Shown piece after piece: positions 1 to 64,000 of a stretch of 64,000 bases of DNA; position 1 is the stretch's first letter; each line of letters opens with the position of its first letter. Source of the DNA: Aeromicrobium sp. (GTDB taxonomy: Bacteria; Actinomycetota; Actinomycetes; Propionibacteriales; Nocardioidaceae); NCBI GenBank assembly GCA_035281505.1, contig DATEDT010000114.1, positions 5,488 to 69,487 on the forward strand, given 5' to 3'. The notes below the pieces were generated by a model. It ran no database searches, had not been told where the DNA came from, and saw only the letters and a program-made list of their open reading frames with translations. Made by a program: the position numbers and the translations under genes.

Positions 1-1
1 G

Positions 2-2292
<2,291 letters not shown>

Positions 2293-2296
<4 letters not shown>

Positions 2297-3066
2297 GTGC
2301 TGAGCCGCGAGGAGTGAGTACGGTCCGCATCGTCGGCATCGGCAGCGGTCATCCGGATCAGTTGACGGTCGAGGCCGTCGATGCCCTGCGCTCGGCGGAC
2401 TTTGCGATCGCCGCGCGCAAGCGGGACGATGACCCGCTGCTGGCGCTCCGGCAGGAGATCATCGACCGGCACGCGCCCGGACTCGAGATCGTCGAGGTCG
2501 ATGACCCGGACCGGGACCGCTCGGCGGAGGCCACGGCCAGCAAAGACGGCTACGAGGCCGCCGTATCCGACTGGCACGATGCACGCGCGGCGCGCTACGA
2601 AGAAGTCCTCGGCAGTCGCCGCGGCCAGGCTGCGATGTTGGTATGGGGCGATCCGGCTTTCTACGACTCAACCATTCGCATCGTCGAGCGCATCCTCGAC
2701 CGGGGCAATCTCGTGTTCGCCTGGGACGTCGTGCCCGGCATCTCGGCACTGCAGCTGCTCGCCGCGCGGCACCGCATCGTCCTGCACGAGATCGGCCAGC
2801 CGATTCTGGTGACGACCGGACGGCGCCTCCGCGAGGCGATCGACGCGGGTGCGGAGAACGTCCTCGTCATGCTCAGCGCCGCCGTGGACCTGACCGGGTT
2901 GGACGACTGGCACATTTGGTGGGGTGCCAACCTCGGCACCGACGTCGAGTACCTGATCACCGGCCGCGTCGCTGAGGCCGCAGCCGGAATCACCGCAGCC
3001 CGTGAGCGGGTCAAGGCTGAGTGCGGCTGGGTGATGGACACCTACCTGCTGCGACGTCCTGACTAG
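2293..3066 (+). CDS. cobF: Precorrin-6A synthase (deacetylating)
   Basis: 257 aa. 'VRIVGIGSGHPDQLTVEA', 'MLVWGDPAFYDSTIRIVERI', 'VVPGISALQLLAARH' and C-terminal 'GWVMDTYLLRR' match my memory of CobF. GTGA overlap with the cobN stop. Confidence 0.85.
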
Positions 3067-4022
3067 GCCTTCTTCAATCGACCGATGACCCCGTCGATGT
3101 CCCGTTGCAGCATGTCCCGCCGGACGAAGTGCGCACCAGACAGTTCGTGCCACTCGTGCGGAATCCCGCGCGATGCCAAGATGCCGCGCCATTCGCGCTG
3201 GCCGTTGCGAACCGGTGTTTCGTTCACGTCCTCATCCAGACCGCAGACCATGAAGATGCGCTTGTCCAGGTAGCTGTTGATCCGCTCGACCGGGTTGTCC
3301 GCGGTGACACGGGCCTGATCCCAGAAGGGCTCGCCATAGATCGTGCCGCCGTTCAGATCGATCTTCGAGCTCTGATTCGCCCAGTGGGCCACCAGGCCGC
3401 CATCGCGGCGCAGGCTGGCAGGCCCGGAGTGCGAACTTACGGATGCGAAGTGACCGTAGTACTTCGCGGTGTACTTCAGTGCTCCGAATCCACCCATGGA
3501 GAACCCGCCGACGGCCCTCCCGTCGTACTCGGCGTAGGTGCGGAAGTTCGCATCGACCCAGGGGATCAGTTGGTTGATGTGGAAGTTCTCCCAGTTCTTC
3601 GGTCCGCTGAAGCTCGTCTTCGGGTTGCTGTACCACCCGGCCCCGCCGCCGTCTGGCATCACGACGATCAGCTTTCGGCCCGCGGTCAGGCCCCGGATGT
3701 CGTCTTCCATGTCGAACTTGCGGAAATCCTGGAGGCCGCCGTGCAGGAGGTAATAGACGGGGTAGCGCCGCGTCGTCGTCGTGAAGTAGTCATCGGGAAG
3801 CAGGACGTTGACGCCCGGCTGCCAACTGATCTGGTTGGTCGCGAACCGGAAGTAGTGCATTCGGCCGAACACAGCCTGATCGGTGATGGTCAGCCCGAAG
3901 CCGTTGTTGGCTGCTGCCGCCACTCCTCCACCCAGTCCCACCGAGCCGAGTGCGCCGAGCGCTGCCGCGCCGCCGGCCAACTTCAACAGCGTGCGCCGAT
4001 CGAGCGGCTCGTTGGCATCCAT
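3063..4022 (-). CDS. Secreted esterase-family alpha/beta hydrolase (esterase D / antigen-85-like)
   Basis: 319 aa. Twin-arginine signal 'DRRTLLKLAGGAAALGALG', 'YPVYYLLHG', and nucleophile elbow 'GFSMGG'. 4-nt 3' overlap with cobF. Confidence 0.7.
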   Translation of the reverse strand: MDANEPLDRRTLLKLAGGAAALGALGSVGLGGGVAAAANNGFGLTITDQAVFGRMHYFRFATNQISWQPGVNVLLPDDYFTTTTRRYPVYYLLHGGLQDFRKFDMEDDIRGLTAGRKLIVVMPDGGGAGWYSNPKTSFSGPKNWENFHINQLIPWVDANFRTYAEYDGRAVGGFSMGGFGALKYTAKYYGHFASVSSHSGPASLRRDGGLVAHWANQSSKIDLNGGTIYGEPFWDQARVTADNPVERINSYLDKRIFMVCGLDEDVNETPVRNGQREWRGILASRGIPHEWHELSGAHFVRRDMLQRDIDGVIGRLKKA

Positions 4023-4132
4023 GTGGTCCTCCGTGGTCGATCAGGTCACCCAAATATCGGTGCGGTCGCAGGGACAGGGCCATGGCCGAGTGGGCCACTT
4101 TGGTTGTCATTTCGGGCCACGCGGGGTAGGAC

Positions 4133-5143
4133 ATGAGCGTGGTGGAGTGGTTCGACCGGCCAGCCGTTCCCGTTGCGTACGCGCTGCTCATTGGTGATGT
4201 GGCGTCGTCGTTCGGGGTCGGCCAGGAGTTGTTCGAGGCCGCCGGTGTCGCGCCCGAGGCACTGGTCGATCCGGACGGCCGCCTGACCGCGATGCAGGCC
4301 GGAAGCCTCCTGCACTTCGGCATGGAGCTGACTCGGGAGCCCGGATTCGGCTATGAGGTCGGGTTGCGCAGCAGTTTGACGTCCCACGGCGTCATGGCTT
4401 TCGGGCTGCTGACGTCGGCCACCTTGCGCCAAGCCATCCAGCTCGGTGCCGAGTACAGCAGCGTCCGCCTGCCGATGCTGGGGATCCAGCTCGTTGAGGA
4501 TGGCGAGCAAGCCGGGGTCGACGTGCAACAGACTTTCCCGCTCGGCGCTGTCCGCCAATGTCTGTTCGACCTGTTCCTCGTCGGGCTGGCGCGCATGACC
4601 CCGGCGCTGACGGGCCGACCCGTGGATTCTGTCGAGCTGTGGTTCGAGTGCATGGAACCGGAGCACTTTGCTCGGTACCGCGACCGGCTGCCCCCGGTGC
4701 GCTTCGGTATGGGCGTCAATCAGCTCCGGTTCGACGCGGAGTATCTCGACCTTCCGTTCGACACCGCCAATGAGCTCGCATCCCGCGTTGCGCAACAGCA
4801 GATGGCCGGCGAACTCACCCGAATCGGCCTGTCTGACGAAGACCTCGTCGGGCGGGTGCGCGCTCTGCTGACCGCCGGAGCGGCCTCCGGTCTCGCCGAC
4901 GTCGCGCAGGCCCTGCACGTCTCACCGCGAACGCTCAAGCGCCGGTTGAGCGACCACGGAGTGACGTTCCACGCGTTGGTGTCTGACGTACGACGCACCG
5001 AGGCGATCCGGCTACTTCGCCATTCAGTCCTGACCGTCGAGCAGATCGGTGCTCAGCTCGGCTACGCCGACGCCGGCAACTTCTGCCGGGCATTCAAGCG
5101 GTGGACCGGCACGACACCCGGGATGGTTCGGAGATCCGGCTGA
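4133..5143 (+). CDS. AraC family transcriptional regulator
   Basis: 336 aa. C-terminal double HTH 'SPRTLKRRLSDHGVTFHALV...IGAQLGYADAGNFCRAFKRWTGTTPG'. Confidence 0.85.
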   Translation: MSVVEWFDRPAVPVAYALLIGDVASSFGVGQELFEAAGVAPEALVDPDGRLTAMQAGSLLHFGMELTREPGFGYEVGLRSSLTSHGVMAFGLLTSATLRQAIQLGAEYSSVRLPMLGIQLVEDGEQAGVDVQQTFPLGAVRQCLFDLFLVGLARMTPALTGRPVDSVELWFECMEPEHFARYRDRLPPVRFGMGVNQLRFDAEYLDLPFDTANELASRVAQQQMAGELTRIGLSDEDLVGRVRALLTAGAASGLADVAQALHVSPRTLKRRLSDHGVTFHALVSDVRRTEAIRLLRHSVLTVEQIGAQLGYADAGNFCRAFKRWTGTTPGMVRRSG

Positions 5144-5175
5144 CCCGTCTGCCGTCAGGAGTCCGGCCCCGCGGC

Positions 5176-5643
5176 TCACATCTCCGGCGGGACCGCCTCG
5201 AACTCGACCACGCGCTGGCGCAGGGTATCCGGGAGCGGCGCTGTCCGCTGATTGGCGTAGTCGAACCAGACGACCACGGCCCTCGAGGTCGCCGCGGGGG
5301 AGTCTTCGCCGGCCAGGAAGATCCCGGCCTCGATGGTGAAGCTCTTCGTGCCGAGCTTCGCGGTGCGGGTGCCGATCTCGAGCTGCGCCGGGTACCGCAC
5401 CTGGCCGAGGAAGCTGCACTGAATGTCCGCCAGGATCGGTCCCTCGCCGTCGCCGGCGAGGCCGGAAGCAGCGCCGATGGTGTCGAAGTAGGCGATGCGG
5501 CCGGACTCGGCGTAGCGGAAGTAGATCACGTTGTTGACGTGTCCGAGCGAGTCCATGTCACCCCACTGGACGGGCAGGGAGATGAAATGCACGAAGTCTG
5601 AGCGGTTCACCCGGACAGTCTGCCGGGGCGGCCCGCCACCCAA
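5176..5643 (-). CDS. Acyl-CoA thioesterase, hotdog fold (4HBT/YbgC-like)
   Basis: 155 aa. 'VQWGDMDSLGHVNNVIYFRYAESGRI' resembles the 4HBT N-terminal catalytic motif. The start codon is uncertain. Confidence 0.65.
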   Translation of the reverse strand: MGGGPPRQTVRVNRSDFVHFISLPVQWGDMDSLGHVNNVIYFRYAESGRIAYFDTIGAASGLAGDGEGPILADIQCSFLGQVRYPAQLEIGTRTAKLGTKSFTIEAGIFLAGEDSPAATSRAVVVWFDYANQRTAPLPDTLRQRVVEFEAVPPEM

Positions 5644-5654
5644 CTGCGTGGGTG

Positions 5655-6056
5655 TCAGGCCTGGTTGATCCGGATCATGTTCCCGGACGGATCGCGGAAC
5701 GCGCAGTCACGGGCACCCCACGGCTGGTCCATCGGTTCTTGCATCACGTCGGCACCGGAGGCGCGCACCTTCTCGAACGTCTCGTCCAGATCGGCGACCG
5801 CGAAGCTGACGCCGTTGAGCGCACCCTTGGCGAGCAGCCGGGCCATCGTGTCGCCATCCTCCGGCGAGCGCCCGGCGTGGGGATCGGACAGCACCAGGTT
5901 GACGCCGGGCTGCTCCGGTAGCGCGAGGGTGGCCCAGAAGGATCCACCGCGCTCGACATCGCCGACCAGCTCCATGCCGAGGGCGTCACGGTAGAAGGTG
6001 AGGGCGATGTCCTTGTCGTGGACAGTGAGGAATGCGTTGTTGATGGTGATCGTCAT
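5655..6056 (-). CDS. VOC (glyoxalase/bleomycin-resistance) family protein
   Basis: 133 aa with 'FYRDALGMEL' and 'WGARDCAFRDPSGNMIRI'. Confidence 0.75.
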   Translation of the reverse strand: MTITINNAFLTVHDKDIALTFYRDALGMELVGDVERGGSFWATLALPEQPGVNLVLSDPHAGRSPEDGDTMARLLAKGALNGVSFAVADLDETFEKVRASGADVMQEPMDQPWGARDCAFRDPSGNMIRINQA

Positions 6057-6071
6057 GACTCCAGCCTTCCG

Positions 6072-6509
6072 TCACGCCCCGTCTCGGCGCTTCTTGATTC
6101 CTGCTCGATTGGCTTCCTTGTCGATGCATGCGGGCAGTCCGGTGTCTACGTGCGCGCGGCTGCGATAGGCGGAGGGCGTCTCGCCGACCAGTTCGGTGAA
6201 CCGCGCACTGAACGACCCCAGGGATGTACAGCCGACGGCCATGCAGACATCGGTGACGCTCAGGTCGCCGCGCCGCAGCAACGCCATCGCGCGCTCGATC
6301 CGCCGCGTCATCAGATAGCCGTACGGCGTCTCGCCGTAGGCGCGTTTGAACTGGCGGGCGAAGTGCGCTGGCGACATCAGCGCCTCCCGCGCCATCCGGG
6401 GGACGTCGAGCGGCTGGTCGTACTCGCGGTCCATCAGGTCCTTCGCGCTGCGCAGCCGGGCCAGCTCGGCGAGTTCGCGCGCTTGGGTGGCGGACGTCGA
6501 CGGGGTCAC
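6072..6509 (-). CDS. Small AraC-type HTH regulator
   Basis: Contains 'HFARQFKRAYGETPYGYLMTRRIERAMALLRRGDLSVTDVCMAVGCTSLGSFSARFTELVGETPSAYR'. The ORF is open to 6623, but that start would overlap the divergent epimerase start, so GTG 6509 was chosen (uncertain). Confidence 0.7.
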   Translation of the reverse strand: MTPSTSATQARELAELARLRSAKDLMDREYDQPLDVPRMAREALMSPAHFARQFKRAYGETPYGYLMTRRIERAMALLRRGDLSVTDVCMAVGCTSLGSFSARFTELVGETPSAYRSRAHVDTGLPACIDKEANRAGIKKRRDGA

Positions 6510-6557
6510 ACGCACAGTCTGCCGTGACCCGGCGGCGGCTCCCGTAGGCTCGGGCGC

Positions 6558-7550
6558 ATGAGTGCGCAGGAAGCGACGGGGCACGCCTTGGTCACCGGCT
6601 CGGCCGGCTTCATCGGGAGTCACCTGGTCGATCGGCTGTTGGCCGAGGGGTGGACGGTGACCGGCATCGACAACTTCGATCCCTACTACGCCGAGTCACA
6701 GAAGCGCCGGAACATGGCCGGGCACGTCGACCACGCCGCCTTCCGTTTCCATGAGTTGGACTTCCGCGACGCCGACTCGCTCACGGCACTCGACGGCGAC
6801 TACGACGTCATCGTGCACCTGGCCGCGAAGGCCGGCGTGCGCAACTCGTTGCTCGACCCGCTCGGCTACCAGATGACCAACATCGTGGGCACGCAGAACC
6901 TGCTGACGTTCGCGCATGAGCGCGGCATCACGCCGTTCGTCTGTGCCAGCTCCAGCAGCGTCTACGGCAACTGCCCCCGGCTGCCCTGGAGCGAAGACGA
7001 TCACGACCTGCTGCCCATCAATCCCTACGCCTCGACGAAGTTGGCGTGCGAGCAGCTCGGATACGTGTACGCCAACACGTTCGGGATGCGTTTCGTCGGC
7101 CTTCGGTTCTTCACCGTCTACGGACCCCGCCAGCGGCCCGACCTGGCGATCCACAAGTTCGCCCGCAAGATGCTTGCCGGCGAGCCCATCCCGGTGTTCG
7201 GAGACGGCAGTGCCGAGCGAGACTTCACCTACTGCGACGACATCGTCTCCGGTGTCATCGGCTCGATGCGCCATGCGATGGACCCGCAGAAGTCGAACTA
7301 CGAGGTCTTCAACCTCGGACACAACCGGACGATCAGCCTGGCCGACATGATCAGTCGCCTGGAGAAGGTGCTTGGTCTTTCCGCCGTCATCGACTGGCAG
7401 GACTGGCAGCCCGGTGACATGCGGCGGACGTGGGCGACCATCGACAAGGCCAACCACATGCTCGGCTATGAACCGGTCACCGACTTCGACGAAGGCCTCC
7501 AGCGCTTCGCCGCCTGGCTGGACGAGACGCTCGCTGCCGAACGCGCATGA
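6558..7550 (+). CDS. NAD-dependent nucleotide-sugar epimerase/dehydratase (SDR)
   Basis: 330 aa. Rossmann motif 'VTGSAGFIGSHL' and catalytic 'YASTKLACE' (YxxxK). Confidence 0.85.
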   Translation: MSAQEATGHALVTGSAGFIGSHLVDRLLAEGWTVTGIDNFDPYYAESQKRRNMAGHVDHAAFRFHELDFRDADSLTALDGDYDVIVHLAAKAGVRNSLLDPLGYQMTNIVGTQNLLTFAHERGITPFVCASSSSVYGNCPRLPWSEDDHDLLPINPYASTKLACEQLGYVYANTFGMRFVGLRFFTVYGPRQRPDLAIHKFARKMLAGEPIPVFGDGSAERDFTYCDDIVSGVIGSMRHAMDPQKSNYEVFNLGHNRTISLADMISRLEKVLGLSAVIDWQDWQPGDMRRTWATIDKANHMLGYEPVTDFDEGLQRFAAWLDETLAAERA

Positions 7551-8479
7551 CCCAGCAGGGCCGTGTGCGCCGCGCGCTGGGCAGCGCAGTCGGGCTCGTC
7601 GTCCTCGGTGTCTTCGGATGGGCCGTCCAGCACTATTGGGGTTGGCAGAAGCTCTTCGTGCCCTGGACGTGGGTCCCGGTGTGGCTGGTCGCGGTGGTGG
7701 TCGTGGCGCAGCTGGCCAGCTATTCGGTGCGGGCCTACCGGATCTACCACGCCGAGCCGGAGATCCCGCGCGGGCGCTGGCACGACTGCCTCAAGCTCAT
7801 CCTGCTGAACAACACGGCGAACCTGCTGCTCCCTGCCCGCACGGGCGAAGCGAGCTTCCCACTGCTGCTCAACCGTTGGTTCGGCGTCGGCGCTGCGAAG
7901 GGGTCCGGCACTCTGCTCTGGTTGCGGATGCTCGACCTGGCGGTGCTGGCGGTGCTGGCGCTCGCGGTGCTCGGTCGGACGCTGGTGCCCGGAATCCCCA
8001 TCGCGCTGCTTGCCGGACTCTGTCTCGCGGGTGTCGCCGCTCCGCTGCTCGCCTTGCCCGTACACGCGCGGGTCGCCCGCGGCCTCACCGGACGCGACGG
8101 CAGGATCGCCGGGCTCGTCGGCAAGGTTCTGGCCGGCGTACCCAACCGAACGCGTCAGGTCCTGGTCGACATCGGCCTGACCTGGACGGCGTGGGGCATC
8201 AAGCTGGCGGCGTTGGCGATCGTGTTTGCTCAGCTCGCCGGGCTGTCGCTGCCGGCCGCGCTGATGGGCGCCATCGGGGGCGACCTGTCGACGGTCCTGC
8301 CGGTCCATGCCCCCGGTGGTTTCGGCACCTATGAGGCCGGCGTCGTCGGGCTGGTGGCGCTCGTGGCCGACGCCGGGCCGGCGTTGCTCGCCGCCGCGGT
8401 CAACCTGCACTTGCTCGTCCTGGGCATCGCCCTGATGGGTGGGGCCTATGCTTGGCTGACACAGCCACGCCGCACCTAA
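7547..8479 (+). CDS. Polytopic membrane protein, UPF0104 / lysyl-PG-synthase-TM ('flippase-like') type
   Basis: 310 aa with about 8 hydrophobic segments and an ATGA overlap with the epimerase gene. The family call rests on topology and neighbourhood only. Confidence 0.5.
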   Translation: MTQQGRVRRALGSAVGLVVLGVFGWAVQHYWGWQKLFVPWTWVPVWLVAVVVVAQLASYSVRAYRIYHAEPEIPRGRWHDCLKLILLNNTANLLLPARTGEASFPLLLNRWFGVGAAKGSGTLLWLRMLDLAVLAVLALAVLGRTLVPGIPIALLAGLCLAGVAAPLLALPVHARVARGLTGRDGRIAGLVGKVLAGVPNRTRQVLVDIGLTWTAWGIKLAALAIVFAQLAGLSLPAALMGAIGGDLSTVLPVHAPGGFGTYEAGVVGLVALVADAGPALLAAAVNLHLLVLGIALMGGAYAWLTQPRRT

Positions 8480-9567
8480 AGGGCACTGTCATCGAGAATC
8501 CCCCCCAGACCCCAGTCGCCCAATCATCGGCACAGGGCGTCCCGAGCCTGTCCGTCGTCATCCCGATGTACCGCGAACAGGACAACGTCAGACCGATGTT
8601 GGAGGGCGTCCACGCCGGGCTTGCCGAGTACCCAGGCCCTTGGGAACTCATCGTCGTCGACGACGGCTCGACCGACGAGACGGGCCCGCGTCTCGTCGAA
8701 GCGGCGAAGGAGTACGGCCCGCACGTTCGGGTGTTGCGCTTCGCCCGCAACCATGGCCAGACGGCGGCGATGCAGGCCGGCATCGATGCCGCGCGCGGTG
8801 TCGTGATCGCCACCCTCGACGGCGACCTGCAGAACGACCCGGCCGACATCCCGCGGCTGGTCACCGAGATGTTGGACCGTGACCTCGACCTGCTCGCGGG
8901 CAAGCGTGCGAACCGCCAGGATGCCTGGCTTTCGCGCAAACTGCCGAGCAAGATCGCCAACCGCATCATCGGCCGCGTCACCGGCGTGCGCATCACCGAC
9001 TACGGCTGCAGCCTCAAGGTCTACCGGGCCAGCGTCATCAAGCAGGTCCGGTTGTACGGCGAGATGCACCGCTTCATCCCGGTGTGGGCGGCCATGGTCA
9101 CCTCTCCGCACCGGATCGCCGAATCCCCGGTGAGCCACTCGGCCCGCCAGTTCGGTAGCAGCAAGTATGGGATCTCCCGTACCTTCCGGGTCATCCTCGA
9201 CCTGCTGACCGTGTCGTTCTTCCTGCGCTTCCAAGCTCGCCCGGGCCACTTCTTCGGATCGCTCGGCCTGATTCTCGGCGCCATCGGTGGCGCCGTGATG
9301 TCCTACTTGGCCGTCGTGAAGTTCGCCTTCGGGCAGGACATCGGCGACCGGCCGCTGTTCCTGATCAGCATCCTGTTGCTGGTGTTCTCGATGCAGTTCA
9401 TCACCACCGGGATCATCTCCGAGATGCTCACGCGCATCTTCTACCAGGACCGTCCGCGGGTCGCCTTGGTCAACGAAGCGACGAACGTGCACGACGGCAC
9501 GGCCGGATGGATGACGCAGTCGTTCACGGGAACGGGAGCGGACGAAGTCACAGCACGAAGGGGATGA
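8452..9567 (+). CDS. GT2 polyprenyl-phosphate glycosyltransferase (GtrB/ArnC/PpgS-like)
   Basis: 371 aa. 'LSVVIPMYREQDN', 'IVVDDGSTDETG', 'LDGDLQNDP' (DxD), and two C-terminal TM helices. The only in-frame start upstream of the conserved core is TTG 8452, giving a 28-nt overlap with the previous gene. Confidence 0.85.
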   Translation: MADTATPHLKGTVIENPPQTPVAQSSAQGVPSLSVVIPMYREQDNVRPMLEGVHAGLAEYPGPWELIVVDDGSTDETGPRLVEAAKEYGPHVRVLRFARNHGQTAAMQAGIDAARGVVIATLDGDLQNDPADIPRLVTEMLDRDLDLLAGKRANRQDAWLSRKLPSKIANRIIGRVTGVRITDYGCSLKVYRASVIKQVRLYGEMHRFIPVWAAMVTSPHRIAESPVSHSARQFGSSKYGISRTFRVILDLLTVSFFLRFQARPGHFFGSLGLILGAIGGAVMSYLAVVKFAFGQDIGDRPLFLISILLLVFSMQFITTGIISEMLTRIFYQDRPRVALVNEATNVHDGTAGWMTQSFTGTGADEVTARRG

Positions 9568-10309
9568 CCCACTTCGTGCGCTTCTTGTACGCGGCCCACT
9601 CCGGGTAGCGCGACATGCTGGCTTCCTTCATGACCATGTTCGTCAGGAACAGGTCCGTCCACACCCAAGCCAGCACCACGAACGGGATCCAGTGCCACAC
9701 CAGCAGCGCGAGCCCGCCGTAGATCATCATCTCGCCGGTGTAGTTGGGATGGCGGACATAGGTGAACATGCCATCGGTGATGAGCCCACGTTTGATGCGC
9801 AACGTGAAGTGCTTCTGGGCGTCGGCCGCGATCATGATGACCGAGCCGAGCATCGTCACCGTGATGCACAGCGCGAACCACGCGGTGTCCGGTAGCGGGT
9901 ACTCCGTGGCGGCGCGGCCGGAGATCAGCAGCCAGCCGAACAGCCAGTAGAGCCCGAGCACCATCACGAAGGCGTTGATTCCGCCGAGGACGGTGACCCT
10001 CTTCTGCCAGCTCGGGTCGGGGAACGCCTTGTCCTTGAGGTACCAGACCAGTCCGTACGTGCCGTGCAGGGCGAGGTAGATCCACGCAGCGGTGCTGGTG
10101 GCTGCTTCGACACCGCGGCTGGAGTAGAACCACATCAAGAGCCCGAGGAAGGCGAAGGTCCCGGTTTTCTGGAAGTTGATGACCGTCGCGAGCTTCCACG
10201 GCCGTGGGCCGCCACCGATGTCCTGAGTCAGGAAGTCGTTGTTGCGGCGCAGCAGTTGTGCCCACTTCGGTGCAGCGTAGGCCGTCGTCGCGTTGTCCTG
10301 AAGCGTCAT
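9548..10309 (-). CDS. Membrane methyltransferase-like protein (ICMT/PEMT/DUF1295 superfamily)
   Basis: 253 aa from ATG 10309 (ORF open to 10459). Multi-TM protein with the signature 'TYVRHPNYTGEMMIYGG'. 20-nt convergent overlap with the GT2 gene. Confidence 0.6.
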   Translation of the reverse strand: MTLQDNATTAYAAPKWAQLLRRNNDFLTQDIGGGPRPWKLATVINFQKTGTFAFLGLLMWFYSSRGVEAATSTAAWIYLALHGTYGLVWYLKDKAFPDPSWQKRVTVLGGINAFVMVLGLYWLFGWLLISGRAATEYPLPDTAWFALCITVTMLGSVIMIAADAQKHFTLRIKRGLITDGMFTYVRHPNYTGEMMIYGGLALLVWHWIPFVVLAWVWTDLFLTNMVMKEASMSRYPEWAAYKKRTKWVIPFVL

Positions 10310-10397
10310 GCCGCCATCATGGCCCAGCCGCGACGAGGCGGACAGAGGTTGGGACAAAAGCGATGCATCGTGCCCAGCCGCGGCCTGGTGGCCGAAG

Positions 10398-11033
10398 CTA
10401 CGACGACCCGTGCGCGGCCACCCATTCCAGGAAGGGTGTGGCGACCCGCCAGTCGGCACGCACCCGATCGATCAGGTCCGGTGCGTGAATGACAGGGTCG
10501 AATCCGTACTCGCGGCCGACCGTCAGCGACTTGTGACGCAGCAACTCGATTCGCGGGTGCTCGACGTCGTACCCGCGCGGTGCGGTCTTGAGCGTCTCCC
10601 CGCCGATCTTCCAACCGGCGGCCTCCAGCTCGGCCAGGATCCCGACGAGCTGCGTCCCGTGCGCCTCGTCCGAGATGGCCTCTCGGATCACCGCGAGCCG
10701 CGTCGACGACGCCTCGTAGAAGCCGGCACCGACCATCACGCCGGCGGCGCCGATCTGCACGTAGTACCCGGTGGACGGCCCGGTGGCGACGTACGCACCC
10801 TGGTGCGTCTTGTACGGCGACTTGTCCTTCGCAAACCGCACGTCACGGTACGGGCGGAAGATCTTCGCCGCACCGAACTCGGGCTCGAGGGCTGCGGTCA
10901 GCGCCTTCATCGGTGCGGCGACGGCTTCGTCGTAGATCGCCTTGTGCGCCTGCCAGAACGACTTGGTGTTGTCGAGCTCGAGGTCGTCGTAGAAGTCCAG
11001 GGCTGCCTCGGGGAAACCGGTGAAGTCGCTCAT
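10398..11033 (-). CDS. DUF2461 (TIGR02453) family protein
   Basis: 211 aa from ATG 11033. Motifs 'FTGFPEAALDFYDDLELDNTKSFWQAHK' and 'IFRPYRDVRFAKDKSPYKTH'. 4-nt overlap with the upstream stop codon. Confidence 0.7.
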   Translation of the reverse strand: MSDFTGFPEAALDFYDDLELDNTKSFWQAHKAIYDEAVAAPMKALTAALEPEFGAAKIFRPYRDVRFAKDKSPYKTHQGAYVATGPSTGYYVQIGAAGVMVGAGFYEASSTRLAVIREAISDEAHGTQLVGILAELEAAGWKIGGETLKTAPRGYDVEHPRIELLRHKSLTVGREYGFDPVIHAPDLIDRVRADWRVATPFLEWVAAHGSS

Positions 11034-12010
11034 GGCGCGTCGGGCGTCAACACGATCTTGCCGAGGGCTCCGCGGTGGTCCATCACGGACAGCGCGCGAC
11101 CGGCGTCGGCCAACGCGAACTCGGCGCCGATCGGTGGCCTGATGACTCCGGACTCGATGTGGGGGCGCAACTCCTCGAACTGGTACCGGATGAATCCTGG
11201 CCGCGACAGTGCGTAGTGCCCCCATCCGACACCGAGGACGCCGGTGTTGTTGAGCAGAAGCCGGTTGACCTTGACTTCGGGGATCTGGCCTTCGTCCGTG
11301 AACCCGATGACGAGAACGCGGCCGTGCGTTCGCAGGCTGCGCAGCGAGTCAGTGAAGCGGCTCCCGCCCACAGGGTCGACGACGATGTCGATCCCGTCGA
11401 CTCCGTCGAGTTCCTTGGTGGCGGCCAGGAAGCCGTCGGCCGGGACGGCGTCGTCGGCTCCGGCAGCGTGCGCGATGGCCCGCTTCTCCTCGGTCGACGC
11501 GACCGCGATGACGCGGCCGGCGCCAAAGGCCTTCGCGGTCTGGATCGCCGCCGTGCCGACGCCGCCGGCGGCGCCATGGACCAGCACGACCTCGCCCGGC
11601 TGAAGGTGTGCGCGGGTGACCAGTGCGAAGTGCGCGGTCAGGTAGTTGAGCGGAAGCGCCGCGCCCTGGGCGTAGGACAGCTCATCTGGCAGGGCGAAGG
11701 TGTTGTCGGCCGGCGCGACCGCGTACTCGGCGAACCCACCGAGCATCACCATCGCGGCCACCCGATCGCCGGGGGTGAAACCCGAGCCGTCCGGCGCGGA
11801 CACCACGTCGCCAGCCACCTCCGATCCCGGTGTGAACGGCGGGTCCGGCTTGAACTGGTAGAGGCCGCGCGTCTGCAGCAGCTCGGGGAACGAGATGCCG
11901 GCCGCGCGCACTCGGATGAGCACTTGGTCTGGGCCGGCCTCCGGGACGGGGACGTCATTGAGCTGAACCGCGTCGGGCCCGTCGAGGCAGACGATCTGGA
12001 TGGCCTTCAT
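11030..12010 (-). CDS. NADPH:quinone oxidoreductase (MDR/zeta-crystallin family)
   Basis: 326 aa with 'GSEVAGDV' and the NADPH motif 'VLVHGAAGGVGTAAIQ'. Confidence 0.85.
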   Translation of the reverse strand: MKAIQIVCLDGPDAVQLNDVPVPEAGPDQVLIRVRAAGISFPELLQTRGLYQFKPDPPFTPGSEVAGDVVSAPDGSGFTPGDRVAAMVMLGGFAEYAVAPADNTFALPDELSYAQGAALPLNYLTAHFALVTRAHLQPGEVVLVHGAAGGVGTAAIQTAKAFGAGRVIAVASTEEKRAIAHAAGADDAVPADGFLAATKELDGVDGIDIVVDPVGGSRFTDSLRSLRTHGRVLVIGFTDEGQIPEVKVNRLLLNNTGVLGVGWGHYALSRPGFIRYQFEELRPHIESGVIRPPIGAEFALADAGRALSVMDHRGALGKIVLTPDAP

Positions 12011-12022
12011 GGACCGAGGTTA

Positions 12023-13510
12023 TTAGGCGGCGGTCTTGGCCTTCTTGGCGGCCGACCGCCACGCGAAGTGCTCGGCGACGACCTTGCGGGTCTCCCACCA
12101 GTACTGGAAGGTGAACTTGGGCCAGATCGTGCGGTTCTTGCCCTGCGCGTCGAGATACCAGCTCGTGCATCCGCCCTGGGTCCAGATGCCCTTGGTCACC
12201 AGGCGCTGGATCTCCTCGTTCCACTCGTCCTGTGCCTGCTTCGTCACCTCGACGACGTCCGCGCCGCGCTTCTCCATCTCCTCGAGCATCGTGAGGATGT
12301 ACTTCGTCTGCTGCTCGATCATGAACACGACCGAGTTGTGGCCGAGCGCCGTGTTGGGGCCGAGCATCAAGAACAGGTTGGGCACGCCGTGAATGGTCAT
12401 GCCCAGGTAGGTCTCCACCCCGTGCTTGCGGAACTGCTCACCCACGTCCATGCCGTCGCGGCCCTTGATGTCGAGGAAGTCGAACGCATCGACCACGTGG
12501 AAGCCGGTGCCGTAGATGATCACGTCGGCCTCGTGCTTGTTGCCCGCGGCGTCGATGACACCGTCCGGGACGATCTCGCTGACGTGGTCGGTCACCAGGT
12601 CGACGTTGGCGCGGTTGAATGTCGGGTAGTACGTGTTCGACTGCAGGACGCGCTTACAGCCGAGGCGGTAGTCGGGCGTGAGCTTGCGGCGCAGCTCCGG
12701 ATCGTCGATGGCGCGAGCGATGTTCGCCTTCGCCAGCTTCTCGGCGTACGGGAGGACGTTCAGGTGCCCGTTGAACGCGATGGCACGCGCTTCCAGGCCC
12801 CAGTAGATGGCGTCCCGATAGGCGCGGGTCAGACCGGGCACCTTGTCGAAGAACTTCTGCCGAACCGGGTGGATCGCGTTGTCCTTCTTGCCCAGGACCC
12901 ACGGAGGTGTGCGCTGGAAGACGGTCAGGTGCTCGACTTCTTCGGCGATGATCGGGATGAACTGGATGGCGCTGGCGCCGGTGCCGATGACGGCGACCTT
13001 CTTTCCGGCGAGGTCGACCGTGTGGTCCCATTCAGCCGAGTGGAAGCGTGGCCCGGCGAAGGTTTCGGCACCGCCGATCGCCGGGATGTTGGGAATGTGC
13101 AGGCCGCCGACGCCGGAGAGCACGATGCGCGCCTCGTAGTCCTCGCCGGCGCTGGTGCGCACCGTCCACACCGAGCGGTCCTCGTCCCACGCGAGGCCGG
13201 TCACTTCGACGCCGAAGTGGATGTAGGGCCGGATGCCCTTTTCGTCGGCCACCTTCTGCATGTACGCCCAGATCTCGGGTTGAGCCGAGAAGTTGCGACT
13301 CCAGTCGGGGTTGAGCCGCCAGGAGAACGAGTACATGTGGCTGGGGATGTCGCATTCGCAGCCCGGGTAGGTGTTGTCGCGCCAGGTGCCTCCGACATCG
13401 TCGGCCTTCTCCAGGATGGCGAAGTCGGTCCGGCCGGACTCCAGCAGCTTGACCGCTGCACCCATGCCGGAAAAGCCGGTGCCGATGACGACGATGTCCT
13501 TGGTGATCAC
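12023..13510 (-). CDS. Flavin-dependent Baeyer-Villiger/EthA-type monooxygenase
   Basis: 495 aa, GTG start. FAD motif 'VVIGTGFSG', BVMO fingerprint 'FAGPRFHSAEWDH', NADP motif 'VAVIGTGASA'. Confidence 0.85.
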   Translation of the reverse strand: MITKDIVVIGTGFSGMGAAVKLLESGRTDFAILEKADDVGGTWRDNTYPGCECDIPSHMYSFSWRLNPDWSRNFSAQPEIWAYMQKVADEKGIRPYIHFGVEVTGLAWDEDRSVWTVRTSAGEDYEARIVLSGVGGLHIPNIPAIGGAETFAGPRFHSAEWDHTVDLAGKKVAVIGTGASAIQFIPIIAEEVEHLTVFQRTPPWVLGKKDNAIHPVRQKFFDKVPGLTRAYRDAIYWGLEARAIAFNGHLNVLPYAEKLAKANIARAIDDPELRRKLTPDYRLGCKRVLQSNTYYPTFNRANVDLVTDHVSEIVPDGVIDAAGNKHEADVIIYGTGFHVVDAFDFLDIKGRDGMDVGEQFRKHGVETYLGMTIHGVPNLFLMLGPNTALGHNSVVFMIEQQTKYILTMLEEMEKRGADVVEVTKQAQDEWNEEIQRLVTKGIWTQGGCTSWYLDAQGKNRTIWPKFTFQYWWETRKVVAEHFAWRSAAKKAKTAA

Positions 13511-13531
13511 GGTTTTGGATACTATCGGTAT
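13511..13531. promoter_or_regulatory. 21-bp divergent intergenic region with overlapping -10-like boxes
   Basis: The spacer is 'ggttttggatactatcggtat'. TACTAT (13520-13525) lies 6 nt before the TetR GTG. On the other strand, TAGTAT (13519-13524) lies 8 nt before the monooxygenase GTG. Confidence 0.35.
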
Positions 13532-14167
13532 GTGAAGACCGATGCCCCCTCGAATTCGGCGCTGCGTCCGTCGCGAGCCGAGCGTCAGGCGCAGACGCGC
13601 GAGAAGCTCATCGCGGTGGCCCGGGAACTGTTCATCGCCGATGGCTATGCCGCGACGTCATTGGACAAGGTTGCGGAAGCGGCCGGTTTCTCGAAGGGTG
13701 CGGTGTACTCGAACTTCTCCGGCAAGGAGGAGTTGTGCATGGAGGTCATCGACGCCATTCACGCCGACCTGCTGCTCGGGGTCGTCGAGGCCTTCACCAC
13801 CGAGACCGACTTCGACGGCCGGATCGAGGCGTTCACCCGGTGGGCGCGTACCCAGTTGGGCAACCCGCTCGAGACGGCTCTCGAGGCGGAGTTCTCCGCG
13901 GCCGCCCGGCAGAGCACCTATGTCGCCGAGCAGTTGCGCAACCGTCATCGTGCGATCACCGCCGAAATCGCCCGCCTGCTTCGCACCGTGGTCGAGGAGG
14001 CCGGTTACGACGTCGCCTTCGACCCCGACAAAGCAGCGGTGGCGTTGTTGAGCCTGGGGATCGGCATGGGCGCGATGCGCTCGCTGGATGCACGACTCGA
14101 CGTGGACATCGCCGGTGAGACGATGCGGACGCTCCTGCGCGGGGTCAGTACCCGCCGTTCTGCTTGA
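13532..14167 (+). CDS. TetR family transcriptional regulator
   Basis: 211 aa from GTG 13532, in frame with the artefactual 11075..14167 ORF. HTH '[47 protein letters not shown]'. Confidence 0.85.
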
Positions 14168-14645
14168 ACCGCTCGTAGCTCGCGTTGATCTCCTGCACGG
14201 CCTCGACGCGGCCGACCCAGTTCGCGCCCTCGACGGACTTGCCGGGCTCGAGGTCCTTGTAGACGGTGAAGAAGTGCTCGATCTCGAGCCGATCGAACTC
14301 CGGCACGTGATGGATGTCGCGCAGGTGTTCCTGCCGGGGATCGGTGGCCGGCACGCACAGCACCTTGTCGTCGCCACCGGCCTCGTCGGTCATGCGGAAC
14401 ATGCCGATGGCGCGGCAGCGGATGAGGCAGCCCGGAAACGTCGGAGCGGACAAGAGGACCAGCGCATCGAGCGGGTCGCCGTCCAGGCCGAGCGTGTTGT
14501 CGATGAAGCCGTAGTCAGCCGGGTACTGGGTGGCCGTGAACAGCGTCCGGTCCAAGCGGATGCGGTGCGTCTCGTGGTCGACTTCGTACTTGTTCCGTTC
14601 GCCCTTGGGGATCTCCACGGTGACGTCGAAGATGAGGTCGGCCAC
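14145..14645 (-). CDS. ppa: Inorganic pyrophosphatase
   Basis: Motifs '[28 protein letters not shown]' and '[24 protein letters not shown]'. GTG 14645, preceded by GGAGG, gives 166 aa. ATG 14690 is the alternative start. Confidence 0.92.
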
Positions 14646-14707
14646 GATGCCTCCGGAGTCGGTGCCGGTCTCGCGTCCCCCGGCTGCCATCAGGTACGCC
14701 CTCTAGT

Positions 14708-16129
14708 GTGGCGCATGTGACGGATCGTCAGGCAGGCAGGTTCGGCACGGTCGCGATGCTCGTGACCACGCTCACAGCGTTTGCGGTCATCACCGTCACG
14801 CTCTGGCTTGGCGGTGTATTCAACAGCTTGATCTGCGGTGGCGACTGTGGCTCCGCCGCAGTTCGGACACCCGACGAGCTGAACCTCGTCCCCACCGAGC
14901 TCGCGGTGGAGCCGGCGGCCGCGTCGACGCGGCGGCTCAACGCGGCGGCCATCCGGTCGGCCGTGGAGGACCCGCTCGACGATGAGGAGAGTCTCGGACC
15001 GCGGGCGGCGTTCGTCGCCGTCGATGCCCAGACCGGCTCCGCGGTGGCTGCGGTGGGCTCGGGCACGTTCGTACCTGCCTCCACCACTAAGGTCCTGACA
15101 GCTTTCACGGTGTTGTCGAAAGTCGATCCGGAGCAGCGTTTCACCACGTCGGTCGTGCGCACGGGCAACCGGCTGGTGCTCGTCGGCGGGGGCGACCCGT
15201 ACCTCAGGTCGGAGCCGCCTGAGCGGAAGATGTTCGGCGTCGAGGCCGACGTGGAGACGCTTGCGGCGCGGACGGCGGCAGCGCTCCGCACGGCCGGCAT
15301 CTCCAGCGTGCAGCTGGACTACAACACGTCCCGGTTCAGCGGCCCGTCCTTCAACCCCGCCTGGGAGGCGTCGTACCGCGCGGAGAAGATCGTCACGCCG
15401 ATCAGCGCACTGTGGGTCGACCGCGGTATCGACGACGGGGTGCGGACGGCCGACCCGGCCGGCGCCGCGGCCGAGACGTTTGCGGACGCTCTGGAGGACC
15501 TCGGCGTCGACGTGGCCGACGATCACAGCGCGGTCGCGGTCCCGGCGGGCGCGGCCCCGGTCGCGAGCGTCCGGAGCGCGACGGCTGCTCGTATCACCGA
15601 GGAGATGCTGGCATCGAGCGACAACGAAGCCGCCGAGGTGCTCCTTCGACAAGCCGCTCTCGCCGACGGGCGACCGGGATCGTTCGCCGAGGGTGTCGCC
15701 ACCGTCCGTCGGGTGCTTCAGGCCAACGGCATCGACACGGACGGGCTGACGTTGTCCGACGGCAGCGGGCTGTCGCGACGCAACCGCATCGCCCCCCTCA
15801 CCCTGGCGCAAACCCTCGCCGCGGCGGCCGCGACGCCACGGACGGCCCGATTGATCGCCGACCTGCCGGTCGCGAACTTCTCCGGCACCTTGGACAAGCG
15901 GTTCGGAGCCGATGACGACGGGCGGGGCGTGGTCCGCGCCAAGACCGGCACCCTCACCGGCGTTCATTCGCTGGCGGGCATCGTCACCGACCGCGTGGGA
16001 ACGCCTATTGCCTTCGCCGTCATGATCGATCAGGCCAAGGACATCCCTGCGCTGGACGCGGAGGAGGCGCTCGACGACGTGGCTACAGCGTTGGCCCGGT
16101 GCACGTGCTCGGCTGCGCCAGCGCCCTAG
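14708..16129 (+). CDS. dacB: D-Ala-D-Ala carboxypeptidase/endopeptidase (PBP4, peptidase S13)
   Basis: 473 aa with an N-terminal TM segment. 'ASTTKVLT' (SxxK), 'SDNEAAE' (SxN), 'KTGTLTGV' (KTG). Confidence 0.85.
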   Translation: MAHVTDRQAGRFGTVAMLVTTLTAFAVITVTLWLGGVFNSLICGGDCGSAAVRTPDELNLVPTELAVEPAAASTRRLNAAAIRSAVEDPLDDEESLGPRAAFVAVDAQTGSAVAAVGSGTFVPASTTKVLTAFTVLSKVDPEQRFTTSVVRTGNRLVLVGGGDPYLRSEPPERKMFGVEADVETLAARTAAALRTAGISSVQLDYNTSRFSGPSFNPAWEASYRAEKIVTPISALWVDRGIDDGVRTADPAGAAAETFADALEDLGVDVADDHSAVAVPAGAAPVASVRSATAARITEEMLASSDNEAAEVLLRQAALADGRPGSFAEGVATVRRVLQANGIDTDGLTLSDGSGLSRRNRIAPLTLAQTLAAAAATPRTARLIADLPVANFSGTLDKRFGADDDGRGVVRAKTGTLTGVHSLAGIVTDRVGTPIAFAVMIDQAKDIPALDAEEALDDVATALARCTCSAAPAP

Positions 16130-16186
16130 CTCCTGGGGAGCGGGAGGGAGGCCGGAGGCCGACCGAAGGGCACGTACCGTGGGGCC

Positions 16187-17224
16187 ATGATCGATTGGGA
16201 GTTCGCGCTCAAGACCGCCGAGCGATTGGTGCCTCCCGGTCCCAGTCTGTCCACCGCCGAGGTGGACGACGTGATGGGCGATCTGCGCGCTGCCGCGGGC
16301 GCGGCTGAACAGCCGGTTCGCACCTTCACCGGGCTGTCCCCGAGACCGGCCGAGGAGACACCTGTTCTCGTCATCGATCGGGCTCGCTGGGTGGAGGCGA
16401 ACCTGGCGTCGTCGCGGGTGCTGCTGGAACCGGTGCTCACGAAGCTGCAGAAGTCCCACAAGGCCCCGACCGGCTTCGCCAAGTCGTTCGGCGAGTCGAT
16501 CAACGGGGTGGAGATCGGCGCACTGCTGTCGTTCATGTCGACGAAGGTTCTCGGCCAGTTCGACCCCTTCGGCTCCGACCCGGGACGACTGCTCCTGGTG
16601 GCGCCCAACATCGTCCACGCCGAACGGCAGCTCGGTGTGGACCCGCATGACTTCCGGCGGTGGGTGTGCCTGCACGAGGAGACGCACCGAGTCCAGTTCA
16701 CGGCGGTGCCGTGGCTCGGCGACCACCTGCGCGGACTCATCGCGGAGTTCACCGACGCGACGGAACTCGACCCGGCCGCCCTCGGCAAGCTGCTGACCAG
16801 CGGGATCGGCGAGCTCATCCGGATCCTCCGCGGGGCGTCCGACGCCAGCCTCATGGACCTCCTCCAGAACGACGCCCAACGTGCTGTCGTCGACAAGCTG
16901 ACCGGCGTCATGTCGTTGTTGGAGGGCCATGCCGACGTCGTGATGGACGGTGTCGGGCCGGAGGTCGTCCCGACGGTGGCGGAGATCCGGCGCGCGTTCG
17001 AACGCCGTCGGTCCGGTGCCGGGGGAGTCGACCGCGTCATCCGTCGCCTGCTCGGCCTGGAGGCCAAGATGCGGCAGTACCGCGACGGCGCGGTGTTCGT
17101 GCGGGCGGTGACCGATCAGGCCGGCCACGACGGATTCAACGCTGTCTGGGCCGCCCCGGAGAACCTGCCGTCCAGGTCGGAGATCCTGTCGCCGTCCAGC
17201 TGGGTGCGTCGCATCCATGGCTGA
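16187..17224 (+). CDS. Zinc metalloprotease-like protein (DUF2342-type)
   Basis: 345 aa with HExxH in 'CLHEETHRVQF'. It sits in the conserved position between dacB and tilS. Confidence 0.7.
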   Translation: MIDWEFALKTAERLVPPGPSLSTAEVDDVMGDLRAAAGAAEQPVRTFTGLSPRPAEETPVLVIDRARWVEANLASSRVLLEPVLTKLQKSHKAPTGFAKSFGESINGVEIGALLSFMSTKVLGQFDPFGSDPGRLLLVAPNIVHAERQLGVDPHDFRRWVCLHEETHRVQFTAVPWLGDHLRGLIAEFTDATELDPAALGKLLTSGIGELIRILRGASDASLMDLLQNDAQRAVVDKLTGVMSLLEGHADVVMDGVGPEVVPTVAEIRRAFERRRSGAGGVDRVIRRLLGLEAKMRQYRDGAVFVRAVTDQAGHDGFNAVWAAPENLPSRSEILSPSSWVRRIHG

Positions 17225-18236
17225 CGACCGGGAGGCTGGGGGTACCTCCCGCTTGCGGGGGACTCCCGCGCGCGGGGGACTCGACCCGGTGACGGCCAAG
17301 GCCAGGCGAGCCGTCGCCGCCGCGCTCGACGATCTCGATCCCGGCGACCGCGTGACGGTCGCGCTCAGCGGCGGCGCTGATTCCCTCGCGCTCGCCGCGT
17401 GCCTGTCCTTTCTCGGGCCGAAGGCCGGTTGGGACTGCCATGCGCTCGTCATCGACCACGGGCTGCAGGACGATTCGGCGTCCGTCGCCGCCGGGGCGGC
17501 TGCGCAGGCTCGCGCTCTGGGCCTGGCCGCCGACATCGTTCAGGTGGTCGTCACCGGGGCGGGCGGGCTGGAGGCAGCCGCGCGGACGGCGCGTTACGAA
17601 GCGCTGCTCGAGGCGGCGGCCCCGGACCAGTCATCGGTGATCCTGCTCGGGCACACGCTCGACGATCAGGCCGAGACGGTCCTCCTGGGCCTTGGGCGCG
17701 GCTCTGGTCCGCGGTCGATCGCCGGCATGCCGCCCACCGCCGGGCCGTTCCGTCGCCCCTTCCTCGGGCTGCGTCGAGCCGAGACCGAGCGCATCTGCGC
17801 GGCGGCCGGTTTGGAGTACTGGTCCGACCCGCACAACGATGACCCCCGGTTCCGGCGCTCCCGACTGCGGCACGAAGTGATGCCGCTGCTCGAGGACGTA
17901 CTTGGCGGCGGCGTGGCCGAGGCGTTGGCGCGGACAGCCGGCCAGCTCCGCGACGACGTCGAGTTTCTCGACGCGTTGGCCGTGACGGCGTCCCAGGCAG
18001 ATCTGCGGGTCGCCGACCTGGCCGCGTTGGCGCCGGCGCTGAGGTCGCGCGTGCTTCGGCTGGCTGCGCTCGATGCCGGAGTCGCCGGTTCGGACCTCAC
18101 CGCCGGACATCTGGACGAACTCGACCGACTCGTGACCGACTGGCGTGGCCAGGTCCGCGTTGAGCTCCCCGGGCGGATCAGCGTCGTGCGGGATCGGGAA
18201 GCGCTGAGGTTCGTGCCGACCCCTGCCCTAGGCTGA
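17217..18236 (+). CDS. tilS: tRNA(Ile)-lysidine synthase
   Basis: PP-loop 'VALSGGADSLAL' and 'LLGHTLDDQAETVLL'. 8-nt overlap with the upstream gene. The start codon is uncertain. Confidence 0.85.
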   Translation: MADDREAGGTSRLRGTPARGGLDPVTAKARRAVAAALDDLDPGDRVTVALSGGADSLALAACLSFLGPKAGWDCHALVIDHGLQDDSASVAAGAAAQARALGLAADIVQVVVTGAGGLEAAARTARYEALLEAAAPDQSSVILLGHTLDDQAETVLLGLGRGSGPRSIAGMPPTAGPFRRPFLGLRRAETERICAAAGLEYWSDPHNDDPRFRRSRLRHEVMPLLEDVLGGGVAEALARTAGQLRDDVEFLDALAVTASQADLRVADLAALAPALRSRVLRLAALDAGVAGSDLTAGHLDELDRLVTDWRGQVRVELPGRISVVRDREALRFVPTPALG

Positions 18237-18286
18237 CCACTGTGTTCCTCACTTCGTTCGTCAACGGGTCTTCGGCCACTCGGCCT

Positions 18287-18304
18287 CGAGCCGCTAGCGG
18301 CTCG
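18287..18304. repeat. Perfect 18-bp palindrome between tilS and hpt
   Basis: 'cgagccgctagcggctcg' is its own reverse complement, read directly from the sequence. Confidence 0.8.
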
Positions 18305-18325
18305 GGCGCTCGGTAGCCTCGACCC

Positions 18326-18886
18326 GTGGACCTCCAGCGCGTCGAGAACGACGTCGACCTCGAACAACTCCTGATCACCGAGGACGAGATCGCCACCTGC
18401 CTGCGATCGATGGCCAAACAGATCGAGGCCGACTACTCCGGCAAGGACGACCTGCTCCTCGTTGGCGTCCTCAAGGGCGCGGTCATGGTGATGGCTGACC
18501 TCGCCCGGGCGCTGGACCGACACGTCGAAATGGACTGGATGGCCATCTCGTCCTACGGCTCGGGCACTAAATCGTCGGGCGTGGTCCGGATCCTCAAAGA
18601 CCTCGACACCGACATCGCCGGACGCGACGTCCTCATCGTCGAAGACGTGGTCGACACCGGTCTCACCCTGTCCTGGCTGGTCGCCAACCTGCAGTCCCGC
18701 GGGCCGGCGTCCGTGCGCATCGCCGCGCTGCTGCGCAAGCCCGATGCGATGCAGATGGAGATCGACGTCGACTACGTCGGGTTCGACATCCCGAATTCGT
18801 TCGTCGTCGGATACGGGCTCGACTACTCCGAGCGCTACCGCAACCTGCGTTGCATCGCCACACTCGCCAGCGAGGAACGCGAGTAG
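18326..18886 (+). CDS. hpt: Hypoxanthine phosphoribosyltransferase
   Basis: 186 aa. 'LLLVGVLKGAVMVMADL', PRPP motif 'VLIVEDVVDTGLTL', and 'GYGLDYSERYRNL'. Confidence 0.92.
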   Translation: MDLQRVENDVDLEQLLITEDEIATCLRSMAKQIEADYSGKDDLLLVGVLKGAVMVMADLARALDRHVEMDWMAISSYGSGTKSSGVVRILKDLDTDIAGRDVLIVEDVVDTGLTLSWLVANLQSRGPASVRIAALLRKPDAMQMEIDVDYVGFDIPNSFVVGYGLDYSERYRNLRCIATLASEERE

Positions 18887-18959
18887 CCACCGGCTGGCAC
18901 GGAACCTCTCCGGCCGCTGCGGCGTTCTCATAGACGCCTATTGGATAGCGTGATGCTTG

Positions 18960-20932
<1,973 letters not shown>

Positions 20933-20936
<4 letters not shown>

Positions 20937-21496
20937 GCGTCGACCTGCCGCGGGCCGAGGCCGCGATCCGCGAGCTGCTGTTCGCCATCGGCGAAGACCC
21001 GGATCGCGACGGGCTGAAGGAGACCCCGCGTCGGGTGGCGAAGTCCTACGCCGAGCTGTTGGGTGGGTTGGACCAAGACCCGGCCGAAGTGCTGTCGGCC
21101 GTCTTCGACGTCGGCCACGACGAGCTCGTCCTGGTCAAGGACATCGAGATGTGGTCGCTCTGCGAGCACCATCTCGTCCCGTTCGGCGGCGTGGCGCACA
21201 TCGGCTACATCCCCGAAGAGGGGGGCCGGGTGACCGGGCTGTCCAAGCTCGCGCGTCTCGTCGACGTCTTCGCCCGCCGTCCTCAGGTGCAGGAGCGCAT
21301 GACCACGCAGATCGCCGATGCGCTGGAGGAAGTCCTGAAACCTCGCGGCGTGATCGTCGTCATCGAGGCCGAGCACCTCTGCATGTCGATGCGCGGCGTT
21401 CGCAAGGTCGGAGCGAAGACGATCACCAGTGCGGTCCGTGGCCAGCTCCTCGACCCGGCGACCCGGGCCGAGGCCATGGGGCTCATCACGGGGTGA
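20933..21496 (+). CDS. folE: GTP cyclohydrolase I
   Basis: 187 aa with '[18 protein letters not shown]' and 'RPQVQERMT'. ATGA overlap with the ftsH stop. Confidence 0.95.
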
Positions 21497-21502
21497 CCCC
21501 CG

Positions 21503-22360
21503 ATGTCATGCGCTGACCTGCTGCGGCCCATCGGTCGGACCCGGGTGATGGGCGTCATCAACGTGACCCCTGATTCCTTCTCCGACGGCGGCCGATGGCT
21601 GGACCCGGAGACGGCGGTCGACCACGGCCTGAGGCTGGTCGCCGAAGGCGCCGATCTGGTCGATGTCGGCGGCGAGTCGACCCGGCCCGGTGCCATCCGG
21701 ATCGACGCGGCCGAAGAGCTGCGTCGCGTCATCCCCGTTGTGCGGGGACTCGCGGCCGCGAACGTCACCGTCTCGGTCGACACGATGCGCGCCGAGGTCG
21801 CCGAGCAGGCGCTGGCCGCCGGAGCGGCGCTGATCAACGACGTTTCGGGCGGTCGCGCCGATCCGCGGATGGTCGCCGTCGCGGTCGAAGCGTCGGCTCC
21901 GATCGTGCTCATGCACTGGCGGGGCCATTCGGACGGCATGCAGAAGCTCACCAGCTATGACGACGTCGTGCGCGACGTCTCACGCGAGCTGTCCACCCAG
22001 GTCGACGTGGCGCTGGCAGCGGGCGTTCCGGAGTCGCGCATCGTGATCGATCCCGGCCTCGGGTTCTCCAAGACGGCTGACCAGAACTGGGTGATCCTCG
22101 CCCACCTGGACGCCTTCACGGCACTCGGCTTCCCGCTGCTCGTGGCGGCCAGTCGGAAGCGGTTCCTCGGTGAGCTGCTCGCCACGCCGGCCGGCGAACT
22201 GCGGCCCACCGACGAACGGGAGGCCGCTACGGTTGCGGTTTCGACCCTGGCTGCCGCCGCCGGAGCCTGGGCAGTCCGCGTCCACGAGTCGAGGGCCAGC
22301 GCGGACGCTGTGCGGGTCGTGGCCCGGACAGCGTCATCGAGGAAGGGGGAGGACGCATGA
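21503..22360 (+). CDS. folP: Dihydropteroate synthase
   Basis: Motifs 'VMGVINVTPDSFSDGG', 'GADLVDVGGESTRPG', 'INDVSGG' and 'DPGLGFSKT'. Confidence 0.93.
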   Translation: MSCADLLRPIGRTRVMGVINVTPDSFSDGGRWLDPETAVDHGLRLVAEGADLVDVGGESTRPGAIRIDAAEELRRVIPVVRGLAAANVTVSVDTMRAEVAEQALAAGAALINDVSGGRADPRMVAVAVEASAPIVLMHWRGHSDGMQKLTSYDDVVRDVSRELSTQVDVALAAGVPESRIVIDPGLGFSKTADQNWVILAHLDAFTALGFPLLVAASRKRFLGELLATPAGELRPTDEREAATVAVSTLAAAAGAWAVRVHESRASADAVRVVARTASSRKGEDA

Positions 22361-22731
22361 GTTGCCCTGACGGACTGGACCGCATCGACCTCACCGGGAT
22401 CGGTGGCTGGGGGTATCACGGCGTTCATGACGACGAGCGCGAGAACGGCCAGCGGTTCGTCGTCGACGTCAGTCTGGGCCTCAACCTGGGCGCCGCGGCG
22501 ACCACCGACGACCTTGGCCTCACCGTCGACTACGGTGACCTCGCGGAGGGAGTCCACCAGGCCATTGCGGCTGAGCCACTGCAACTCATTGAGTCGGTTG
22601 CCCAGCGTGTGATGGACTTGTGCCTGAAGTACCACCCGGTGCTTTGGGCCAGTGTCACGGTGCACAAACCGATGGCGCCGATCTCGGTTCCGTTTACCGA
22701 TGTCAGCGTCACCATTGAGCGGAGGAAGTAA
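22357..22731 (+). CDS. folB: Dihydroneopterin aldolase
   Basis: 124 aa with 'GYHGVHDDERENGQRFVVDV'. ATGA overlap with folP. Confidence 0.88.
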   Translation: MSCPDGLDRIDLTGIGGWGYHGVHDDERENGQRFVVDVSLGLNLGAAATTDDLGLTVDYGDLAEGVHQAIAAEPLQLIESVAQRVMDLCLKYHPVLWASVTVHKPMAPISVPFTDVSVTIERRK

Positions 22732-23295
22732 GTGACCGAATCCCCGACGCCGTACGTGCTCGACGCGGACACGATGACCGGTGGAATGCGCCCGATCCGG
22801 CAGGCGGTCATCGCGCTGGGATCCAATCTCGGGGAGCGGCTGCAGCGAATCCAGGGTGGTGTCGCGGCGATCGAGGACACCCCGGAGGTCAAGATCGTCG
22901 CCATCTCCTCGGTCTACGAGACCGATCCAGTCGACAGCACACCCGACTCCGGCCCCTACCTGAATGCCGTGGTCCTGATCGACACGACGTTGACCGTCCA
23001 TCAGTTGCTCGACCGGGCCCTGGCCATCGAGGACGCCTTCGGCCGCGACCGGTCGGTCAAGAACGCGCCGCGCACGCTCGACGTCGACCTGATCGTGGTC
23101 GGCCAGCGGGTGGCCGATGACGAGCAGCTCACCCTTCCGCACCCGCGCGCCCACCAGCGGGCCTTCGTGCTCGTGCCGTGGGTGGAGATCGATCCCGAGG
23201 GCGAGATCCCGGGCTTGGGCTTCGCCGCGGATCTCCTCAGCGAGCTGGACACCTCCGGGGTGCGGAAGCGCGAGGACCTCGAGATCATCCTGTGA
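22732..23295 (+). CDS. folK: 2-amino-4-hydroxy-6-hydroxymethyldihydropteridine diphosphokinase
   Basis: GTG start directly after the folB TAA stop. Motifs 'AVIALGSNLG', 'RTLDVDLI' and 'LPHPRAHQRAFVLVPW'. Confidence 0.9.
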   Translation: MTESPTPYVLDADTMTGGMRPIRQAVIALGSNLGERLQRIQGGVAAIEDTPEVKIVAISSVYETDPVDSTPDSGPYLNAVVLIDTTLTVHQLLDRALAIEDAFGRDRSVKNAPRTLDVDLIVVGQRVADDEQLTLPHPRAHQRAFVLVPWVEIDPEGEIPGLGFAADLLSELDTSGVRKREDLEIIL

Positions 23296-23311
23296 GGTCA
23301 GGTCAGCCTCG

Positions 23312-23794
23312 ATGAAGCGTGCGACGCCCCTGCTCGTCGTCGCCGTGGTCGGCGCCGGCATCATCATCGGCACGTTGGTGCGTCCGCTGGCAGCGCGGAT
23401 GGACGCCACGCCACCGCAGATCGGCTGGGGCCCGGCCACCATGCTCTTCACGTTCGCGCTGCTGATCGCCGCGATGGCGTGGAACACCTGGCAGAGCCTG
23501 CACAAGAAGCATGAGCGCATGACCTCGGACCACGGCGTCAAGATGCTGGCCCTGTCCCGCTCCAGTCTGATCGTCGGTGGGTTGTTCGGCGGCGGCTACG
23601 GCGGTTACGCGTTGTCGTTCGTGCCCGACCTCGACACGCCGCTCGGTGCGGCCCGGGTGTGGCACGCCGGCGGTGCCGCGGTGGCCGGGTTGTTGCTCAT
23701 CGTGGCGGCACTCCTCCTGGAGCGTGCCTGCCACATCCCGGGTGGGGACGACGAGGACCCGGAACCCAACGGGGCGGCCGCGTCGGCGGCGTAG
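23312..23794 (+). CDS. DUF3180-like small membrane protein
   Basis: 160 aa from ATG 23312 (ORF open from 23117), with 4 hydrophobic helices. It occupies the conserved slot after folK, Rv3605c-like by my recollection. Confidence 0.55.
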   Translation: MKRATPLLVVAVVGAGIIIGTLVRPLAARMDATPPQIGWGPATMLFTFALLIAAMAWNTWQSLHKKHERMTSDHGVKMLALSRSSLIVGGLFGGGYGGYALSFVPDLDTPLGAARVWHAGGAAVAGLLLIVAALLLERACHIPGGDDEDPEPNGAAASAA

Positions 23795-23821
23795 ATCGAA
23801 GTATCGGCGGTGTTTCGTGCG

Positions 23822-23942
23822 GGGACGCATCTTTAGACATTCATGCGGTTTGTCGACCAAAGAACCGACGTTGATGCGGCTATGACGTAGCAAACGTCGA
23901 TACATCGGACGTGGGACGCACGAATGTCTAAACATGCGTCCC
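23822..23942. repeat. Long imperfect inverted repeat / nested hairpins in an AT-richer spacer
   Basis: Arm 23822-23847 'gggacgcatctttagacattcatgcg' is complementary to 23917-23942 at 24/26 positions. Inner hairpin: CGACGTT (23866-23872) with AACGTCG (23893-23899). The right arm also self-pairs: GGGACGCA (23913-23920) with TGCGTCCC (23935-23942). Confidence 0.7.
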
Positions 23943-23943
23943 A

Positions 23944-23977
23944 GAAGCGACCGAACGTCGGCACGTCACGTCGCTTC
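23944..23977. terminator. Candidate stem-loop (8-bp perfect stem GAAGCGAC/GTCGCTTC, 18-nt loop) just after the nuoD-like stop
   Basis: Read directly from the sequence. No U-tract follows on either strand, so terminator function is only a guess. Confidence 0.3.
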
Positions 23978-23988
23978 CCGCCGCGTGG

Positions 23989-25146
23989 CTATTTGTCGAT
24001 ATCCCCGACCACGAAGAACATCGAGCCGAGGATTGCGACCAGATCAGCGACGACGCAGCCACCCACGATCTCGGGCAGGACGGCGATGTTGTTGAACGAC
24101 GCGGTGCGCAGCTTGAGTCTCCACGGCGTCTTCTCCCCGCGCGAGACCAGGTAGTAGCCGTTCAGCCCCAGTGGATTCTCGGTCCAGACGTAGGTCGAAC
24201 CCTCCGGGGCTTTCACGATCTTCGGCAACCGGACGTTGACCGGTCCGGCCGGGAGTTCAGCGATGCGGGCCAGGCAGGCATCGGCGATGTCGAGGGAAGT
24301 CTTGGCCTGCTCGACGAGCACTTCGAACCGCGCGTAGGAGTCACCGGCGGTTCGCGTCACCACCCGCACGACCTCGCCGAGTTCGCCGTAGGCGAGGTAG
24401 GGCTCGTCCCGACGAAGGTCGAGGTCGACGCCAGACGCCCGCGCGATCGGCCCGGACACCCCATACGCGTGGACGAGCTCAGGAGAGAGGACGCCCACGC
24501 CAACAGTCCGTGCCCGGAAGATCTCGTTTCCGAGGATGAGCTCCTCGATCTGGCCGATCCGGCTCCGGACGGCTGCGATCGCGTCCGCTGCCCGGCCCAG
24601 CCAGCCGGCTGGAATGTCATCCTTCACGCCGCCGACGCGGTTGAACATGAAGTGCATCCGCCCACCGGACATCTCCTCCATGACCTCCTGGAGCGTCTCG
24701 CGCTCGCGGAAGGCGTAGAAGATCGGCGTGATGGCGCCCAGCTCGATGGGGTAGGAGCCCATGAACATCAGGTGGTTGAGGGTGCGGTTGAGCTCAGCCA
24801 GCAGCGTCCGAATCCACGTGGCTCGCTCCGGCACCTCGATGCCGAGCATGTTCTCGACGGCCATGGCGACGCCGAGTTCGGAGCTGAACGCGCTCAGCCA
24901 GTCGTGCCGGTTTGCCAGCATGATGATCTGGCGATAGTCGCGTGCCTCGAAGAGCTTCTCGACGCCGCGATGCATGTAGCCGATGATCGGCTCGCAGTGC
25001 ACGATGCGTTCGCCGTCGAGCGTCAGGCGCAACCGCAGGACGCCGTGAGTGGCCGGGTGCTGGGGTCCGATGTTGAGCACCATGTCGGTGGTCGCAAAGC
25101 CGCTGCCCAATGCGGCCGTCATCTCACGGACCCCCTCCGGTGTCAT
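23989..25146 (-). CDS. Stand-alone NuoD-like protein (complex I 49-kDa / NDUFS2 / Nqo4 homologue)
   Basis: 385 aa from ATG 25146. The R/P-rich 155-codon upstream extension of the ORF was rejected. Motifs '[15 protein letters not shown]', '[12 protein letters not shown]', '[12 protein letters not shown]' and C-terminal 'FFVVGDIDK'. No other nuo genes are present in the window. Confidence 0.9.
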
Positions 25147-25151
25147 AGCCG

Positions 25152-26066
25152 TCAGTCTCGCACGCGGGTGTCGGTGACGATCCACCAGAAGTCGCCCCAA
25201 CCACCGCGCGCGCGGAGCTCGGCGGCCTCCGCGGCGCCGGCCAGCTCGGCAAGGTAGCGCGCGGGCTCGGAGTGGGCGAGTTCCAAGGGCGGACGTGCGC
25301 CGTTCACGCCCAGGCGGGCCAGGGCGTCGCGCTGGCGCTCGAGGCGTGCGCCGACGCGGTTGGCCACCGCATCGACGGCCACGTGCGCGGTGATGTCCCG
25401 CGATCCGTCCGGTCGGATGTCGACCTCCTGTCCGTTTCGATACGACGCAAGAGAGCCGAAGGGCGGACGAGCTTCGGCGAGGTGGCCGTAGTCGATGGCG
25501 ACGGCGAGCCCGGTCACCGCCTGAACGGCCGCGGCCCAGGCCTCGTCCCGCGGCTCGCCGATCTCGGCCCGTGCGCCCGGCTCTTCGAGTGGCCACCACG
25601 CGTCGATCCATCCCGAGTCGAGCGGATCCCCCAGCCGTTCATTGCCGGTCTCCGGGTCGACCAGGACGAGGCGCACGACACCGTCGTCGTCCAGCTCGAC
25701 GACATCGCACGGCACGTTGTCGAGCCATTCGTGCGCCACGAGCAGTCCGTCGAACTCGGCTGGCAAGTCGCGGTGCCAGCCGATGGCCGAGGGCAGCGAC
25801 GGCGGCCTGGGAGCCAGGTCCACGCCGATCAGAGTCAATCCCGGCTCGAGCACGCTCAACCGGGTCAGGAGCTCCCCGCCGCCGGCGCCGAGATCGACCA
25901 CCGTGGCCAGCCCCTCGTCCCGAGCCAGCTGGGCGATCGCCTGGGCGAAGACCTCCGACGCCGTGACCGCCGTCCGGAAGTGCTGCGCCGGCCGTGCGGT
26001 CACGAAGAACCCGTCGGGTCCGTAGAGGGCCTCGGTCCACGCTTCCCGCCACGACACATGGGGCAT
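25152..26066 (-). CDS. SAM-dependent methyltransferase, DUF185 / MidA / NDUFAF7 family
   Basis: 304 aa from ATG 26066. Motifs '[10 protein letters not shown]', SAM motif '[11 protein letters not shown]', 'AHEWLDNVP', 'VAIDYGH', '[10 protein letters not shown]...DITAHVAVD'. Its stop lies 5 nt before the nuoD-like ATG. Confidence 0.8.
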
Positions 26067-26192
26067 GGGCCCGAGCCTAGGCGCTGTGATCGTGGCCACA
26101 AAGACACCTCTTCCACCTTGACCTGCAGCGACGTAAGATCGTTGCGTCAACGTCTGGTACCCCTCGCGGGACTGGAACGAAAGGCAAGAAGC

Positions 26193-27113
26193 ATGACGGG
26201 TATCCCCGTGCAGGGCGCGCTGCCCCGCGCTGTCGCGACGGTCGGCGTCGTTGGCGCCGGACGCGTCGGCGCCGTTCTGGCGGCCAAGTTCCGTGCCGCC
26301 GGCCACCCGGTGGTCGGTGTCAGCGGCCGGTCGGCGGCTTCGCAACTGCGGATCCAGACCCTGCTCGAGGGGGTCGAGTCGCTTGAGCCGGCCGAGGTGG
26401 TCGAGCGCGCCGACGTCGTCCTGATCGCGGTTCCTGACGACGCCTTGGCCGATGTCGCCGCCGAGCTCGCCGCGCACGTGCGGGCAGGTCAGGTTGTCAT
26501 GCACACCAGCGGCCGCCACGGCTTGGCCGTGCTGGCCCCCATGACCGACGCCGGTGCGCGGGCCATTGCCTTCCATCCGGCGATGACGTTCACCGGCACC
26601 GAGGTCGACCTCGAGCGAGCCTGTGCCTATGGGCTGACGGCACGGCCGGCAGACCGTCCGCTGGCCGAGGCGCTGGTCATCGAACTCGGCGGCACGCCCG
26701 AGTGGATCGACGAGACCGATCGGACGAGCTACCACGCAGCCCTGTCACACGGCGCCAACCACCTCAACACGCTGGTGGCCCAGGCCATGGACGTGCTGCG
26801 GGGCGCCGGTGTCGCCGATCCGTCCGCCGTGCTTCGGCCGCTGCTGACCGCGGCCCTCGACAACACCCTCGCGTACGGCGACGCCGCGCTGACCGGTCCG
26901 GTGGCACGGGGCGATGTCAGCACCGTTCAAGCGCACACCGAGACACTCGCGGGGCAGCCGGAGATCCTCGACGCCTATGTGGCCCTTGCCCGGGCCACGG
27001 CCGCTCGCGCCGCCGAGAGCGGACGCATCGATGCGGCCACCGCGGCCGCCCTGCGCCAGGTCCTGTCCGAGGCCGAGTGGGAATCGCTCGCCGCGGCGAC
27101 GGTGATCGCCTGA
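26193..27113 (+). CDS. Rossmann-fold / DUF2520 domain protein (Rv3603c-like)
   Basis: 306 aa from ATG 26193. Motifs 'VGVVGAGRVGAVLAAKF', 'VVLIAVPDDAL' and C-terminal 'TGPVARGD'. ATGA overlap with panC. Confidence 0.7.
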   Translation: MTGIPVQGALPRAVATVGVVGAGRVGAVLAAKFRAAGHPVVGVSGRSAASQLRIQTLLEGVESLEPAEVVERADVVLIAVPDDALADVAAELAAHVRAGQVVMHTSGRHGLAVLAPMTDAGARAIAFHPAMTFTGTEVDLERACAYGLTARPADRPLAEALVIELGGTPEWIDETDRTSYHAALSHGANHLNTLVAQAMDVLRGAGVADPSAVLRPLLTAALDNTLAYGDAALTGPVARGDVSTVQAHTETLAGQPEILDAYVALARATAARAAESGRIDAATAAALRQVLSEAEWESLAAATVIA

Positions 27114-27991
27114 TGAGCCTGCACGCACAGGGCCCCACGGTCATCCGCACGCCGGCTGAGCTCCGGGCGCTCGGCACAGCCATCTCGTTCGTACCCACGA
27201 TGGGGGCACTGCACGACGGCCATGTGCAGTTGATGAAGCACGCCCGGCCCCTCGGCGAGACGCTGGTGGCGTCGATCTTCGTCAACCCGACCCAGTTCGC
27301 CCCGGGTGAGGACTTCGAGGAGTACCCGCGTACCTTCGACGCCGATCTCGAGCGATGCGCAGAAGCCGGCGTCGACGTCGTGTTCGCGCCGTCGGTCCAG
27401 ACCATGTATCCGGACGGCCGGGAGAACGGCGTCACCGTCGACCCTGGGTCGCTCGGCAGCATCCTGGAAGGCAGGTCCCGCCCCACGCACTTCCGCGGGG
27501 TGCTCACCGTGGTCAGCAAGCTGTTCGGGTTGGTGCGCCCGGAGGTCGCCGTCTTCGGCGAGAAGGACTACCAGCAGCTCACCCTCATCAAGCAGATGAA
27601 CGACGCGCTGTGCCTGGGCATCGACATCCAGGGGTGCCCCACCGTGCGCGAGGCCGATGGGTTGGCCATGAGCTCGCGCAACACCTACCTGACGCCGGAG
27701 CAGCGGCAGCAGGCCCCGGCGCTCTACGCCGCGCTCCGGGCCGGTGCGGCCGTCTCCGGCGCCGGACCCGAAGCGGTCCTGGCTGCGGCTCACGCCGTCA
27801 TCGATCAGGCCGAAGGCGTCGAGCTCGACTACCTGGAGCTGACGAGCGCCGATCTGGGCGATCCCGTGCCCGGGGACGCGCGCCTGCTCATCGCCGCCCG
27901 CGTGGGCAAGCCGCGGCTCATCGACAACATCCATCTCACGCTTCCCGATCTCGACCAACCCGAAGGGGACCAGCCATGTTCCGCACGATGA
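27113..27991 (+). CDS. panC: Pantoate--beta-alanine ligase
   Basis: Motifs '[11 protein letters not shown]', 'SIFVNPTQF', 'FGEKDYQQL' and 'MSSRN'. Confidence 0.93.
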
Positions 27992-28404
27992 TGAAGTCGA
28001 AGATCCACCGCGCCACGGTGACGCAGGCCGATCTGCACTACGTCGGCTCGGTGACGGTCGACCAGGATCTGCTCGACGCCGCCAACCTCCTGGCCGGCGA
28101 GCTGGTGCACATCGTCGACATCGACAACGGGGCTCGGCTGGAGACCTACACGATTGCCGGCGAGCGGGGCTCGGGCGTCATCGGCATCAACGGCGCGGCC
28201 GCCCGCCTGGTTCACCCGGGCGACCGCGTCATCCTCATCGCCTATGCGCAGCTGGAGGACGCCGAGGCGCGCGAGTACCAGCCTCATGTCGTGTTCGTCG
28301 ACTCGGAGAACCGGGTCATCGGCACTGGGCACGACCCGGCCGAGGCGCTCCCCAGCCAGGGCCTCTTGCCCGGAGATCGTGTCTACCGCGACGTGACCCA
28401 CTGA
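27976..28404 (+). CDS. panD: Aspartate 1-decarboxylase
   Basis: 142 aa with '[23 protein letters not shown]'. 16-nt overlap with panC. Confidence 0.95.
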
Positions 28405-28408
28405 TGCC

Positions 28409-29188
28409 ATGAGCCTGCTCACGTTGGACATCAGCAACAGCCACACCACCTTCGGGATCTTCGAAGGTGACAAGCTCACGGCGCACTGGCGCGTCAAGTC
28501 CGACGAGCACCGAACCTCCGATGAGTGGTACCTGGTCCTGCAGGGCCTGATCACCCGCACGACCCTCGCCACGGTGGAGGCCGTGGCCGTCGCGTGCACG
28601 GTGCCGGCGATCCTGGTCGAGATTCGCGCGATGATCGAGCGGTACTACGCCGACGCGCCGGTCGCAATCGTCGGCCCCGGGGTCAAGACGGGCGTGCCGA
28701 TCCACACCGACAACCCCCGTGAGGTCGGCGCCGATCGCATCGTCAACGCCCTGGCGGCGGCCGAGCTCTACGGCGGTCCGGCCATCGTCGTCGACATGAA
28801 CGGGACTGCGACGATCTTCGATGTCGTCGACGAGACCGGCGCCTACATCGGTGGCGCGATCGCGCCGGGCGTCGAGCTGTCCCTGGAGGCGCTGTCGCGT
28901 CGCGGTGCGCAACTGCGTGCCGTCGAGCTGGCCAAGCCGCGCGGAGTCATCGGCAAGGGCACCGTCGAGGCCATCCAGTCCGGGGTCGTCTTCGGGTTTG
29001 CCGGCGGTGTCGACGGGATCGTTCGCCGCATCATCGACAGCTTGGGGGTCGATGACGAGGACGTGACCGTCGTGGTGACGGGCTCCTACCCCGAGGCCGT
29101 CATCGACGCCTGTACGACGATCACCGACCGTGACCCGTTCCTGACCCTGGAAGGACTGCGGCTCGTCCACGAGCGAAACCACGTGTGA
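28409..29188 (+). CDS. coaX: Type III pantothenate kinase
   Basis: 259 aa with 'LLTLDISNSHTTFGIF', 'GADRIVNA' and 'VVDMNGTATIFD'. Confidence 0.9.
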   Translation: MSLLTLDISNSHTTFGIFEGDKLTAHWRVKSDEHRTSDEWYLVLQGLITRTTLATVEAVAVACTVPAILVEIRAMIERYYADAPVAIVGPGVKTGVPIHTDNPREVGADRIVNALAAAELYGGPAIVVDMNGTATIFDVVDETGAYIGGAIAPGVELSLEALSRRGAQLRAVELAKPRGVIGKGTVEAIQSGVVFGFAGGVDGIVRRIIDSLGVDDEDVTVVVTGSYPEAVIDACTTITDRDPFLTLEGLRLVHERNHV

Positions 29189-30359
29189 CCGCCCGCCAAA
29201 CGCGCGCCACCATCCGGCCGATCGCAACGCGGAGGAGCCGACGCGCCGGAACCTGCGCGAGGGTGCTTTCGAGCTGAGCCTCACCGGGATCCTCGAAATC
29301 GGGTCCTCGCCAGGTGCCTGCTGACAGCATGCCGGCCAACGCCTCGGCAGCCAGCTCGACCGGCACCTCGTCCACCGGATCCTCGGCGAGGGACCGGGAC
29401 GGTGGCTTGCCGGCCAGGGCGGAGAGGTCACCGATGACGCGGACGCCGGTCGCAGCAATCTGGTCGGCGAACTCGGCGCCACGCTCGGCGGCGCGCACTG
29501 CGGCCCAGTCGGGCAGGATCAGGCGCTCGCCGGCGCCGGGAGGTTCCTCCATGAGTCGACGCTGCGCACCGAAGCGGACGATGCGCTCGTAGTCGTCCCA
29601 GTCGACGTCATAGGGCTCGATTGCGCGGTTGAGCGCGAGGAAGAGCTCGGCCTCGGCGGTCGTCAGTCCCCGATTGGCCGCGTAGCCGTCGAGGTCCTCG
29701 GCTGCGAGTGTTCCCGGACGAAGAGCAAGCAGTTGCTCGACGCCGGTCGTGAGCAGCTCGGGCCGGCGGGAGTCGGTGACGATGACCGTCACCCGGTCCG
29801 GACCGGCGGCCTTCACCCAGCGGCGCACCACGCCGCCCTGGTCATTGCGCCGGTGGAACCGCCGGGTGACCGAGCGGTCCGGCGGGTCGGCGAGCACGGC
29901 CCGCAACCAGTCCTCGAAGCCGGTCGTCGTCCCGGCCTTGACGAACTGCTGCCACGCCGACGGGAGAATCGCACCGAAGCTGCGGAGCGTGATGAGGACG
30001 TGGCATCGCTCACCGATGGCGTCGACGAATCCCCGGGCCGTCGCCTTGTTGGCCTCGGACGCAAACTCGTGACCGAAGAACACCCGACGTGATTCGTCGG
30101 CCTCGATCTCGGCTATCAGGGCGTCCCAGCGCTCCCGTGGCGGCGTGGTTGCGCCGCCCTTGCCCCAGCCCCAGCTGCGTCCCATGAAGCCGAGCACTGC
30201 GCCGCGCTGATTGACCTTGTCGCCGGGATACTGAACGCCCTGGCGCAGCAGCTCGTCCCGCTTGGCCGCTGCTGCCACCTGCAGCGACGTCGTTCCTGAC
30301 TTCGGAATGCCGATGTGGAACAGGCGCGTGCGCTCCGGTAAAGCCTCTGTGCAGTCCAT
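29121..30359 (-). CDS. Sulfotransferase-like protein
   Basis: 412 aa. PAPS 5'-phosphosulfate-binding-type loop 'HIGIPKSGTTSLQ' (PKSGTTS codons at 30285-30305) and an R-x7-S element 'LRSFGAILPS'. The Arg-rich C-terminus overlaps the coaX 3' end by 68 nt. Confidence 0.5.
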   Translation of the reverse strand: MDCTEALPERTRLFHIGIPKSGTTSLQVAAAAKRDELLRQGVQYPGDKVNQRGAVLGFMGRSWGWGKGGATTPPRERWDALIAEIEADESRRVFFGHEFASEANKATARGFVDAIGERCHVLITLRSFGAILPSAWQQFVKAGTTTGFEDWLRAVLADPPDRSVTRRFHRRNDQGGVVRRWVKAAGPDRVTVIVTDSRRPELLTTGVEQLLALRPGTLAAEDLDGYAANRGLTTAEAELFLALNRAIEPYDVDWDDYERIVRFGAQRRLMEEPPGAGERLILPDWAAVRAAERGAEFADQIAATGVRVIGDLSALAGKPPSRSLAEDPVDEVPVELAAEALAGMLSAGTWRGPDFEDPGEAQLESTLAQVPARRLLRVAIGRMVARVWRAVTRGFARGRAAVLPGSGTGHGR

Positions 30360-30459
30360 GTCGACCCGCCCCCCGACGATTGCGACCAGCTCCCGACCCT
30401 ACGTCGGGGCGAAGCCTCGAAGGCCAGCGGATGCGTGCCGGCCATTAGGCTTCATACCC

Positions 30460-31974
30460 GTGACCGACGAGCGCCAATCCGAAGACGAGCACGACCTCCC
30501 TGAGCAGGTGCGCGTCCGCCGGGAGAAGCGCGACGAACTGATGGCCGCCGGGGAAGACCCCTACCCGGTCGCCGTCGCGCGTACGCATTCGCTGCGCGAG
30601 ATCGTGACCACCCATGACGCCGAGATGCTGGGCCCCGACGTGCACACCGGCGAGACCGTCTCGGTGGCGGGTCGAGTGATCTTCCTGCGCAACACCGGCA
30701 AGCTCTGCTTCGTCCGGCTCCGCGAAGGCGACGGCACCGAGCTGCAGGCGATGCTGTCGCTCGACCTCGTCGGTGCCGAGCGACTGGCCGCGTTCAAGCA
30801 CGCTGTCGACATCGGCGATCATCTGGCCGTCACCGGTGAGGTCATCACGTCGCGGCGGGGCGAACTGAGCGTGCAGGCGACGTCTTGGCAGCTGGCGGCC
30901 AAGACGCTGCGACCGCTGCCGGTCGAGCACAAGCCGTTGTCGGAGGAGACCCGGGCCCGGATGCGCTACGTGGACCTGATCGTCCGCGCCGAGGCGCGCG
31001 ACAACGTGCGGGTCAAGGCCGCTGTGCTCAAGTCCCTGCGCTCCACCTTGGACGCCCGTGACTACGTCGAGGTCGAGACGCCGGTCCTTCAGCACACCAA
31101 CGGCGGGGCGGCCGCTCGACCGTTCAACACCCACGTCAATGCGTTCGACGAGGATGCGTTGCTGCGGATTGCGCTCGAGCTGCATCTCAAGCGGGCGCTC
31201 GTCGGCGGCATCGATCGGGTCTATGAGTTGGGCAAGACGTTCCGCAACGAGGGCGTGGACAACTCGCACAACCCCGAGTTCATGATGTTGGAGGCCTACG
31301 AGGCGTACGGCTCGTACGACACGATGGCCGACCTGACGCGAGAGCTTGTCGTCGACGCGGCTCGCGCAGTCGGCAAGACGGTCGTCCCGGCGCGCGACGG
31401 CGGCACGATCGACCTGGAGGCGCCGTGGCGGCATGCCACCCTGCACGAGCTCGTCAGCGAGGCGGTGGGTGCGACCGTCACCGTGGAGACGCCGGCCGAG
31501 GAGCTGTCGGCGTTGGCCGACGCCCACGACGTGGCTCTTCAACAGCACTGGGACGCCGGAGCCATCGCGCTCGAGCTGTTCGAGAAGCTGGTCGAGCACA
31601 CGCTCATCCAGCCGACGTTCGTGCGTGATTACCCCGAGTCGGTTCGCCCGTTGGCGAAGCGGCACCGGACGACACCCGGCCTCGTGGAGGCCTGGGACCT
31701 CATCATCAACGGGGTCGAGCTGGCGCCGGCCTACTCGGAGTTGAATGACCCGGTCATCCAGCGCGAGCGACTCGAGGAGCAGGCGCGGTTGGCCGCGGCC
31801 GGCGATCCGGAGGCGATGGACGTCGATGAGGATTTCCTGCGGGCGCTCGAGTTCGGCATGCCGCCGGCCGGCGGCATGGGTCTCGGCGTCGACCGGCTGG
31901 TGATGCTGCTGCAGGGCATCGGCATCCGGGAGGCCATCCTGTTCCCGCTGGCGCGGCGCGAGGAGTTCGGATGA
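30460..31974 (+). CDS. lysS: Lysine--tRNA ligase (class II)
   Basis: 504 aa from GTG 30460. OB-fold N-terminus, motif 2 'ELGKTFRNEGVDNSHNPEFMMLE', motif 3 'GGMGLGVDRLVMLL'. Confidence 0.95.
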   Translation: MTDERQSEDEHDLPEQVRVRREKRDELMAAGEDPYPVAVARTHSLREIVTTHDAEMLGPDVHTGETVSVAGRVIFLRNTGKLCFVRLREGDGTELQAMLSLDLVGAERLAAFKHAVDIGDHLAVTGEVITSRRGELSVQATSWQLAAKTLRPLPVEHKPLSEETRARMRYVDLIVRAEARDNVRVKAAVLKSLRSTLDARDYVEVETPVLQHTNGGAAARPFNTHVNAFDEDALLRIALELHLKRALVGGIDRVYELGKTFRNEGVDNSHNPEFMMLEAYEAYGSYDTMADLTRELVVDAARAVGKTVVPARDGGTIDLEAPWRHATLHELVSEAVGATVTVETPAEELSALADAHDVALQQHWDAGAIALELFEKLVEHTLIQPTFVRDYPESVRPLAKRHRTTPGLVEAWDLIINGVELAPAYSELNDPVIQRERLEEQARLAAAGDPEAMDVDEDFLRALEFGMPPAGGMGLGVDRLVMLLQGIGIREAILFPLARREEFG

Positions 31975-32657
31975 CGTCGGGTTTCATCCCGCGTACCGGA
32001 GTCACGATCCTGCACGGTGACGATCCGGAGAGCACGGTGCGTCTGCTCCGGCGACTGGAGCTGAGCACCGACCTGGATCTCGAGATCGTGATCGGCGTCC
32101 CGGAGGGTCACGTCGATGTTCCGGCTTTGGCCGACGGCCTGCGCGGGAGGGGAACGCTGGCGTCGACCGACCCGACCCAGGCGGTTCCCGTCTGTGTCAA
32201 CACGATCCTTGCCAACTTCGTCGACGAGGGCGTCCAGTACGCCTGGATCCTGAGCCCCGAGCTGCTCCCTGCGTCACCGGCGCTGGCCATCCTGGCCCGG
32301 CAGATGATTCAGATGCCCGACTGCGCCGTGGTCGGCCCGCGCGTCTTCCAGGACGTCGCCGGGCGACCCGTCATCTGGTCGGACGGCGGTGTTGTCTCGG
32401 CGGAAGGACCGGTGCGGCGTCTGTCGGCCGGGGTCAGCAAGGAGCAGGCGCCGCGGGCGGGCGCGGTCGACGTCGAGGCCGTGCCATTTCCCGGATCTCT
32501 CTACCGACTTTCGGCGATCGCCGCGGTGGGGGCCTTGGGTGGCGCCGACATCGTCGATGCACACGACGTCGGCTGGTCCGACCGGGCGCGCCAGGCCGGG
32601 TGGCGCGTGATGGCCCAGCGGCGGGCACAGGCATGGTTGGCGGATGCCGATGCCTGA
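31971..32657 (+). CDS. Divergent GT2-like protein
   Basis: 228 aa with an ATGA overlap with lysS. It has a GT2-like layout ('VTILHGDD', 'AVVGPRVF', 'PFPGSLYRLSAI', 'RARQAGWRV'), but I see no clear DxD at the expected position ('WILSPE'). Confidence 0.4.
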   Translation: MTSGFIPRTGVTILHGDDPESTVRLLRRLELSTDLDLEIVIGVPEGHVDVPALADGLRGRGTLASTDPTQAVPVCVNTILANFVDEGVQYAWILSPELLPASPALAILARQMIQMPDCAVVGPRVFQDVAGRPVIWSDGGVVSAEGPVRRLSAGVSKEQAPRAGAVDVEAVPFPGSLYRLSAIAAVGALGGADIVDAHDVGWSDRARQAGWRVMAQRRAQAWLADADA

Positions 32658-34713
32658 ACTCGAACCGGTGAAGAGGCAATGGACCGCGGCGCGGATCAGA
32701 CACGGCATCGGCTGGCGCGTCCGCAGGGTCGAGCGACGTCTTCGGGCGGCCGTCGGCTGGCGCGTCCGTGCGCTCAAGCGGCGGTTCGACGATCGCTACC
32801 GGCCCCTGTCGGAGCGCCGCGACGCCTACGCCCGCCTCCTGGCGGGAGAGTTCGCGGCTGGTGAGAAGTCCTCGATCGTGTTCGCCGCCGACGGCGCGGG
32901 CGTCGATACGCACGCGACTGCCGATGTCCTCGGACTCGCGTTGGCCCTGGCCGAACACGGCCACGGGGTGCGGGTCGTCAACTTCGATGCCGAGATCCCC
33001 CAGGCCGATGTCGTGGTCGGGACCACCCGCCGGTTCGACCCGTCCGCGGCCGCACCGGACGCCCTGCGCGTCGGATGGGCACGCACCGAGATCGACCGCT
33101 GGGCGGAGCTGCCGTTCCTGACCGCGTACGACGTGGTCCTCGCGCCGTCACCCATGGCGGTCGCGCGCATCCAGCGAGAGTTCACGCGGGTCGAGCTGTT
33201 CCGTCCCGGGGTCGACACCGAGCTCTTCGGATCCTCGTCGGATTCCGGCCCTCGTCGCCGGATCCGCACCGCACGTGCGCTCAAGGGCGTGGCACGGTTT
33301 CGGTTGCCGTGGCTCTACCGGCACAGCCTGGTGGTCGTCGACCGGGCGGCTCTCGAGTTCCGCAAGTACGGCATCGTCACCAAGCGGTTCCTCGAGGTGG
33401 CCGCCAGCGGTGCGGTACCGGTCTCGAACGCTCTCATCGGCGTTCGTGAACTTGGCCTGACCGATGTTCCCGGCGCAGGCGACGCCAAGCAGGTTCCGGC
33501 GGTGCTTCGGGCGCTGCCGCCGCGTCCTCGCCTTCGCGAGCTCGGCCAGCGGCTCGGCGAACTCGTCCGGGCCGAACACTCCTGGGCGCTGCGGGCCGAG
33601 CAGCTGGCCGACCAGATCCTTCCCCGGACGGAGCGCGTCGGGCATCGGCGGTTCGTCCATGTTGCTCCGTTCTACCGGGGCAACCCGTATCAGGCGATGC
33701 TCTACGCGGGCATGCCCGACGTCGACGCCGTGATGGCCCCGGTCGCCGACATCACTGAGCACCTCGCCCGCCGTGCCAAGGTTGGCCGGCCCGGGTTGTT
33801 CCACCTGCACTGGACCAATCCGATCGTCCAGCCGGCGACCTCCGAGTCCGAGGCGAGGATGCGTCTGGATGCTTTCGTCGTGGCGTTGCGTGCGTTCATG
33901 GCCGCCGGCGGCAGGTTGATCTGGACCATCCACAACGTTCTTCCGCACGACGCCCGCTACCACGACCTCGAAGTCGAGATGGCCAACGAGATCCTGCGTC
34001 ACGCCGACCTCGTGCATCTGCTGTCCCGGGAGACCTTCGACCTCGTTGACGGCGTCTACCACGTCGACCCGGAGCGCGTTGTCATCGTCGAGCACAACAG
34101 CTTCGTGGGGATCTATCCCGACTGGATCACCCGGGACGGCGCTCGGGAGCGGCTCGGGATCGGACCCACCGACAACGTGCTCATCGTCGTGGGCGGCATC
34201 AGGCCGTACAAGGGAATCGATCGTCTCCTCGACATCCTCGACGAGCTGATCGAGGACGATCCGTCGCTCCTGCTGCTCATCGCCGGTGGGGCAGGCCAGC
34301 AGCCCGGCATCGCAGAGCTGGAGGAGCGGTGTCTGGCCCACCCGCGGGTCATCTCCCAGTTCAAGCACCTCCCGAACGCCGAGCTCCAAGCCTGGTTCGC
34401 CGCGGCCGACGTCGCGGTGCTGCCCTACGTGAACATCCTGAACTCATCGGCCTTCCAGCTCGCGCCTTCGTTCGGGCTCCCGGTCGTCGGCCCCCGCATG
34501 GGCGCGCTCACCGCATCCGAAGGCGAGCCGTACGTTCGGTTGTTCGACCCGGAGTCAGTCGACGACCTTCGCGATGTGATCAAGCGCGCGGTCGAGGATT
34601 TCGCCGGTGACACAGCGATGCGTCAGACGGCGCGGGAGGCTGCCGAAGCGCGACCGCCAGCCGCCATGGCGGCAGCCTTCGCCCGGGTGATCGACGGCGT
34701 CCTGAGTCGCTGA
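32644..34713 (+). CDS. Two-module glycosyltransferase (CgeB-like GT1 module plus GT4-like module)
   Basis: 689 aa. The first half contains 'RFLEVAASGAVPVSN'. The second half contains 'LLLIAGGAGQQPG...FAAADVAVLPY...FGLPVVGPRMGAL', typical of group-1 glycosyltransferases. 14-nt overlap with the upstream gene. Confidence 0.6.
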   Translation: MPMPELEPVKRQWTAARIRHGIGWRVRRVERRLRAAVGWRVRALKRRFDDRYRPLSERRDAYARLLAGEFAAGEKSSIVFAADGAGVDTHATADVLGLALALAEHGHGVRVVNFDAEIPQADVVVGTTRRFDPSAAAPDALRVGWARTEIDRWAELPFLTAYDVVLAPSPMAVARIQREFTRVELFRPGVDTELFGSSSDSGPRRRIRTARALKGVARFRLPWLYRHSLVVVDRAALEFRKYGIVTKRFLEVAASGAVPVSNALIGVRELGLTDVPGAGDAKQVPAVLRALPPRPRLRELGQRLGELVRAEHSWALRAEQLADQILPRTERVGHRRFVHVAPFYRGNPYQAMLYAGMPDVDAVMAPVADITEHLARRAKVGRPGLFHLHWTNPIVQPATSESEARMRLDAFVVALRAFMAAGGRLIWTIHNVLPHDARYHDLEVEMANEILRHADLVHLLSRETFDLVDGVYHVDPERVVIVEHNSFVGIYPDWITRDGARERLGIGPTDNVLIVVGGIRPYKGIDRLLDILDELIEDDPSLLLLIAGGAGQQPGIAELEERCLAHPRVISQFKHLPNAELQAWFAAADVAVLPYVNILNSSAFQLAPSFGLPVVGPRMGALTASEGEPYVRLFDPESVDDLRDVIKRAVEDFAGDTAMRQTAREAAEARPPAAMAAAFARVIDGVLSR

Positions 34714-34714
34714 A

Positions 34715-34729
34715 TTCGCGCGCAGCGAA
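34715..34729 (+). promoter_or_regulatory. ClgR-operator-like palindrome TTCGC-N5-GCGAA upstream of clpC1
   Basis: 'ttcgcgcgcagcgaa' has perfect 5-bp inverted arms. It fits the CGC-N5-GCG core of the actinobacterial ClgR box as I remember it, and lies about 50 nt upstream of a -35-like TTGAAC. Confidence 0.35.
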
Positions 34730-34778
34730 CATGGGAACAGCCGTGGTGCGGGAGGCGTTCCACTGTGTGCATCGTTAT

Positions 34779-34809
34779 TTGAACGGCGACTTTCAGTCAC
34801 CCTTAGACT
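34779..34809 (+). promoter_or_regulatory. Candidate clpC1 promoter (TTGAAC-N19-TAGACT)
   Basis: -35-like hexamer at 34779-34784 and TANNNT -10-like hexamer at 34804-34809, 31 nt before ATG 34841. The spacer is slightly long. Confidence 0.25.
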
Positions 34810-34840
34810 GGGAAGTCAGCACACAGTCGAGGGGTGTTTC

Positions 34841-37357
34841 ATGTTCGAGAGGTTTACCGATCGCGCGAGGCGCGTTGTGGTGCTCGCGCAGGAGGAAGCG
34901 CGGATGCTCAGCCACAACTACATCGGCACAGAACACATCCTGCTCGGCCTCATCCACGAGGGTGAGGGCGTCGCCGCCAAGGCGTTGGAGAGTCTCGACA
35001 TCTCGCTCGAAGCCGTGCGCGGCCAGGTCGAAGACATCATCGGCCAAGGCCAGCAGGCCCCCAGCGGCCACATTCCCTTCACGCCGCGTGCCAAGAAGGT
35101 CCTCGAGCTCAGCCTGCGCGAAGCCCTCCAGCTCGGCCACAACTACATCGGCACCGAGCACATCCTGCTCGGCCTGATCCGCGAGGGCGAAGGCGTCGCC
35201 GCGCAGGTGCTCGTCAAGCTCGGAGCAGACCTGAATCGCGTCCGCCAGCAGGTCATCCAGCTGGTCAGCGGGTTCCAGGGCAAGGAGGCCGAAGCCGTCG
35301 GGACGTCCAGCGAGTCGGTCCCGAGCTCTTCGGCGGTCCTCGACCAGTTCGGCCGCAACCTGACGCAGGCCGCCCGCGAGGGCAAGCTCGATCCCGTCAT
35401 CGGTCGCGAGAACGAGATCGAACGTGTCATGCAGGTGCTCAGCCGCCGCACCAAGAACAACCCTGTGCTCATCGGCGAACCCGGTGTCGGCAAGACGACC
35501 GTGGTCGAGGGTCTCGCGCAGGACATCGTCCGGGGCGACGTCCCCGAAACCCTCAAGGACAAGCAGATCTACACGCTCGATCTCGGCGCGCTGGTCGCCG
35601 GTTCGCGCTACCGCGGCGACTTCGAAGAGCGGCTGAAGAAGGTCCTCAAGGAGATCCGCACCCGCGGCGACATCGTCCTGTTCATCGACGAGATCCACAC
35701 CCTGGTCGGTGCCGGTGCCGCCGAGGGTGCCATCGACGCTGCCAGCATCCTCAAGCCGATGCTGGCCCGTGGTGAGCTGCAGACCATCGGAGCCACCACC
35801 CTCGACGAGTACCGCAAGCACTTTGAGAAGGACGCTGCGCTGGAGCGCCGCTTCCAGCCCATCCAGGTCGCCGAGCCGTCGATCGCGCACACCATCGAGA
35901 TGCTCAAGGGCTTGCGCGACCGCTACGAAGCACACCACCGCGTCACCATCACCGACGAGGCACTCGTGGCGGCCGCGACCTTGGCCGACCGCTACGTCTC
36001 CGACCGGTTCCTGCCGGACAAGGCCATCGACCTCATCGACGAGGCCGGCTCCCGCCTGCGCATCAAGCGCATGACGGCGCCGCCGGACTTGCGCGAGTTC
36101 GACGAGAAGATCGCTGACGTGCGCCGCCGCAAGGAAGGCGCCATCGACGCGCAGGACTTCGAGGCCGCAGCCTCGCTGCGTGACGAGGAGAAGAAGCTCA
36201 TTCAGGCCAAGGCCGAGCGTGAGCGGCAGTGGAAGGCCGGCGACATGGACGTCGTGGCCATCGTCGACGAAGACCTCATCGCCGAGGTTCTCGCCAAGGC
36301 CACCGGCGTGCCGATCGTCAAGCTGACCGAGGAGGAGTCCAGCCGCCTGCTCACGATGGAGGACGAGCTCCACAAGCGGGTCATCGGCCAGGACGAAGCC
36401 ATCAAGGCGCTCTCGCGGGCCATTCGGCGCACGCGCGCGGGCCTCAAGGACCCGCGCCGGCCCGGTGGGTCGTTCATCTTCGCCGGCCCGTCCGGCGTCG
36501 GCAAGACGTGGCTCAGCAAGGCGCTGGCCAACTTCCTGTTCGGCGACGACGACGCGCTCATCCAGCTCGACATGAGCGAGTACGGCGAGAAGCACACCGT
36601 CTCACGCCTGTTTGGTTCGCCTCCGGGCTATGTCGGCTACGAAGAGGGCGGTCAGCTCACCGAGAAGGTGCGCCGCAAGCCGTTCAGCGTGGTCCTGTTC
36701 GACGAGGTCGAGAAGGCGCACCCGGACATCTTCAACTCGCTGCTGCAGATCCTGGAGGAAGGTCGCCTGACCGACAGCCAGGGCCGGGTGATCGACTTCA
36801 AGAACACCGTCATCATCATGACGACCAACCTGGGTACCCGGGACATCTCCAAGGGCGTCAACCTCGGCTTCAGCCGTTCGGACGACGTCGCCGGCTCGTA
36901 CGAGAAGATGAAAGCGAAGGTCTCCGAGGAGCTCAAGCAGCACTTCAAGCCGGAGTTCCTCAACCGTGTCGACGAGATCGTCGTCTTCCCGCCGCTGACG
37001 CAGGACGAGATCATCCAGCTGGTCGACATGATGATCGCCTCGGTCGAGGAACGGCTCAAGGACAAGGACATGGCTCTCGAGCTCACGACCGCCGCCAAGG
37101 GACTCCTGGCTGTCCGCGGCTTCGACCCGGTGCTCGGTGCGCGCCCGTTGCGGCGCACCGTCCAGCGCGAGATCGAGGACACGCTCGCCGAGAAGATCCT
37201 CTACGGCGAACTGCGTCCGGGCCAGATCGTGCTCGTCGACATCGAGGGCGAAGGCCCCGAGGCGACGTTCACCTTCCACGGCACGGCCAAGGCCGACCTC
37301 GAGCTGCCGGAGGCGGGGCTGCCCCCGGCCGTCGAAGCCGGGACAAGCACGGACTAA
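34841..37357 (+). CDS. clpC1: ATP-dependent Clp protease ATP-binding subunit ClpC1
   Basis: 838 aa. Clp N-repeats '[21 protein letters not shown]', Walker A motifs 'GEPGVGKT' and 'GPSGVGKT', and a UVR-like linker. Confidence 0.97.
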
Positions 37358-38232
37358 AGGCTGAACTCCCCGTCGACGGTCTTGCGCACGAGGCCGTCGG
37401 CGAGGAGTGACCTCAGGCAGCGTTCGCGCTGCTCGACGTCGTCCCACGCGGCGTCGAGGGCCGCCCGGGTGACCGGCGCGTCCGATGCACGCAGGACGTC
37501 CAGCAGGCGTCCACGCACCTGGCGGTCCGTCCCGGCGTAGGCCTGACCGCGCCGCGGCGGTCCGGCATGGGCCGGGCGTCCGGCCAGGTTCCACGCACAC
37601 CGGTCGTCGATCGGGCAGCTGCCGCAGCGGGGTGCCTTCGCCGTGCAGACGAGTGCGCCGAGTTCCATGGTCGCGGCGGCCCAGCGATGGGCCTCGCGGT
37701 CCGGGAGGAGGTCGACGGCCAGGTCCCGCTCGGCGGCGGTGATGGAGTCCGCCGGGAACTCGACGCCGCACACGGTCCGCGCGAACAGTCGCCGCACGTT
37801 GGTGTCGAGCACGATGTGACGCTGGCCGAAGGCGAACGACGCAATGGCCGCGGCGGTGTAGCCACCGACGCCCGGCAGTGCACGCAGGTCCTCCAGCGCG
37901 TCGGGTACCTCGCCGTGATGGTGCTCGACGATGGCCGCGGCGGCCGCATGCAGGCGTTGGGCGCGCCGCGGATAGCCGAGTTTGCCCCAGGCGCGGACGG
38001 CCTCGCCGACGCTGTCCGCCGCCAGCGCCGACGGCGTCGGCCAGCGCGCCATCCACGCCTCGAACACGGGCAGGACGCGCGCCACTGGCGTCTGCTGCAG
38101 CATGAACTCCGAGACCATGACCGGCCACGGCTGGGGGTCGGAGCGCCAGGGAAGGTCGCGGCCGTCCTTGTCGAACCATGCCAACACGTCGGTGTGCAGG
38201 CCGTCGATCGACATCGTCGTGGCAACACTCAT
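37354..38232 (-). CDS. mutY: A/G-specific adenine DNA glycosylase
   Basis: 292 aa from ATG 38232. 'MLQQTPV', HhH-GPD region, and [4Fe-4S] motif 'CTAKAPRCGSCPIDDRC'. 4-nt convergent overlap with clpC1. Confidence 0.88.
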   Translation of the reverse strand: MSVATTMSIDGLHTDVLAWFDKDGRDLPWRSDPQPWPVMVSEFMLQQTPVARVLPVFEAWMARWPTPSALAADSVGEAVRAWGKLGYPRRAQRLHAAAAAIVEHHHGEVPDALEDLRALPGVGGYTAAAIASFAFGQRHIVLDTNVRRLFARTVCGVEFPADSITAAERDLAVDLLPDREAHRWAAATMELGALVCTAKAPRCGSCPIDDRCAWNLAGRPAHAGPPRRGQAYAGTDRQVRGRLLDVLRASDAPVTRAALDAAWDDVEQRERCLRSLLADGLVRKTVDGEFSL

Positions 38233-38279
38233 GGCGCGTCCATCGTCGCACGGCGAGCCTGTCCGGTTAGCGTGGCGCT

Positions 38280-39050
38280 GTGAGCAGACAGCACCCACGC
38301 TCGGTCTACGTCCGACGGTGGCTGCTCCTCTTGGCAGCCGGGTTCCTGGTCGCGTGGATCATCGTGCAGGTGTGGCCGGGGGGCCCCGGCGACGACGCGA
38401 ACCCGACGAGCACGGCAACCGTGACCGCCCTACCGCCGGCGCCGACACCGACCGGCTCAGCGGTCAAGAGTCCGGTGCCGGCGACGCCGAAACCGAGCAC
38501 ACCGCCGCCGGGCATCACAACCCGGGTGACGCTCCCGGCGGGCTCGGCGTCGTGCAAAGCGCGCGAGGTCACGATCTCCCCGTCCATCACCAGCCCGCAG
38601 TTTGCGCAGCGCCCGGTCTTCGTCGACGTCGCCATCTCGACCTCGGGGGCAAAGTCGTGTGTGTTCACGCCGAAGGCGCTCGACCCCCTTGCCGTCATCA
38701 CCCACGACGACGACACGGTGTGGGATTCCTCCATCTGCGAGACGGCCATCGTCTCGCGACCACTTCGGCTCGTGCCGGGATGGGCGACGACGGTGCGGGT
38801 CCCGTGGGTGCCGCGAGAGTCTGGCGATTCCTGCAAGGCGGACGAGGACTGGATCGAGCCGGGCGAGTACACCCTTCGAGTGGGGACGCTCGGCGGCGAA
38901 CCGGGTCGCGCCGACTTCCGCCTCGTCGAGCCGCCACCACCGCCGAAGCCCTCACCCACGCCGCTGCCGAACGGATCGGTGACGCCGGTCAAGCCGACGC
39001 CGACGCCCGTGCCGCCGAGGCCGACGACGTCAGCCAGCCCGGCTCGCTAG
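38280..39050 (+). CDS. Membrane-anchored Pro/Thr-rich protein (Rv3587c-like position)
   Basis: 256 aa. N-terminal TM 'WLLLLAAGFLVAWIIV', a Pro-rich linker, a Cys-containing beta-rich domain, and a Pro-rich tail. Confidence 0.5.
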   Translation: MSRQHPRSVYVRRWLLLLAAGFLVAWIIVQVWPGGPGDDANPTSTATVTALPPAPTPTGSAVKSPVPATPKPSTPPPGITTRVTLPAGSASCKAREVTISPSITSPQFAQRPVFVDVAISTSGAKSCVFTPKALDPLAVITHDDDTVWDSSICETAIVSRPLRLVPGWATTVRVPWVPRESGDSCKADEDWIEPGEYTLRVGTLGGEPGRADFRLVEPPPPPKPSPTPLPNGSVTPVKPTPTPVPPRPTTSASPAR

Positions 39051-40415
39051 CGTCTTGATTGCCGCGTAGACGCTGCTGACGGGGTAGACCGTCAGGTCGG
39101 CGCGGACGGCCTCCAGGTCATAGGGGCCTGCCGGGACGACGGCGTGCTCGATGCCGAGTCGAGCTGCCTCCCGTAGTCGCTCGGTGAGGTGACGCACCGG
39201 GCGGACCTCGCCGGCGAGGCCGACTTCGCCGATGGCCACCATGCCGGCCGGATTCGCCATGCCCGCAGCGCTGGAGGCGGCCGCGATGACGATCGCCAGA
39301 TCGATGGCGGGCTCGACCAGGCGCGCTCCGCCCACGGTGGCGGCGTAGAGATCATGCCCGGCGAACTTGACGCCGCAGTGCCGGTCGAGGACAGCCAGCC
39401 CCATGGCCACCCGGGCGCCGTCCAGGCCGCTGGCCGTGCGTCGCGGTGATGGGTTGGTCGTCGGGACGGTGAGGGCCTGGACCTCGGCCAGCAGGGGTCG
39501 CCTGCCCTCCATGGCGACGGTGAGACAGGTGCCTGGAACCGGTTGCGCGTGACGGGAGACGAAGAGCCCGGTCGGGTCGGGTACCTCGGCCAGGCCGTCG
39601 TCGACCAGGTCGAAGCAGCCGATCTCGTCGATGGGCCCGAAGCGGTTCTTGACCGCCCGCAGCAGCCGGAACCGCGACGACGGATCGCCTTCGAACTGCA
39701 GGACCGTGTCCACGAGGTGCTCGAGCACACGCGGCCCCGCGACCGATCCGTCCTTGGTGACGTGGCCGACCAACACGGTGGCCAGGTTGAGCGCCTTGGC
39801 GCGGGCGATGATCGCGGTGGCGACCTCGCGCACCTGCGTGACCCCGCCCGGGACACCGTCGACGTCGGCCGAGCCGATGGTCTGGACCGAGTCGACGATC
39901 AGCAGTGACGGTTCGAGCGACTCGATCGTGCCGAGGATCGAGCCGAGGTCGGTGTCGGCCGCGAGGTACAGGTTGGGATTGAGTGCCCCGGTGCGCTCGG
40001 CGCGCATCCGCACCTGCGCCGCTGACTCCTCGCCAGAGACGTAGAGAACGGTCCGGCCGGCGTCGGCCCAGCGATGCGCCATGGCCAGCAGCAGCGTGGA
40101 CTTGCCGACCCCGGGTTCGCCGGCCAACAGGATGACGCCACCGGGCACCGCGCCGCTACCGAGCACACGGTCGAGCTCGCCGATGCCGGTCGAGACGGCA
40201 TGTGCGGCCTCCATCCGGACCTCGGTGATCGGCTGCGCCGCTGTGGCGGGGGCGACGGCGGCGGTTCGCCCGACTGTGCGCAACGGCCGGGCCTCGTCGA
40301 CCGTTCCCCAGGCTTGGCACTCCCCGCAGCGGCCGACCCACTTGGTGGCCGTCCAGCCGCACTCGGAGCAGGTGAAGGAAGGCTTGGCCGGCTTGGTTGC
40401 GTTCTTCGTCGCCAT
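39030..40415 (-). CDS. radA: DNA repair protein RadA
   Basis: 461 aa from ATG 40415. Zn-finger 'FTCSECGWTATKWVGRCGECQAWG', Walker A 'GEPGVGKST', 'KNRFG', and a Lon-like C-terminus. Confidence 0.95.
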   Translation of the reverse strand: MATKNATKPAKPSFTCSECGWTATKWVGRCGECQAWGTVDEARPLRTVGRTAAVAPATAAQPITEVRMEAAHAVSTGIGELDRVLGSGAVPGGVILLAGEPGVGKSTLLLAMAHRWADAGRTVLYVSGEESAAQVRMRAERTGALNPNLYLAADTDLGSILGTIESLEPSLLIVDSVQTIGSADVDGVPGGVTQVREVATAIIARAKALNLATVLVGHVTKDGSVAGPRVLEHLVDTVLQFEGDPSSRFRLLRAVKNRFGPIDEIGCFDLVDDGLAEVPDPTGLFVSRHAQPVPGTCLTVAMEGRRPLLAEVQALTVPTTNPSPRRTASGLDGARVAMGLAVLDRHCGVKFAGHDLYAATVGGARLVEPAIDLAIVIAAASSAAGMANPAGMVAIGEVGLAGEVRPVRHLTERLREAARLGIEHAVVPAGPYDLEAVRADLTVYPVSSVYAAIKTLASRAG

Positions 40416-40444
40416 GGCGGCGACGCTATAGGTCGGATCTGACG

Positions 40445-41083
40445 TTAGATGCGTACGTCGCCGTTCGGCGTGCGGAACGTCGCGGCCGAGATGCCGGGCA
40501 TGCCATTGGGCGCGGTCCACGAGACGGCGATCGTCTCGAGGGCATTGACCGCGCCTTCGCCGAGCCAATCCGCGACACGCTGCGGGTCGCCGGCCATCTC
40601 CAGGCCGACCAGCTCGATCTCGGAGTGTCCGGCCTGCGAGGGGTGTTCGGACGGGTCGATCAGCCATTTTGTGACGTAGGGGAGTTGCGGGTCGGTGCTC
40701 GCGCTGCTCGTGCCGATCTGCATCCACTCGAGGTTGAAGCCGTCCGGGCGGTGCCGGTTGCCCGGGACCGCGTGCCGCCCGATGCGCCGTTCGACCTCGG
40801 CGATGTCGTCGACCGAGATGCACCAGTGCAACCAGCCACCGCCGGCCGCGCTGCGCGTGCGCACAGCCTGGCCGAACGCCGCTTTCTCGGCCGCCGGGTG
40901 GTCGAGGGCTTCGACGACCTCGAGGTACTGGAAGTTCTTGAGCGGGAGGATGCGGTTGGTGGTGCCGAAACGCGGGTGGATGCCACCGTCGAGGAATTCG
41001 GCCCCCAACGCCTCGCCCAATGCGGCCGTCGTGGCGTTGAGGCCAGCCGGTCCAGCCGCAAAGGTGACGTGGTCGAGATGCAT
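40445..41083 (-). CDS. Glyoxalase-like (VOC) domain protein
   Basis: 212 aa with 'MHLDHVTFAAGP...' and 'LEVVEALDHPAAE'. Confidence 0.6.
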   Translation of the reverse strand: MHLDHVTFAAGPAGLNATTAALGEALGAEFLDGGIHPRFGTTNRILPLKNFQYLEVVEALDHPAAEKAAFGQAVRTRSAAGGGWLHWCISVDDIAEVERRIGRHAVPGNRHRPDGFNLEWMQIGTSSASTDPQLPYVTKWLIDPSEHPSQAGHSEIELVGLEMAGDPQRVADWLGEGAVNALETIAVSWTAPNGMPGISAATFRTPNGDVRI

Positions 41084-41093
41084 GGGCCATTCT

Positions 41094-41120
41094 TGTCAGA
41101 CGGCCTGAGCGAGTCTGACA
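41094..41120 (-). terminator. Hairpin (TGTCAGAC / GTCTGACA, 11-nt loop) after the PEP-utilising enzyme gene
   Basis: Perfect 8-bp stem read from the sequence, with no U-tract. Confidence 0.3.
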
Positions 41121-41162
41121 GCGGGGTCCGATCGAAGGTGACGGTCGCCGGGTGTATGCCCG

Positions 41163-43886
41163 CTAGCTGGGGGTCGTGACGGTGCCGGACGTGCCGTTGA
41201 CGGTGATCTCTGTGCCGGTCTGGATCGTCGCCACCGCATTGGGGACGCCGACAACGGCCGGAATGCCGTACTCGCGGGCCACCACCGCGCCGTGCGAGTT
41301 CGCACCGCCCATCTCCATGACCAAGCCGCCGGCAGTCAGGAACAACGGCGTCCATCCCGGGTCGGTCGAGGGACAGACGAGGATCTCGCCCGGCTCGAGC
41401 TGAGCGCCGACCGGATCGAGAATGACGCGCGCCGTTGCGGTGACGGTGCCGGACGATGCCGGTGTTCCGGTGAGCGCCCCATCGACGGCACCCGACTCGG
41501 CGGTTGCCTCGGGCTCGGTGCCGTCGGACAGCAGCACCCGCGGTACGTGACGACGCCGAAGCTCCGCGGCGTAACGGTCCCGGGCCGCCTCCACGACCTG
41601 GTGCAGATCGGTTCCGTTGAGCCCGGCACGCGCTTGTGCGAAGTCGACGAAGTAGACGTCGTCGGGGTCGGCGATCCGGCCCAGGCGATGCAGGTCGACG
41701 CCCACGCGGCCGAGCTCGGCGCGAACGGCCGCCAGGATCCGGACGAAGGTGAACTTCGGGAGCTCCCGGAGACCGGCCAGCTGCCGGGCCCGGCCCAGCA
41801 GGAAGCGGACGGCACGTCCGCGCAGCCTGCCGGTACGGGCGGCCAGTGTCTCGATCATGGCCTCGGCCTCGGCCGCTCCGTCGGCGAACAAGGCATCGGG
41901 GGAGGTCTGAGTGCCCTCCGAGGTGGTCATCCGGAGGTAGTTGGCCAGGACGCCGAGCAGGTGTCGAGGCTCGTCCGACCAGCGCGGCATGCCGAGGTCG
42001 ATCTCGGCGACCGCGCGGTGGCCGTAACGGCTCAGGAAGCTCCGCAGCTCGCGTTCGGCGACCGCCGGCAGCGTCCCGTCGGCGAACTGCTGGGCGAGCG
42101 CCTCGGCGTCGTTGTTGCGGAAGGCGTCGACACAGTCCTGGTCGGAGCGCAGGCGCACGGCCAGGTGCCAGAGCTCCAGATCCATCTCGGTGGTGACGTT
42201 GTGGGGCAAACCGCGCAGGACGGCTTGCAGCTCGCCGGGCCGAGCGGCCGGTCCAAGGAGCCGGCTGGCCAGCCAGAGCGCGATGAATCCGGCGCCGGCG
42301 ACCGGAAGGATCCGGGGGGCCACAGGCGGGAACTCCTCCTGGAGGACGCGGCTGATCCAGTCCAGCCGCTGGGCGGCGGTCAACTCGGCGGGAGTCGCCA
42401 ACCGATCTTCGAGCTGGGCGCTGACCTGCTCGAGGCGGGCACGCGCCCGGGCCGGCCGGAGCAGTGCGTGAATCAGTCGTGGCGGGATGTGGACCCGCAG
42501 CGCAACGCTGCCGACGTGCCGCACGAAGGGCAGGCGGGACGGCTCGGTGACGCTCAGCCGGGGGTCGTCGAACAAAGTCCGCAGGACATTGGCCGAGCGA
42601 GCCTCCATGACGTCGAGGACCTTCGGCAGGATTGCCCGCCCCACTCGGCTGCGCACGGCCGTGGTGACGTCGATGAAGACACGGCCGCCCGACTCGGCGA
42701 ATGGTGACGGGCCGGCCAGCGGATCGGCGACCGCGAACCCGAAGAGCCTGGCTGCACCGGCCCCGACGAGCCGGAAGGCGGCGATGCCGGCCGGCGTGAA
42801 GGGCCGGAACACCCCTTGCGCGACGTTCACCGAGAAATAGACACGCAGTGGCCCGTCCGGATCGGGTGCGCCGGTCTCCCGCAAGCGGGAGGTGCCCCCA
42901 GCCTTCACGGGCAGGGGATACAGCGTGGTGACCGGTCGGGCCTGGGTGAGCCACAGAGTTCCCGCCGCGTCGATCGCCCACTCGGTGTCCTGCGGTGAGC
43001 CGAAGTGCTCTTCGACACGATGGCCGAGCCGGGCCAGCGCGATCAGTTGCTCGTCGGTGACGCAGGCAGTGTCCGACCCCGACCCCAACTCGATGTGCTC
43101 GGTGCCGCCGCCCGGCAGTGACCTGATCGCCAGGTGCTTGTCGCCAAGCCGTCGGTCGAGAATGACCTCGCGCACGGTGTCGACGACGAAGTGGTCGGGA
43201 TTGACGGCGCCGGAGACCACCGCCTCGCCCAGGCCGGGACTGGCATCGATGACCGCCTCATGCCGCCGGCCGGTGACCGGGTTGGCCGTGAAGAGGACGC
43301 CGGCCACGGCCGAATCCACCATCTGCTGGACGACGACGGCGAGTCGGACGCTTCGGTTGTCGATGCCTTGGGTGGCGCGGTAGACGACCGCGCGCTCAGT
43401 CCAGAGCGAAGCCCAGCAGCGGCGGACGGCGTCGAGGACGTCCTCGCGGCCAACGATGTTGAGGTAGGTGTCCTGCTGGCCGGCGAAACTGGCGAACGGC
43501 AGGTCTTCGGCGGTCGCCGACGAACGCACGGCGACCGGTGCGTCGGTGCCGAGTTGTGCGTACGCGATCGCGACGGCCTCTGCGATGTCCGGCGGAACGG
43601 GCATGGCAAGGACGGCGGCGCGCGCACGTTCGGCCAGGGCCGACAGCGCCGGAATGTCCGAACCGGCCGTGCGCTCGAGCTCGTCGATGATCGGCGCGAG
43701 ATCTGCTTGCGCGGTCGCCTGCCGGTATGCCTCCGTGGTCAGGCAGAAACCGGGCGGGACGGGCAGGCCGGCCCGGGACAGTTCGCCGAGGTTGCCGGCC
43801 TTGCCGCCGACCTCGGGGAGCGAGTCGCCCCGGATCTGCTCGAACCCGAGGACGAGGTCAGTCGCTTGGTGCTGCGCCCTGCTCAT
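41163..43886 (-). CDS. PEP-utilising enzyme with rifampin-phosphotransferase (RPH)-type architecture
   Basis: 907 aa. N-terminal PPDK/ATP-grasp region 'EVGGKAGNLGELSRAGLPVPPGFCLTTEAY'. The swivel-His domain 'GGANSHGAVVAREYGIPAVVG' sits at the extreme C-terminus, and no PEP/pyruvate TIM-barrel domain follows it. Confidence 0.7.
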   Translation of the reverse strand: MSRAQHQATDLVLGFEQIRGDSLPEVGGKAGNLGELSRAGLPVPPGFCLTTEAYRQATAQADLAPIIDELERTAGSDIPALSALAERARAAVLAMPVPPDIAEAVAIAYAQLGTDAPVAVRSSATAEDLPFASFAGQQDTYLNIVGREDVLDAVRRCWASLWTERAVVYRATQGIDNRSVRLAVVVQQMVDSAVAGVLFTANPVTGRRHEAVIDASPGLGEAVVSGAVNPDHFVVDTVREVILDRRLGDKHLAIRSLPGGGTEHIELGSGSDTACVTDEQLIALARLGHRVEEHFGSPQDTEWAIDAAGTLWLTQARPVTTLYPLPVKAGGTSRLRETGAPDPDGPLRVYFSVNVAQGVFRPFTPAGIAAFRLVGAGAARLFGFAVADPLAGPSPFAESGGRVFIDVTTAVRSRVGRAILPKVLDVMEARSANVLRTLFDDPRLSVTEPSRLPFVRHVGSVALRVHIPPRLIHALLRPARARARLEQVSAQLEDRLATPAELTAAQRLDWISRVLQEEFPPVAPRILPVAGAGFIALWLASRLLGPAARPGELQAVLRGLPHNVTTEMDLELWHLAVRLRSDQDCVDAFRNNDAEALAQQFADGTLPAVAERELRSFLSRYGHRAVAEIDLGMPRWSDEPRHLLGVLANYLRMTTSEGTQTSPDALFADGAAEAEAMIETLAARTGRLRGRAVRFLLGRARQLAGLRELPKFTFVRILAAVRAELGRVGVDLHRLGRIADPDDVYFVDFAQARAGLNGTDLHQVVEAARDRYAAELRRRHVPRVLLSDGTEPEATAESGAVDGALTGTPASSGTVTATARVILDPVGAQLEPGEILVCPSTDPGWTPLFLTAGGLVMEMGGANSHGAVVAREYGIPAVVGVPNAVATIQTGTEITVNGTSGTVTTPS

Positions 43887-44322
43887 CGAGCCTCCTTCGT
43901 GAGGCCTTGCCCAAGAGGGCCATTGCCTCGGACACGTGACGTTGCTCGTCCGCGGTCAGGTACGCCATCACGTCGCGTTGCGCCTGGGCCCGGACACCTT
44001 CGAACTCGCGCAGGAAAGCCCTGCCCGTGGGCGTGATGCGCACCCGCTTGGCGCGCCGGTCGGCGGCGTCTTCGGCCCGGTCGACCCAGCCGCGCTTCAC
44101 CATGTGATCGACGAGGCGACTGGTGACCGAGGTCGAACGGCCCAGCTTCTCGGCCAGTTCGCCGACCGTGGGGGTGGCCCCGATGTCGAGGACGTAGAGC
44201 GTCGCCACCTGCGGCAGGTTCGGCTCGTCGCCGCCCATGCGGCGCAGCATCCGGACGAGGAGCTCGGGAATCATCGCCCGGCGCAACTGGCCGATGTCGT
44301 CGGCGAGCCGATCGTCACTCAT
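43858..44322 (-). CDS. MarR family transcriptional regulator
   Basis: 154 aa from ATG 44322 with 'VATLYVLDIGATPTVGELAEKLGRSTSVTSRLVDHMVKRGWVDR'. 29-nt overlap with the downstream PEP-utilising gene. Confidence 0.85.
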   Translation of the reverse strand: MSDDRLADDIGQLRRAMIPELLVRMLRRMGGDEPNLPQVATLYVLDIGATPTVGELAEKLGRSTSVTSRLVDHMVKRGWVDRAEDAADRRAKRVRITPTGRAFLREFEGVRAQAQRDVMAYLTADEQRHVSEAMALLGKASRRRLDEQGAAPSD

Positions 44323-44329
44323 TGGTTCA

Positions 44330-44398
44330 CTTTCACAATGTGTGTGGAAAAGCAACTAATGGGAATGAGCGTACCCCCGGCGTATTGCCGGGTGTCAA
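44330..44398 (-). promoter_or_regulatory. Candidate marR promoter/operator region
   Basis: On the minus strand: TTGACA (44393-44398), a 19-nt spacer containing CCCGGC/GCCGGG, then TACGCT (44368-44373). This is followed by an AT-richer imperfect inverted repeat 'cttttccacacacattgtgaaag' (44330-44352) abutting the start codon. Confidence 0.3.
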
Positions 44399-44401
44399 GG
44401 C

Positions 44402-45151
44402 CTACCGGCTGCCCGCGCGAGACGTGGCGGGGTGAACGGCCGGGCCGGCGGAAGCCTCGAACGCCCGGCAGTGCCGCGTGAGCTCGGCGTAGCCCGCCGC
44501 GCCCATCAGCGCGACGAGCTCGGGGCGTTGGCTCACGTACACCGGTTCGGCTCCGACGTGTGCGTCGGTGTTGGACGTGCAGTACCAGTCGAAGTCGTGT
44601 CCGCCCGGGCCCCAGCCCGCCCGCACGTACTCGCCGATCTCGACCTCGGTGTACTCGTTGCCGTCGCCGGGGTCGACGTTGGTGAACCTGCGCCGGATCG
44701 GGAGCTGCCAGCAGACGTCGGGCTTCAGGGTCAGCGGGTCGACACCTTCGGCCAGCGCCAAGCCGTGCAGGGCGCATCCGTATCCGCCGGCAAAGTCGCG
44801 GGAGTTGTGGAATATGCAGGCTCCGTCGACGGTGCGCGTCTTGAGTTCACCCTCGGCGTCGGTTTCGGTCCATGCGTCGACTCCGACCTCGTACTTCTCC
44901 CAGGCCTTCTCGGTCAGACGTCCGACCGCGGCGGCCACCCGGTCGTGGTCGCCGTCGTCGGCGAAGTGTGCCCCGTGGGCGCAGCAGCCGGCATCGGGCG
45001 CGCTCTCGTAAACGCCCGGGCAGCCGGCCCCGAAGATGCACGTCCAGCGCGATGTCAGCCAGGTGAGGTCGCAGCGGAAAACCTCGGTCGCGTCGTCCGG
45101 ATTCGGGAAGCTCACCCACGCCCGCGGGAATCCGAGATCGACTTCAGGCAT
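44402..45151 (-). CDS. Conserved Cys-rich hypothetical protein (Rv0495c-like position)
   Basis: 249 aa with coding-like composition and Cys/His clusters '[11 protein letters not shown]', '[10 protein letters not shown]' and 'GACIFHN...GYGCALH'. Confidence 0.55.
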
Positions 45152-45188
45152 TCATCCAGCGTACGTGGACTGGTGGGAGGATGACGGC

Positions 45189-46100
45189 ATGCGCATGGGC
45201 GTACTCGACATCGGGTCGAACACCGGTCACCTCCTGGTCGTCGACGCCTACCGTGGCGGCCCGCCGGTGCCGGCGCACTCGTTCAAGGAGACGCTCCGGT
45301 TGTCCGAGCACCTGGACGCTTCCGGCGCCGTCTCCGACGAGGGCGTTCAGCGGCTCGTCAAGTACGTCCGCGAGGCGCGTGCACAGGCTGAGGATCAGGG
45401 CTGTTCGACTGTCCTGGCCTTCGCCACTTCGGCGGTGCGCGATGCCGTCAACTCCGACGAGGTGCTCGAGGCGGTGCGTGATGCCACCGGCCTGGTCATC
45501 GACGTCCTGCCCGGCGAGGACGAGGCTCGGCTCACCTTCCTTGCGGTGCGGCGCTGGTTCGGTTGGTCGTCCGGCCGGCTCGGCGTCTTCGACATCGGCG
45601 GCGGGTCGCTTGAGCTGGCGGTCGGATCCGACGAGGTACCCACCGTCGCCAGCTCGCTGCCGCTGGGTGCGGGCCGGTTGACCCGGGACTGGCTGGCGGC
45701 CGGCCGGGGCCACGACGAGCTGCGTCGGCACGTGCGTGCCCAGATCGCCGACGTGGCAGGAGCCATCCTGCGCGGCGGCCCGTTCGACCGGGCCGTGGCC
45801 ACCAGCAAGACCTTCCGTGCGCTGGCTCGCATCTGTGGTGCTGCGCCCTACGAGGAGGGGCCCTACGTCCGTCGCACCTTGAATCGGGCCGATCTGGTCA
45901 CGGCTGTGAGTCAGTTGGCAGCGCTGGGCGACGACGAGATCGCCACGCTCCCCGGCGTCTCGCCGGATCGTGCGCACCAGATGCGTGCCGGTGCAGTCGT
46001 CGCCGAGGCCACGATGGACCTGTTCGACCTCGATGAGCTCGAGATCTGTCCGTGGGCGCTGCGTGAGGGTGTGCTCCTGCGTCACATGGACCACCTGTAG
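45189..46100 (+). CDS. Ppx/GppA family phosphatase
   Basis: 303 aa from ATG 45189 with '[17 protein letters not shown]' and '[11 protein letters not shown]'. Confidence 0.85.
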
Positions 46101-46112
46101 AGGCCTACGCTG

Positions 46113-46958
46113 ATGAGCGTGCCCCCTGAATCCGACTCCGGAAGGCTCCCTGACCTGCGGGTGAGCCTCTCGACGTCGTCTGTCTACCCGGGATCGACCG
46201 CCAGTGGATTCGAGACCGCGGCCCGTCTCGGTTTCGACGGGGTCGAGGTCATGGTGAGCATCGACGAGGTGAGTGGTGACGTCGATGCCGTGCGTGCGCT
46301 GAGCGACTTCCACGAGATCCCCGTCCTCTCGGTGCACGCCCCCTGCCTGTTGGTCACGCAGCACGTGTGGGGGACGGAGCCGTGGGGCAAGCTGCACCGC
46401 AGCGCCGAGATGGCCCTGGAGTTGGACGCCGACGTCGTCGTCGTGCACCCACCCTTCCGGTGGCAGCGCGAGTACGCCCGGGCTTTCGTCGACGGGATCG
46501 CCGACCTCGAGCGGCAGTACTCACTGACCTTCGCGGTCGAGAACATGTATCCGTGGCGCACCGGCCGGCGTGAGTTCCAGGCCTACGCGCCTGGTTGGGA
46601 TCCGCGCCGCGAGGACTACGCCCACGTCACCGTCGATGTGTCACACAGCGCGACGGCCGGCTCCGACGTCCTGGTCATGGCGCGCGATCTGGGTTCGCGG
46701 CTGGCACACATTCACCTGACCGACGGGTCCGGCTCGCCACGCGACGAGCACCTCGTGCCGGGCCGCGGGACCCAACCGACGCGCGCCTTTCTCGAGTACG
46801 TCGCGCAGTCGGATTTCACCGGCGAGATCGTGGTCGAGATCAGTACCCGTCGCGCCCCCACCCAGCAGGCGCGTGAGGACGACCTCATCGAGTCGCTCCT
46901 GTTCGCCCGCCGCCATGCGGCCCGCCCGAATCCAGCCGCGAGAGCCGAGTCGCGATGA
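46113..46958 (+). CDS. Sugar phosphate isomerase/epimerase (xylose-isomerase-like TIM barrel)
   Basis: 281 aa with 'GFDGVEV', 'VVVVHPP', 'FAVENM' and 'HIHLTDG'. Confidence 0.75.
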   Translation: MSVPPESDSGRLPDLRVSLSTSSVYPGSTASGFETAARLGFDGVEVMVSIDEVSGDVDAVRALSDFHEIPVLSVHAPCLLVTQHVWGTEPWGKLHRSAEMALELDADVVVVHPPFRWQREYARAFVDGIADLERQYSLTFAVENMYPWRTGRREFQAYAPGWDPRREDYAHVTVDVSHSATAGSDVLVMARDLGSRLAHIHLTDGSGSPRDEHLVPGRGTQPTRAFLEYVAQSDFTGEIVVEISTRRAPTQQAREDDLIESLLFARRHAARPNPAARAESR

Positions 46959-47889
46959 TTCCACCGGTGATGATCTGCAGCTGGTGGTAGATCATCAGCG
47001 GCAGCACGATCAAGGCGACATCGTCTGCCGCGAACAGGACTGCCGCCATGGGAAGGCCCGTGGCCAGGCTCTTGTTCGAGCCGCAGAAGAGCAGGGCGAT
47101 GCCCGCCGGCCGGGAGAGTCCGATGAGCCGGGCGAGGCCGACCAGCCAACCGCACGCGGCCGCCAACAGCGCCAGGCACAGTGCCGCGATGACGACGATG
47201 GAGCTGATGGAGACGCGCGACCAGACCCCGGCTGTGGTGCCGGCGGCAAAGGCCAGGAACACGACGAGCAGGATGCTGGACCGGTCCACGTGCTTCAGCC
47301 AGTTGTCGTTGCGCGTCACCCACCCACCGAGCACCGGTCGCGCGATCTGCCCCAGCACGAACGGCAACAGGAACTGCACGATGATCCGGACCACCGAACG
47401 GGTGCTCACCTCGGCGTTGGCCGAGAGCGCGAGGGCGACGAGGGCCGGCGTCAGGAAGACGCCGATGAGGTTGGACAGCGATGCGGCAACCACGGCGGCC
47501 GCCGTGTCGCCACCGGCCATGCGGGTGAAGACGACGTTGGACTGCACGGTGCTGGGAACGAGGCACAGCAGGACGAATCCGGCCGCGAGTCCGGCGCCGA
47601 CAGCTGGCTCGATTACCTCGCGTAGGGCCACTCCGACCAGCGGAAACACGGCGAAGGTCGTGGTGAGGATCGCGATGTGCAGTTTCCAGTTCGTGAGCCC
47701 GGCCACCGTCTCGGCCGTCGACAGGCGCACGCCGTAGAGGAAGAACAGCAGCCCGATCGAGACCATCGAGACCACCCGCAACAGGCGGTAGGCCTCGCCG
47801 GTGACCGGAAAGAAGGCGCCCAACGCCGCGACGGCCAGAAGCGCCACGACGAATGTGTCGAAACGGATCGAGACGGGGCGAGCAGCCAC
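46885..47889 (-). CDS. Bile acid:sodium symporter (BASS) family transporter
   Basis: About 10 TM segments. GTG 47889 was chosen because ATG 47919 would overlap the divergent proC start by 13 nt (uncertain). 74-nt convergent overlap with the isomerase gene. Confidence 0.7.
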   Translation of the reverse strand: MAARPVSIRFDTFVVALLAVAALGAFFPVTGEAYRLLRVVSMVSIGLLFFLYGVRLSTAETVAGLTNWKLHIAILTTTFAVFPLVGVALREVIEPAVGAGLAAGFVLLCLVPSTVQSNVVFTRMAGGDTAAAVVAASLSNLIGVFLTPALVALALSANAEVSTRSVVRIIVQFLLPFVLGQIARPVLGGWVTRNDNWLKHVDRSSILLVVFLAFAAGTTAGVWSRVSISSIVVIAALCLALLAAACGWLVGLARLIGLSRPAGIALLFCGSNKSLATGLPMAAVLFAADDVALIVLPLMIYHQLQIITGGIIATRLSRLDSGGPHGGGRTGATR

Positions 47890-47906
47890 CGCACTAGTGT
47901 GAAGCC

Positions 47907-48722
47907 ATGGCTGAGTCATCGGTGGGCCGAATCGCCATTCTCGGTGGCGGGGTCATGGGCGAGACGCTGTTGACGACGCTGGTTGCCGCCGGCCAGGAGC
48001 CGAGCAACATCGTGGTCGCAGAGAAGAGCGTCGAGCGCGCGGCCGCCCTCAGGGAGGCCCACGGCGTTGAGGTGACCGACAGTCGCGCGGCAGTCAGCGA
48101 TGCCGACCTCGTGCTCATCGTGGTCAAACCGCAGGACGTCGCGGACCTGCTGGCCGACGTTGCCGACGCCGTCCGGCCCGGCGCGATCCTGGCCTCCTTC
48201 GCCGCAGGAGTGCGCACCGATCGAATCGAGGCGGCGGTGGCAGCCGGGACGCCGGTCGTCCGGATCATGCCCAACACTCCGGCCGTCGTCGGCGAGGGGA
48301 TGTTCGGCGCATCTCCCGGTGTCGCCTGTACCGAGGAGCACATCGCACTCCTGGGCCGCCTGCTGGCAGCCGGCGGACGATTCGTCGTCGTGGACGAGAA
48401 GCTCCAGGACGCCCTGACCGCGGTGTCCGGCTCCGGTCCCGCCTATGTCTTCTACCTCGCCGAGGCGATGATCGCCGGCGGAATCGAGGCCGGCCTCGAC
48501 GCCACCACGGCGCGCGAGCTGACCAACCAGACGATCGTCGGGGCGGCCAAGCTCCTGTCCGAGTCTGACGAGGACGCCGCCGAACTGCGTCGCCGCGTCA
48601 CCTCGCCCAATGGCACCACGGCCGCCGCCATCGCGGTGTTCGACGATCGTGAGGTCAAGGGGGCCATCGCCGAGGGCATCGTGGCCGCCGCCCAGCGGTC
48701 GGCGGAGCTGTCTGGCGGATGA
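47907..48722 (+). CDS. proC: Pyrroline-5-carboxylate reductase
   Basis: 271 aa with 'IAILGGGVMGE', 'MPNTPAVVGEG' and 'VTSPNGTT'. Confidence 0.9.
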   Translation: MAESSVGRIAILGGGVMGETLLTTLVAAGQEPSNIVVAEKSVERAAALREAHGVEVTDSRAAVSDADLVLIVVKPQDVADLLADVADAVRPGAILASFAAGVRTDRIEAAVAAGTPVVRIMPNTPAVVGEGMFGASPGVACTEEHIALLGRLLAAGGRFVVVDEKLQDALTAVSGSGPAYVFYLAEAMIAGGIEAGLDATTARELTNQTIVGAAKLLSESDEDAAELRRRVTSPNGTTAAAIAVFDDREVKGAIAEGIVAAAQRSAELSGG

Positions 48723-49894
48723 CGGCGCACCCGACTCTGGTCTGGTCCGATGCCCTGACCGACTACAACCTCGGGCCGAGTCACCCGCTGGCACCCATCC
48801 GGGTCGAACTCGCGATCGCCCTCGCCCGGGAGCTGGGAGTCCTGGATCGTTTCGACATCGTCGAGCCGCAGCCGCTGACAGTTGACGAGTTGGCCACCGT
48901 GCACACCCGGCACTACATCGCCGGCGTGCAGGAGCTCAGCGAGTTCCCGTACGAATCAGATCCGGCACTCGGGCTCGGCACGGGTGACAACCCGGTCGTC
49001 TACGGCATGCACGATGCCAGCGCCCTCGTCGCCGGCGCTACCGTCGAGGCAGCGCGACGGGTCTGGACGGGCGCGACCGACCGGGCCGCCAACATCGCCG
49101 GCGGACTCCACCACGCCATGCCGAACCGGGCCAGTGGCTTCTGCGTCTACAACGACCCGGCCCTGGCCATTCGGTGGATGCTGGACCACGGCGCGGAGCG
49201 GGTCGCGTACGTCGACGTGGACGCCCACCACGGTGACGGTGTCCAGGCGATCTTCTGCGACGACCCGCGGGTGCTGACCGTCTCGATCCACGAAGGCCCA
49301 CGGACGCTGTTTCCCGGGACCGGCTTCTCCGACGAGGTCGGGGGACCGGGCGCCGAAGGCACCGCTGTGAACATCCCTCTGCCCCCGGGCACGACGGACG
49401 CGGGCTGGCTGCGCGCCTTTCACGCGATCGTGCCGGCCGTCGTCGAGGCGTTCCAGCCGGAGATCCTGATCAGCCAGCACGGGTGCGATTCGCACGCCGA
49501 TGACCCGTTGACGAACCTCGAGCTCACCATCGACGGCCAACGAGCGTCCTATCTCGCCGTCGAGCAGCTGGCTGAGGAATTCGCCGGTGGACGCTGGATC
49601 GCCACCGGCGGTGGCGGATACGCGCTGTACAGCGTCGTCCCGCGCGTCTGGACGCACCTGCTCGCCATCATCTCCGGCCGGCCACTCGATCCGCTCACAG
49701 CGACGCCGCCCAACTGGCGAGAAACGGTCGCTCGGGTGTCGGGCCGGCCGGCCGAGATCTCGATGACCGATGGCGGGTCCGCCGACTTCGCGCCATGGCA
49801 GCCGGGGAGCACCGCAGACAACGCTGTCGACACGGCGATTCAGGCCACTCGTGACGCCGTGTTCCCGTTTCACGGGCTGGATCCAAACGGCTGA
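48719..49894 (+). CDS. Histone-deacetylase-family protein (AcuC-like)
   Basis: 391 aa with 'GGLHHAMPNRASGFCVYND' and 'YVDVDAHHGDG'. ATGA overlap with proC. Confidence 0.85.
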   Translation: MTAHPTLVWSDALTDYNLGPSHPLAPIRVELAIALARELGVLDRFDIVEPQPLTVDELATVHTRHYIAGVQELSEFPYESDPALGLGTGDNPVVYGMHDASALVAGATVEAARRVWTGATDRAANIAGGLHHAMPNRASGFCVYNDPALAIRWMLDHGAERVAYVDVDAHHGDGVQAIFCDDPRVLTVSIHEGPRTLFPGTGFSDEVGGPGAEGTAVNIPLPPGTTDAGWLRAFHAIVPAVVEAFQPEILISQHGCDSHADDPLTNLELTIDGQRASYLAVEQLAEEFAGGRWIATGGGGYALYSVVPRVWTHLLAIISGRPLDPLTATPPNWRETVARVSGRPAEISMTDGGSADFAPWQPGSTADNAVDTAIQATRDAVFPFHGLDPNG

Positions 49895-49986
49895 AAACGT
49901 GTCGAACGTGCCGGAAAGGTCATCTGGAGGAATTTTTCGTACTCCTACCCCACTGGCGTCACAAGGGACTACTCTCGTCCCAAGCA

Positions 49987-50026
49987 CGCGCGCCATCTCT
50001 CCGGTGGGGAAGCCGGAGAGCGCGCG
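49987..50026 (+). other. Strong stem-loop in the leader of the excisionase-type HTH gene
   Basis: CTCTCCGG (49997-50004) pairs with CCGGAGAG (50013-50020). The stem is extended by CGCGCG (49987-49992) pairing with CGCGCG (50021-50026) across a 4-nt bulge. It lies 28 nt upstream of ATG 50054. Confidence 0.4.
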
Positions 50027-50053
50027 TGCCCCTGAAGGGGAAAGGTGACGGCC

Positions 50054-50239
50054 ATGGCAACGGGACCGAACTTTTTGACGGTCGCCGAAGTTGCGGCACA
50101 GATGCGTGTCTCGAAGATGACTGTCTACCGCCTCGTGCATGCCGGGGATCTCGAGGCTGTACGCGTCGGACGCTCGTTCCGCGTACCGGAGAAGGCCGTG
50201 GAGGAGTACCTCGGCCGCTCCTACTTCCAGGCTGGCTGA
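50054..50239 (+). CDS. Excisionase-family (MerR-like) small DNA-binding protein, BldC/BdtA/Rv0500A-like
   Basis: 61 aa from ATG 50054, with a GGAAAGG SD 9 nt upstream. GTG 50045 is the alternative start. Motif 'LTVAEVAAQMRVSKMTVYRLVHAGDLEAVRVGRSFRV'. Confidence 0.8.
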   Translation: MATGPNFLTVAEVAAQMRVSKMTVYRLVHAGDLEAVRVGRSFRVPEKAVEEYLGRSYFQAG

Positions 50240-50343
50240 GCGCCGCAACGCCGAGATCAGACACACGCTGGGCCAATTGGCGGCCCAGTGAGGAAACCCC
50301 GTAGGCTGGGGCCCTCATTCAGCGAGTCTCAGAGGGTCAAACC

Positions 50344-50445
50344 GTGGGTTCAGTCGTCAAGAAGCGTCGCAAGCGGATGTCGAAGAAGAAGCACCGCAAG
50401 ATGCTGAAGCGCACGCGCGTCCAGCGCCGCAAACTGGGCAAGTAG
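50344..50445 (+). CDS. 30S ribosomal protein bS22 (33 aa; too short for the ORF track)
   Basis: GTG 50344 preceded by AGAGGG. The translation [33 protein letters not shown] is nearly identical to the mycobacterial Rv0500B/bS22 sequence as I remember it. Stop is TAG 50443-50445, 3 nt before the next ATG. Confidence 0.8.
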
Positions 50446-50448
50446 GCC

Positions 50449-51426
50449 ATGGGCCGGGTCGTCCTCGTCACCGGTGTCGCTGGTGAGTTCGCGTCCCGGG
50501 TTTCCCGTGCCCTCTCTGAGCAACCCGGCGTCGAACGTGTCGTCGGCGTCGATACGCGGCCACCCGTCGGCGACCACGGCGGGATCAAGTTCGTCCGAGC
50601 TGACATCCGCACACCGGTCGTCGGCAAGGTCATGGCCGTCGAGGACATCGACGTGGTCGTGCACCTGGACGTCAACCCGTCGGAGCAGTCCCGCGGGCGC
50701 AGCGGTGCCAAGGAACGCAACGTCATCGGCACGATGCAGGTTCTGGCCGCCGCCCAGCGCTCCGAATCGGTCCGCAAACTCGTGCTCTGGTCGTCGACCG
50801 CGGTCTACGGCACCTCGCCGAAGGATCCGGCACTGTTCACCGAGGCCGACAACGCCCGCGGCGGCACCAAGTCCGGCTTCCCGAAGGACATCATCGAGGT
50901 CGAGGGCTACGTCCGCGGGTACTCGCGCCGCCGTCCCGAGGTCATCGTCACGACGCTGCGCGCCGCGCAGATCCTGCACCCGGAGATTCCGGCGCCCCTG
51001 CGCAACTACTTCGCCAACCCGTTGCTGCCGGCCGCACTTGGCTTCGACCCACGCCTGCAGTTCCTGCATCTCGAAGACGCGATCAGCGTCGTCACCGAGT
51101 CTGTCCTGCACGACCGGTGGGGGACCTTCAACGTGGCGGGGCCCGGCGTCATGCTGCTGTCCCAGGTCTCCCGGCGGTTGGGCAAGCCGACGATTCCGCT
51201 CCTGCCCATCGGGTTCTCGGCGGCCAGCAGTCGTGCCGTGCGCATGATGGGTGGGGAGATCTCACCGGACCTGTACCGGTTGCTCACGCATGGTCGTGCG
51301 GTCGACATCACCGCGCTGCGCGACATCTTCGGCTACGAGCCCAAGTACTCGACCGAGGAGACCTTCGAAGAATTCCGGGCCGCGGTGCGACCCGGTCCGC
51401 TGGGTGTGTTGGGGTTGACGAAGTGA
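50449..51426 (+). CDS. NAD-dependent epimerase/dehydratase family protein (Rv0501-like)
   Basis: 325 aa with 'VLVTGVAGEF' and an SDR-like layout. Confidence 0.75.
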   Translation: MGRVVLVTGVAGEFASRVSRALSEQPGVERVVGVDTRPPVGDHGGIKFVRADIRTPVVGKVMAVEDIDVVVHLDVNPSEQSRGRSGAKERNVIGTMQVLAAAQRSESVRKLVLWSSTAVYGTSPKDPALFTEADNARGGTKSGFPKDIIEVEGYVRGYSRRRPEVIVTTLRAAQILHPEIPAPLRNYFANPLLPAALGFDPRLQFLHLEDAISVVTESVLHDRWGTFNVAGPGVMLLSQVSRRLGKPTIPLLPIGFSAASSRAVRMMGGEISPDLYRLLTHGRAVDITALRDIFGYEPKYSTEETFEEFRAAVRPGPLGVLGLTK

Positions 51427-52778
51427 ACGACGATCGACGCACCATCGGTACTTCTGGCACCGCCGGCCGGGGCAACCGGTCCACACCTCCGTCGGCTGCC
51501 GCGCGTTCCCTGGCCGGCGGCCGCGCCGCGCCCAAGAAGCCGGTGACCAAGGCCAAGGCTGCGGCCAAGCCGGACAAGCCCGCCGCGAAGAATCCGCCAC
51601 GTGCGACGCCGGCCAAGGAGGCCAAGCCGGCCAAGCCGGCAGGGGTGTCCGCTGAGCCCAAACCGGCCAAGAGCACCGCCGGCTCCCGCCCCAAGCAGCC
51701 GGCCGCCAAGAATCCCTCACGCGCTCCGCGCGCGGGAGGTGCCAGTGCCGGTGCACGCAAGACGGCGGCCAGTGGCACCGGCCGGCCGCCCGGCCAACCG
51801 CGCTTGCGGGCCGTCACCGACGAGGACGCAGCAGCTGCCGCTGCCGCGGCGATGGCGAAGGACAACTCGAGTTCGATCATCCCGGGCGGCATTCCGCTGG
51901 ACGACATCGTGCTTGCCGTCATCCAGGCAGCTCAGCGTGTCCTCGGCACCGACTGGGAGAGCAAGCTGGCCGCGTTCGTGGCTGGCCTGCGCCGTCGGCT
52001 CACCGGTGACTTCGAGGTCGACGAGTTCGGCCTGGACCCCCAGATCACCGACCTGGTGACGGCCGCCGTCGAGCCGCTGGCCGAGAAGTGGTTCCGGCTC
52101 GAGGTTCGCGGCATCGAGAACATTCCGGCCGAGGGAGGTGCGCTGCTGGTCGCCAACCATTCGGGCACCATCCCGATCGACGGCATCATCACGTCCTACG
52201 CGGTCCACAAGTACACCGGCCGCAACCTGCGCCCACTCGGCGCCGACCTCGTCTTCGCCCTGCCGTTCGTCGGGCAGGTCGCCCGCAAAGTCGGTGCCAC
52301 CTTGGCGTGCACGGCCGATGCCGAGCGACTGCTCACCACGGGCGAGCTCGCCGGCGTCTGGCCGGAGGGCTTCAAGGGCATCGGGAAGCCCTACGCCGAG
52401 CGGTACAAGCTCCAGCGCTTCGGTCGCGGCGGATTCGTTTCGTCCGCGATGCGGGCCGGCGTGCCGATCGTCCCGGTCTCCATCGTGGGTGCCGAGGAGA
52501 TCTACCCGTTGGTCGGCAATGTGCCGTCGCTGGCGCGTCTGCTGGGGCTGCCGTACCTGCCCATCACACCGTTCTTCCCGCTGCTCGGGCCGCTGGGTCT
52601 CATCCCCCTGCCCAGCAAGTGGATCATCGAGTTCGGCGAGCCGGTGCGCACCGACGCCTACGAGCCGGACGCGGCCGACGACCCGATGCTGCTATTCAAC
52701 GTCACCGATCAGGTCCGCGAGACCATCCAGCAGACCCTGTACAAGTTGCTGGTCGACCGGGGGAGTGCCTTTTTCTAA
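51423..52778 (+). CDS. Lysophospholipid acyltransferase family protein with a basic Ala/Lys/Pro-rich N-terminal extension
   Basis: 451 aa from GTG 51423 (GTGA overlap with the upstream stop). Acyltransferase core 'LLVANHSGTIPIDG' and 'VWPEGFKG'. The N-terminal ~150 aa is low complexity. Confidence 0.7.
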   Translation: MNDDRRTIGTSGTAGRGNRSTPPSAAARSLAGGRAAPKKPVTKAKAAAKPDKPAAKNPPRATPAKEAKPAKPAGVSAEPKPAKSTAGSRPKQPAAKNPSRAPRAGGASAGARKTAASGTGRPPGQPRLRAVTDEDAAAAAAAAMAKDNSSSIIPGGIPLDDIVLAVIQAAQRVLGTDWESKLAAFVAGLRRRLTGDFEVDEFGLDPQITDLVTAAVEPLAEKWFRLEVRGIENIPAEGGALLVANHSGTIPIDGIITSYAVHKYTGRNLRPLGADLVFALPFVGQVARKVGATLACTADAERLLTTGELAGVWPEGFKGIGKPYAERYKLQRFGRGGFVSSAMRAGVPIVPVSIVGAEEIYPLVGNVPSLARLLGLPYLPITPFFPLLGPLGLIPLPSKWIIEFGEPVRTDAYEPDAADDPMLLFNVTDQVRETIQQTLYKLLVDRGSAFF

Positions 52779-53984
52779 GCCCAGGCCCAGGCCCAAGCCC
52801 GGCGGGGTCGGGTTGCAGCTGTTGCCGTTCCCGTTGTTGAGGTGGCAGGTGGGTGTGGGACTCGGCACGGGCGACGGTGTCGGGGTCGGAGTCGGCAGAG
52901 TCGGAGTCGGCAGGGTCGGGCTCGGCGCGAGCGTGGGGAGCGGCCCGGGACCCGGCGTCATGACGTTCGGCAGCGGCGGCAGCGGCGACAACGGGATCCG
53001 GTCGGCCGGCTGGAGCGCGTCGTCGGTCAGCTCATCGTCGGTCGACTCCTCCTCGTCGGTCGACTCCTCTTCGTCCTGGTCGTCATCGGACGCCGACTCG
53101 TTCTTCTGCTCCGAGGTGGCGCCGCGCTCGGTCGTCCCGGCCGACGGCGGGAGTGGATTGGGAGCGGTGGGCGCGGGGTCATCTGGTGCGGAGGGTTCGG
53201 CAGCGTCGGGCTCCGAGTCGTCGACCTCCGCGGCCTGTGTCGCTTGGAGAGCGCTGATCAGGCCTGAGTCGATGCCGCCGCAGTTCGGGCACAGCCGGAC
53301 CGACATCTCCACGATGCTGCTGAGCTGCTCTCGCGCTGATTCGAGCGCCGTCGCGGCTGCGCCCGAGAGCCGGCCCTCCAGAGCTGTCAGGCGGTCGTAC
53401 GCCGCGGCCGCGAATCGGTTGAGCGTGACGATGTTCGCGTGATCGCTGGTCGCCTTGAACGACAGCAGCAGAGCCTCCGACCCGTCCTCGGCCTGCTGGT
53501 TGTACTCGGTCAAGGTGTGCGCTTTCAGCGTGTCGGCGACATCCCTGCGCTGGGCCAGTTCGGATGTCTCGGCCAACCGCTCAGCGGCCAGTTCGAGTCG
53601 GAAGGCGCCGCGATCCGCGTCACCGCGCTTGAGGGCGAGTTCGACCCCCTCGATGCCGCGCTTGACCGGGTAAAGCGTGTCTCCGGGCAGGGCCGATGCG
53701 CTGGCGCTGGCCATGCCGCCCATCCCGAGAGTCGATGCGACGAGGGCCGTCGCGAGGGCCAGCCGACGTCGAGGCAGCACCCGCCGGGCGTGGGTTGCCG
53801 GAGTACCGCTGGTCACCGGACGGGCCATGAGCGCCGTCGAGCCCTCCATGATCAGTGTGGTGCGCAGCGAATCGCGGAACTGGGCGCGCGGCTCAGTCAG
53901 GGCAGAGACCTCACAAAGGCGCTCGGCGAAGGCGACGAGTAGAGCCTCGTCGCGGAGCCGCGCCTTGCGGCTGCGCCACATCAT
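52692..53984 (-). CDS. Anti-sigma-factor-like membrane protein (DUF5667 / RsbN-like)
   Basis: 430 aa, directly downstream of the ECF sigma gene. TM segment 'LALATALVASTLGMGGMASA', DUF5667-like 'LPGDTLYPVKRGIEGVELAL', and a long acidic then Pro/Thr-rich C-terminus. The last 87 nt overlap the acyltransferase 3' end. Confidence 0.55.
   Translation of the reverse strand: MMWRSRKARLRDEALLVAFAERLCEVSALTEPRAQFRDSLRTTLIMEGSTALMARPVTSGTPATHARRVLPRRRLALATALVASTLGMGGMASASASALPGDTLYPVKRGIEGVELALKRGDADRGAFRLELAAERLAETSELAQRRDVADTLKAHTLTEYNQQAEDGSEALLLSFKATSDHANIVTLNRFAAAAYDRLTALEGRLSGAAATALESAREQLSSIVEMSVRLCPNCGGIDSGLISALQATQAAEVDDSEPDAAEPSAPDDPAPTAPNPLPPSAGTTERGATSEQKNESASDDDQDEEESTDEEESTDDELTDDALQPADRIPLSPLPPLPNVMTPGPGPLPTLAPSPTLPTPTLPTPTPTPSPVPSPTPTCHLNNGNGNSCNPTPPGLGLGLGLEKGTPPVDQQLVQGLLDGLADLIGDVE
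52885..52914. repeat. 2 x 15-nt tandem repeat (14/15 identical) encoding TPTLP units
   Basis: 'gtcggagtcggcaga' followed by 'gtcggagtcggcagg', read directly from the sequence. Confidence 0.8.
53035..53070. repeat. 2 x 18-nt tandem repeat (17/18 identical) encoding EESTDE units
   Basis: 'tcgtcggtcgactcctcc' followed by 'tcgtcggtcgactcctct', read directly from the sequence. Confidence 0.8.
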
Positions 53985-54066
53985 GATCGGATCCTTGAAG
54001 CGGAGGAGGGTGGTTTGGGAGGTTCAACGAGCCGGACGGCCGTGAGGCTACGGTGCGTGGTGCACA

Positions 54067-54741
54067 TCACGACGCCTCCGGCCTGAGCTTCTTGGCGAGG
54101 TTGCGCACGGCGCGCAACTGAAGCTGCTTGACCGCACCTTCGCTGCGGCCGAGCACTTGAGCCGTCTCAGCGATGCTCAGGTCCTGCACGAACCGCATCA
54201 GGACGCAGTCGCGCTGTTCGGCCGGAAGGCCGGCGACCGCCTGCATGAGCTCGTCGTGCGACAACGTCGAGAGGGCTTCTGATTCGGGCCCGCGGCCGGG
54301 ATCCGGCCGATCCGGGAGCGCATCGGTCGAGAACTCCGACCGTGTCCGCCGCGACTTGTAGTGGTCATGCGTCAGATTGCGGGCAATGGTCGTCAGCCAG
54401 GCGGCGAAGTCCTTGCCCTTCCACTGGAAGGTGTGGAGTGAGCGCAGCGCGCGCAGGAACGTCTCGGCGGTGAGGTCCTCGGCAAGCTGAGTCGTGCCCA
54501 CCCGAAAGTAGACGAAGCGGAAGATGCCGCTGACGTAGTGGTCATAGAGCTGGCCGAAGGCCTCGGCGTCCCCGCCCTGGGCGAGTTCGACGAGCGCCCG
54601 GATCCGCTCGCCATCGTCCGCCGGGGTCGGATCGAGCGGGCGCCTGCTGCCGCCGGACAGCGCGAACGAAAGCCGTCGATCGTCGGGCTCGGCAACGGCC
54701 AGCGCGATGGCAGCGCCAAGCCGTACACGCCATTCGTCCAC
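54067..54741 (-). CDS. ECF-type RNA polymerase sigma factor (BldN-like position) with ~50-aa N-terminal extension
   Basis: 224 aa from GTG 54741, preceded by GGGAGGG. Region 2 'FGQLYDHYVSGIFRFVYFRV...DLTAETFLRAL'. Region 4 'EQRDCVLMRFVQDLSIAETAQVLGRSEGAVKQLQLRAVRNL'. Confidence 0.88.
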   Translation of the reverse strand: MDEWRVRLGAAIALAVAEPDDRRLSFALSGGSRRPLDPTPADDGERIRALVELAQGGDAEAFGQLYDHYVSGIFRFVYFRVGTTQLAEDLTAETFLRALRSLHTFQWKGKDFAAWLTTIARNLTHDHYKSRRTRSEFSTDALPDRPDPGRGPESEALSTLSHDELMQAVAGLPAEQRDCVLMRFVQDLSIAETAQVLGRSEGAVKQLQLRAVRNLAKKLRPEAS

Positions 54742-54772
54742 GATGCCCTCCCGCCTGGGTGCGGAAGAAATC

Positions 54773-55660
54773 CTAGTGCCGGGGGCGTCTACGGGTGAAT
54801 CTGCGACCGACCCCCCACAAGCCGGCGGCCGCGGCACCACCGCCGGCGACCTTGGCGCTGGCGAGCACGGCCCGACGTCGATTGCGGTAGTCGCGAACGC
54901 GCCATCCGTGGGCCTTGGCATGGGCACGCAACGTGGCATCGGGGTTGACGGCGCACGGGTGCCCGACGAGCGAGAGCATCGGAAGGTCGTTGCTGGAGTC
55001 GGAGTAGGCGTAGCAGCGTTCGAGGTCGAGTCCCTCACGTTCGGCGAGCGCGCGCACTGCGACGGCCTTGCCTTCGCCGTGCAGCATCTCGCCGACGAGC
55101 TCACCGGTATAGACGCCGTCGACCTGCTCGGCAACCGTTCCCAGCGCTCCGGTCAGGCCGAGGCGTCGCGCGATCACCGAAGCGATCTCGATGGGAGCCG
55201 CCGTGACCAGCCAGACCCGGTGACCGCGGTCGAGGTGCCACTGGGCCAGCGCACGGGTGCCCGGCCAGATCCGTTGCGCCATGTTCTCGTCGAAGATCTC
55301 CTCGCCGATCGCGGCGAGCTCGCTGGCCTGACGGCCGGCGATGACGGACAGAGCCGAAGTCCGGGCATTGGCGATGTGCTCCGGGTCCTCGACCCCGACC
55401 ACCCGGAAGTAGAACTGCTGCCAGGCTGCCTTGACGATGTCGCCGGTGGTGAAGAACTTGCGTCGGTGCAGGCCGCGTGCGAGGTGAAAGATCGACGCGC
55501 CCTGCATCACGGTGTTGTCGACGTCGAAGAACGCCGCCGTGGTCGGATCGGGCGTCAGGCTCAGCGCGGATTCGACCTCACTGGCCGCGGCGGCCGCCTG
55601 CCCGGCCAACATCGAGCGCGACGTGAGGTTGCGCGGCTGGTCAGCGCTGGTGGCGGCCAT
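54773..55660 (-). CDS. HAD-IB family hydrolase (SerB-like)
   Basis: 295 aa with 'AAFFDVDNTVM' (DxDxT) and 'SDSSNDLPML'. The C-terminal tail is hydrophobic and basic. Confidence 0.8.
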   Translation of the reverse strand: MAATSADQPRNLTSRSMLAGQAAAAASEVESALSLTPDPTTAAFFDVDNTVMQGASIFHLARGLHRRKFFTTGDIVKAAWQQFYFRVVGVEDPEHIANARTSALSVIAGRQASELAAIGEEIFDENMAQRIWPGTRALAQWHLDRGHRVWLVTAAPIEIASVIARRLGLTGALGTVAEQVDGVYTGELVGEMLHGEGKAVAVRALAEREGLDLERCYAYSDSSNDLPMLSLVGHPCAVNPDATLRAHAKAHGWRVRDYRNRRRAVLASAKVAGGGAAAAGLWGVGRRFTRRRPRH

Positions 55661-55702
55661 GTTCCGAACGATATCCCGCGCTCACGACCGGGGCCTGTGT
55701 GA

Positions 55703-57295
55703 TTGACTCGCGGTGTGGTCCTGAACCTCAGCGAATACCTCCATGCGGCAGCCGCGGCCGACCCCGACGGCACAGCTCTCGTCGAGGTGTCGGCCCGCGG
55801 CGACGCCGGCCGTCGCACGCTGTCGTGGAGCGACGTCGACTCGGCCGCCGATGCCGTGGCTCGCGCCCTCACCGGTCGTGGCTTGGTCGCAGGACACCGG
55901 GTGGCCGTGGTGATGGCCAACCGCGCGGACCTTCCGATTGCCTACTTCGGCATCCTGCGCGGCGGGATGGTCGCTGTGCCGATCAACCCGCGGTCGACCG
56001 CCGAGGAGGTTCGCCGGATGTTGGCGGACGCCAAGGCCAAGGTGGTGTTGTGCGACGCGACCGGCGCACTGCCGGTCCGCGAGGCCGTTCAGGCGTACGC
56101 CTGTGACGTCGTGGTGGACGGTGTCGAGCCGGCCGGTGCCGAGACGTCCTTCGACGACTTCATCGCCGAAGCGACCGATGCCGAGCCGACGGCGCCGCGC
56201 GACGCCGAGGCGCTGGCGGCGATCCTCTACACGTCCGGTGCCAGCGGCAAGCCGCGCGGGGTGATGTTGAGCCACCGCGCGCTGATCGCAAACATCGAGC
56301 AGGCCGCTGCCGTCGAGCCGCCGATGGTCACCGCCGACGACTGCATGCTCGGTCTCCTCCCGATGTTCCACATCTACGGTCTCAACGCCGTGCTCGGTCA
56401 TGCGGTCAAAGCCGGCGCCCGCGTCGTCCTGGTCGACGGGTTCGACCCGGCCGGGCTGTTGGACACGATCCGGCAGGAGGGCATCACCCACCTGCCGGTC
56501 GCGCCGCCGGTCATCGCCGCCTGGGCCGGCCGTGAGGGCATCCGCGAGGCCTTGGCGGGCGTGCGCGTCATCGTGTCCGGTGCATCCACGCTCGAGCAGG
56601 ACCTGGCTGACGCCTTCGCCGAATCATCGGGTCACGCCGTCGAGCAGGGCTACGGCATGACCGAGGCCGCACCGGTCATCGCGGTGACGCTGGCCAGCCG
56701 TCGGGAGCCGGGCGCGGGGCCGAAGCCGGGGTCGGTCGGACACTCGCTCCCCGGCATTGAGGTTCGTACCGTCGACGCAGACGGCAACGACGTGGACAAC
56801 GGCGACCTCGGCGAGCTGCTGATTCACGGCGACAATCTGTTCTCCGGATACTGGCCCGACGGCGCGGACGGCCCCGACGCCGACGGCTGGTACCGCACCG
56901 GCGACGTCGGCTTCGCCGACGACGACGGCAATCTCACCTTGGTCGATCGCCTGAAGGAGCTGGTGATCGTGTCGGGCTTCAACGTGTACCCGTCGGAGGT
57001 CGAGGAGGTCATCGGTGAGCTCGACGGCGTTGCCGAGGTTGCCGTGGTCGGCGTGCCCGATGAGGAGACGGGCGAGGCTGTGCTCGCCTTCGTGGTGCCG
57101 GGCCCAGGGGCACCGGCCGAGGCCGAGCTCAGTGCAGCGATCCAAGAACACTGCCGGGTCCGGCTCGCCCGGTTCAAGCACCCGTCGCGCGTCGTGATCG
57201 TCGAGGGGCTGCCGCATTCGGCCACCGGCAAGGTCGCCAAGGGTCGCCTGCGGGCGATGGCGCGGGGCGAGTTGCTCAACCTCGGGCCGTCATGA
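55703..57295 (+). CDS. Long-chain fatty-acid--CoA ligase (AMP-binding)
   Basis: 530 aa with 'LYTSGASGKPRGVMLSH', 'YGMTE', 'TGDVGFADDDGNLTLVDRLKE' and 'GKVAKGRL'. Start is TTG 55703 or GTG 55715. Confidence 0.88.
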   Translation: MTRGVVLNLSEYLHAAAAADPDGTALVEVSARGDAGRRTLSWSDVDSAADAVARALTGRGLVAGHRVAVVMANRADLPIAYFGILRGGMVAVPINPRSTAEEVRRMLADAKAKVVLCDATGALPVREAVQAYACDVVVDGVEPAGAETSFDDFIAEATDAEPTAPRDAEALAAILYTSGASGKPRGVMLSHRALIANIEQAAAVEPPMVTADDCMLGLLPMFHIYGLNAVLGHAVKAGARVVLVDGFDPAGLLDTIRQEGITHLPVAPPVIAAWAGREGIREALAGVRVIVSGASTLEQDLADAFAESSGHAVEQGYGMTEAAPVIAVTLASRREPGAGPKPGSVGHSLPGIEVRTVDADGNDVDNGDLGELLIHGDNLFSGYWPDGADGPDADGWYRTGDVGFADDDGNLTLVDRLKELVIVSGFNVYPSEVEEVIGELDGVAEVAVVGVPDEETGEAVLAFVVPGPGAPAEAELSAAIQEHCRVRLARFKHPSRVVIVEGLPHSATGKVAKGRLRAMARGELLNLGPS

Positions 57296-57558
57296 CGGCT
57301 CCTGCTCCCGCCCACGCCACCGACGCGCGGGTTGTCGTGTACACCCGACGGGGCTGTCACCTGTGCGATCTCGCTCTCGACGTCGTCGCGGACGTGTGCT
57401 CGGACACGGGTGACACCTGGAAGCAGGTGTTCATCGAAGCCGACGACGACCTCGTCCGACAGTTCACCGATCAGGTGCCGGTGACGTACGTGGACGGGGT
57501 GCAGCACGACTTCTGGCGGGTCGACAACGAGCGGTTGCGGGCCGCGTTGGCCGGCTGA
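57292..57558 (+). CDS. Glutaredoxin-like small protein
   Basis: 88 aa with CxxC in 'YTRRGCHLCDLA'. ATGA overlap with the fadD-like stop. Confidence 0.7.
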   Translation: MTAPAPAHATDARVVVYTRRGCHLCDLALDVVADVCSDTGDTWKQVFIEADDDLVRQFTDQVPVTYVDGVQHDFWRVDNERLRAALAG

Positions 57559-57585
57559 GCTCACGCCTTTGCCGATTCGCCGATT

Positions 57586-57603
57586 TGGTGCGCACGTTCA
57601 CAA
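57586..57603 (+). promoter_or_regulatory. Rex-operator-like site upstream of rex
   Basis: 'tggtgcg-cacg-ttcacaa' has a perfect right half-site TTCACAA, and the left half matches TTGTGAA at 4/7 with the canonical 4-nt spacer. It lies 70 nt before the rex start. Confidence 0.3.
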
Positions 57604-57672
57604 ACTCCTAAACTGGCAGACGCGTCATGCGGTAGCCCCGGTGTTGAAAGCACAGGGGTAATCCCACACCGT

Positions 57673-58347
57673 GTGCGCTGGAGACCAGTGAATCTTCTGA
57701 ATACGCCGGCCATCCGGAACATCCCGGAGGCGACCGTTGCTCGGCTGCCCGTGTACCTGCGGGCACTCGCGGCATTGGCCGATCAGGGCCTCGGCATCTG
57801 CTCCTCGAACGACTTGGCAAGCGCCGCTGGCGTCAACCCGGCCAAGCTTCGGAAGGACCTGTCCTACCTGGGCTCCTACGGAACCCGCGGCGTCGGCTAC
57901 GACATCGAGTTCCTGCGGTACCACGTCGCCCGTGCCCTCGGCCAGACGCAGGACTGGGACGTCGTCATCGTGGGCGTCGGCCGGCTCGGCTCGGCACTGT
58001 GCGCCTACAACGGCTTCAGTTCCCGCGGCATCCGCATCGCCGCGCTCGTCGACAGCGATCCGGCCAAGGTCGGATCGAAGATCGGTGGACTCACCGTCGC
58101 GCCGATGTCCGAGCTCGCCTCGCTGGTGCGGGAGCAGGGAGTCGCCATCGCCGTGATCGCCACCCCGGGCGCCGCCGCCCAGGAAGTGGCCGACGCCTTG
58201 GTGGCCGCCGGCATCACCAGCATCCTCAACTTCGCCCCGGCCGTGGTGTCGGTGCCGGACGATGTCACCGTCCGCAAGGTCGACCTCTCCATCGAACTTC
58301 AGATCCTGGCCTACCACGAGCAGCGGGTGCGGGGGGTGGCCGGATGA
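57673..58347 (+). CDS. rex: Redox-sensing transcriptional repressor Rex
   Basis: Motifs 'IPEATVARLPVYLRAL', 'LRKDLSYLGSYGTRGVGYD' and Rossmann 'VVIVGVGRLGSAL'. The GTG start is uncertain. Confidence 0.9.
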   Translation: MRWRPVNLLNTPAIRNIPEATVARLPVYLRALAALADQGLGICSSNDLASAAGVNPAKLRKDLSYLGSYGTRGVGYDIEFLRYHVARALGQTQDWDVVIVGVGRLGSALCAYNGFSSRGIRIAALVDSDPAKVGSKIGGLTVAPMSELASLVREQGVAIAVIATPGAAAQEVADALVAAGITSILNFAPAVVSVPDDVTVRKVDLSIELQILAYHEQRVRGVAG

Positions 58348-59639
58348 GCGTCCTCGTCGTGGGCATGTCCCATCGCTCCGCGCCGATCGAACTGCTCGAG
58401 CGTGTCTCGCTCGATCAGTCGGCGGCCGTCAAGCTGGCGCACCTGGCGCTCGAGGCGCCGGCGGTGACCGAGTCAGCCGTGATCTCCACCTGCAACCGGG
58501 TCGAGATCTACGTCGAGACGGATCGATTCCACGGGGCGGTCGAGGAAGTCTCGCGGCTGCTCGCCGAGCACGCCCATCTCGATCGCGATGAGCTGGTCTC
58601 CAACGTCTACGTCCACTACGACGACTCGGCGGTCGCGCACCTGTTCGCGGTGGCGTCCGGCCTGGACTCGATGATCATCGGCGAGAGCCAGATCCTGGGG
58701 CAGGTCCGCGACACGTTGCTGATCGGTCAGGCCGAGTCAACGGTCGGCTCGGCGCTCAATGCGCTGTTCCAGCAGGCGTTGCGGATCGGCAAGCGCGGCC
58801 ATGCCGAGACCGGCATCGACCACCTGGCGCCGTCCATCGCCACCGCAGCACTCGACGCGGCCGGCGAGATCGCGACTTTGCCGACGACACGGTTCGTCGT
58901 CGTCGGTGCCGGCGCCATGGCCGGTCTGGCCGTCCGGTCGCTCGTCGACCGCGGTGTCGATCCGGCCCGCATCACCGTGGTGAACCGGACGACCGAACGG
59001 GGCGAGGATCTCGCCGCTTCCGTCGGCGCCAATGCCGCCGAATGGGCTGACCTCGACCGGGTGCTGGTCGACGCCGACGTGATCATCAGCTGTGTCGGTG
59101 CAGCCGGCATCGTGCTCGACGCCGACCGGCTGGCGGCGGCGTCGGCGAACGGTCCCGTCACCGTGCTCGATCTCGCCCTTCCGCGTGACGTCGCGCGTCA
59201 TGCTGCCGAACTCCCCGGCGTCACCGTCATCGACCTCGTCGTGCTGGCGGAGCGCACCGGCACCGACGCGGCCGACGACGACGTCTCGGCCGTCCGCGCG
59301 ATCGTCGAGGACGAAGTACGGACCTTCCTGGCCGCCAAGGCCTCCTCGCGCGTCACCCCGACCGTCGTCGCGCTGCGGTCGATGGCCACGTCCGTGGTCG
59401 ATTCCGAGGCCGAGCGACTCGCCTCCCGGATGCCCGACCTGCGGGCCGACGAACTGGCCGAGGTTCGTCGCTCGCTGCAGCGCATCGCCGAGAAGCTCAT
59501 CCATGCACCGACCGTGCGAGTTCAGGAACTCATCGACGGGCCGGCCGGCCTCACCTACGCCGAGGCGCTCACCGATCTGTTCGCGCTCGACCCGGCTGCC
59601 GTCGAGGCTGTCACCCGGGTGGGAGGTGAGGTCGAATGA
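58344..59639 (+). CDS. hemA: Glutamyl-tRNA reductase
   Basis: 431 aa from ATG 58344 (ATGA overlap with rex). Motifs 'STCNRVEIY' and 'VVGAGAMAG'. Confidence 0.93.
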
Positions 59640-60586
59640 CTTCACCCAAGTCGCTCAGGCTGGGCACCCGCGCCAGCGCGCTCGCCACCACCCAGTCCCA
59701 GCACATCGCCGACCGCCTTCGTATCGAAGCGGGCGTCGACGTCGAGCTGGTCACCATCTCCACCGAAGGCGATCGCGACCAGACCACGCCACTTGCGGCC
59801 CTCGGCGGTCAGGGCGTCTTCGTGGCCGCGCTGCGCGAAGCCGTCGCCTCGGGTGAGGTGGATTTCGCCGTTCATTCCCTGAAGGACCTCCCGACGACGC
59901 CGGACCCACGGCTCACCGTGGCCGCCATCCCGTCCCGTGAAGACCCGCGCGACGCCGTTGTCGCCCGCGGCAACCTGACGTTGGGCGAACTGCCGGCCGG
60001 CTCGACCGTCGGAACCGGTTCGCCCCGCCGCACCGCCCAGCTCAACGCGCTGGGATTGGGCCTCACGATCGTCCCGATCCGGGGCAACGTCGACACCCGA
60101 ATCGGCAAGGTGCACAACGGCGACGTCGACGCAGTGGTCCTCGCCTTGGCCGGCCTCAAGCGTCTGGGTCGCGCCGACGAGGCCTCCGAGCTGCTGGACC
60201 CGCTCCTGATTCTTCCCGCGCCGGGCCAAGGTGCCTTGGCCTGTGAGTGCCGCGCCGACGACGGCGCGACTGCTCAAGTTCTCGCCGTGCTCGACGACAC
60301 CGAAACCCGGTCCGCCGTCACGGCCGAGCGCAGTCTCCTCGCCACGCTCGAGGCAGGCTGCTCCGCACCCGTCGGAGCGCTCGCCGACGTCGCCATCGGC
60401 GACGACGGCGACGAGCTTTGGCTACGCGCCGTCGTGGCCGATGTCTCCGGCACCCCATCCATCCGCCTGTCCGCGACCGGGTCACCCGATGACGCCGCCG
60501 CGGTCGGCGAACAGCTCGCTGCCGAGTTGCTCGCCGAAGGTGCGTCCGCCCTCACCACACCCGTAGGTGCAGGTACCGCCTCATGA
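59636..60586 (+). CDS. hemC: Hydroxymethylbilane synthase
   Basis: Motifs '[14 protein letters not shown]', 'RGNVDTR' and '[10 protein letters not shown]'. ATGA overlap with hemA. Confidence 0.93.
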
Positions 60587-62241
60587 CCGAACGGCAGACC
60601 AGAAAGAAGACCATGACTACGGACCTCGTCGACACCATCGCGAGCCCCACCGCCCGGCGCTCAACCAAGTCACAGGTGAAAGGGCACGTCAGCTTCGTAG
60701 GGACGGGGCCCGGCGATGCCAGCCTCCTCACCGTGCGCGCGGCCGACCTGCTGCGTCAGGCTGACGTCGTCGTCACCGAACTCCCCGAACAGGCCGGCTT
60801 GGTCGACGCTGACATCGAGATCGTCGACGGAAGCGTCGGCGAGGACGGCGAGCAGCTCACCCACGTCGCCCGCGCTCGGCTCGTCACGAAGCTCGCGAAG
60901 TCCGGCGCGCACGTGGTGCGCCTGATCACCGGCGACCCGTTCACGTACTCGACGTGCCCGGAGGAGGCCGCGGCGTGCGCCAAGGCCGGCATCGGGTTCG
61001 AGATCGTGCCCGGGGTCTCCTCGGTCGCTGCTGTCCCGGCCTACGCCGGCGTCCCGCTGACCAACCGCTCGAACCGCACCTACGAGGTGGTGAGCGTCGG
61101 CGACGCGACCATCGACTGGTCCAAGCATGCCGCGGTGGACACGCTGGTCCTCCTCTCGGCGGTCGGCCGGATCGCCGAGGTGGCCGACGGGCTCGTCGAA
61201 GCCGGTTGGTCGGCCGACACCCCGGTCGCCATGACCCGGGTCGGCACCACGACCGACCAGGCCACGGTCGTCTCCACCCTGTCCGGCATCGCCAAGGATG
61301 CGGCTGCCGCCGGCATGGCCGCGCCGGCGATCACCGTCGTCGGCCAGGTCGTCACGATGCGCGAGACGCTGTCCTGGTTCGAGACCAAGCCGCTCTACGG
61401 CTGGCGTGTGCTCGTGCCGCGTACCAAGGAGCAGGCCGCAGGGCTTGCCGCCCGCCTGCGCTCCTACGGCGCGGTCGGCGAGGAGGTTCCGACGATCTCG
61501 GTCGAGCCGCCGCGCAACCCCCAGCAGATCGACAAGGCCGTCCGAGGCCTTGTCGAGGGGCGCTACGAGTGGGTGGCGTTCACCAGCGTCAACGCCGTCA
61601 AGGCCGTCCGCGAGAAGTTCGAGGAGTACGGGCTCGACGCCCGCGCCTTCTCCGGCCTGAAGATCGCCGCGGTCGGCGACAAGACGGCCGAGGCCATCGA
61701 GACGTGGGGCATCAAGCCCGATCTCATCCCGTCCGGCGAGCAGTCGGCCAAGGGGCTGCTCGACGACTGGCCGCCGTACGACGAGCTGCTGGACCCGATC
61801 AACCGGGTCTTCTTGCCGCGCGCCGACATCGCCACCGAGACCTTGGTCGCCGGCCTGATCGAGCTCGGCTGGGAGGTCGACGACGTGACGGCCTACCGCA
61901 CGGTGCGTGCTGCGCCGCCGCCGGCGCCGACCCGCGAGGCGATCAAGGGCGGCAAGTTCGACGCGGTCCTGTTCACCTCCAGCTCGACGGTGCGCAACCT
62001 CGTCGGAATCGCCGGCAAGCCGCACCCGTCCACGATCATCGCGTGCATCGGGCCGGCCACGGCCAAGACCGCCGAGGAGCACGGACTGCGGGTCGACGTC
62101 CTCGCCGAGAAGCCGGCTGTCGACATCCTGATCGATGCGCTCGCCGAGTTCGGTGCGGCCCGTCGGCTGTCGTTCCTTGAGGCCGGTGAGGCTGTTCTGC
62201 GTCCGTCGCAGCGCCGTCCCACGGCACGCCGGAAGGCCTGA
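60583..62241 (+). CDS. Bifunctional uroporphyrinogen-III C-methyltransferase / uroporphyrinogen-III synthase
   Basis: 552 aa. The N-terminal half has '[18 protein letters not shown]', 'VRLITGDPF' and '[16 protein letters not shown]'. The C-terminal half is HemD-like. Confidence 0.88.
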
Positions 62242-62243
62242 GC

Positions 62244-63224
62244 ATGGGCGACCAGCCGGTGATCCGGCCCCGGCGGCTTCGGTCGTCGGAGGCGGTGCGT
62301 CGGCTGGTGCGTGAGACGGAGGTCTCCGCCCGGCAGCTGATCCTGCCGCTGTTCGTGGTCGAGGGGCTGGTCGAGCCCCGGCCGGTACCCAGCATGCCCG
62401 GAGTCGTCCAGCACTCGCGCGAGTCCCTGCGCAAGGCGATTGCCGAAGCGGCGACCCTCGGACTGGGCGGCGTCATGCTGTTCGGCATCCCGGAGAAGAA
62501 GGACGCCACCGGCTCGCGGGCGCTGCGCCCCGACGGCATCCTGAACGCGGCGATCGCCGACGCGCGCGCCGAAGTCGGCGATGACCTCGTCGTCATGTCC
62601 GACCTGTGCCTCGATGAGTTCACCGAGCACGGGCACTGTGGCCTCATCGACTCCGAGGGAAACGTCCTGAACGACGCCACCCTGGAGGTCTACGCGCAGA
62701 TGGCGCAGGTGCAGGCCGCGGCCGGCGCTCACTTCGTCGGCCCCAGCGGCATGCAGGACGGGCAGGTCGCCGCGGTCCGCACGGCGCTGGATGCGGCGAA
62801 CTTCAGCACGGTCGGCATCCTGGCGTACGCCGCGAAGTATGCCTCGGCGTTCTACGGCCCGTTCCGTGACGCCGTGAACAGCTCGCTCGAGGGCGATCGC
62901 CGGACCTACCAGCAGGACCCGGCGAACCGCCGCGAGGCAATGCGTGAGGCGCTGCTGGATGTCGCCGAGGGCGCGGACATCGTCATGGTCAAGCCGGCGC
63001 TCGGCTATCTCGACATCGTCGCCGACATCCGGGCGGCCGTCGATGTGCCGGTTGCGGCCTACAACGTCTCCGGCGAGTACGCCATGGTGGAGGCGGCCGC
63101 CGCGCAGGGCTGGATCGACCGCGAACGGGCGATCACCGAGACGGTGACGTCAATCCACCGGGCCGGCGCCGATATCGTGCTGACCTACTGGGCCGCTGAG
63201 CTGGCCCGCCGCGCGCCACGCTGA
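62244..63224 (+). CDS. hemB: Porphobilinogen synthase
   Basis: 326 aa with 'GPSGMQDGQV', active-site region 'IVMVKPALGYLDI', and 'AYNVSGEYAM'. Confidence 0.95.
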   Translation: MGDQPVIRPRRLRSSEAVRRLVRETEVSARQLILPLFVVEGLVEPRPVPSMPGVVQHSRESLRKAIAEAATLGLGGVMLFGIPEKKDATGSRALRPDGILNAAIADARAEVGDDLVVMSDLCLDEFTEHGHCGLIDSEGNVLNDATLEVYAQMAQVQAAAGAHFVGPSGMQDGQVAAVRTALDAANFSTVGILAYAAKYASAFYGPFRDAVNSSLEGDRRTYQQDPANRREAMREALLDVAEGADIVMVKPALGYLDIVADIRAAVDVPVAAYNVSGEYAMVEAAAAQGWIDRERAITETVTSIHRAGADIVLTYWAAELARRAPR

Positions 63225-63234
63225 GTCGCGGTCG

Positions 63235-64000
63235 TCACTTCTTGCCGGTGAGGCCGTCGACCACGTCGTCGACCACGTCGCCGAGGTCCTTCTTGTCGTC
63301 CTCGTCGTCCTCGTCGTCGTCGTCCTTGTCGTCGTCGTCGCCGGTGACGCTGTCGAGGACGTCGTCGAGTCCGTCGCCGAGGTCCTTCTTGTTGTCGCCG
63401 TCGGAGTCGCCGTCGCCGTCGTCGCCGCCATCGGAGCCGCCGTCACCCGAGCCACCATCGGTGGAACCGCCGCCGCCGGTCGAGCCGCCGCCGGTCGAGC
63501 CGCCACCGTTCTTCGAGTCGTTCTGCTTTTCCCGCTCTTCTTCCTCTTCGGCCTCTTCGTCGGCCTCTTCCTGCTCCTCGCGGGCTTCGTCGCGCTCCTC
63601 GTCCGACAGCGTCTGGTCGAAGGCCTGGCTGGTGAGGATGGCCGACGTCGAGTAGCCGTCCGGTGTCTGCGAGTAGAGGCCGTTGGCGTAGGACGACGAG
63701 ACCTTCATGACCAGGTCGACGTAGGAAGCGGTGCTGTTGTACCGCTGCACGGCCGAACGCGCGTCTGCGGCTGTTGACAGGTCGCCGGTGCCCGAGCAGA
63801 GGAACACGCCGGCCGTCGTTGCCGCGTCATCGATGTCTTGGGGGTCTTCCTTGCCATCGTTGTCCGAATCGATGGCCGTCTTCTTCCAGATGTCCGGAAG
63901 GATCTGGAACGGGCCGACCGGCCGGTCGAAGCTGGAATCCTCGTCGAAAACGCCCTTGTCAGTGTCAGCGACCTTCTTGCTGCCCTTGGTGCCGTCGAGC
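63235..64000 (-). CDS. Lytic-transglycosylase-like protein with highly acidic repetitive C-terminal tail (5' end outside window)
   Basis: The frame stays open to the window edge. My translation of 63808-63999 gives '...GPFQILPDIWKKTAIDSDNDGKEDPQDIDDAATTAGVFLC', which is MltB/SLT-type. The C-terminal ~125 aa is a Glu block, a Gly/Ser/Asp block, and two 'KKDLGDxxDDVxDxxTG' units. Confidence 0.55.
   Translation of the reverse strand, partial: LDGTKGSKKVADTDKGVFDEDSSFDRPVGPFQILPDIWKKTAIDSDNDGKEDPQDIDDAATTAGVFLCSGTGDLSTAADARSAVQRYNSTASYVDLVMKVSSSYANGLYSQTPDGYSTSAILTSQAFDQTLSDEERDEAREEQEEADEEAEEEEEREKQNDSKNGGGSTGGGSTGGGGSTDGGSGDGGSDGGDDGDGDSDGDNKKDLGDGLDDVLDSVTGDDDDKDDDDEDDEDDKKDLGDVVDDVVDGLTGKK
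63276..63392. repeat. 21-nt perfect direct repeat, two copies 96 nt apart
   Basis: 'cgtcgccgaggtccttcttgt' occurs at 63276-63296 and 63372-63392, encoding the repeated KKDLGD motif on the minus strand. Confidence 0.85.

Follow-up and report, generated by a model that had tools for sequence, protein, structure and literature searches.

A gene for a MidA/NDUFAF7-family methyltransferase and a gene for a divergent NuoD paralogue form a two-gene module that is ancient and occurs across actinobacteria. The copy described here was found in a 64,000-nucleotide stretch of DNA from Aeromicrobium sp. (the window), all of which was analysed. In humans, dimethylation of an NDUFS2 arginine by NDUFAF7 is needed for complex I assembly and precedes the binding of NDUFS7. 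The explanation we favour, with a probability of roughly 0.45, is that the two genes are a conserved actinobacterial modifier-substrate module whose paralogue probably still docks on a NuoB-type subunit. According to this proposal, the methyltransferase gene would be transcribed just ahead of the gene for the paralogue, a member of what we call the RHDW clade (NuoD2), and its product would mature the paralogue or ready it for assembly by methylating Arg60, by analogy with the action of NDUFAF7 on NDUFS2 ahead of NDUFS7 binding. Once modified, the paralogue would dock on a NuoB-type, N2-carrying subunit, either of the main complex I or of a nuo2-type membrane module that has no D gene and is encoded at another site, and the outcome would be an alternative Q-module with the canonical quinone site blocked or re-specified.

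The gene pair and its products

The pair, its flanking genes and the residues discussed below are located as follows (positions in the window):

23312..23794, plus strand: DUF3180 gene (Pfam 4.9e-23), which ends the ftsH-folE-folP-folB-folK block and is convergent with the nuoD-like gene
23989..25146, minus strand: NuoD/NDUFS2 paralogue gene, ATG 25146-25144, TAG stop 23991-23989, 385 aa including the stop
24646..24654, minus strand: His165-x-Met167; His165 corresponds to Thermus H169 and Yarrowia H226, beside cluster N2
24898..24909, minus strand: clade signature R80-H81-D82-W83, R-M/L-D-Y in canonical NuoD; Trp83 (TGG 24898-24900) is at the position of Thermus Y87 and His81 at that of M85
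24967..24969, minus strand: Arg60 codon CGC in the HRGxEK motif, the candidate methylation site, corresponding to bovine NDUFS2 Arg85 and Yarrowia R121
25045..25047, minus strand: His34 codon CAC, aligned with the quinone-ligating His (H38 in Thermus, His59 in the bovine protein) and retained in the window protein
25131..25138, minus strand: Shine-Dalgarno-like GGAGGGGG, read from the sequence, with an 8-nt spacer to an internal ATG at 25122-25120
25152..26066, minus strand: MidA/NDUFAF7-family SAM methyltransferase gene, ATG 26066, TGA stop 25154-25152, 304 aa including the stop
26067..26192, no strand: divergent intergenic region of 126 nt, bounded by the starts of the methyltransferase and DUF2520 (ATG 26193) genes, presumed promoter region of the pair
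26193..27113, plus strand: Rossmann-like/DUF2520 gene (Pfam 1.1e-34), followed by panC-panD-coaX and divergent from the methyltransferase gene

The methyltransferase stop is separated from ATG 25146 of the nuoD-like gene by 5 nt (25151-25147). This start is ambiguous, as the internal ATG 25122 is better placed and would give a protein of 377 aa and a gap of 29 nt; for the closest homologue, the gene callers picked a third start. The 126-nt intergenic region contains no match to the sigma-70 consensus, and none is expected in an actinobacterium of 68% G+C. No RNA elements or tRNAs were found in the 64-kb window. Other nuo genes were likewise not detected in the window, either by motif scans or with NuoA, B, C, H, I, J, K, and L from two nuo operons as tblastn queries.

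The methyltransferase is a member of the MidA/NDUFAF7 family as judged by sequence, profile, and predicted fold. It matched the PF02636 model (Methyltransf_28; MidA/DUF185, COG1565) at 4.2e-15 with 56.3 bits (cutoff 23.3) over model positions 70-237 of 249, and its homologues are named "SAM-dependent MidA family methyltransferase" by JGI. When the family profile was compared with solved structures, 4f3n (2.8e-18), 1zkd (1.2e-11), and Dictyostelium MidA 5ztz (6.9e-4) were matched. The AF2 model (pLDDT 89.5, pTM 0.89) recovered the same family in Foldseek, with 4f3n at 1.6e-18 (also 4g67), 1zkd at 8e-16, and MidA 5zu0 at 2e-14 (TMq 0.70); the next match after the MidA family was ten orders of magnitude weaker, at 1.6e-4. 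The protein has the class I SAM-binding motif I (GxGxG), in which G62 and G64 are invariant and G60 nearly so. It also has the family motif "AHEWLDNVP" (of the "NE-DxxP" type), in which all of 43 close homologues share E113, D116, and P119; E113 and D116 alone remain invariant in a more diverse set of 15 sequences.

The nuoD-like protein matched PF00346 (Complex1_49kDa) at 4.5e-71 with 239.5 bits (cutoff 24) and exceeded the cutoff of NCBIfam NF004739 (378.1 bits against 360). Because it scored under the cutoffs of TIGR01962 (384 against 459) and NF008974 (395 against 522), we regard it as a divergent NuoD member. Solved NDUFS2/NuoD chains match it at E-values of about 1e-81, and its model aligns with complex I chains in Foldseek with a TM score of 0.65. 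In a HMMER alignment with mouse NDUFS2 (6g2j_D), "hpatHg" pairs with "hpaaHg", "gymhRgvek" with "gllhRgtek" (precursor R118, mature R85), and "nrhdWlsaf" with "drldYvsmm", which places Trp83 at the position of the quinone-binding Tyr. The residues on the N2 side (H59-R60-G-V-E63, R80, and H165; Thermus positions 64, 84, and 169) are all kept in the window protein. The quinone ligands are incomplete, with Trp83 in place of Tyr, Glu135 at the Asp139 position, and His34 kept; the D401 position is occupied by F377. The AF2 monomer of the paralogue is of moderate quality (pLDDT 69, 37 sequences), and its most conserved segments (62-89, 318-352, and 379-383) are those of lowest confidence in what is a shallow alignment, a pattern that may hint at surfaces that become ordered only against a partner.

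An earlier reading of this DNA, made from the sequence alone (the sequence-only reading), had described two minus-strand genes 5 nt apart, assigned the methyltransferase to the DUF185/NDUFAF7 family, seen no other nuo genes in the 64 kb, aligned Arg60 with Arg85, noted that His34 is kept, and placed a Trp at the quinone Tyr. The coordinates, family matches, scans, and alignment above bear out these points, with the spacing becoming 29 nt if ATG 25122 is the start.

The RHDW clade and its chromosomal setting

The window gene is one of a set of NuoD paralogues encoded on their own that form a deep, monophyletic "R-H-D-W" clade, which spans Nocardioidaceae, Kribbella, Jiangellaceae, Streptomyces, Propionibacteriaceae-like bacteria, and unassigned lineages; one deep branch was placed in Propionibacteriaceae-like bacteria by homologue search. 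Homologues from different families and orders share 74-94% identity with the paralogue, and their genes hold a fixed position in the chromosome. All 87 orphan sequences have Trp at the Tyr position, the sole Tyr among the 88 aligned sequences being that of the in-operon control (L086). Arg60 is present at all 88 loci and, like H81, W83, and the N2-facing R80, in all 54 clade representatives. The second N2-facing residue, H165, is found in 53 of the 54, compared with an equivalent in 5 of 30 representatives of the Tyr-type nearest relatives, and Met167 is found in 42. The equivalent of Thermus H38 (His34) occurs in just 37 of the 54 and has been lost in part of the clade. Further changes in the pocket are Y87W, M85H, R350L, and D401F, such that R350 and D401 are swapped for hydrophobic residues, along with deletions around F146/F147 and, as for H38, a lack of clade-wide conservation of D139. 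The quinone-pocket residues of the clade are thus degenerate, and the three residues facing Fe-S cluster N2 are invariant. Because the HRGxE motif has a structural role in [NiFe] hydrogenases as well (PMC8042128), the invariance of Arg60 need not reflect N2. The median identity to the window protein is 77% for the paralogue versus 51-59% for the methyltransferase, DUF2520, PanC, FolK, and FolP, and conservation so much higher than that of the neighbours would be typical of a subunit with many contacts.

In all 95 contexts (88 orphan loci and 7 further distant ones), the paralogue is encoded away from other nuo genes. The methyltransferase gene was found within the fetched DNA at 77 of the 88 orphan loci, a degree of neighbourhood conservation that is inflated by the synteny of the whole fol-pan region; four loci with full 6-kb flanks are without it. 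The methyltransferase gene directly precedes that of the paralogue at 8 loci, precedes it on the same strand with inserted genes at 42 (in an Aeromicrobium example, a polysaccharide pyruvyl transferase gene), is convergent with it at 25, and follows it at 2. Since the pair is mostly not strictly adjacent, and is convergent in most Streptomyces, co-transcription is not universal. The order of methyltransferase followed by paralogue is kept in distant clade members (42-50% identity), among which the two genes overlap by 4 nt at L084 and by 10 nt at L089 and are separated by a short gap at L085. At a Propionibacteriaceae-like locus without panC and DUF2520, the methyltransferase gene is still found with that of the NuoD paralogue. 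A DUF3180 gene is also a neighbour at L084, L085, L088, L089, and L090, and the position that the pair holds in the window is likewise occupied in very distant actinobacterial lineages, which contradicts the earlier view of the pair as a local insertion between DUF3180 and DUF2520. The expectation that the two genes would prove to be conserved neighbours was confirmed across distant lineages and in several arrangements, and the persistence of these sequences together over large distances and rearrangements argues for a functional pair.

Two further observations were made on these loci. A HisKA_3 kinase and a LuxR regulator are encoded beside the module in Streptomyces and at L018 and L088. A search for Rosetta-stone fusions of the methyltransferase and NuoD yielded none, and the long NuoD representatives were found to be upstream over-extensions from gene calling.

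Alternative explanations

A somewhat unlikely alternative, and the one that survives best, is that the paralogue has left complex I and serves, in soluble or peripheral form, for instance as an assembly factor or as a sensor of redox state or of a ligand, with the methyltransferase as its dedicated maturase; the old NiFe/quinone pocket would then have been rebuilt around His81, Asp82, Trp83, His165, and Met167. The separation from other nuo genes in every context, the degeneracy of the canonical quinone ligands and pocket residues, the new clade residues His81 and Met167, the depth and monophyly of the clade, and the adjoining HisKA_3 kinase and LuxR regulator genes all fit this explanation. 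They have to be set against the retention of all three N2 second-sphere residues, a conservation as high as that of a multi-contact subunit, and the D-less nuo2 cluster of Streptomyces, which would need a D subunit. In addition, one lineage of complex I-like operons without E, F, and G has a Trp at the Tyr position of a NuoD encoded inside a full A-B-C-D-H-I-J-K-L operon, so Trp by itself does not mean exit from the complex. The sequence-only reading had proposed a modifier-substrate pair acting outside complex I; the pairing is supported, and the outside role was overstated in view of these same three points, namely the N2 residues, the nuo2 cluster, and the in-operon Trp. A more specific version, which we consider unlikely, is that the RHDW proteins no longer belong to any complex I and make up a family of their own, with the fold of the hydrogenase large subunit and a new ligand or metal site, matured by an Arg methyltransferase and acting as a redox or metabolite sensor that may report to the neighbouring two-component system. 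Such a sensor, conserved throughout Actinomycetota, would not have been recognised before.

It is more doubtful still that the genes are neighbours merely by inheritance, as old residents of a syntenic fol-pan housekeeping block, with the methyltransferase acting on another substrate. Synteny at the loci with the pair extends over the entire ftsH-fol-DUF3180 ... DUF2520-panC block, unrelated genes lie between the pair in 42 of 88 loci, and the convergent arrangement in most Streptomyces and the four loci without the methyltransferase gene are also as this explanation would have it; moreover, the function of prokaryotic MidA homologues has been inferred only in silico, according to a 2025 paper (PMC12455994). 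Yet the pair is adjacent in Streptomyces, at a distance of over 6 kb from DUF2520 and panC, is found in three different orientations, persists at the locus that has lost panC and DUF2520, and has overlapping start and stop codons in two distant lineages (L084 and L089). The only characterised substrate of the family, too, is a NuoD homologue, modified at precisely the residue that corresponds to the invariant Arg60.

An improbable reading is that of an inhibitor-resistance isoform, in which a Trp-type NuoD is swapped into complex I against quinone-site antibiotics such as piericidin. Y87W and a change of D401 have been reported in NuoD of piericidin-producing Streptomyces (Degli Esposti, 2015; PMC4758237), and they match W83 and F377 of the window protein. 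The replacement of Tyr by Trp noted in the sequence-only reading had therefore already been published for Streptomyces NuoD and credited to piericidin resistance. The changes are, however, fixed across a deep clade that is not restricted to piericidin producers, and the loss of pocket residues is wider than resistance would need. Because of this clade-wide fixation, the sequences published as piericidin-resistant NuoD are most likely the NuoD2 paralogue, which suggests that the published natural resistance (Y87W) really concerns the paralogue.

Total G+C is 65.3% for the nuoD-like gene, 72.0% for the methyltransferase gene, 72.7% for the DUF2520 gene, and 66.3% for the whole of ftsH. The contrast with the adjacent genes, to which the sequence-only reading had drawn attention, is real in total G+C, but its hint of a foreign origin fails, as GC3 of the nuoD-like gene is 0.87 compared with 0.85-0.92 in the neighbours and the whole of ftsH is itself at 66.3%. 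The difference sits in codon positions 1 and 2 and is thus a matter of amino-acid composition and no anomaly. A recently acquired foreign gene or a decaying pseudogene, for which the lower total G+C might have spoken, is refuted by GC3, the intact reading frame, and the homologue identities and synteny at a fixed position across families and orders.

Comparison with known systems

The favoured modifier-substrate module would offer a genetically tractable bacterial model for a maturation step of complex I, the Arg methylation of NuoD, with Streptomyces and Aeromicrobium as usable organisms. Its closest parallels are the NDUFAF7 (MidA)/NDUFS2 pair and Paracoccus Nqo4, with which it shares the methyltransferase family, the target protein family, and the HRGxE arginine. 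Dimethylation of this Arg is known from mammals, yeasts, and Paracoccus; the residue is 3.7 A away from N2, which requires it (PMC3750175; PMC8042128). In the canonical NuoD of M. smegmatis and T. thermophilus the methyl-Arg position is a Thr, and the paralogue appears to be the sole NuoD with the target Arg, judging from the mycobacterial canonical sequence. Unlike those of NDUFAF7 and NDUFS2, the genes described here are chromosomal neighbours and often overlap, and the putative substrate differs from NDUFS2 in being a divergent paralogue encoded apart from nuo genes and carrying Trp for the quinone Tyr. The window methyltransferase is also shorter than NDUFAF7-type proteins (304 aa versus about 400) and is 15-23% identical to the solved members. 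The literature search yielded no paper that connects MidA with actinobacterial NuoD, and among the DUF185 papers listed none concerns such a link, judging by title.

The nearest in-operon relatives of the paralogue are the D subunits encoded by EFG-less operons for complex I-like enzymes of 11 subunits (nuoA-B-C-D-H-I-J-K-L, without E, F, and G), with 47-51% identity. Both are of a short form that is without the insertion of about 27 residues present in mitochondrial and Thermus NuoD. The EFG-less D subunits, unlike the paralogue, are encoded between nuoC and nuoH and retain D401, K/R350, and H38; no methyltransferase gene was seen beside their genes. The residue change of the clade has also been engineered, as Y144W in Yarrowia and its equivalent in E. 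coli NuoD; the mutants no longer act on decyl-ubiquinone, still act on short quinones, and strongly resist rotenone and quinazolines (PMC4758237). These mutants carry a single substitution in a canonical subunit, whereas the clade has further changes in the pocket.

In the Streptomyces literature, a gene named nuoD2 is described apart from the nuo2 cluster (SCO4599-4608), which is without nuoC, D, E, F, and G (no N-module) and whose function has been called unclear. The Streptomyces nuoD2 loci that we matched are presumably the gene annotated SCO3392, for which no mention was found in the literature. What has been written on Streptomyces nuoD2 is annotation only, and mention of the MidA link, the RHDW signature, or the wider spread was found nowhere. 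The window and Streptomyces proteins are 74-77% identical over their full length, the methyltransferase gene lies alongside in Streptomyces, and fol genes are nearby at some of the loci (L032 and L068). From this comparison, the window gene is probably the orthologue of the separately encoded Streptomyces nuoD2, and the module provides a lead on two annotations of unclear function, nuoD2 and nuo2.

The methyltransferase and nuoD-like genes of the window

The window carries two neighbouring minus-strand genes, and the sequence-only reading's observation of this pair was confirmed, with its NuoD and MidA/DUF185 family calls borne out by the Pfam matches listed here.

25152–26066, minus strand: methyltransferase gene (ATG 26066, TGA 25154–25152), 304 aa, PF02636 (Methyltransf_28, MidA/DUF185 family), 4.2e-15
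23989–25146, minus strand: nuoD-like gene (ATG 25146, TAG 23991–23989), 385 aa, PF00346 (Complex1_49kDa), 4.5e-71
25122, minus strand: second in-frame ATG of the nuoD-like gene, with GGAGGGGG upstream at an 8-nt spacer

The nuoD-like protein also scored above the cutoff of the NCBIfam NuoD equivalog NF004739 (378 bits versus 360) and below the cutoffs of two others. The methyltransferase gene comes first, and the 5-nt gap described earlier holds with ATG 25146; if translation begins at ATG 25122, the gap is 29 nt, and the closest database homologue has its start called at yet another position. The pair is flanked by ftsH-folE-folP-folB-folK-DUF3180 on one side and DUF2520-panC-panD-coaX on the other. 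As had been claimed, motif scanning and a tblastn search querying NuoA, B, C, H, I, J, K, and L of two nuo operons both failed to turn up another nuo gene in the 64 kb. The lower G+C content noted for the nuoD-like gene is real in total (65.3% versus 72% for both neighbours; whole ftsH, 66.3%) but is confined to codon positions 1 and 2, and its GC3 of 0.87 matches that of the neighbours (0.85–0.92), giving no signal of foreign origin. Between coaX and lysS lies a 412-aa ORF lacking a Pfam match (29121–30359, minus strand). Its 3' end shares 68 nt with the end of coaX, and it contains the sequence GIPKSGTTSLQ, which resembles a sulfotransferase PAPS-binding motif.

A profile built from 15 family members of the methyltransferase (METHYLTRANSFERASE) matched solved bacterial COG1565/DUF185 proteins (4f3n, 2.8e-18; 1zkd, 1.2e-11) and Dictyostelium MidA, a 'protein arginine methyltransferase NDUFAF7 homolog' (5ztz, 6.9e-4). 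Foldseek with the AF2 model (pLDDT 89.5, pTM 0.89) returned the same three proteins (MidA, E 2e-14, TMq 0.70), with the next match weaker by ten orders of magnitude; Pfam, profile, and structure searches thus agree with the proposed DUF185/NDUFAF7 identity. SAM motif I and the family NE-DxxP motif are conserved; the solved family members are longer by about 100 residues.

Gene neighbourhoods across RHDW loci

The nuoD-like protein belongs to a clade of stand-alone NuoD paralogues (nuoD2 in Streptomyces papers) with the signature R80-H81-D82-W83, hereafter RHDW. Neighbourhoods were tabulated for 88 RHDW loci, comprising 80 genome loci and 8 of 10 loci fetched by protein look-up. The methyltransferase was inside the fetched flank at 77 of these: directly upstream on the same strand (8 loci), upstream on the same strand with other genes inserted (42), adjacent and convergent (25, most from Streptomyces), or downstream on the same strand (2). 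Seven of the 11 loci where it was not in the flank have short flanks. The order methyltransferase-NuoD between DUF2520 and DUF3180 also recurs at the loci of three distant clade members.

Distant loci with the methyltransferase-NuoD order
L084: 46% identity, 4-nt overlap
L085: 48% identity
L089: 42% identity, 10-nt overlap

In a Propionibacteriaceae-like locus (L090), panC and DUF2520 are missing and the methyltransferase still precedes NuoD, while in Streptomyces the pair is adjacent in three orientations with DUF2520 and panC at a distance of over 6 kb. That the pairing outlasts such rearrangement is the chief argument for a functional link, as opposed to inherited synteny.

The genes inserted between the two are unrelated cargo, and the short gap is an insertion hotspot: Aeromicrobium has a polysaccharide pyruvyl transferase of 490 aa there (L003 4550–6022; equivalents in L002 and L004–L008), and other Nocardioidaceae and Kribbella have 2–5 kb of different genes. 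A two-component system (DUF7134/HisKA_3 histidine kinase and LuxR-type response regulator) adjoins the methyltransferase at every Streptomyces and Streptacidiphilus locus and in one Nocardioidaceae MAG (L036 8286–10231; L033 2577–4704; L018 508–2429). In the distant L088, methyltransferase and NuoD are separated by a HisKA_3 kinase and a GerE regulator (7462–9596). No such pair is near the two genes in the window. Several distant lineages have, between NuoD and DUF3180, a conserved small gene on the fol-operon strand that encodes 93–105 aa without a Pfam match (L084 11159–11452; L085 4334–4615; L088 12781–13098; L089 4504–4821); the corresponding space in the window is just a gap of 194 nt (23795–23988).

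The RHDW clade and its relation to complex I

Homologues 74–94% identical occur in Aeromicrobium, Mumia, Solicola, Kribbella, Jiangellaceae, Streptomyces, and Streptacidiphilus. An RHDW protein 78% identical to that of the window, on a 3.5-kb contig labelled Chloroflexota bacterium (L047), is probably a mis-binned actinobacterial fragment. Among the best 150 aligned sequences from 1.84 billion cluster representatives, the position of the quinone-ligating Tyr is Trp in 83 and Tyr in 58. R-H-D-W is invariant in 54 near-full-length sequences. A neighbour-joining tree groups them as one deep, monophyletic clade whose members are as little as ~38% identical to the window protein. In a HMMER alignment with mouse NDUFS2, Trp83 falls at the quinone-ligating Tyr (mature Tyr108), Arg60 at Arg85 in the HRGTEK motif, and His34 at His59. 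The earlier manual alignment was correct, and both the Tyr-to-Trp change and Arg60 hold across the clade.

Thermus Nqo4 residues and their window counterparts
H38: His34
T64: Arg60
R84: Arg80
M85: His81
Y87: Trp83
D139: Glu135
H169: His165
R350: Leu326
D401: Phe377

In Thermus numbering, Arg64, Arg84, His85, and Trp87 are present in 54/54 sequences, His169 in 53, and Met171 in 42. His38 is retained in only 37, Asp139 is unconserved, hydrophobic residues stand in for Arg350 and Asp401, and deletions are frequent around F146/F147, which together indicate a degenerate canonical quinone head-group site. Three positions that surround cluster N2 in Yarrowia are fixed (R121, R141, and H226; Thermus 64, 84, and 169). 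R121 and R141 are described in PMC8042128.

The paralogue may be a complex I-type subunit, as suggested by the invariant N2-facing residues and by its median identity of 77% versus 51–59% for neighbouring genes. Among proteins encoded in operons, it is closest to the D subunits of nuoA-B-C-D-H-I-J-K-L operons without EFG; one of these subunits (L087, R-I-D-W) already has the Trp and keeps H38, K350, and D401. In Streptomyces papers, nuo2 is described as a cluster without C, D, E, F, and G, and nuoD2 as a gene located elsewhere. Alternatively, the paralogue may act alone outside complex I: another nuo gene occurs at 0/88 RHDW loci, the quinone pocket is degenerate with new invariant His and Met residues, and nuo2 also lacks nuoC and an assigned function. 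The AF2 monomer model is moderate (pLDDT 69, alignment of 37 sequences only), and Foldseek returned the NuoD fold (TM ~0.65 to complex I chains). Its low-confidence stretches (62–89, 318–352, and 379–383) are the most conserved segments, an overlap that would fit partner-dependent folding. L087 is a 34% G+C metagenome contig with a heliorhodopsin gene ~1.2 kb upstream of the nuo operon (3795–4598 and 5848–12224) and an opposite-strand phosphodiesterase-family gene between them.

Arg60 and comparison with known systems

Degli Esposti (2015) described Y87W and a D401 change in 'NuoD of piericidin-producing Streptomyces', interpreted as natural inhibitor resistance; the engineered mutation abolished decyl-ubiquinone activity and conferred resistance (PMC4758237). 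These changes are fixed clade-wide, in many lineages outside Streptomyces as well, so the sequences in that report were most likely those of the paralogue. No publication tying a MidA-type enzyme to actinobacterial NuoD was found in the literature searched, and prokaryotic MidA function has been inferred only in silico, according to a 2025 paper.

Bovine Arg85 is symmetrically dimethylated, and Pichia and Paracoccus Nqo4 carry the modification too (PMC3750175); the responsible enzyme is NDUFAF7 (PMC3829151). The residue lies 3.7 Å from N2 and is needed for the cluster; it is unmethylated in E. coli and is Thr in Thermus (PMC8042128). With the pairing and the invariant Arg, the earlier modifier-substrate idea gains comparative evidence, and a role outside complex I is one possible reading. 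The paralogue is likely the substrate of the methyltransferase, and the two constitute a putative modifier-substrate pair well supported by comparative evidence. Annotation of the gene as nuoD2 and its Trp were already published; the clade-wide RHDW signature, its spread over Actinomycetota, the methyltransferase pairing, and the Arg-versus-Thr contrast to canonical NuoD appear to be new. The aligned motif reads GYLHTGFEK in Thermus Nqo4. In M. smegmatis NuoD (8e9g_D), the only canonical actinobacterial NuoD whose structure is solved, it reads GYLHTGIEK; this protein thus lacks the target Arg, whereas all RHDW proteins have it. Extrapolating from M. smegmatis, the target Arg would be restricted to the paralogue in the window's own lineage.
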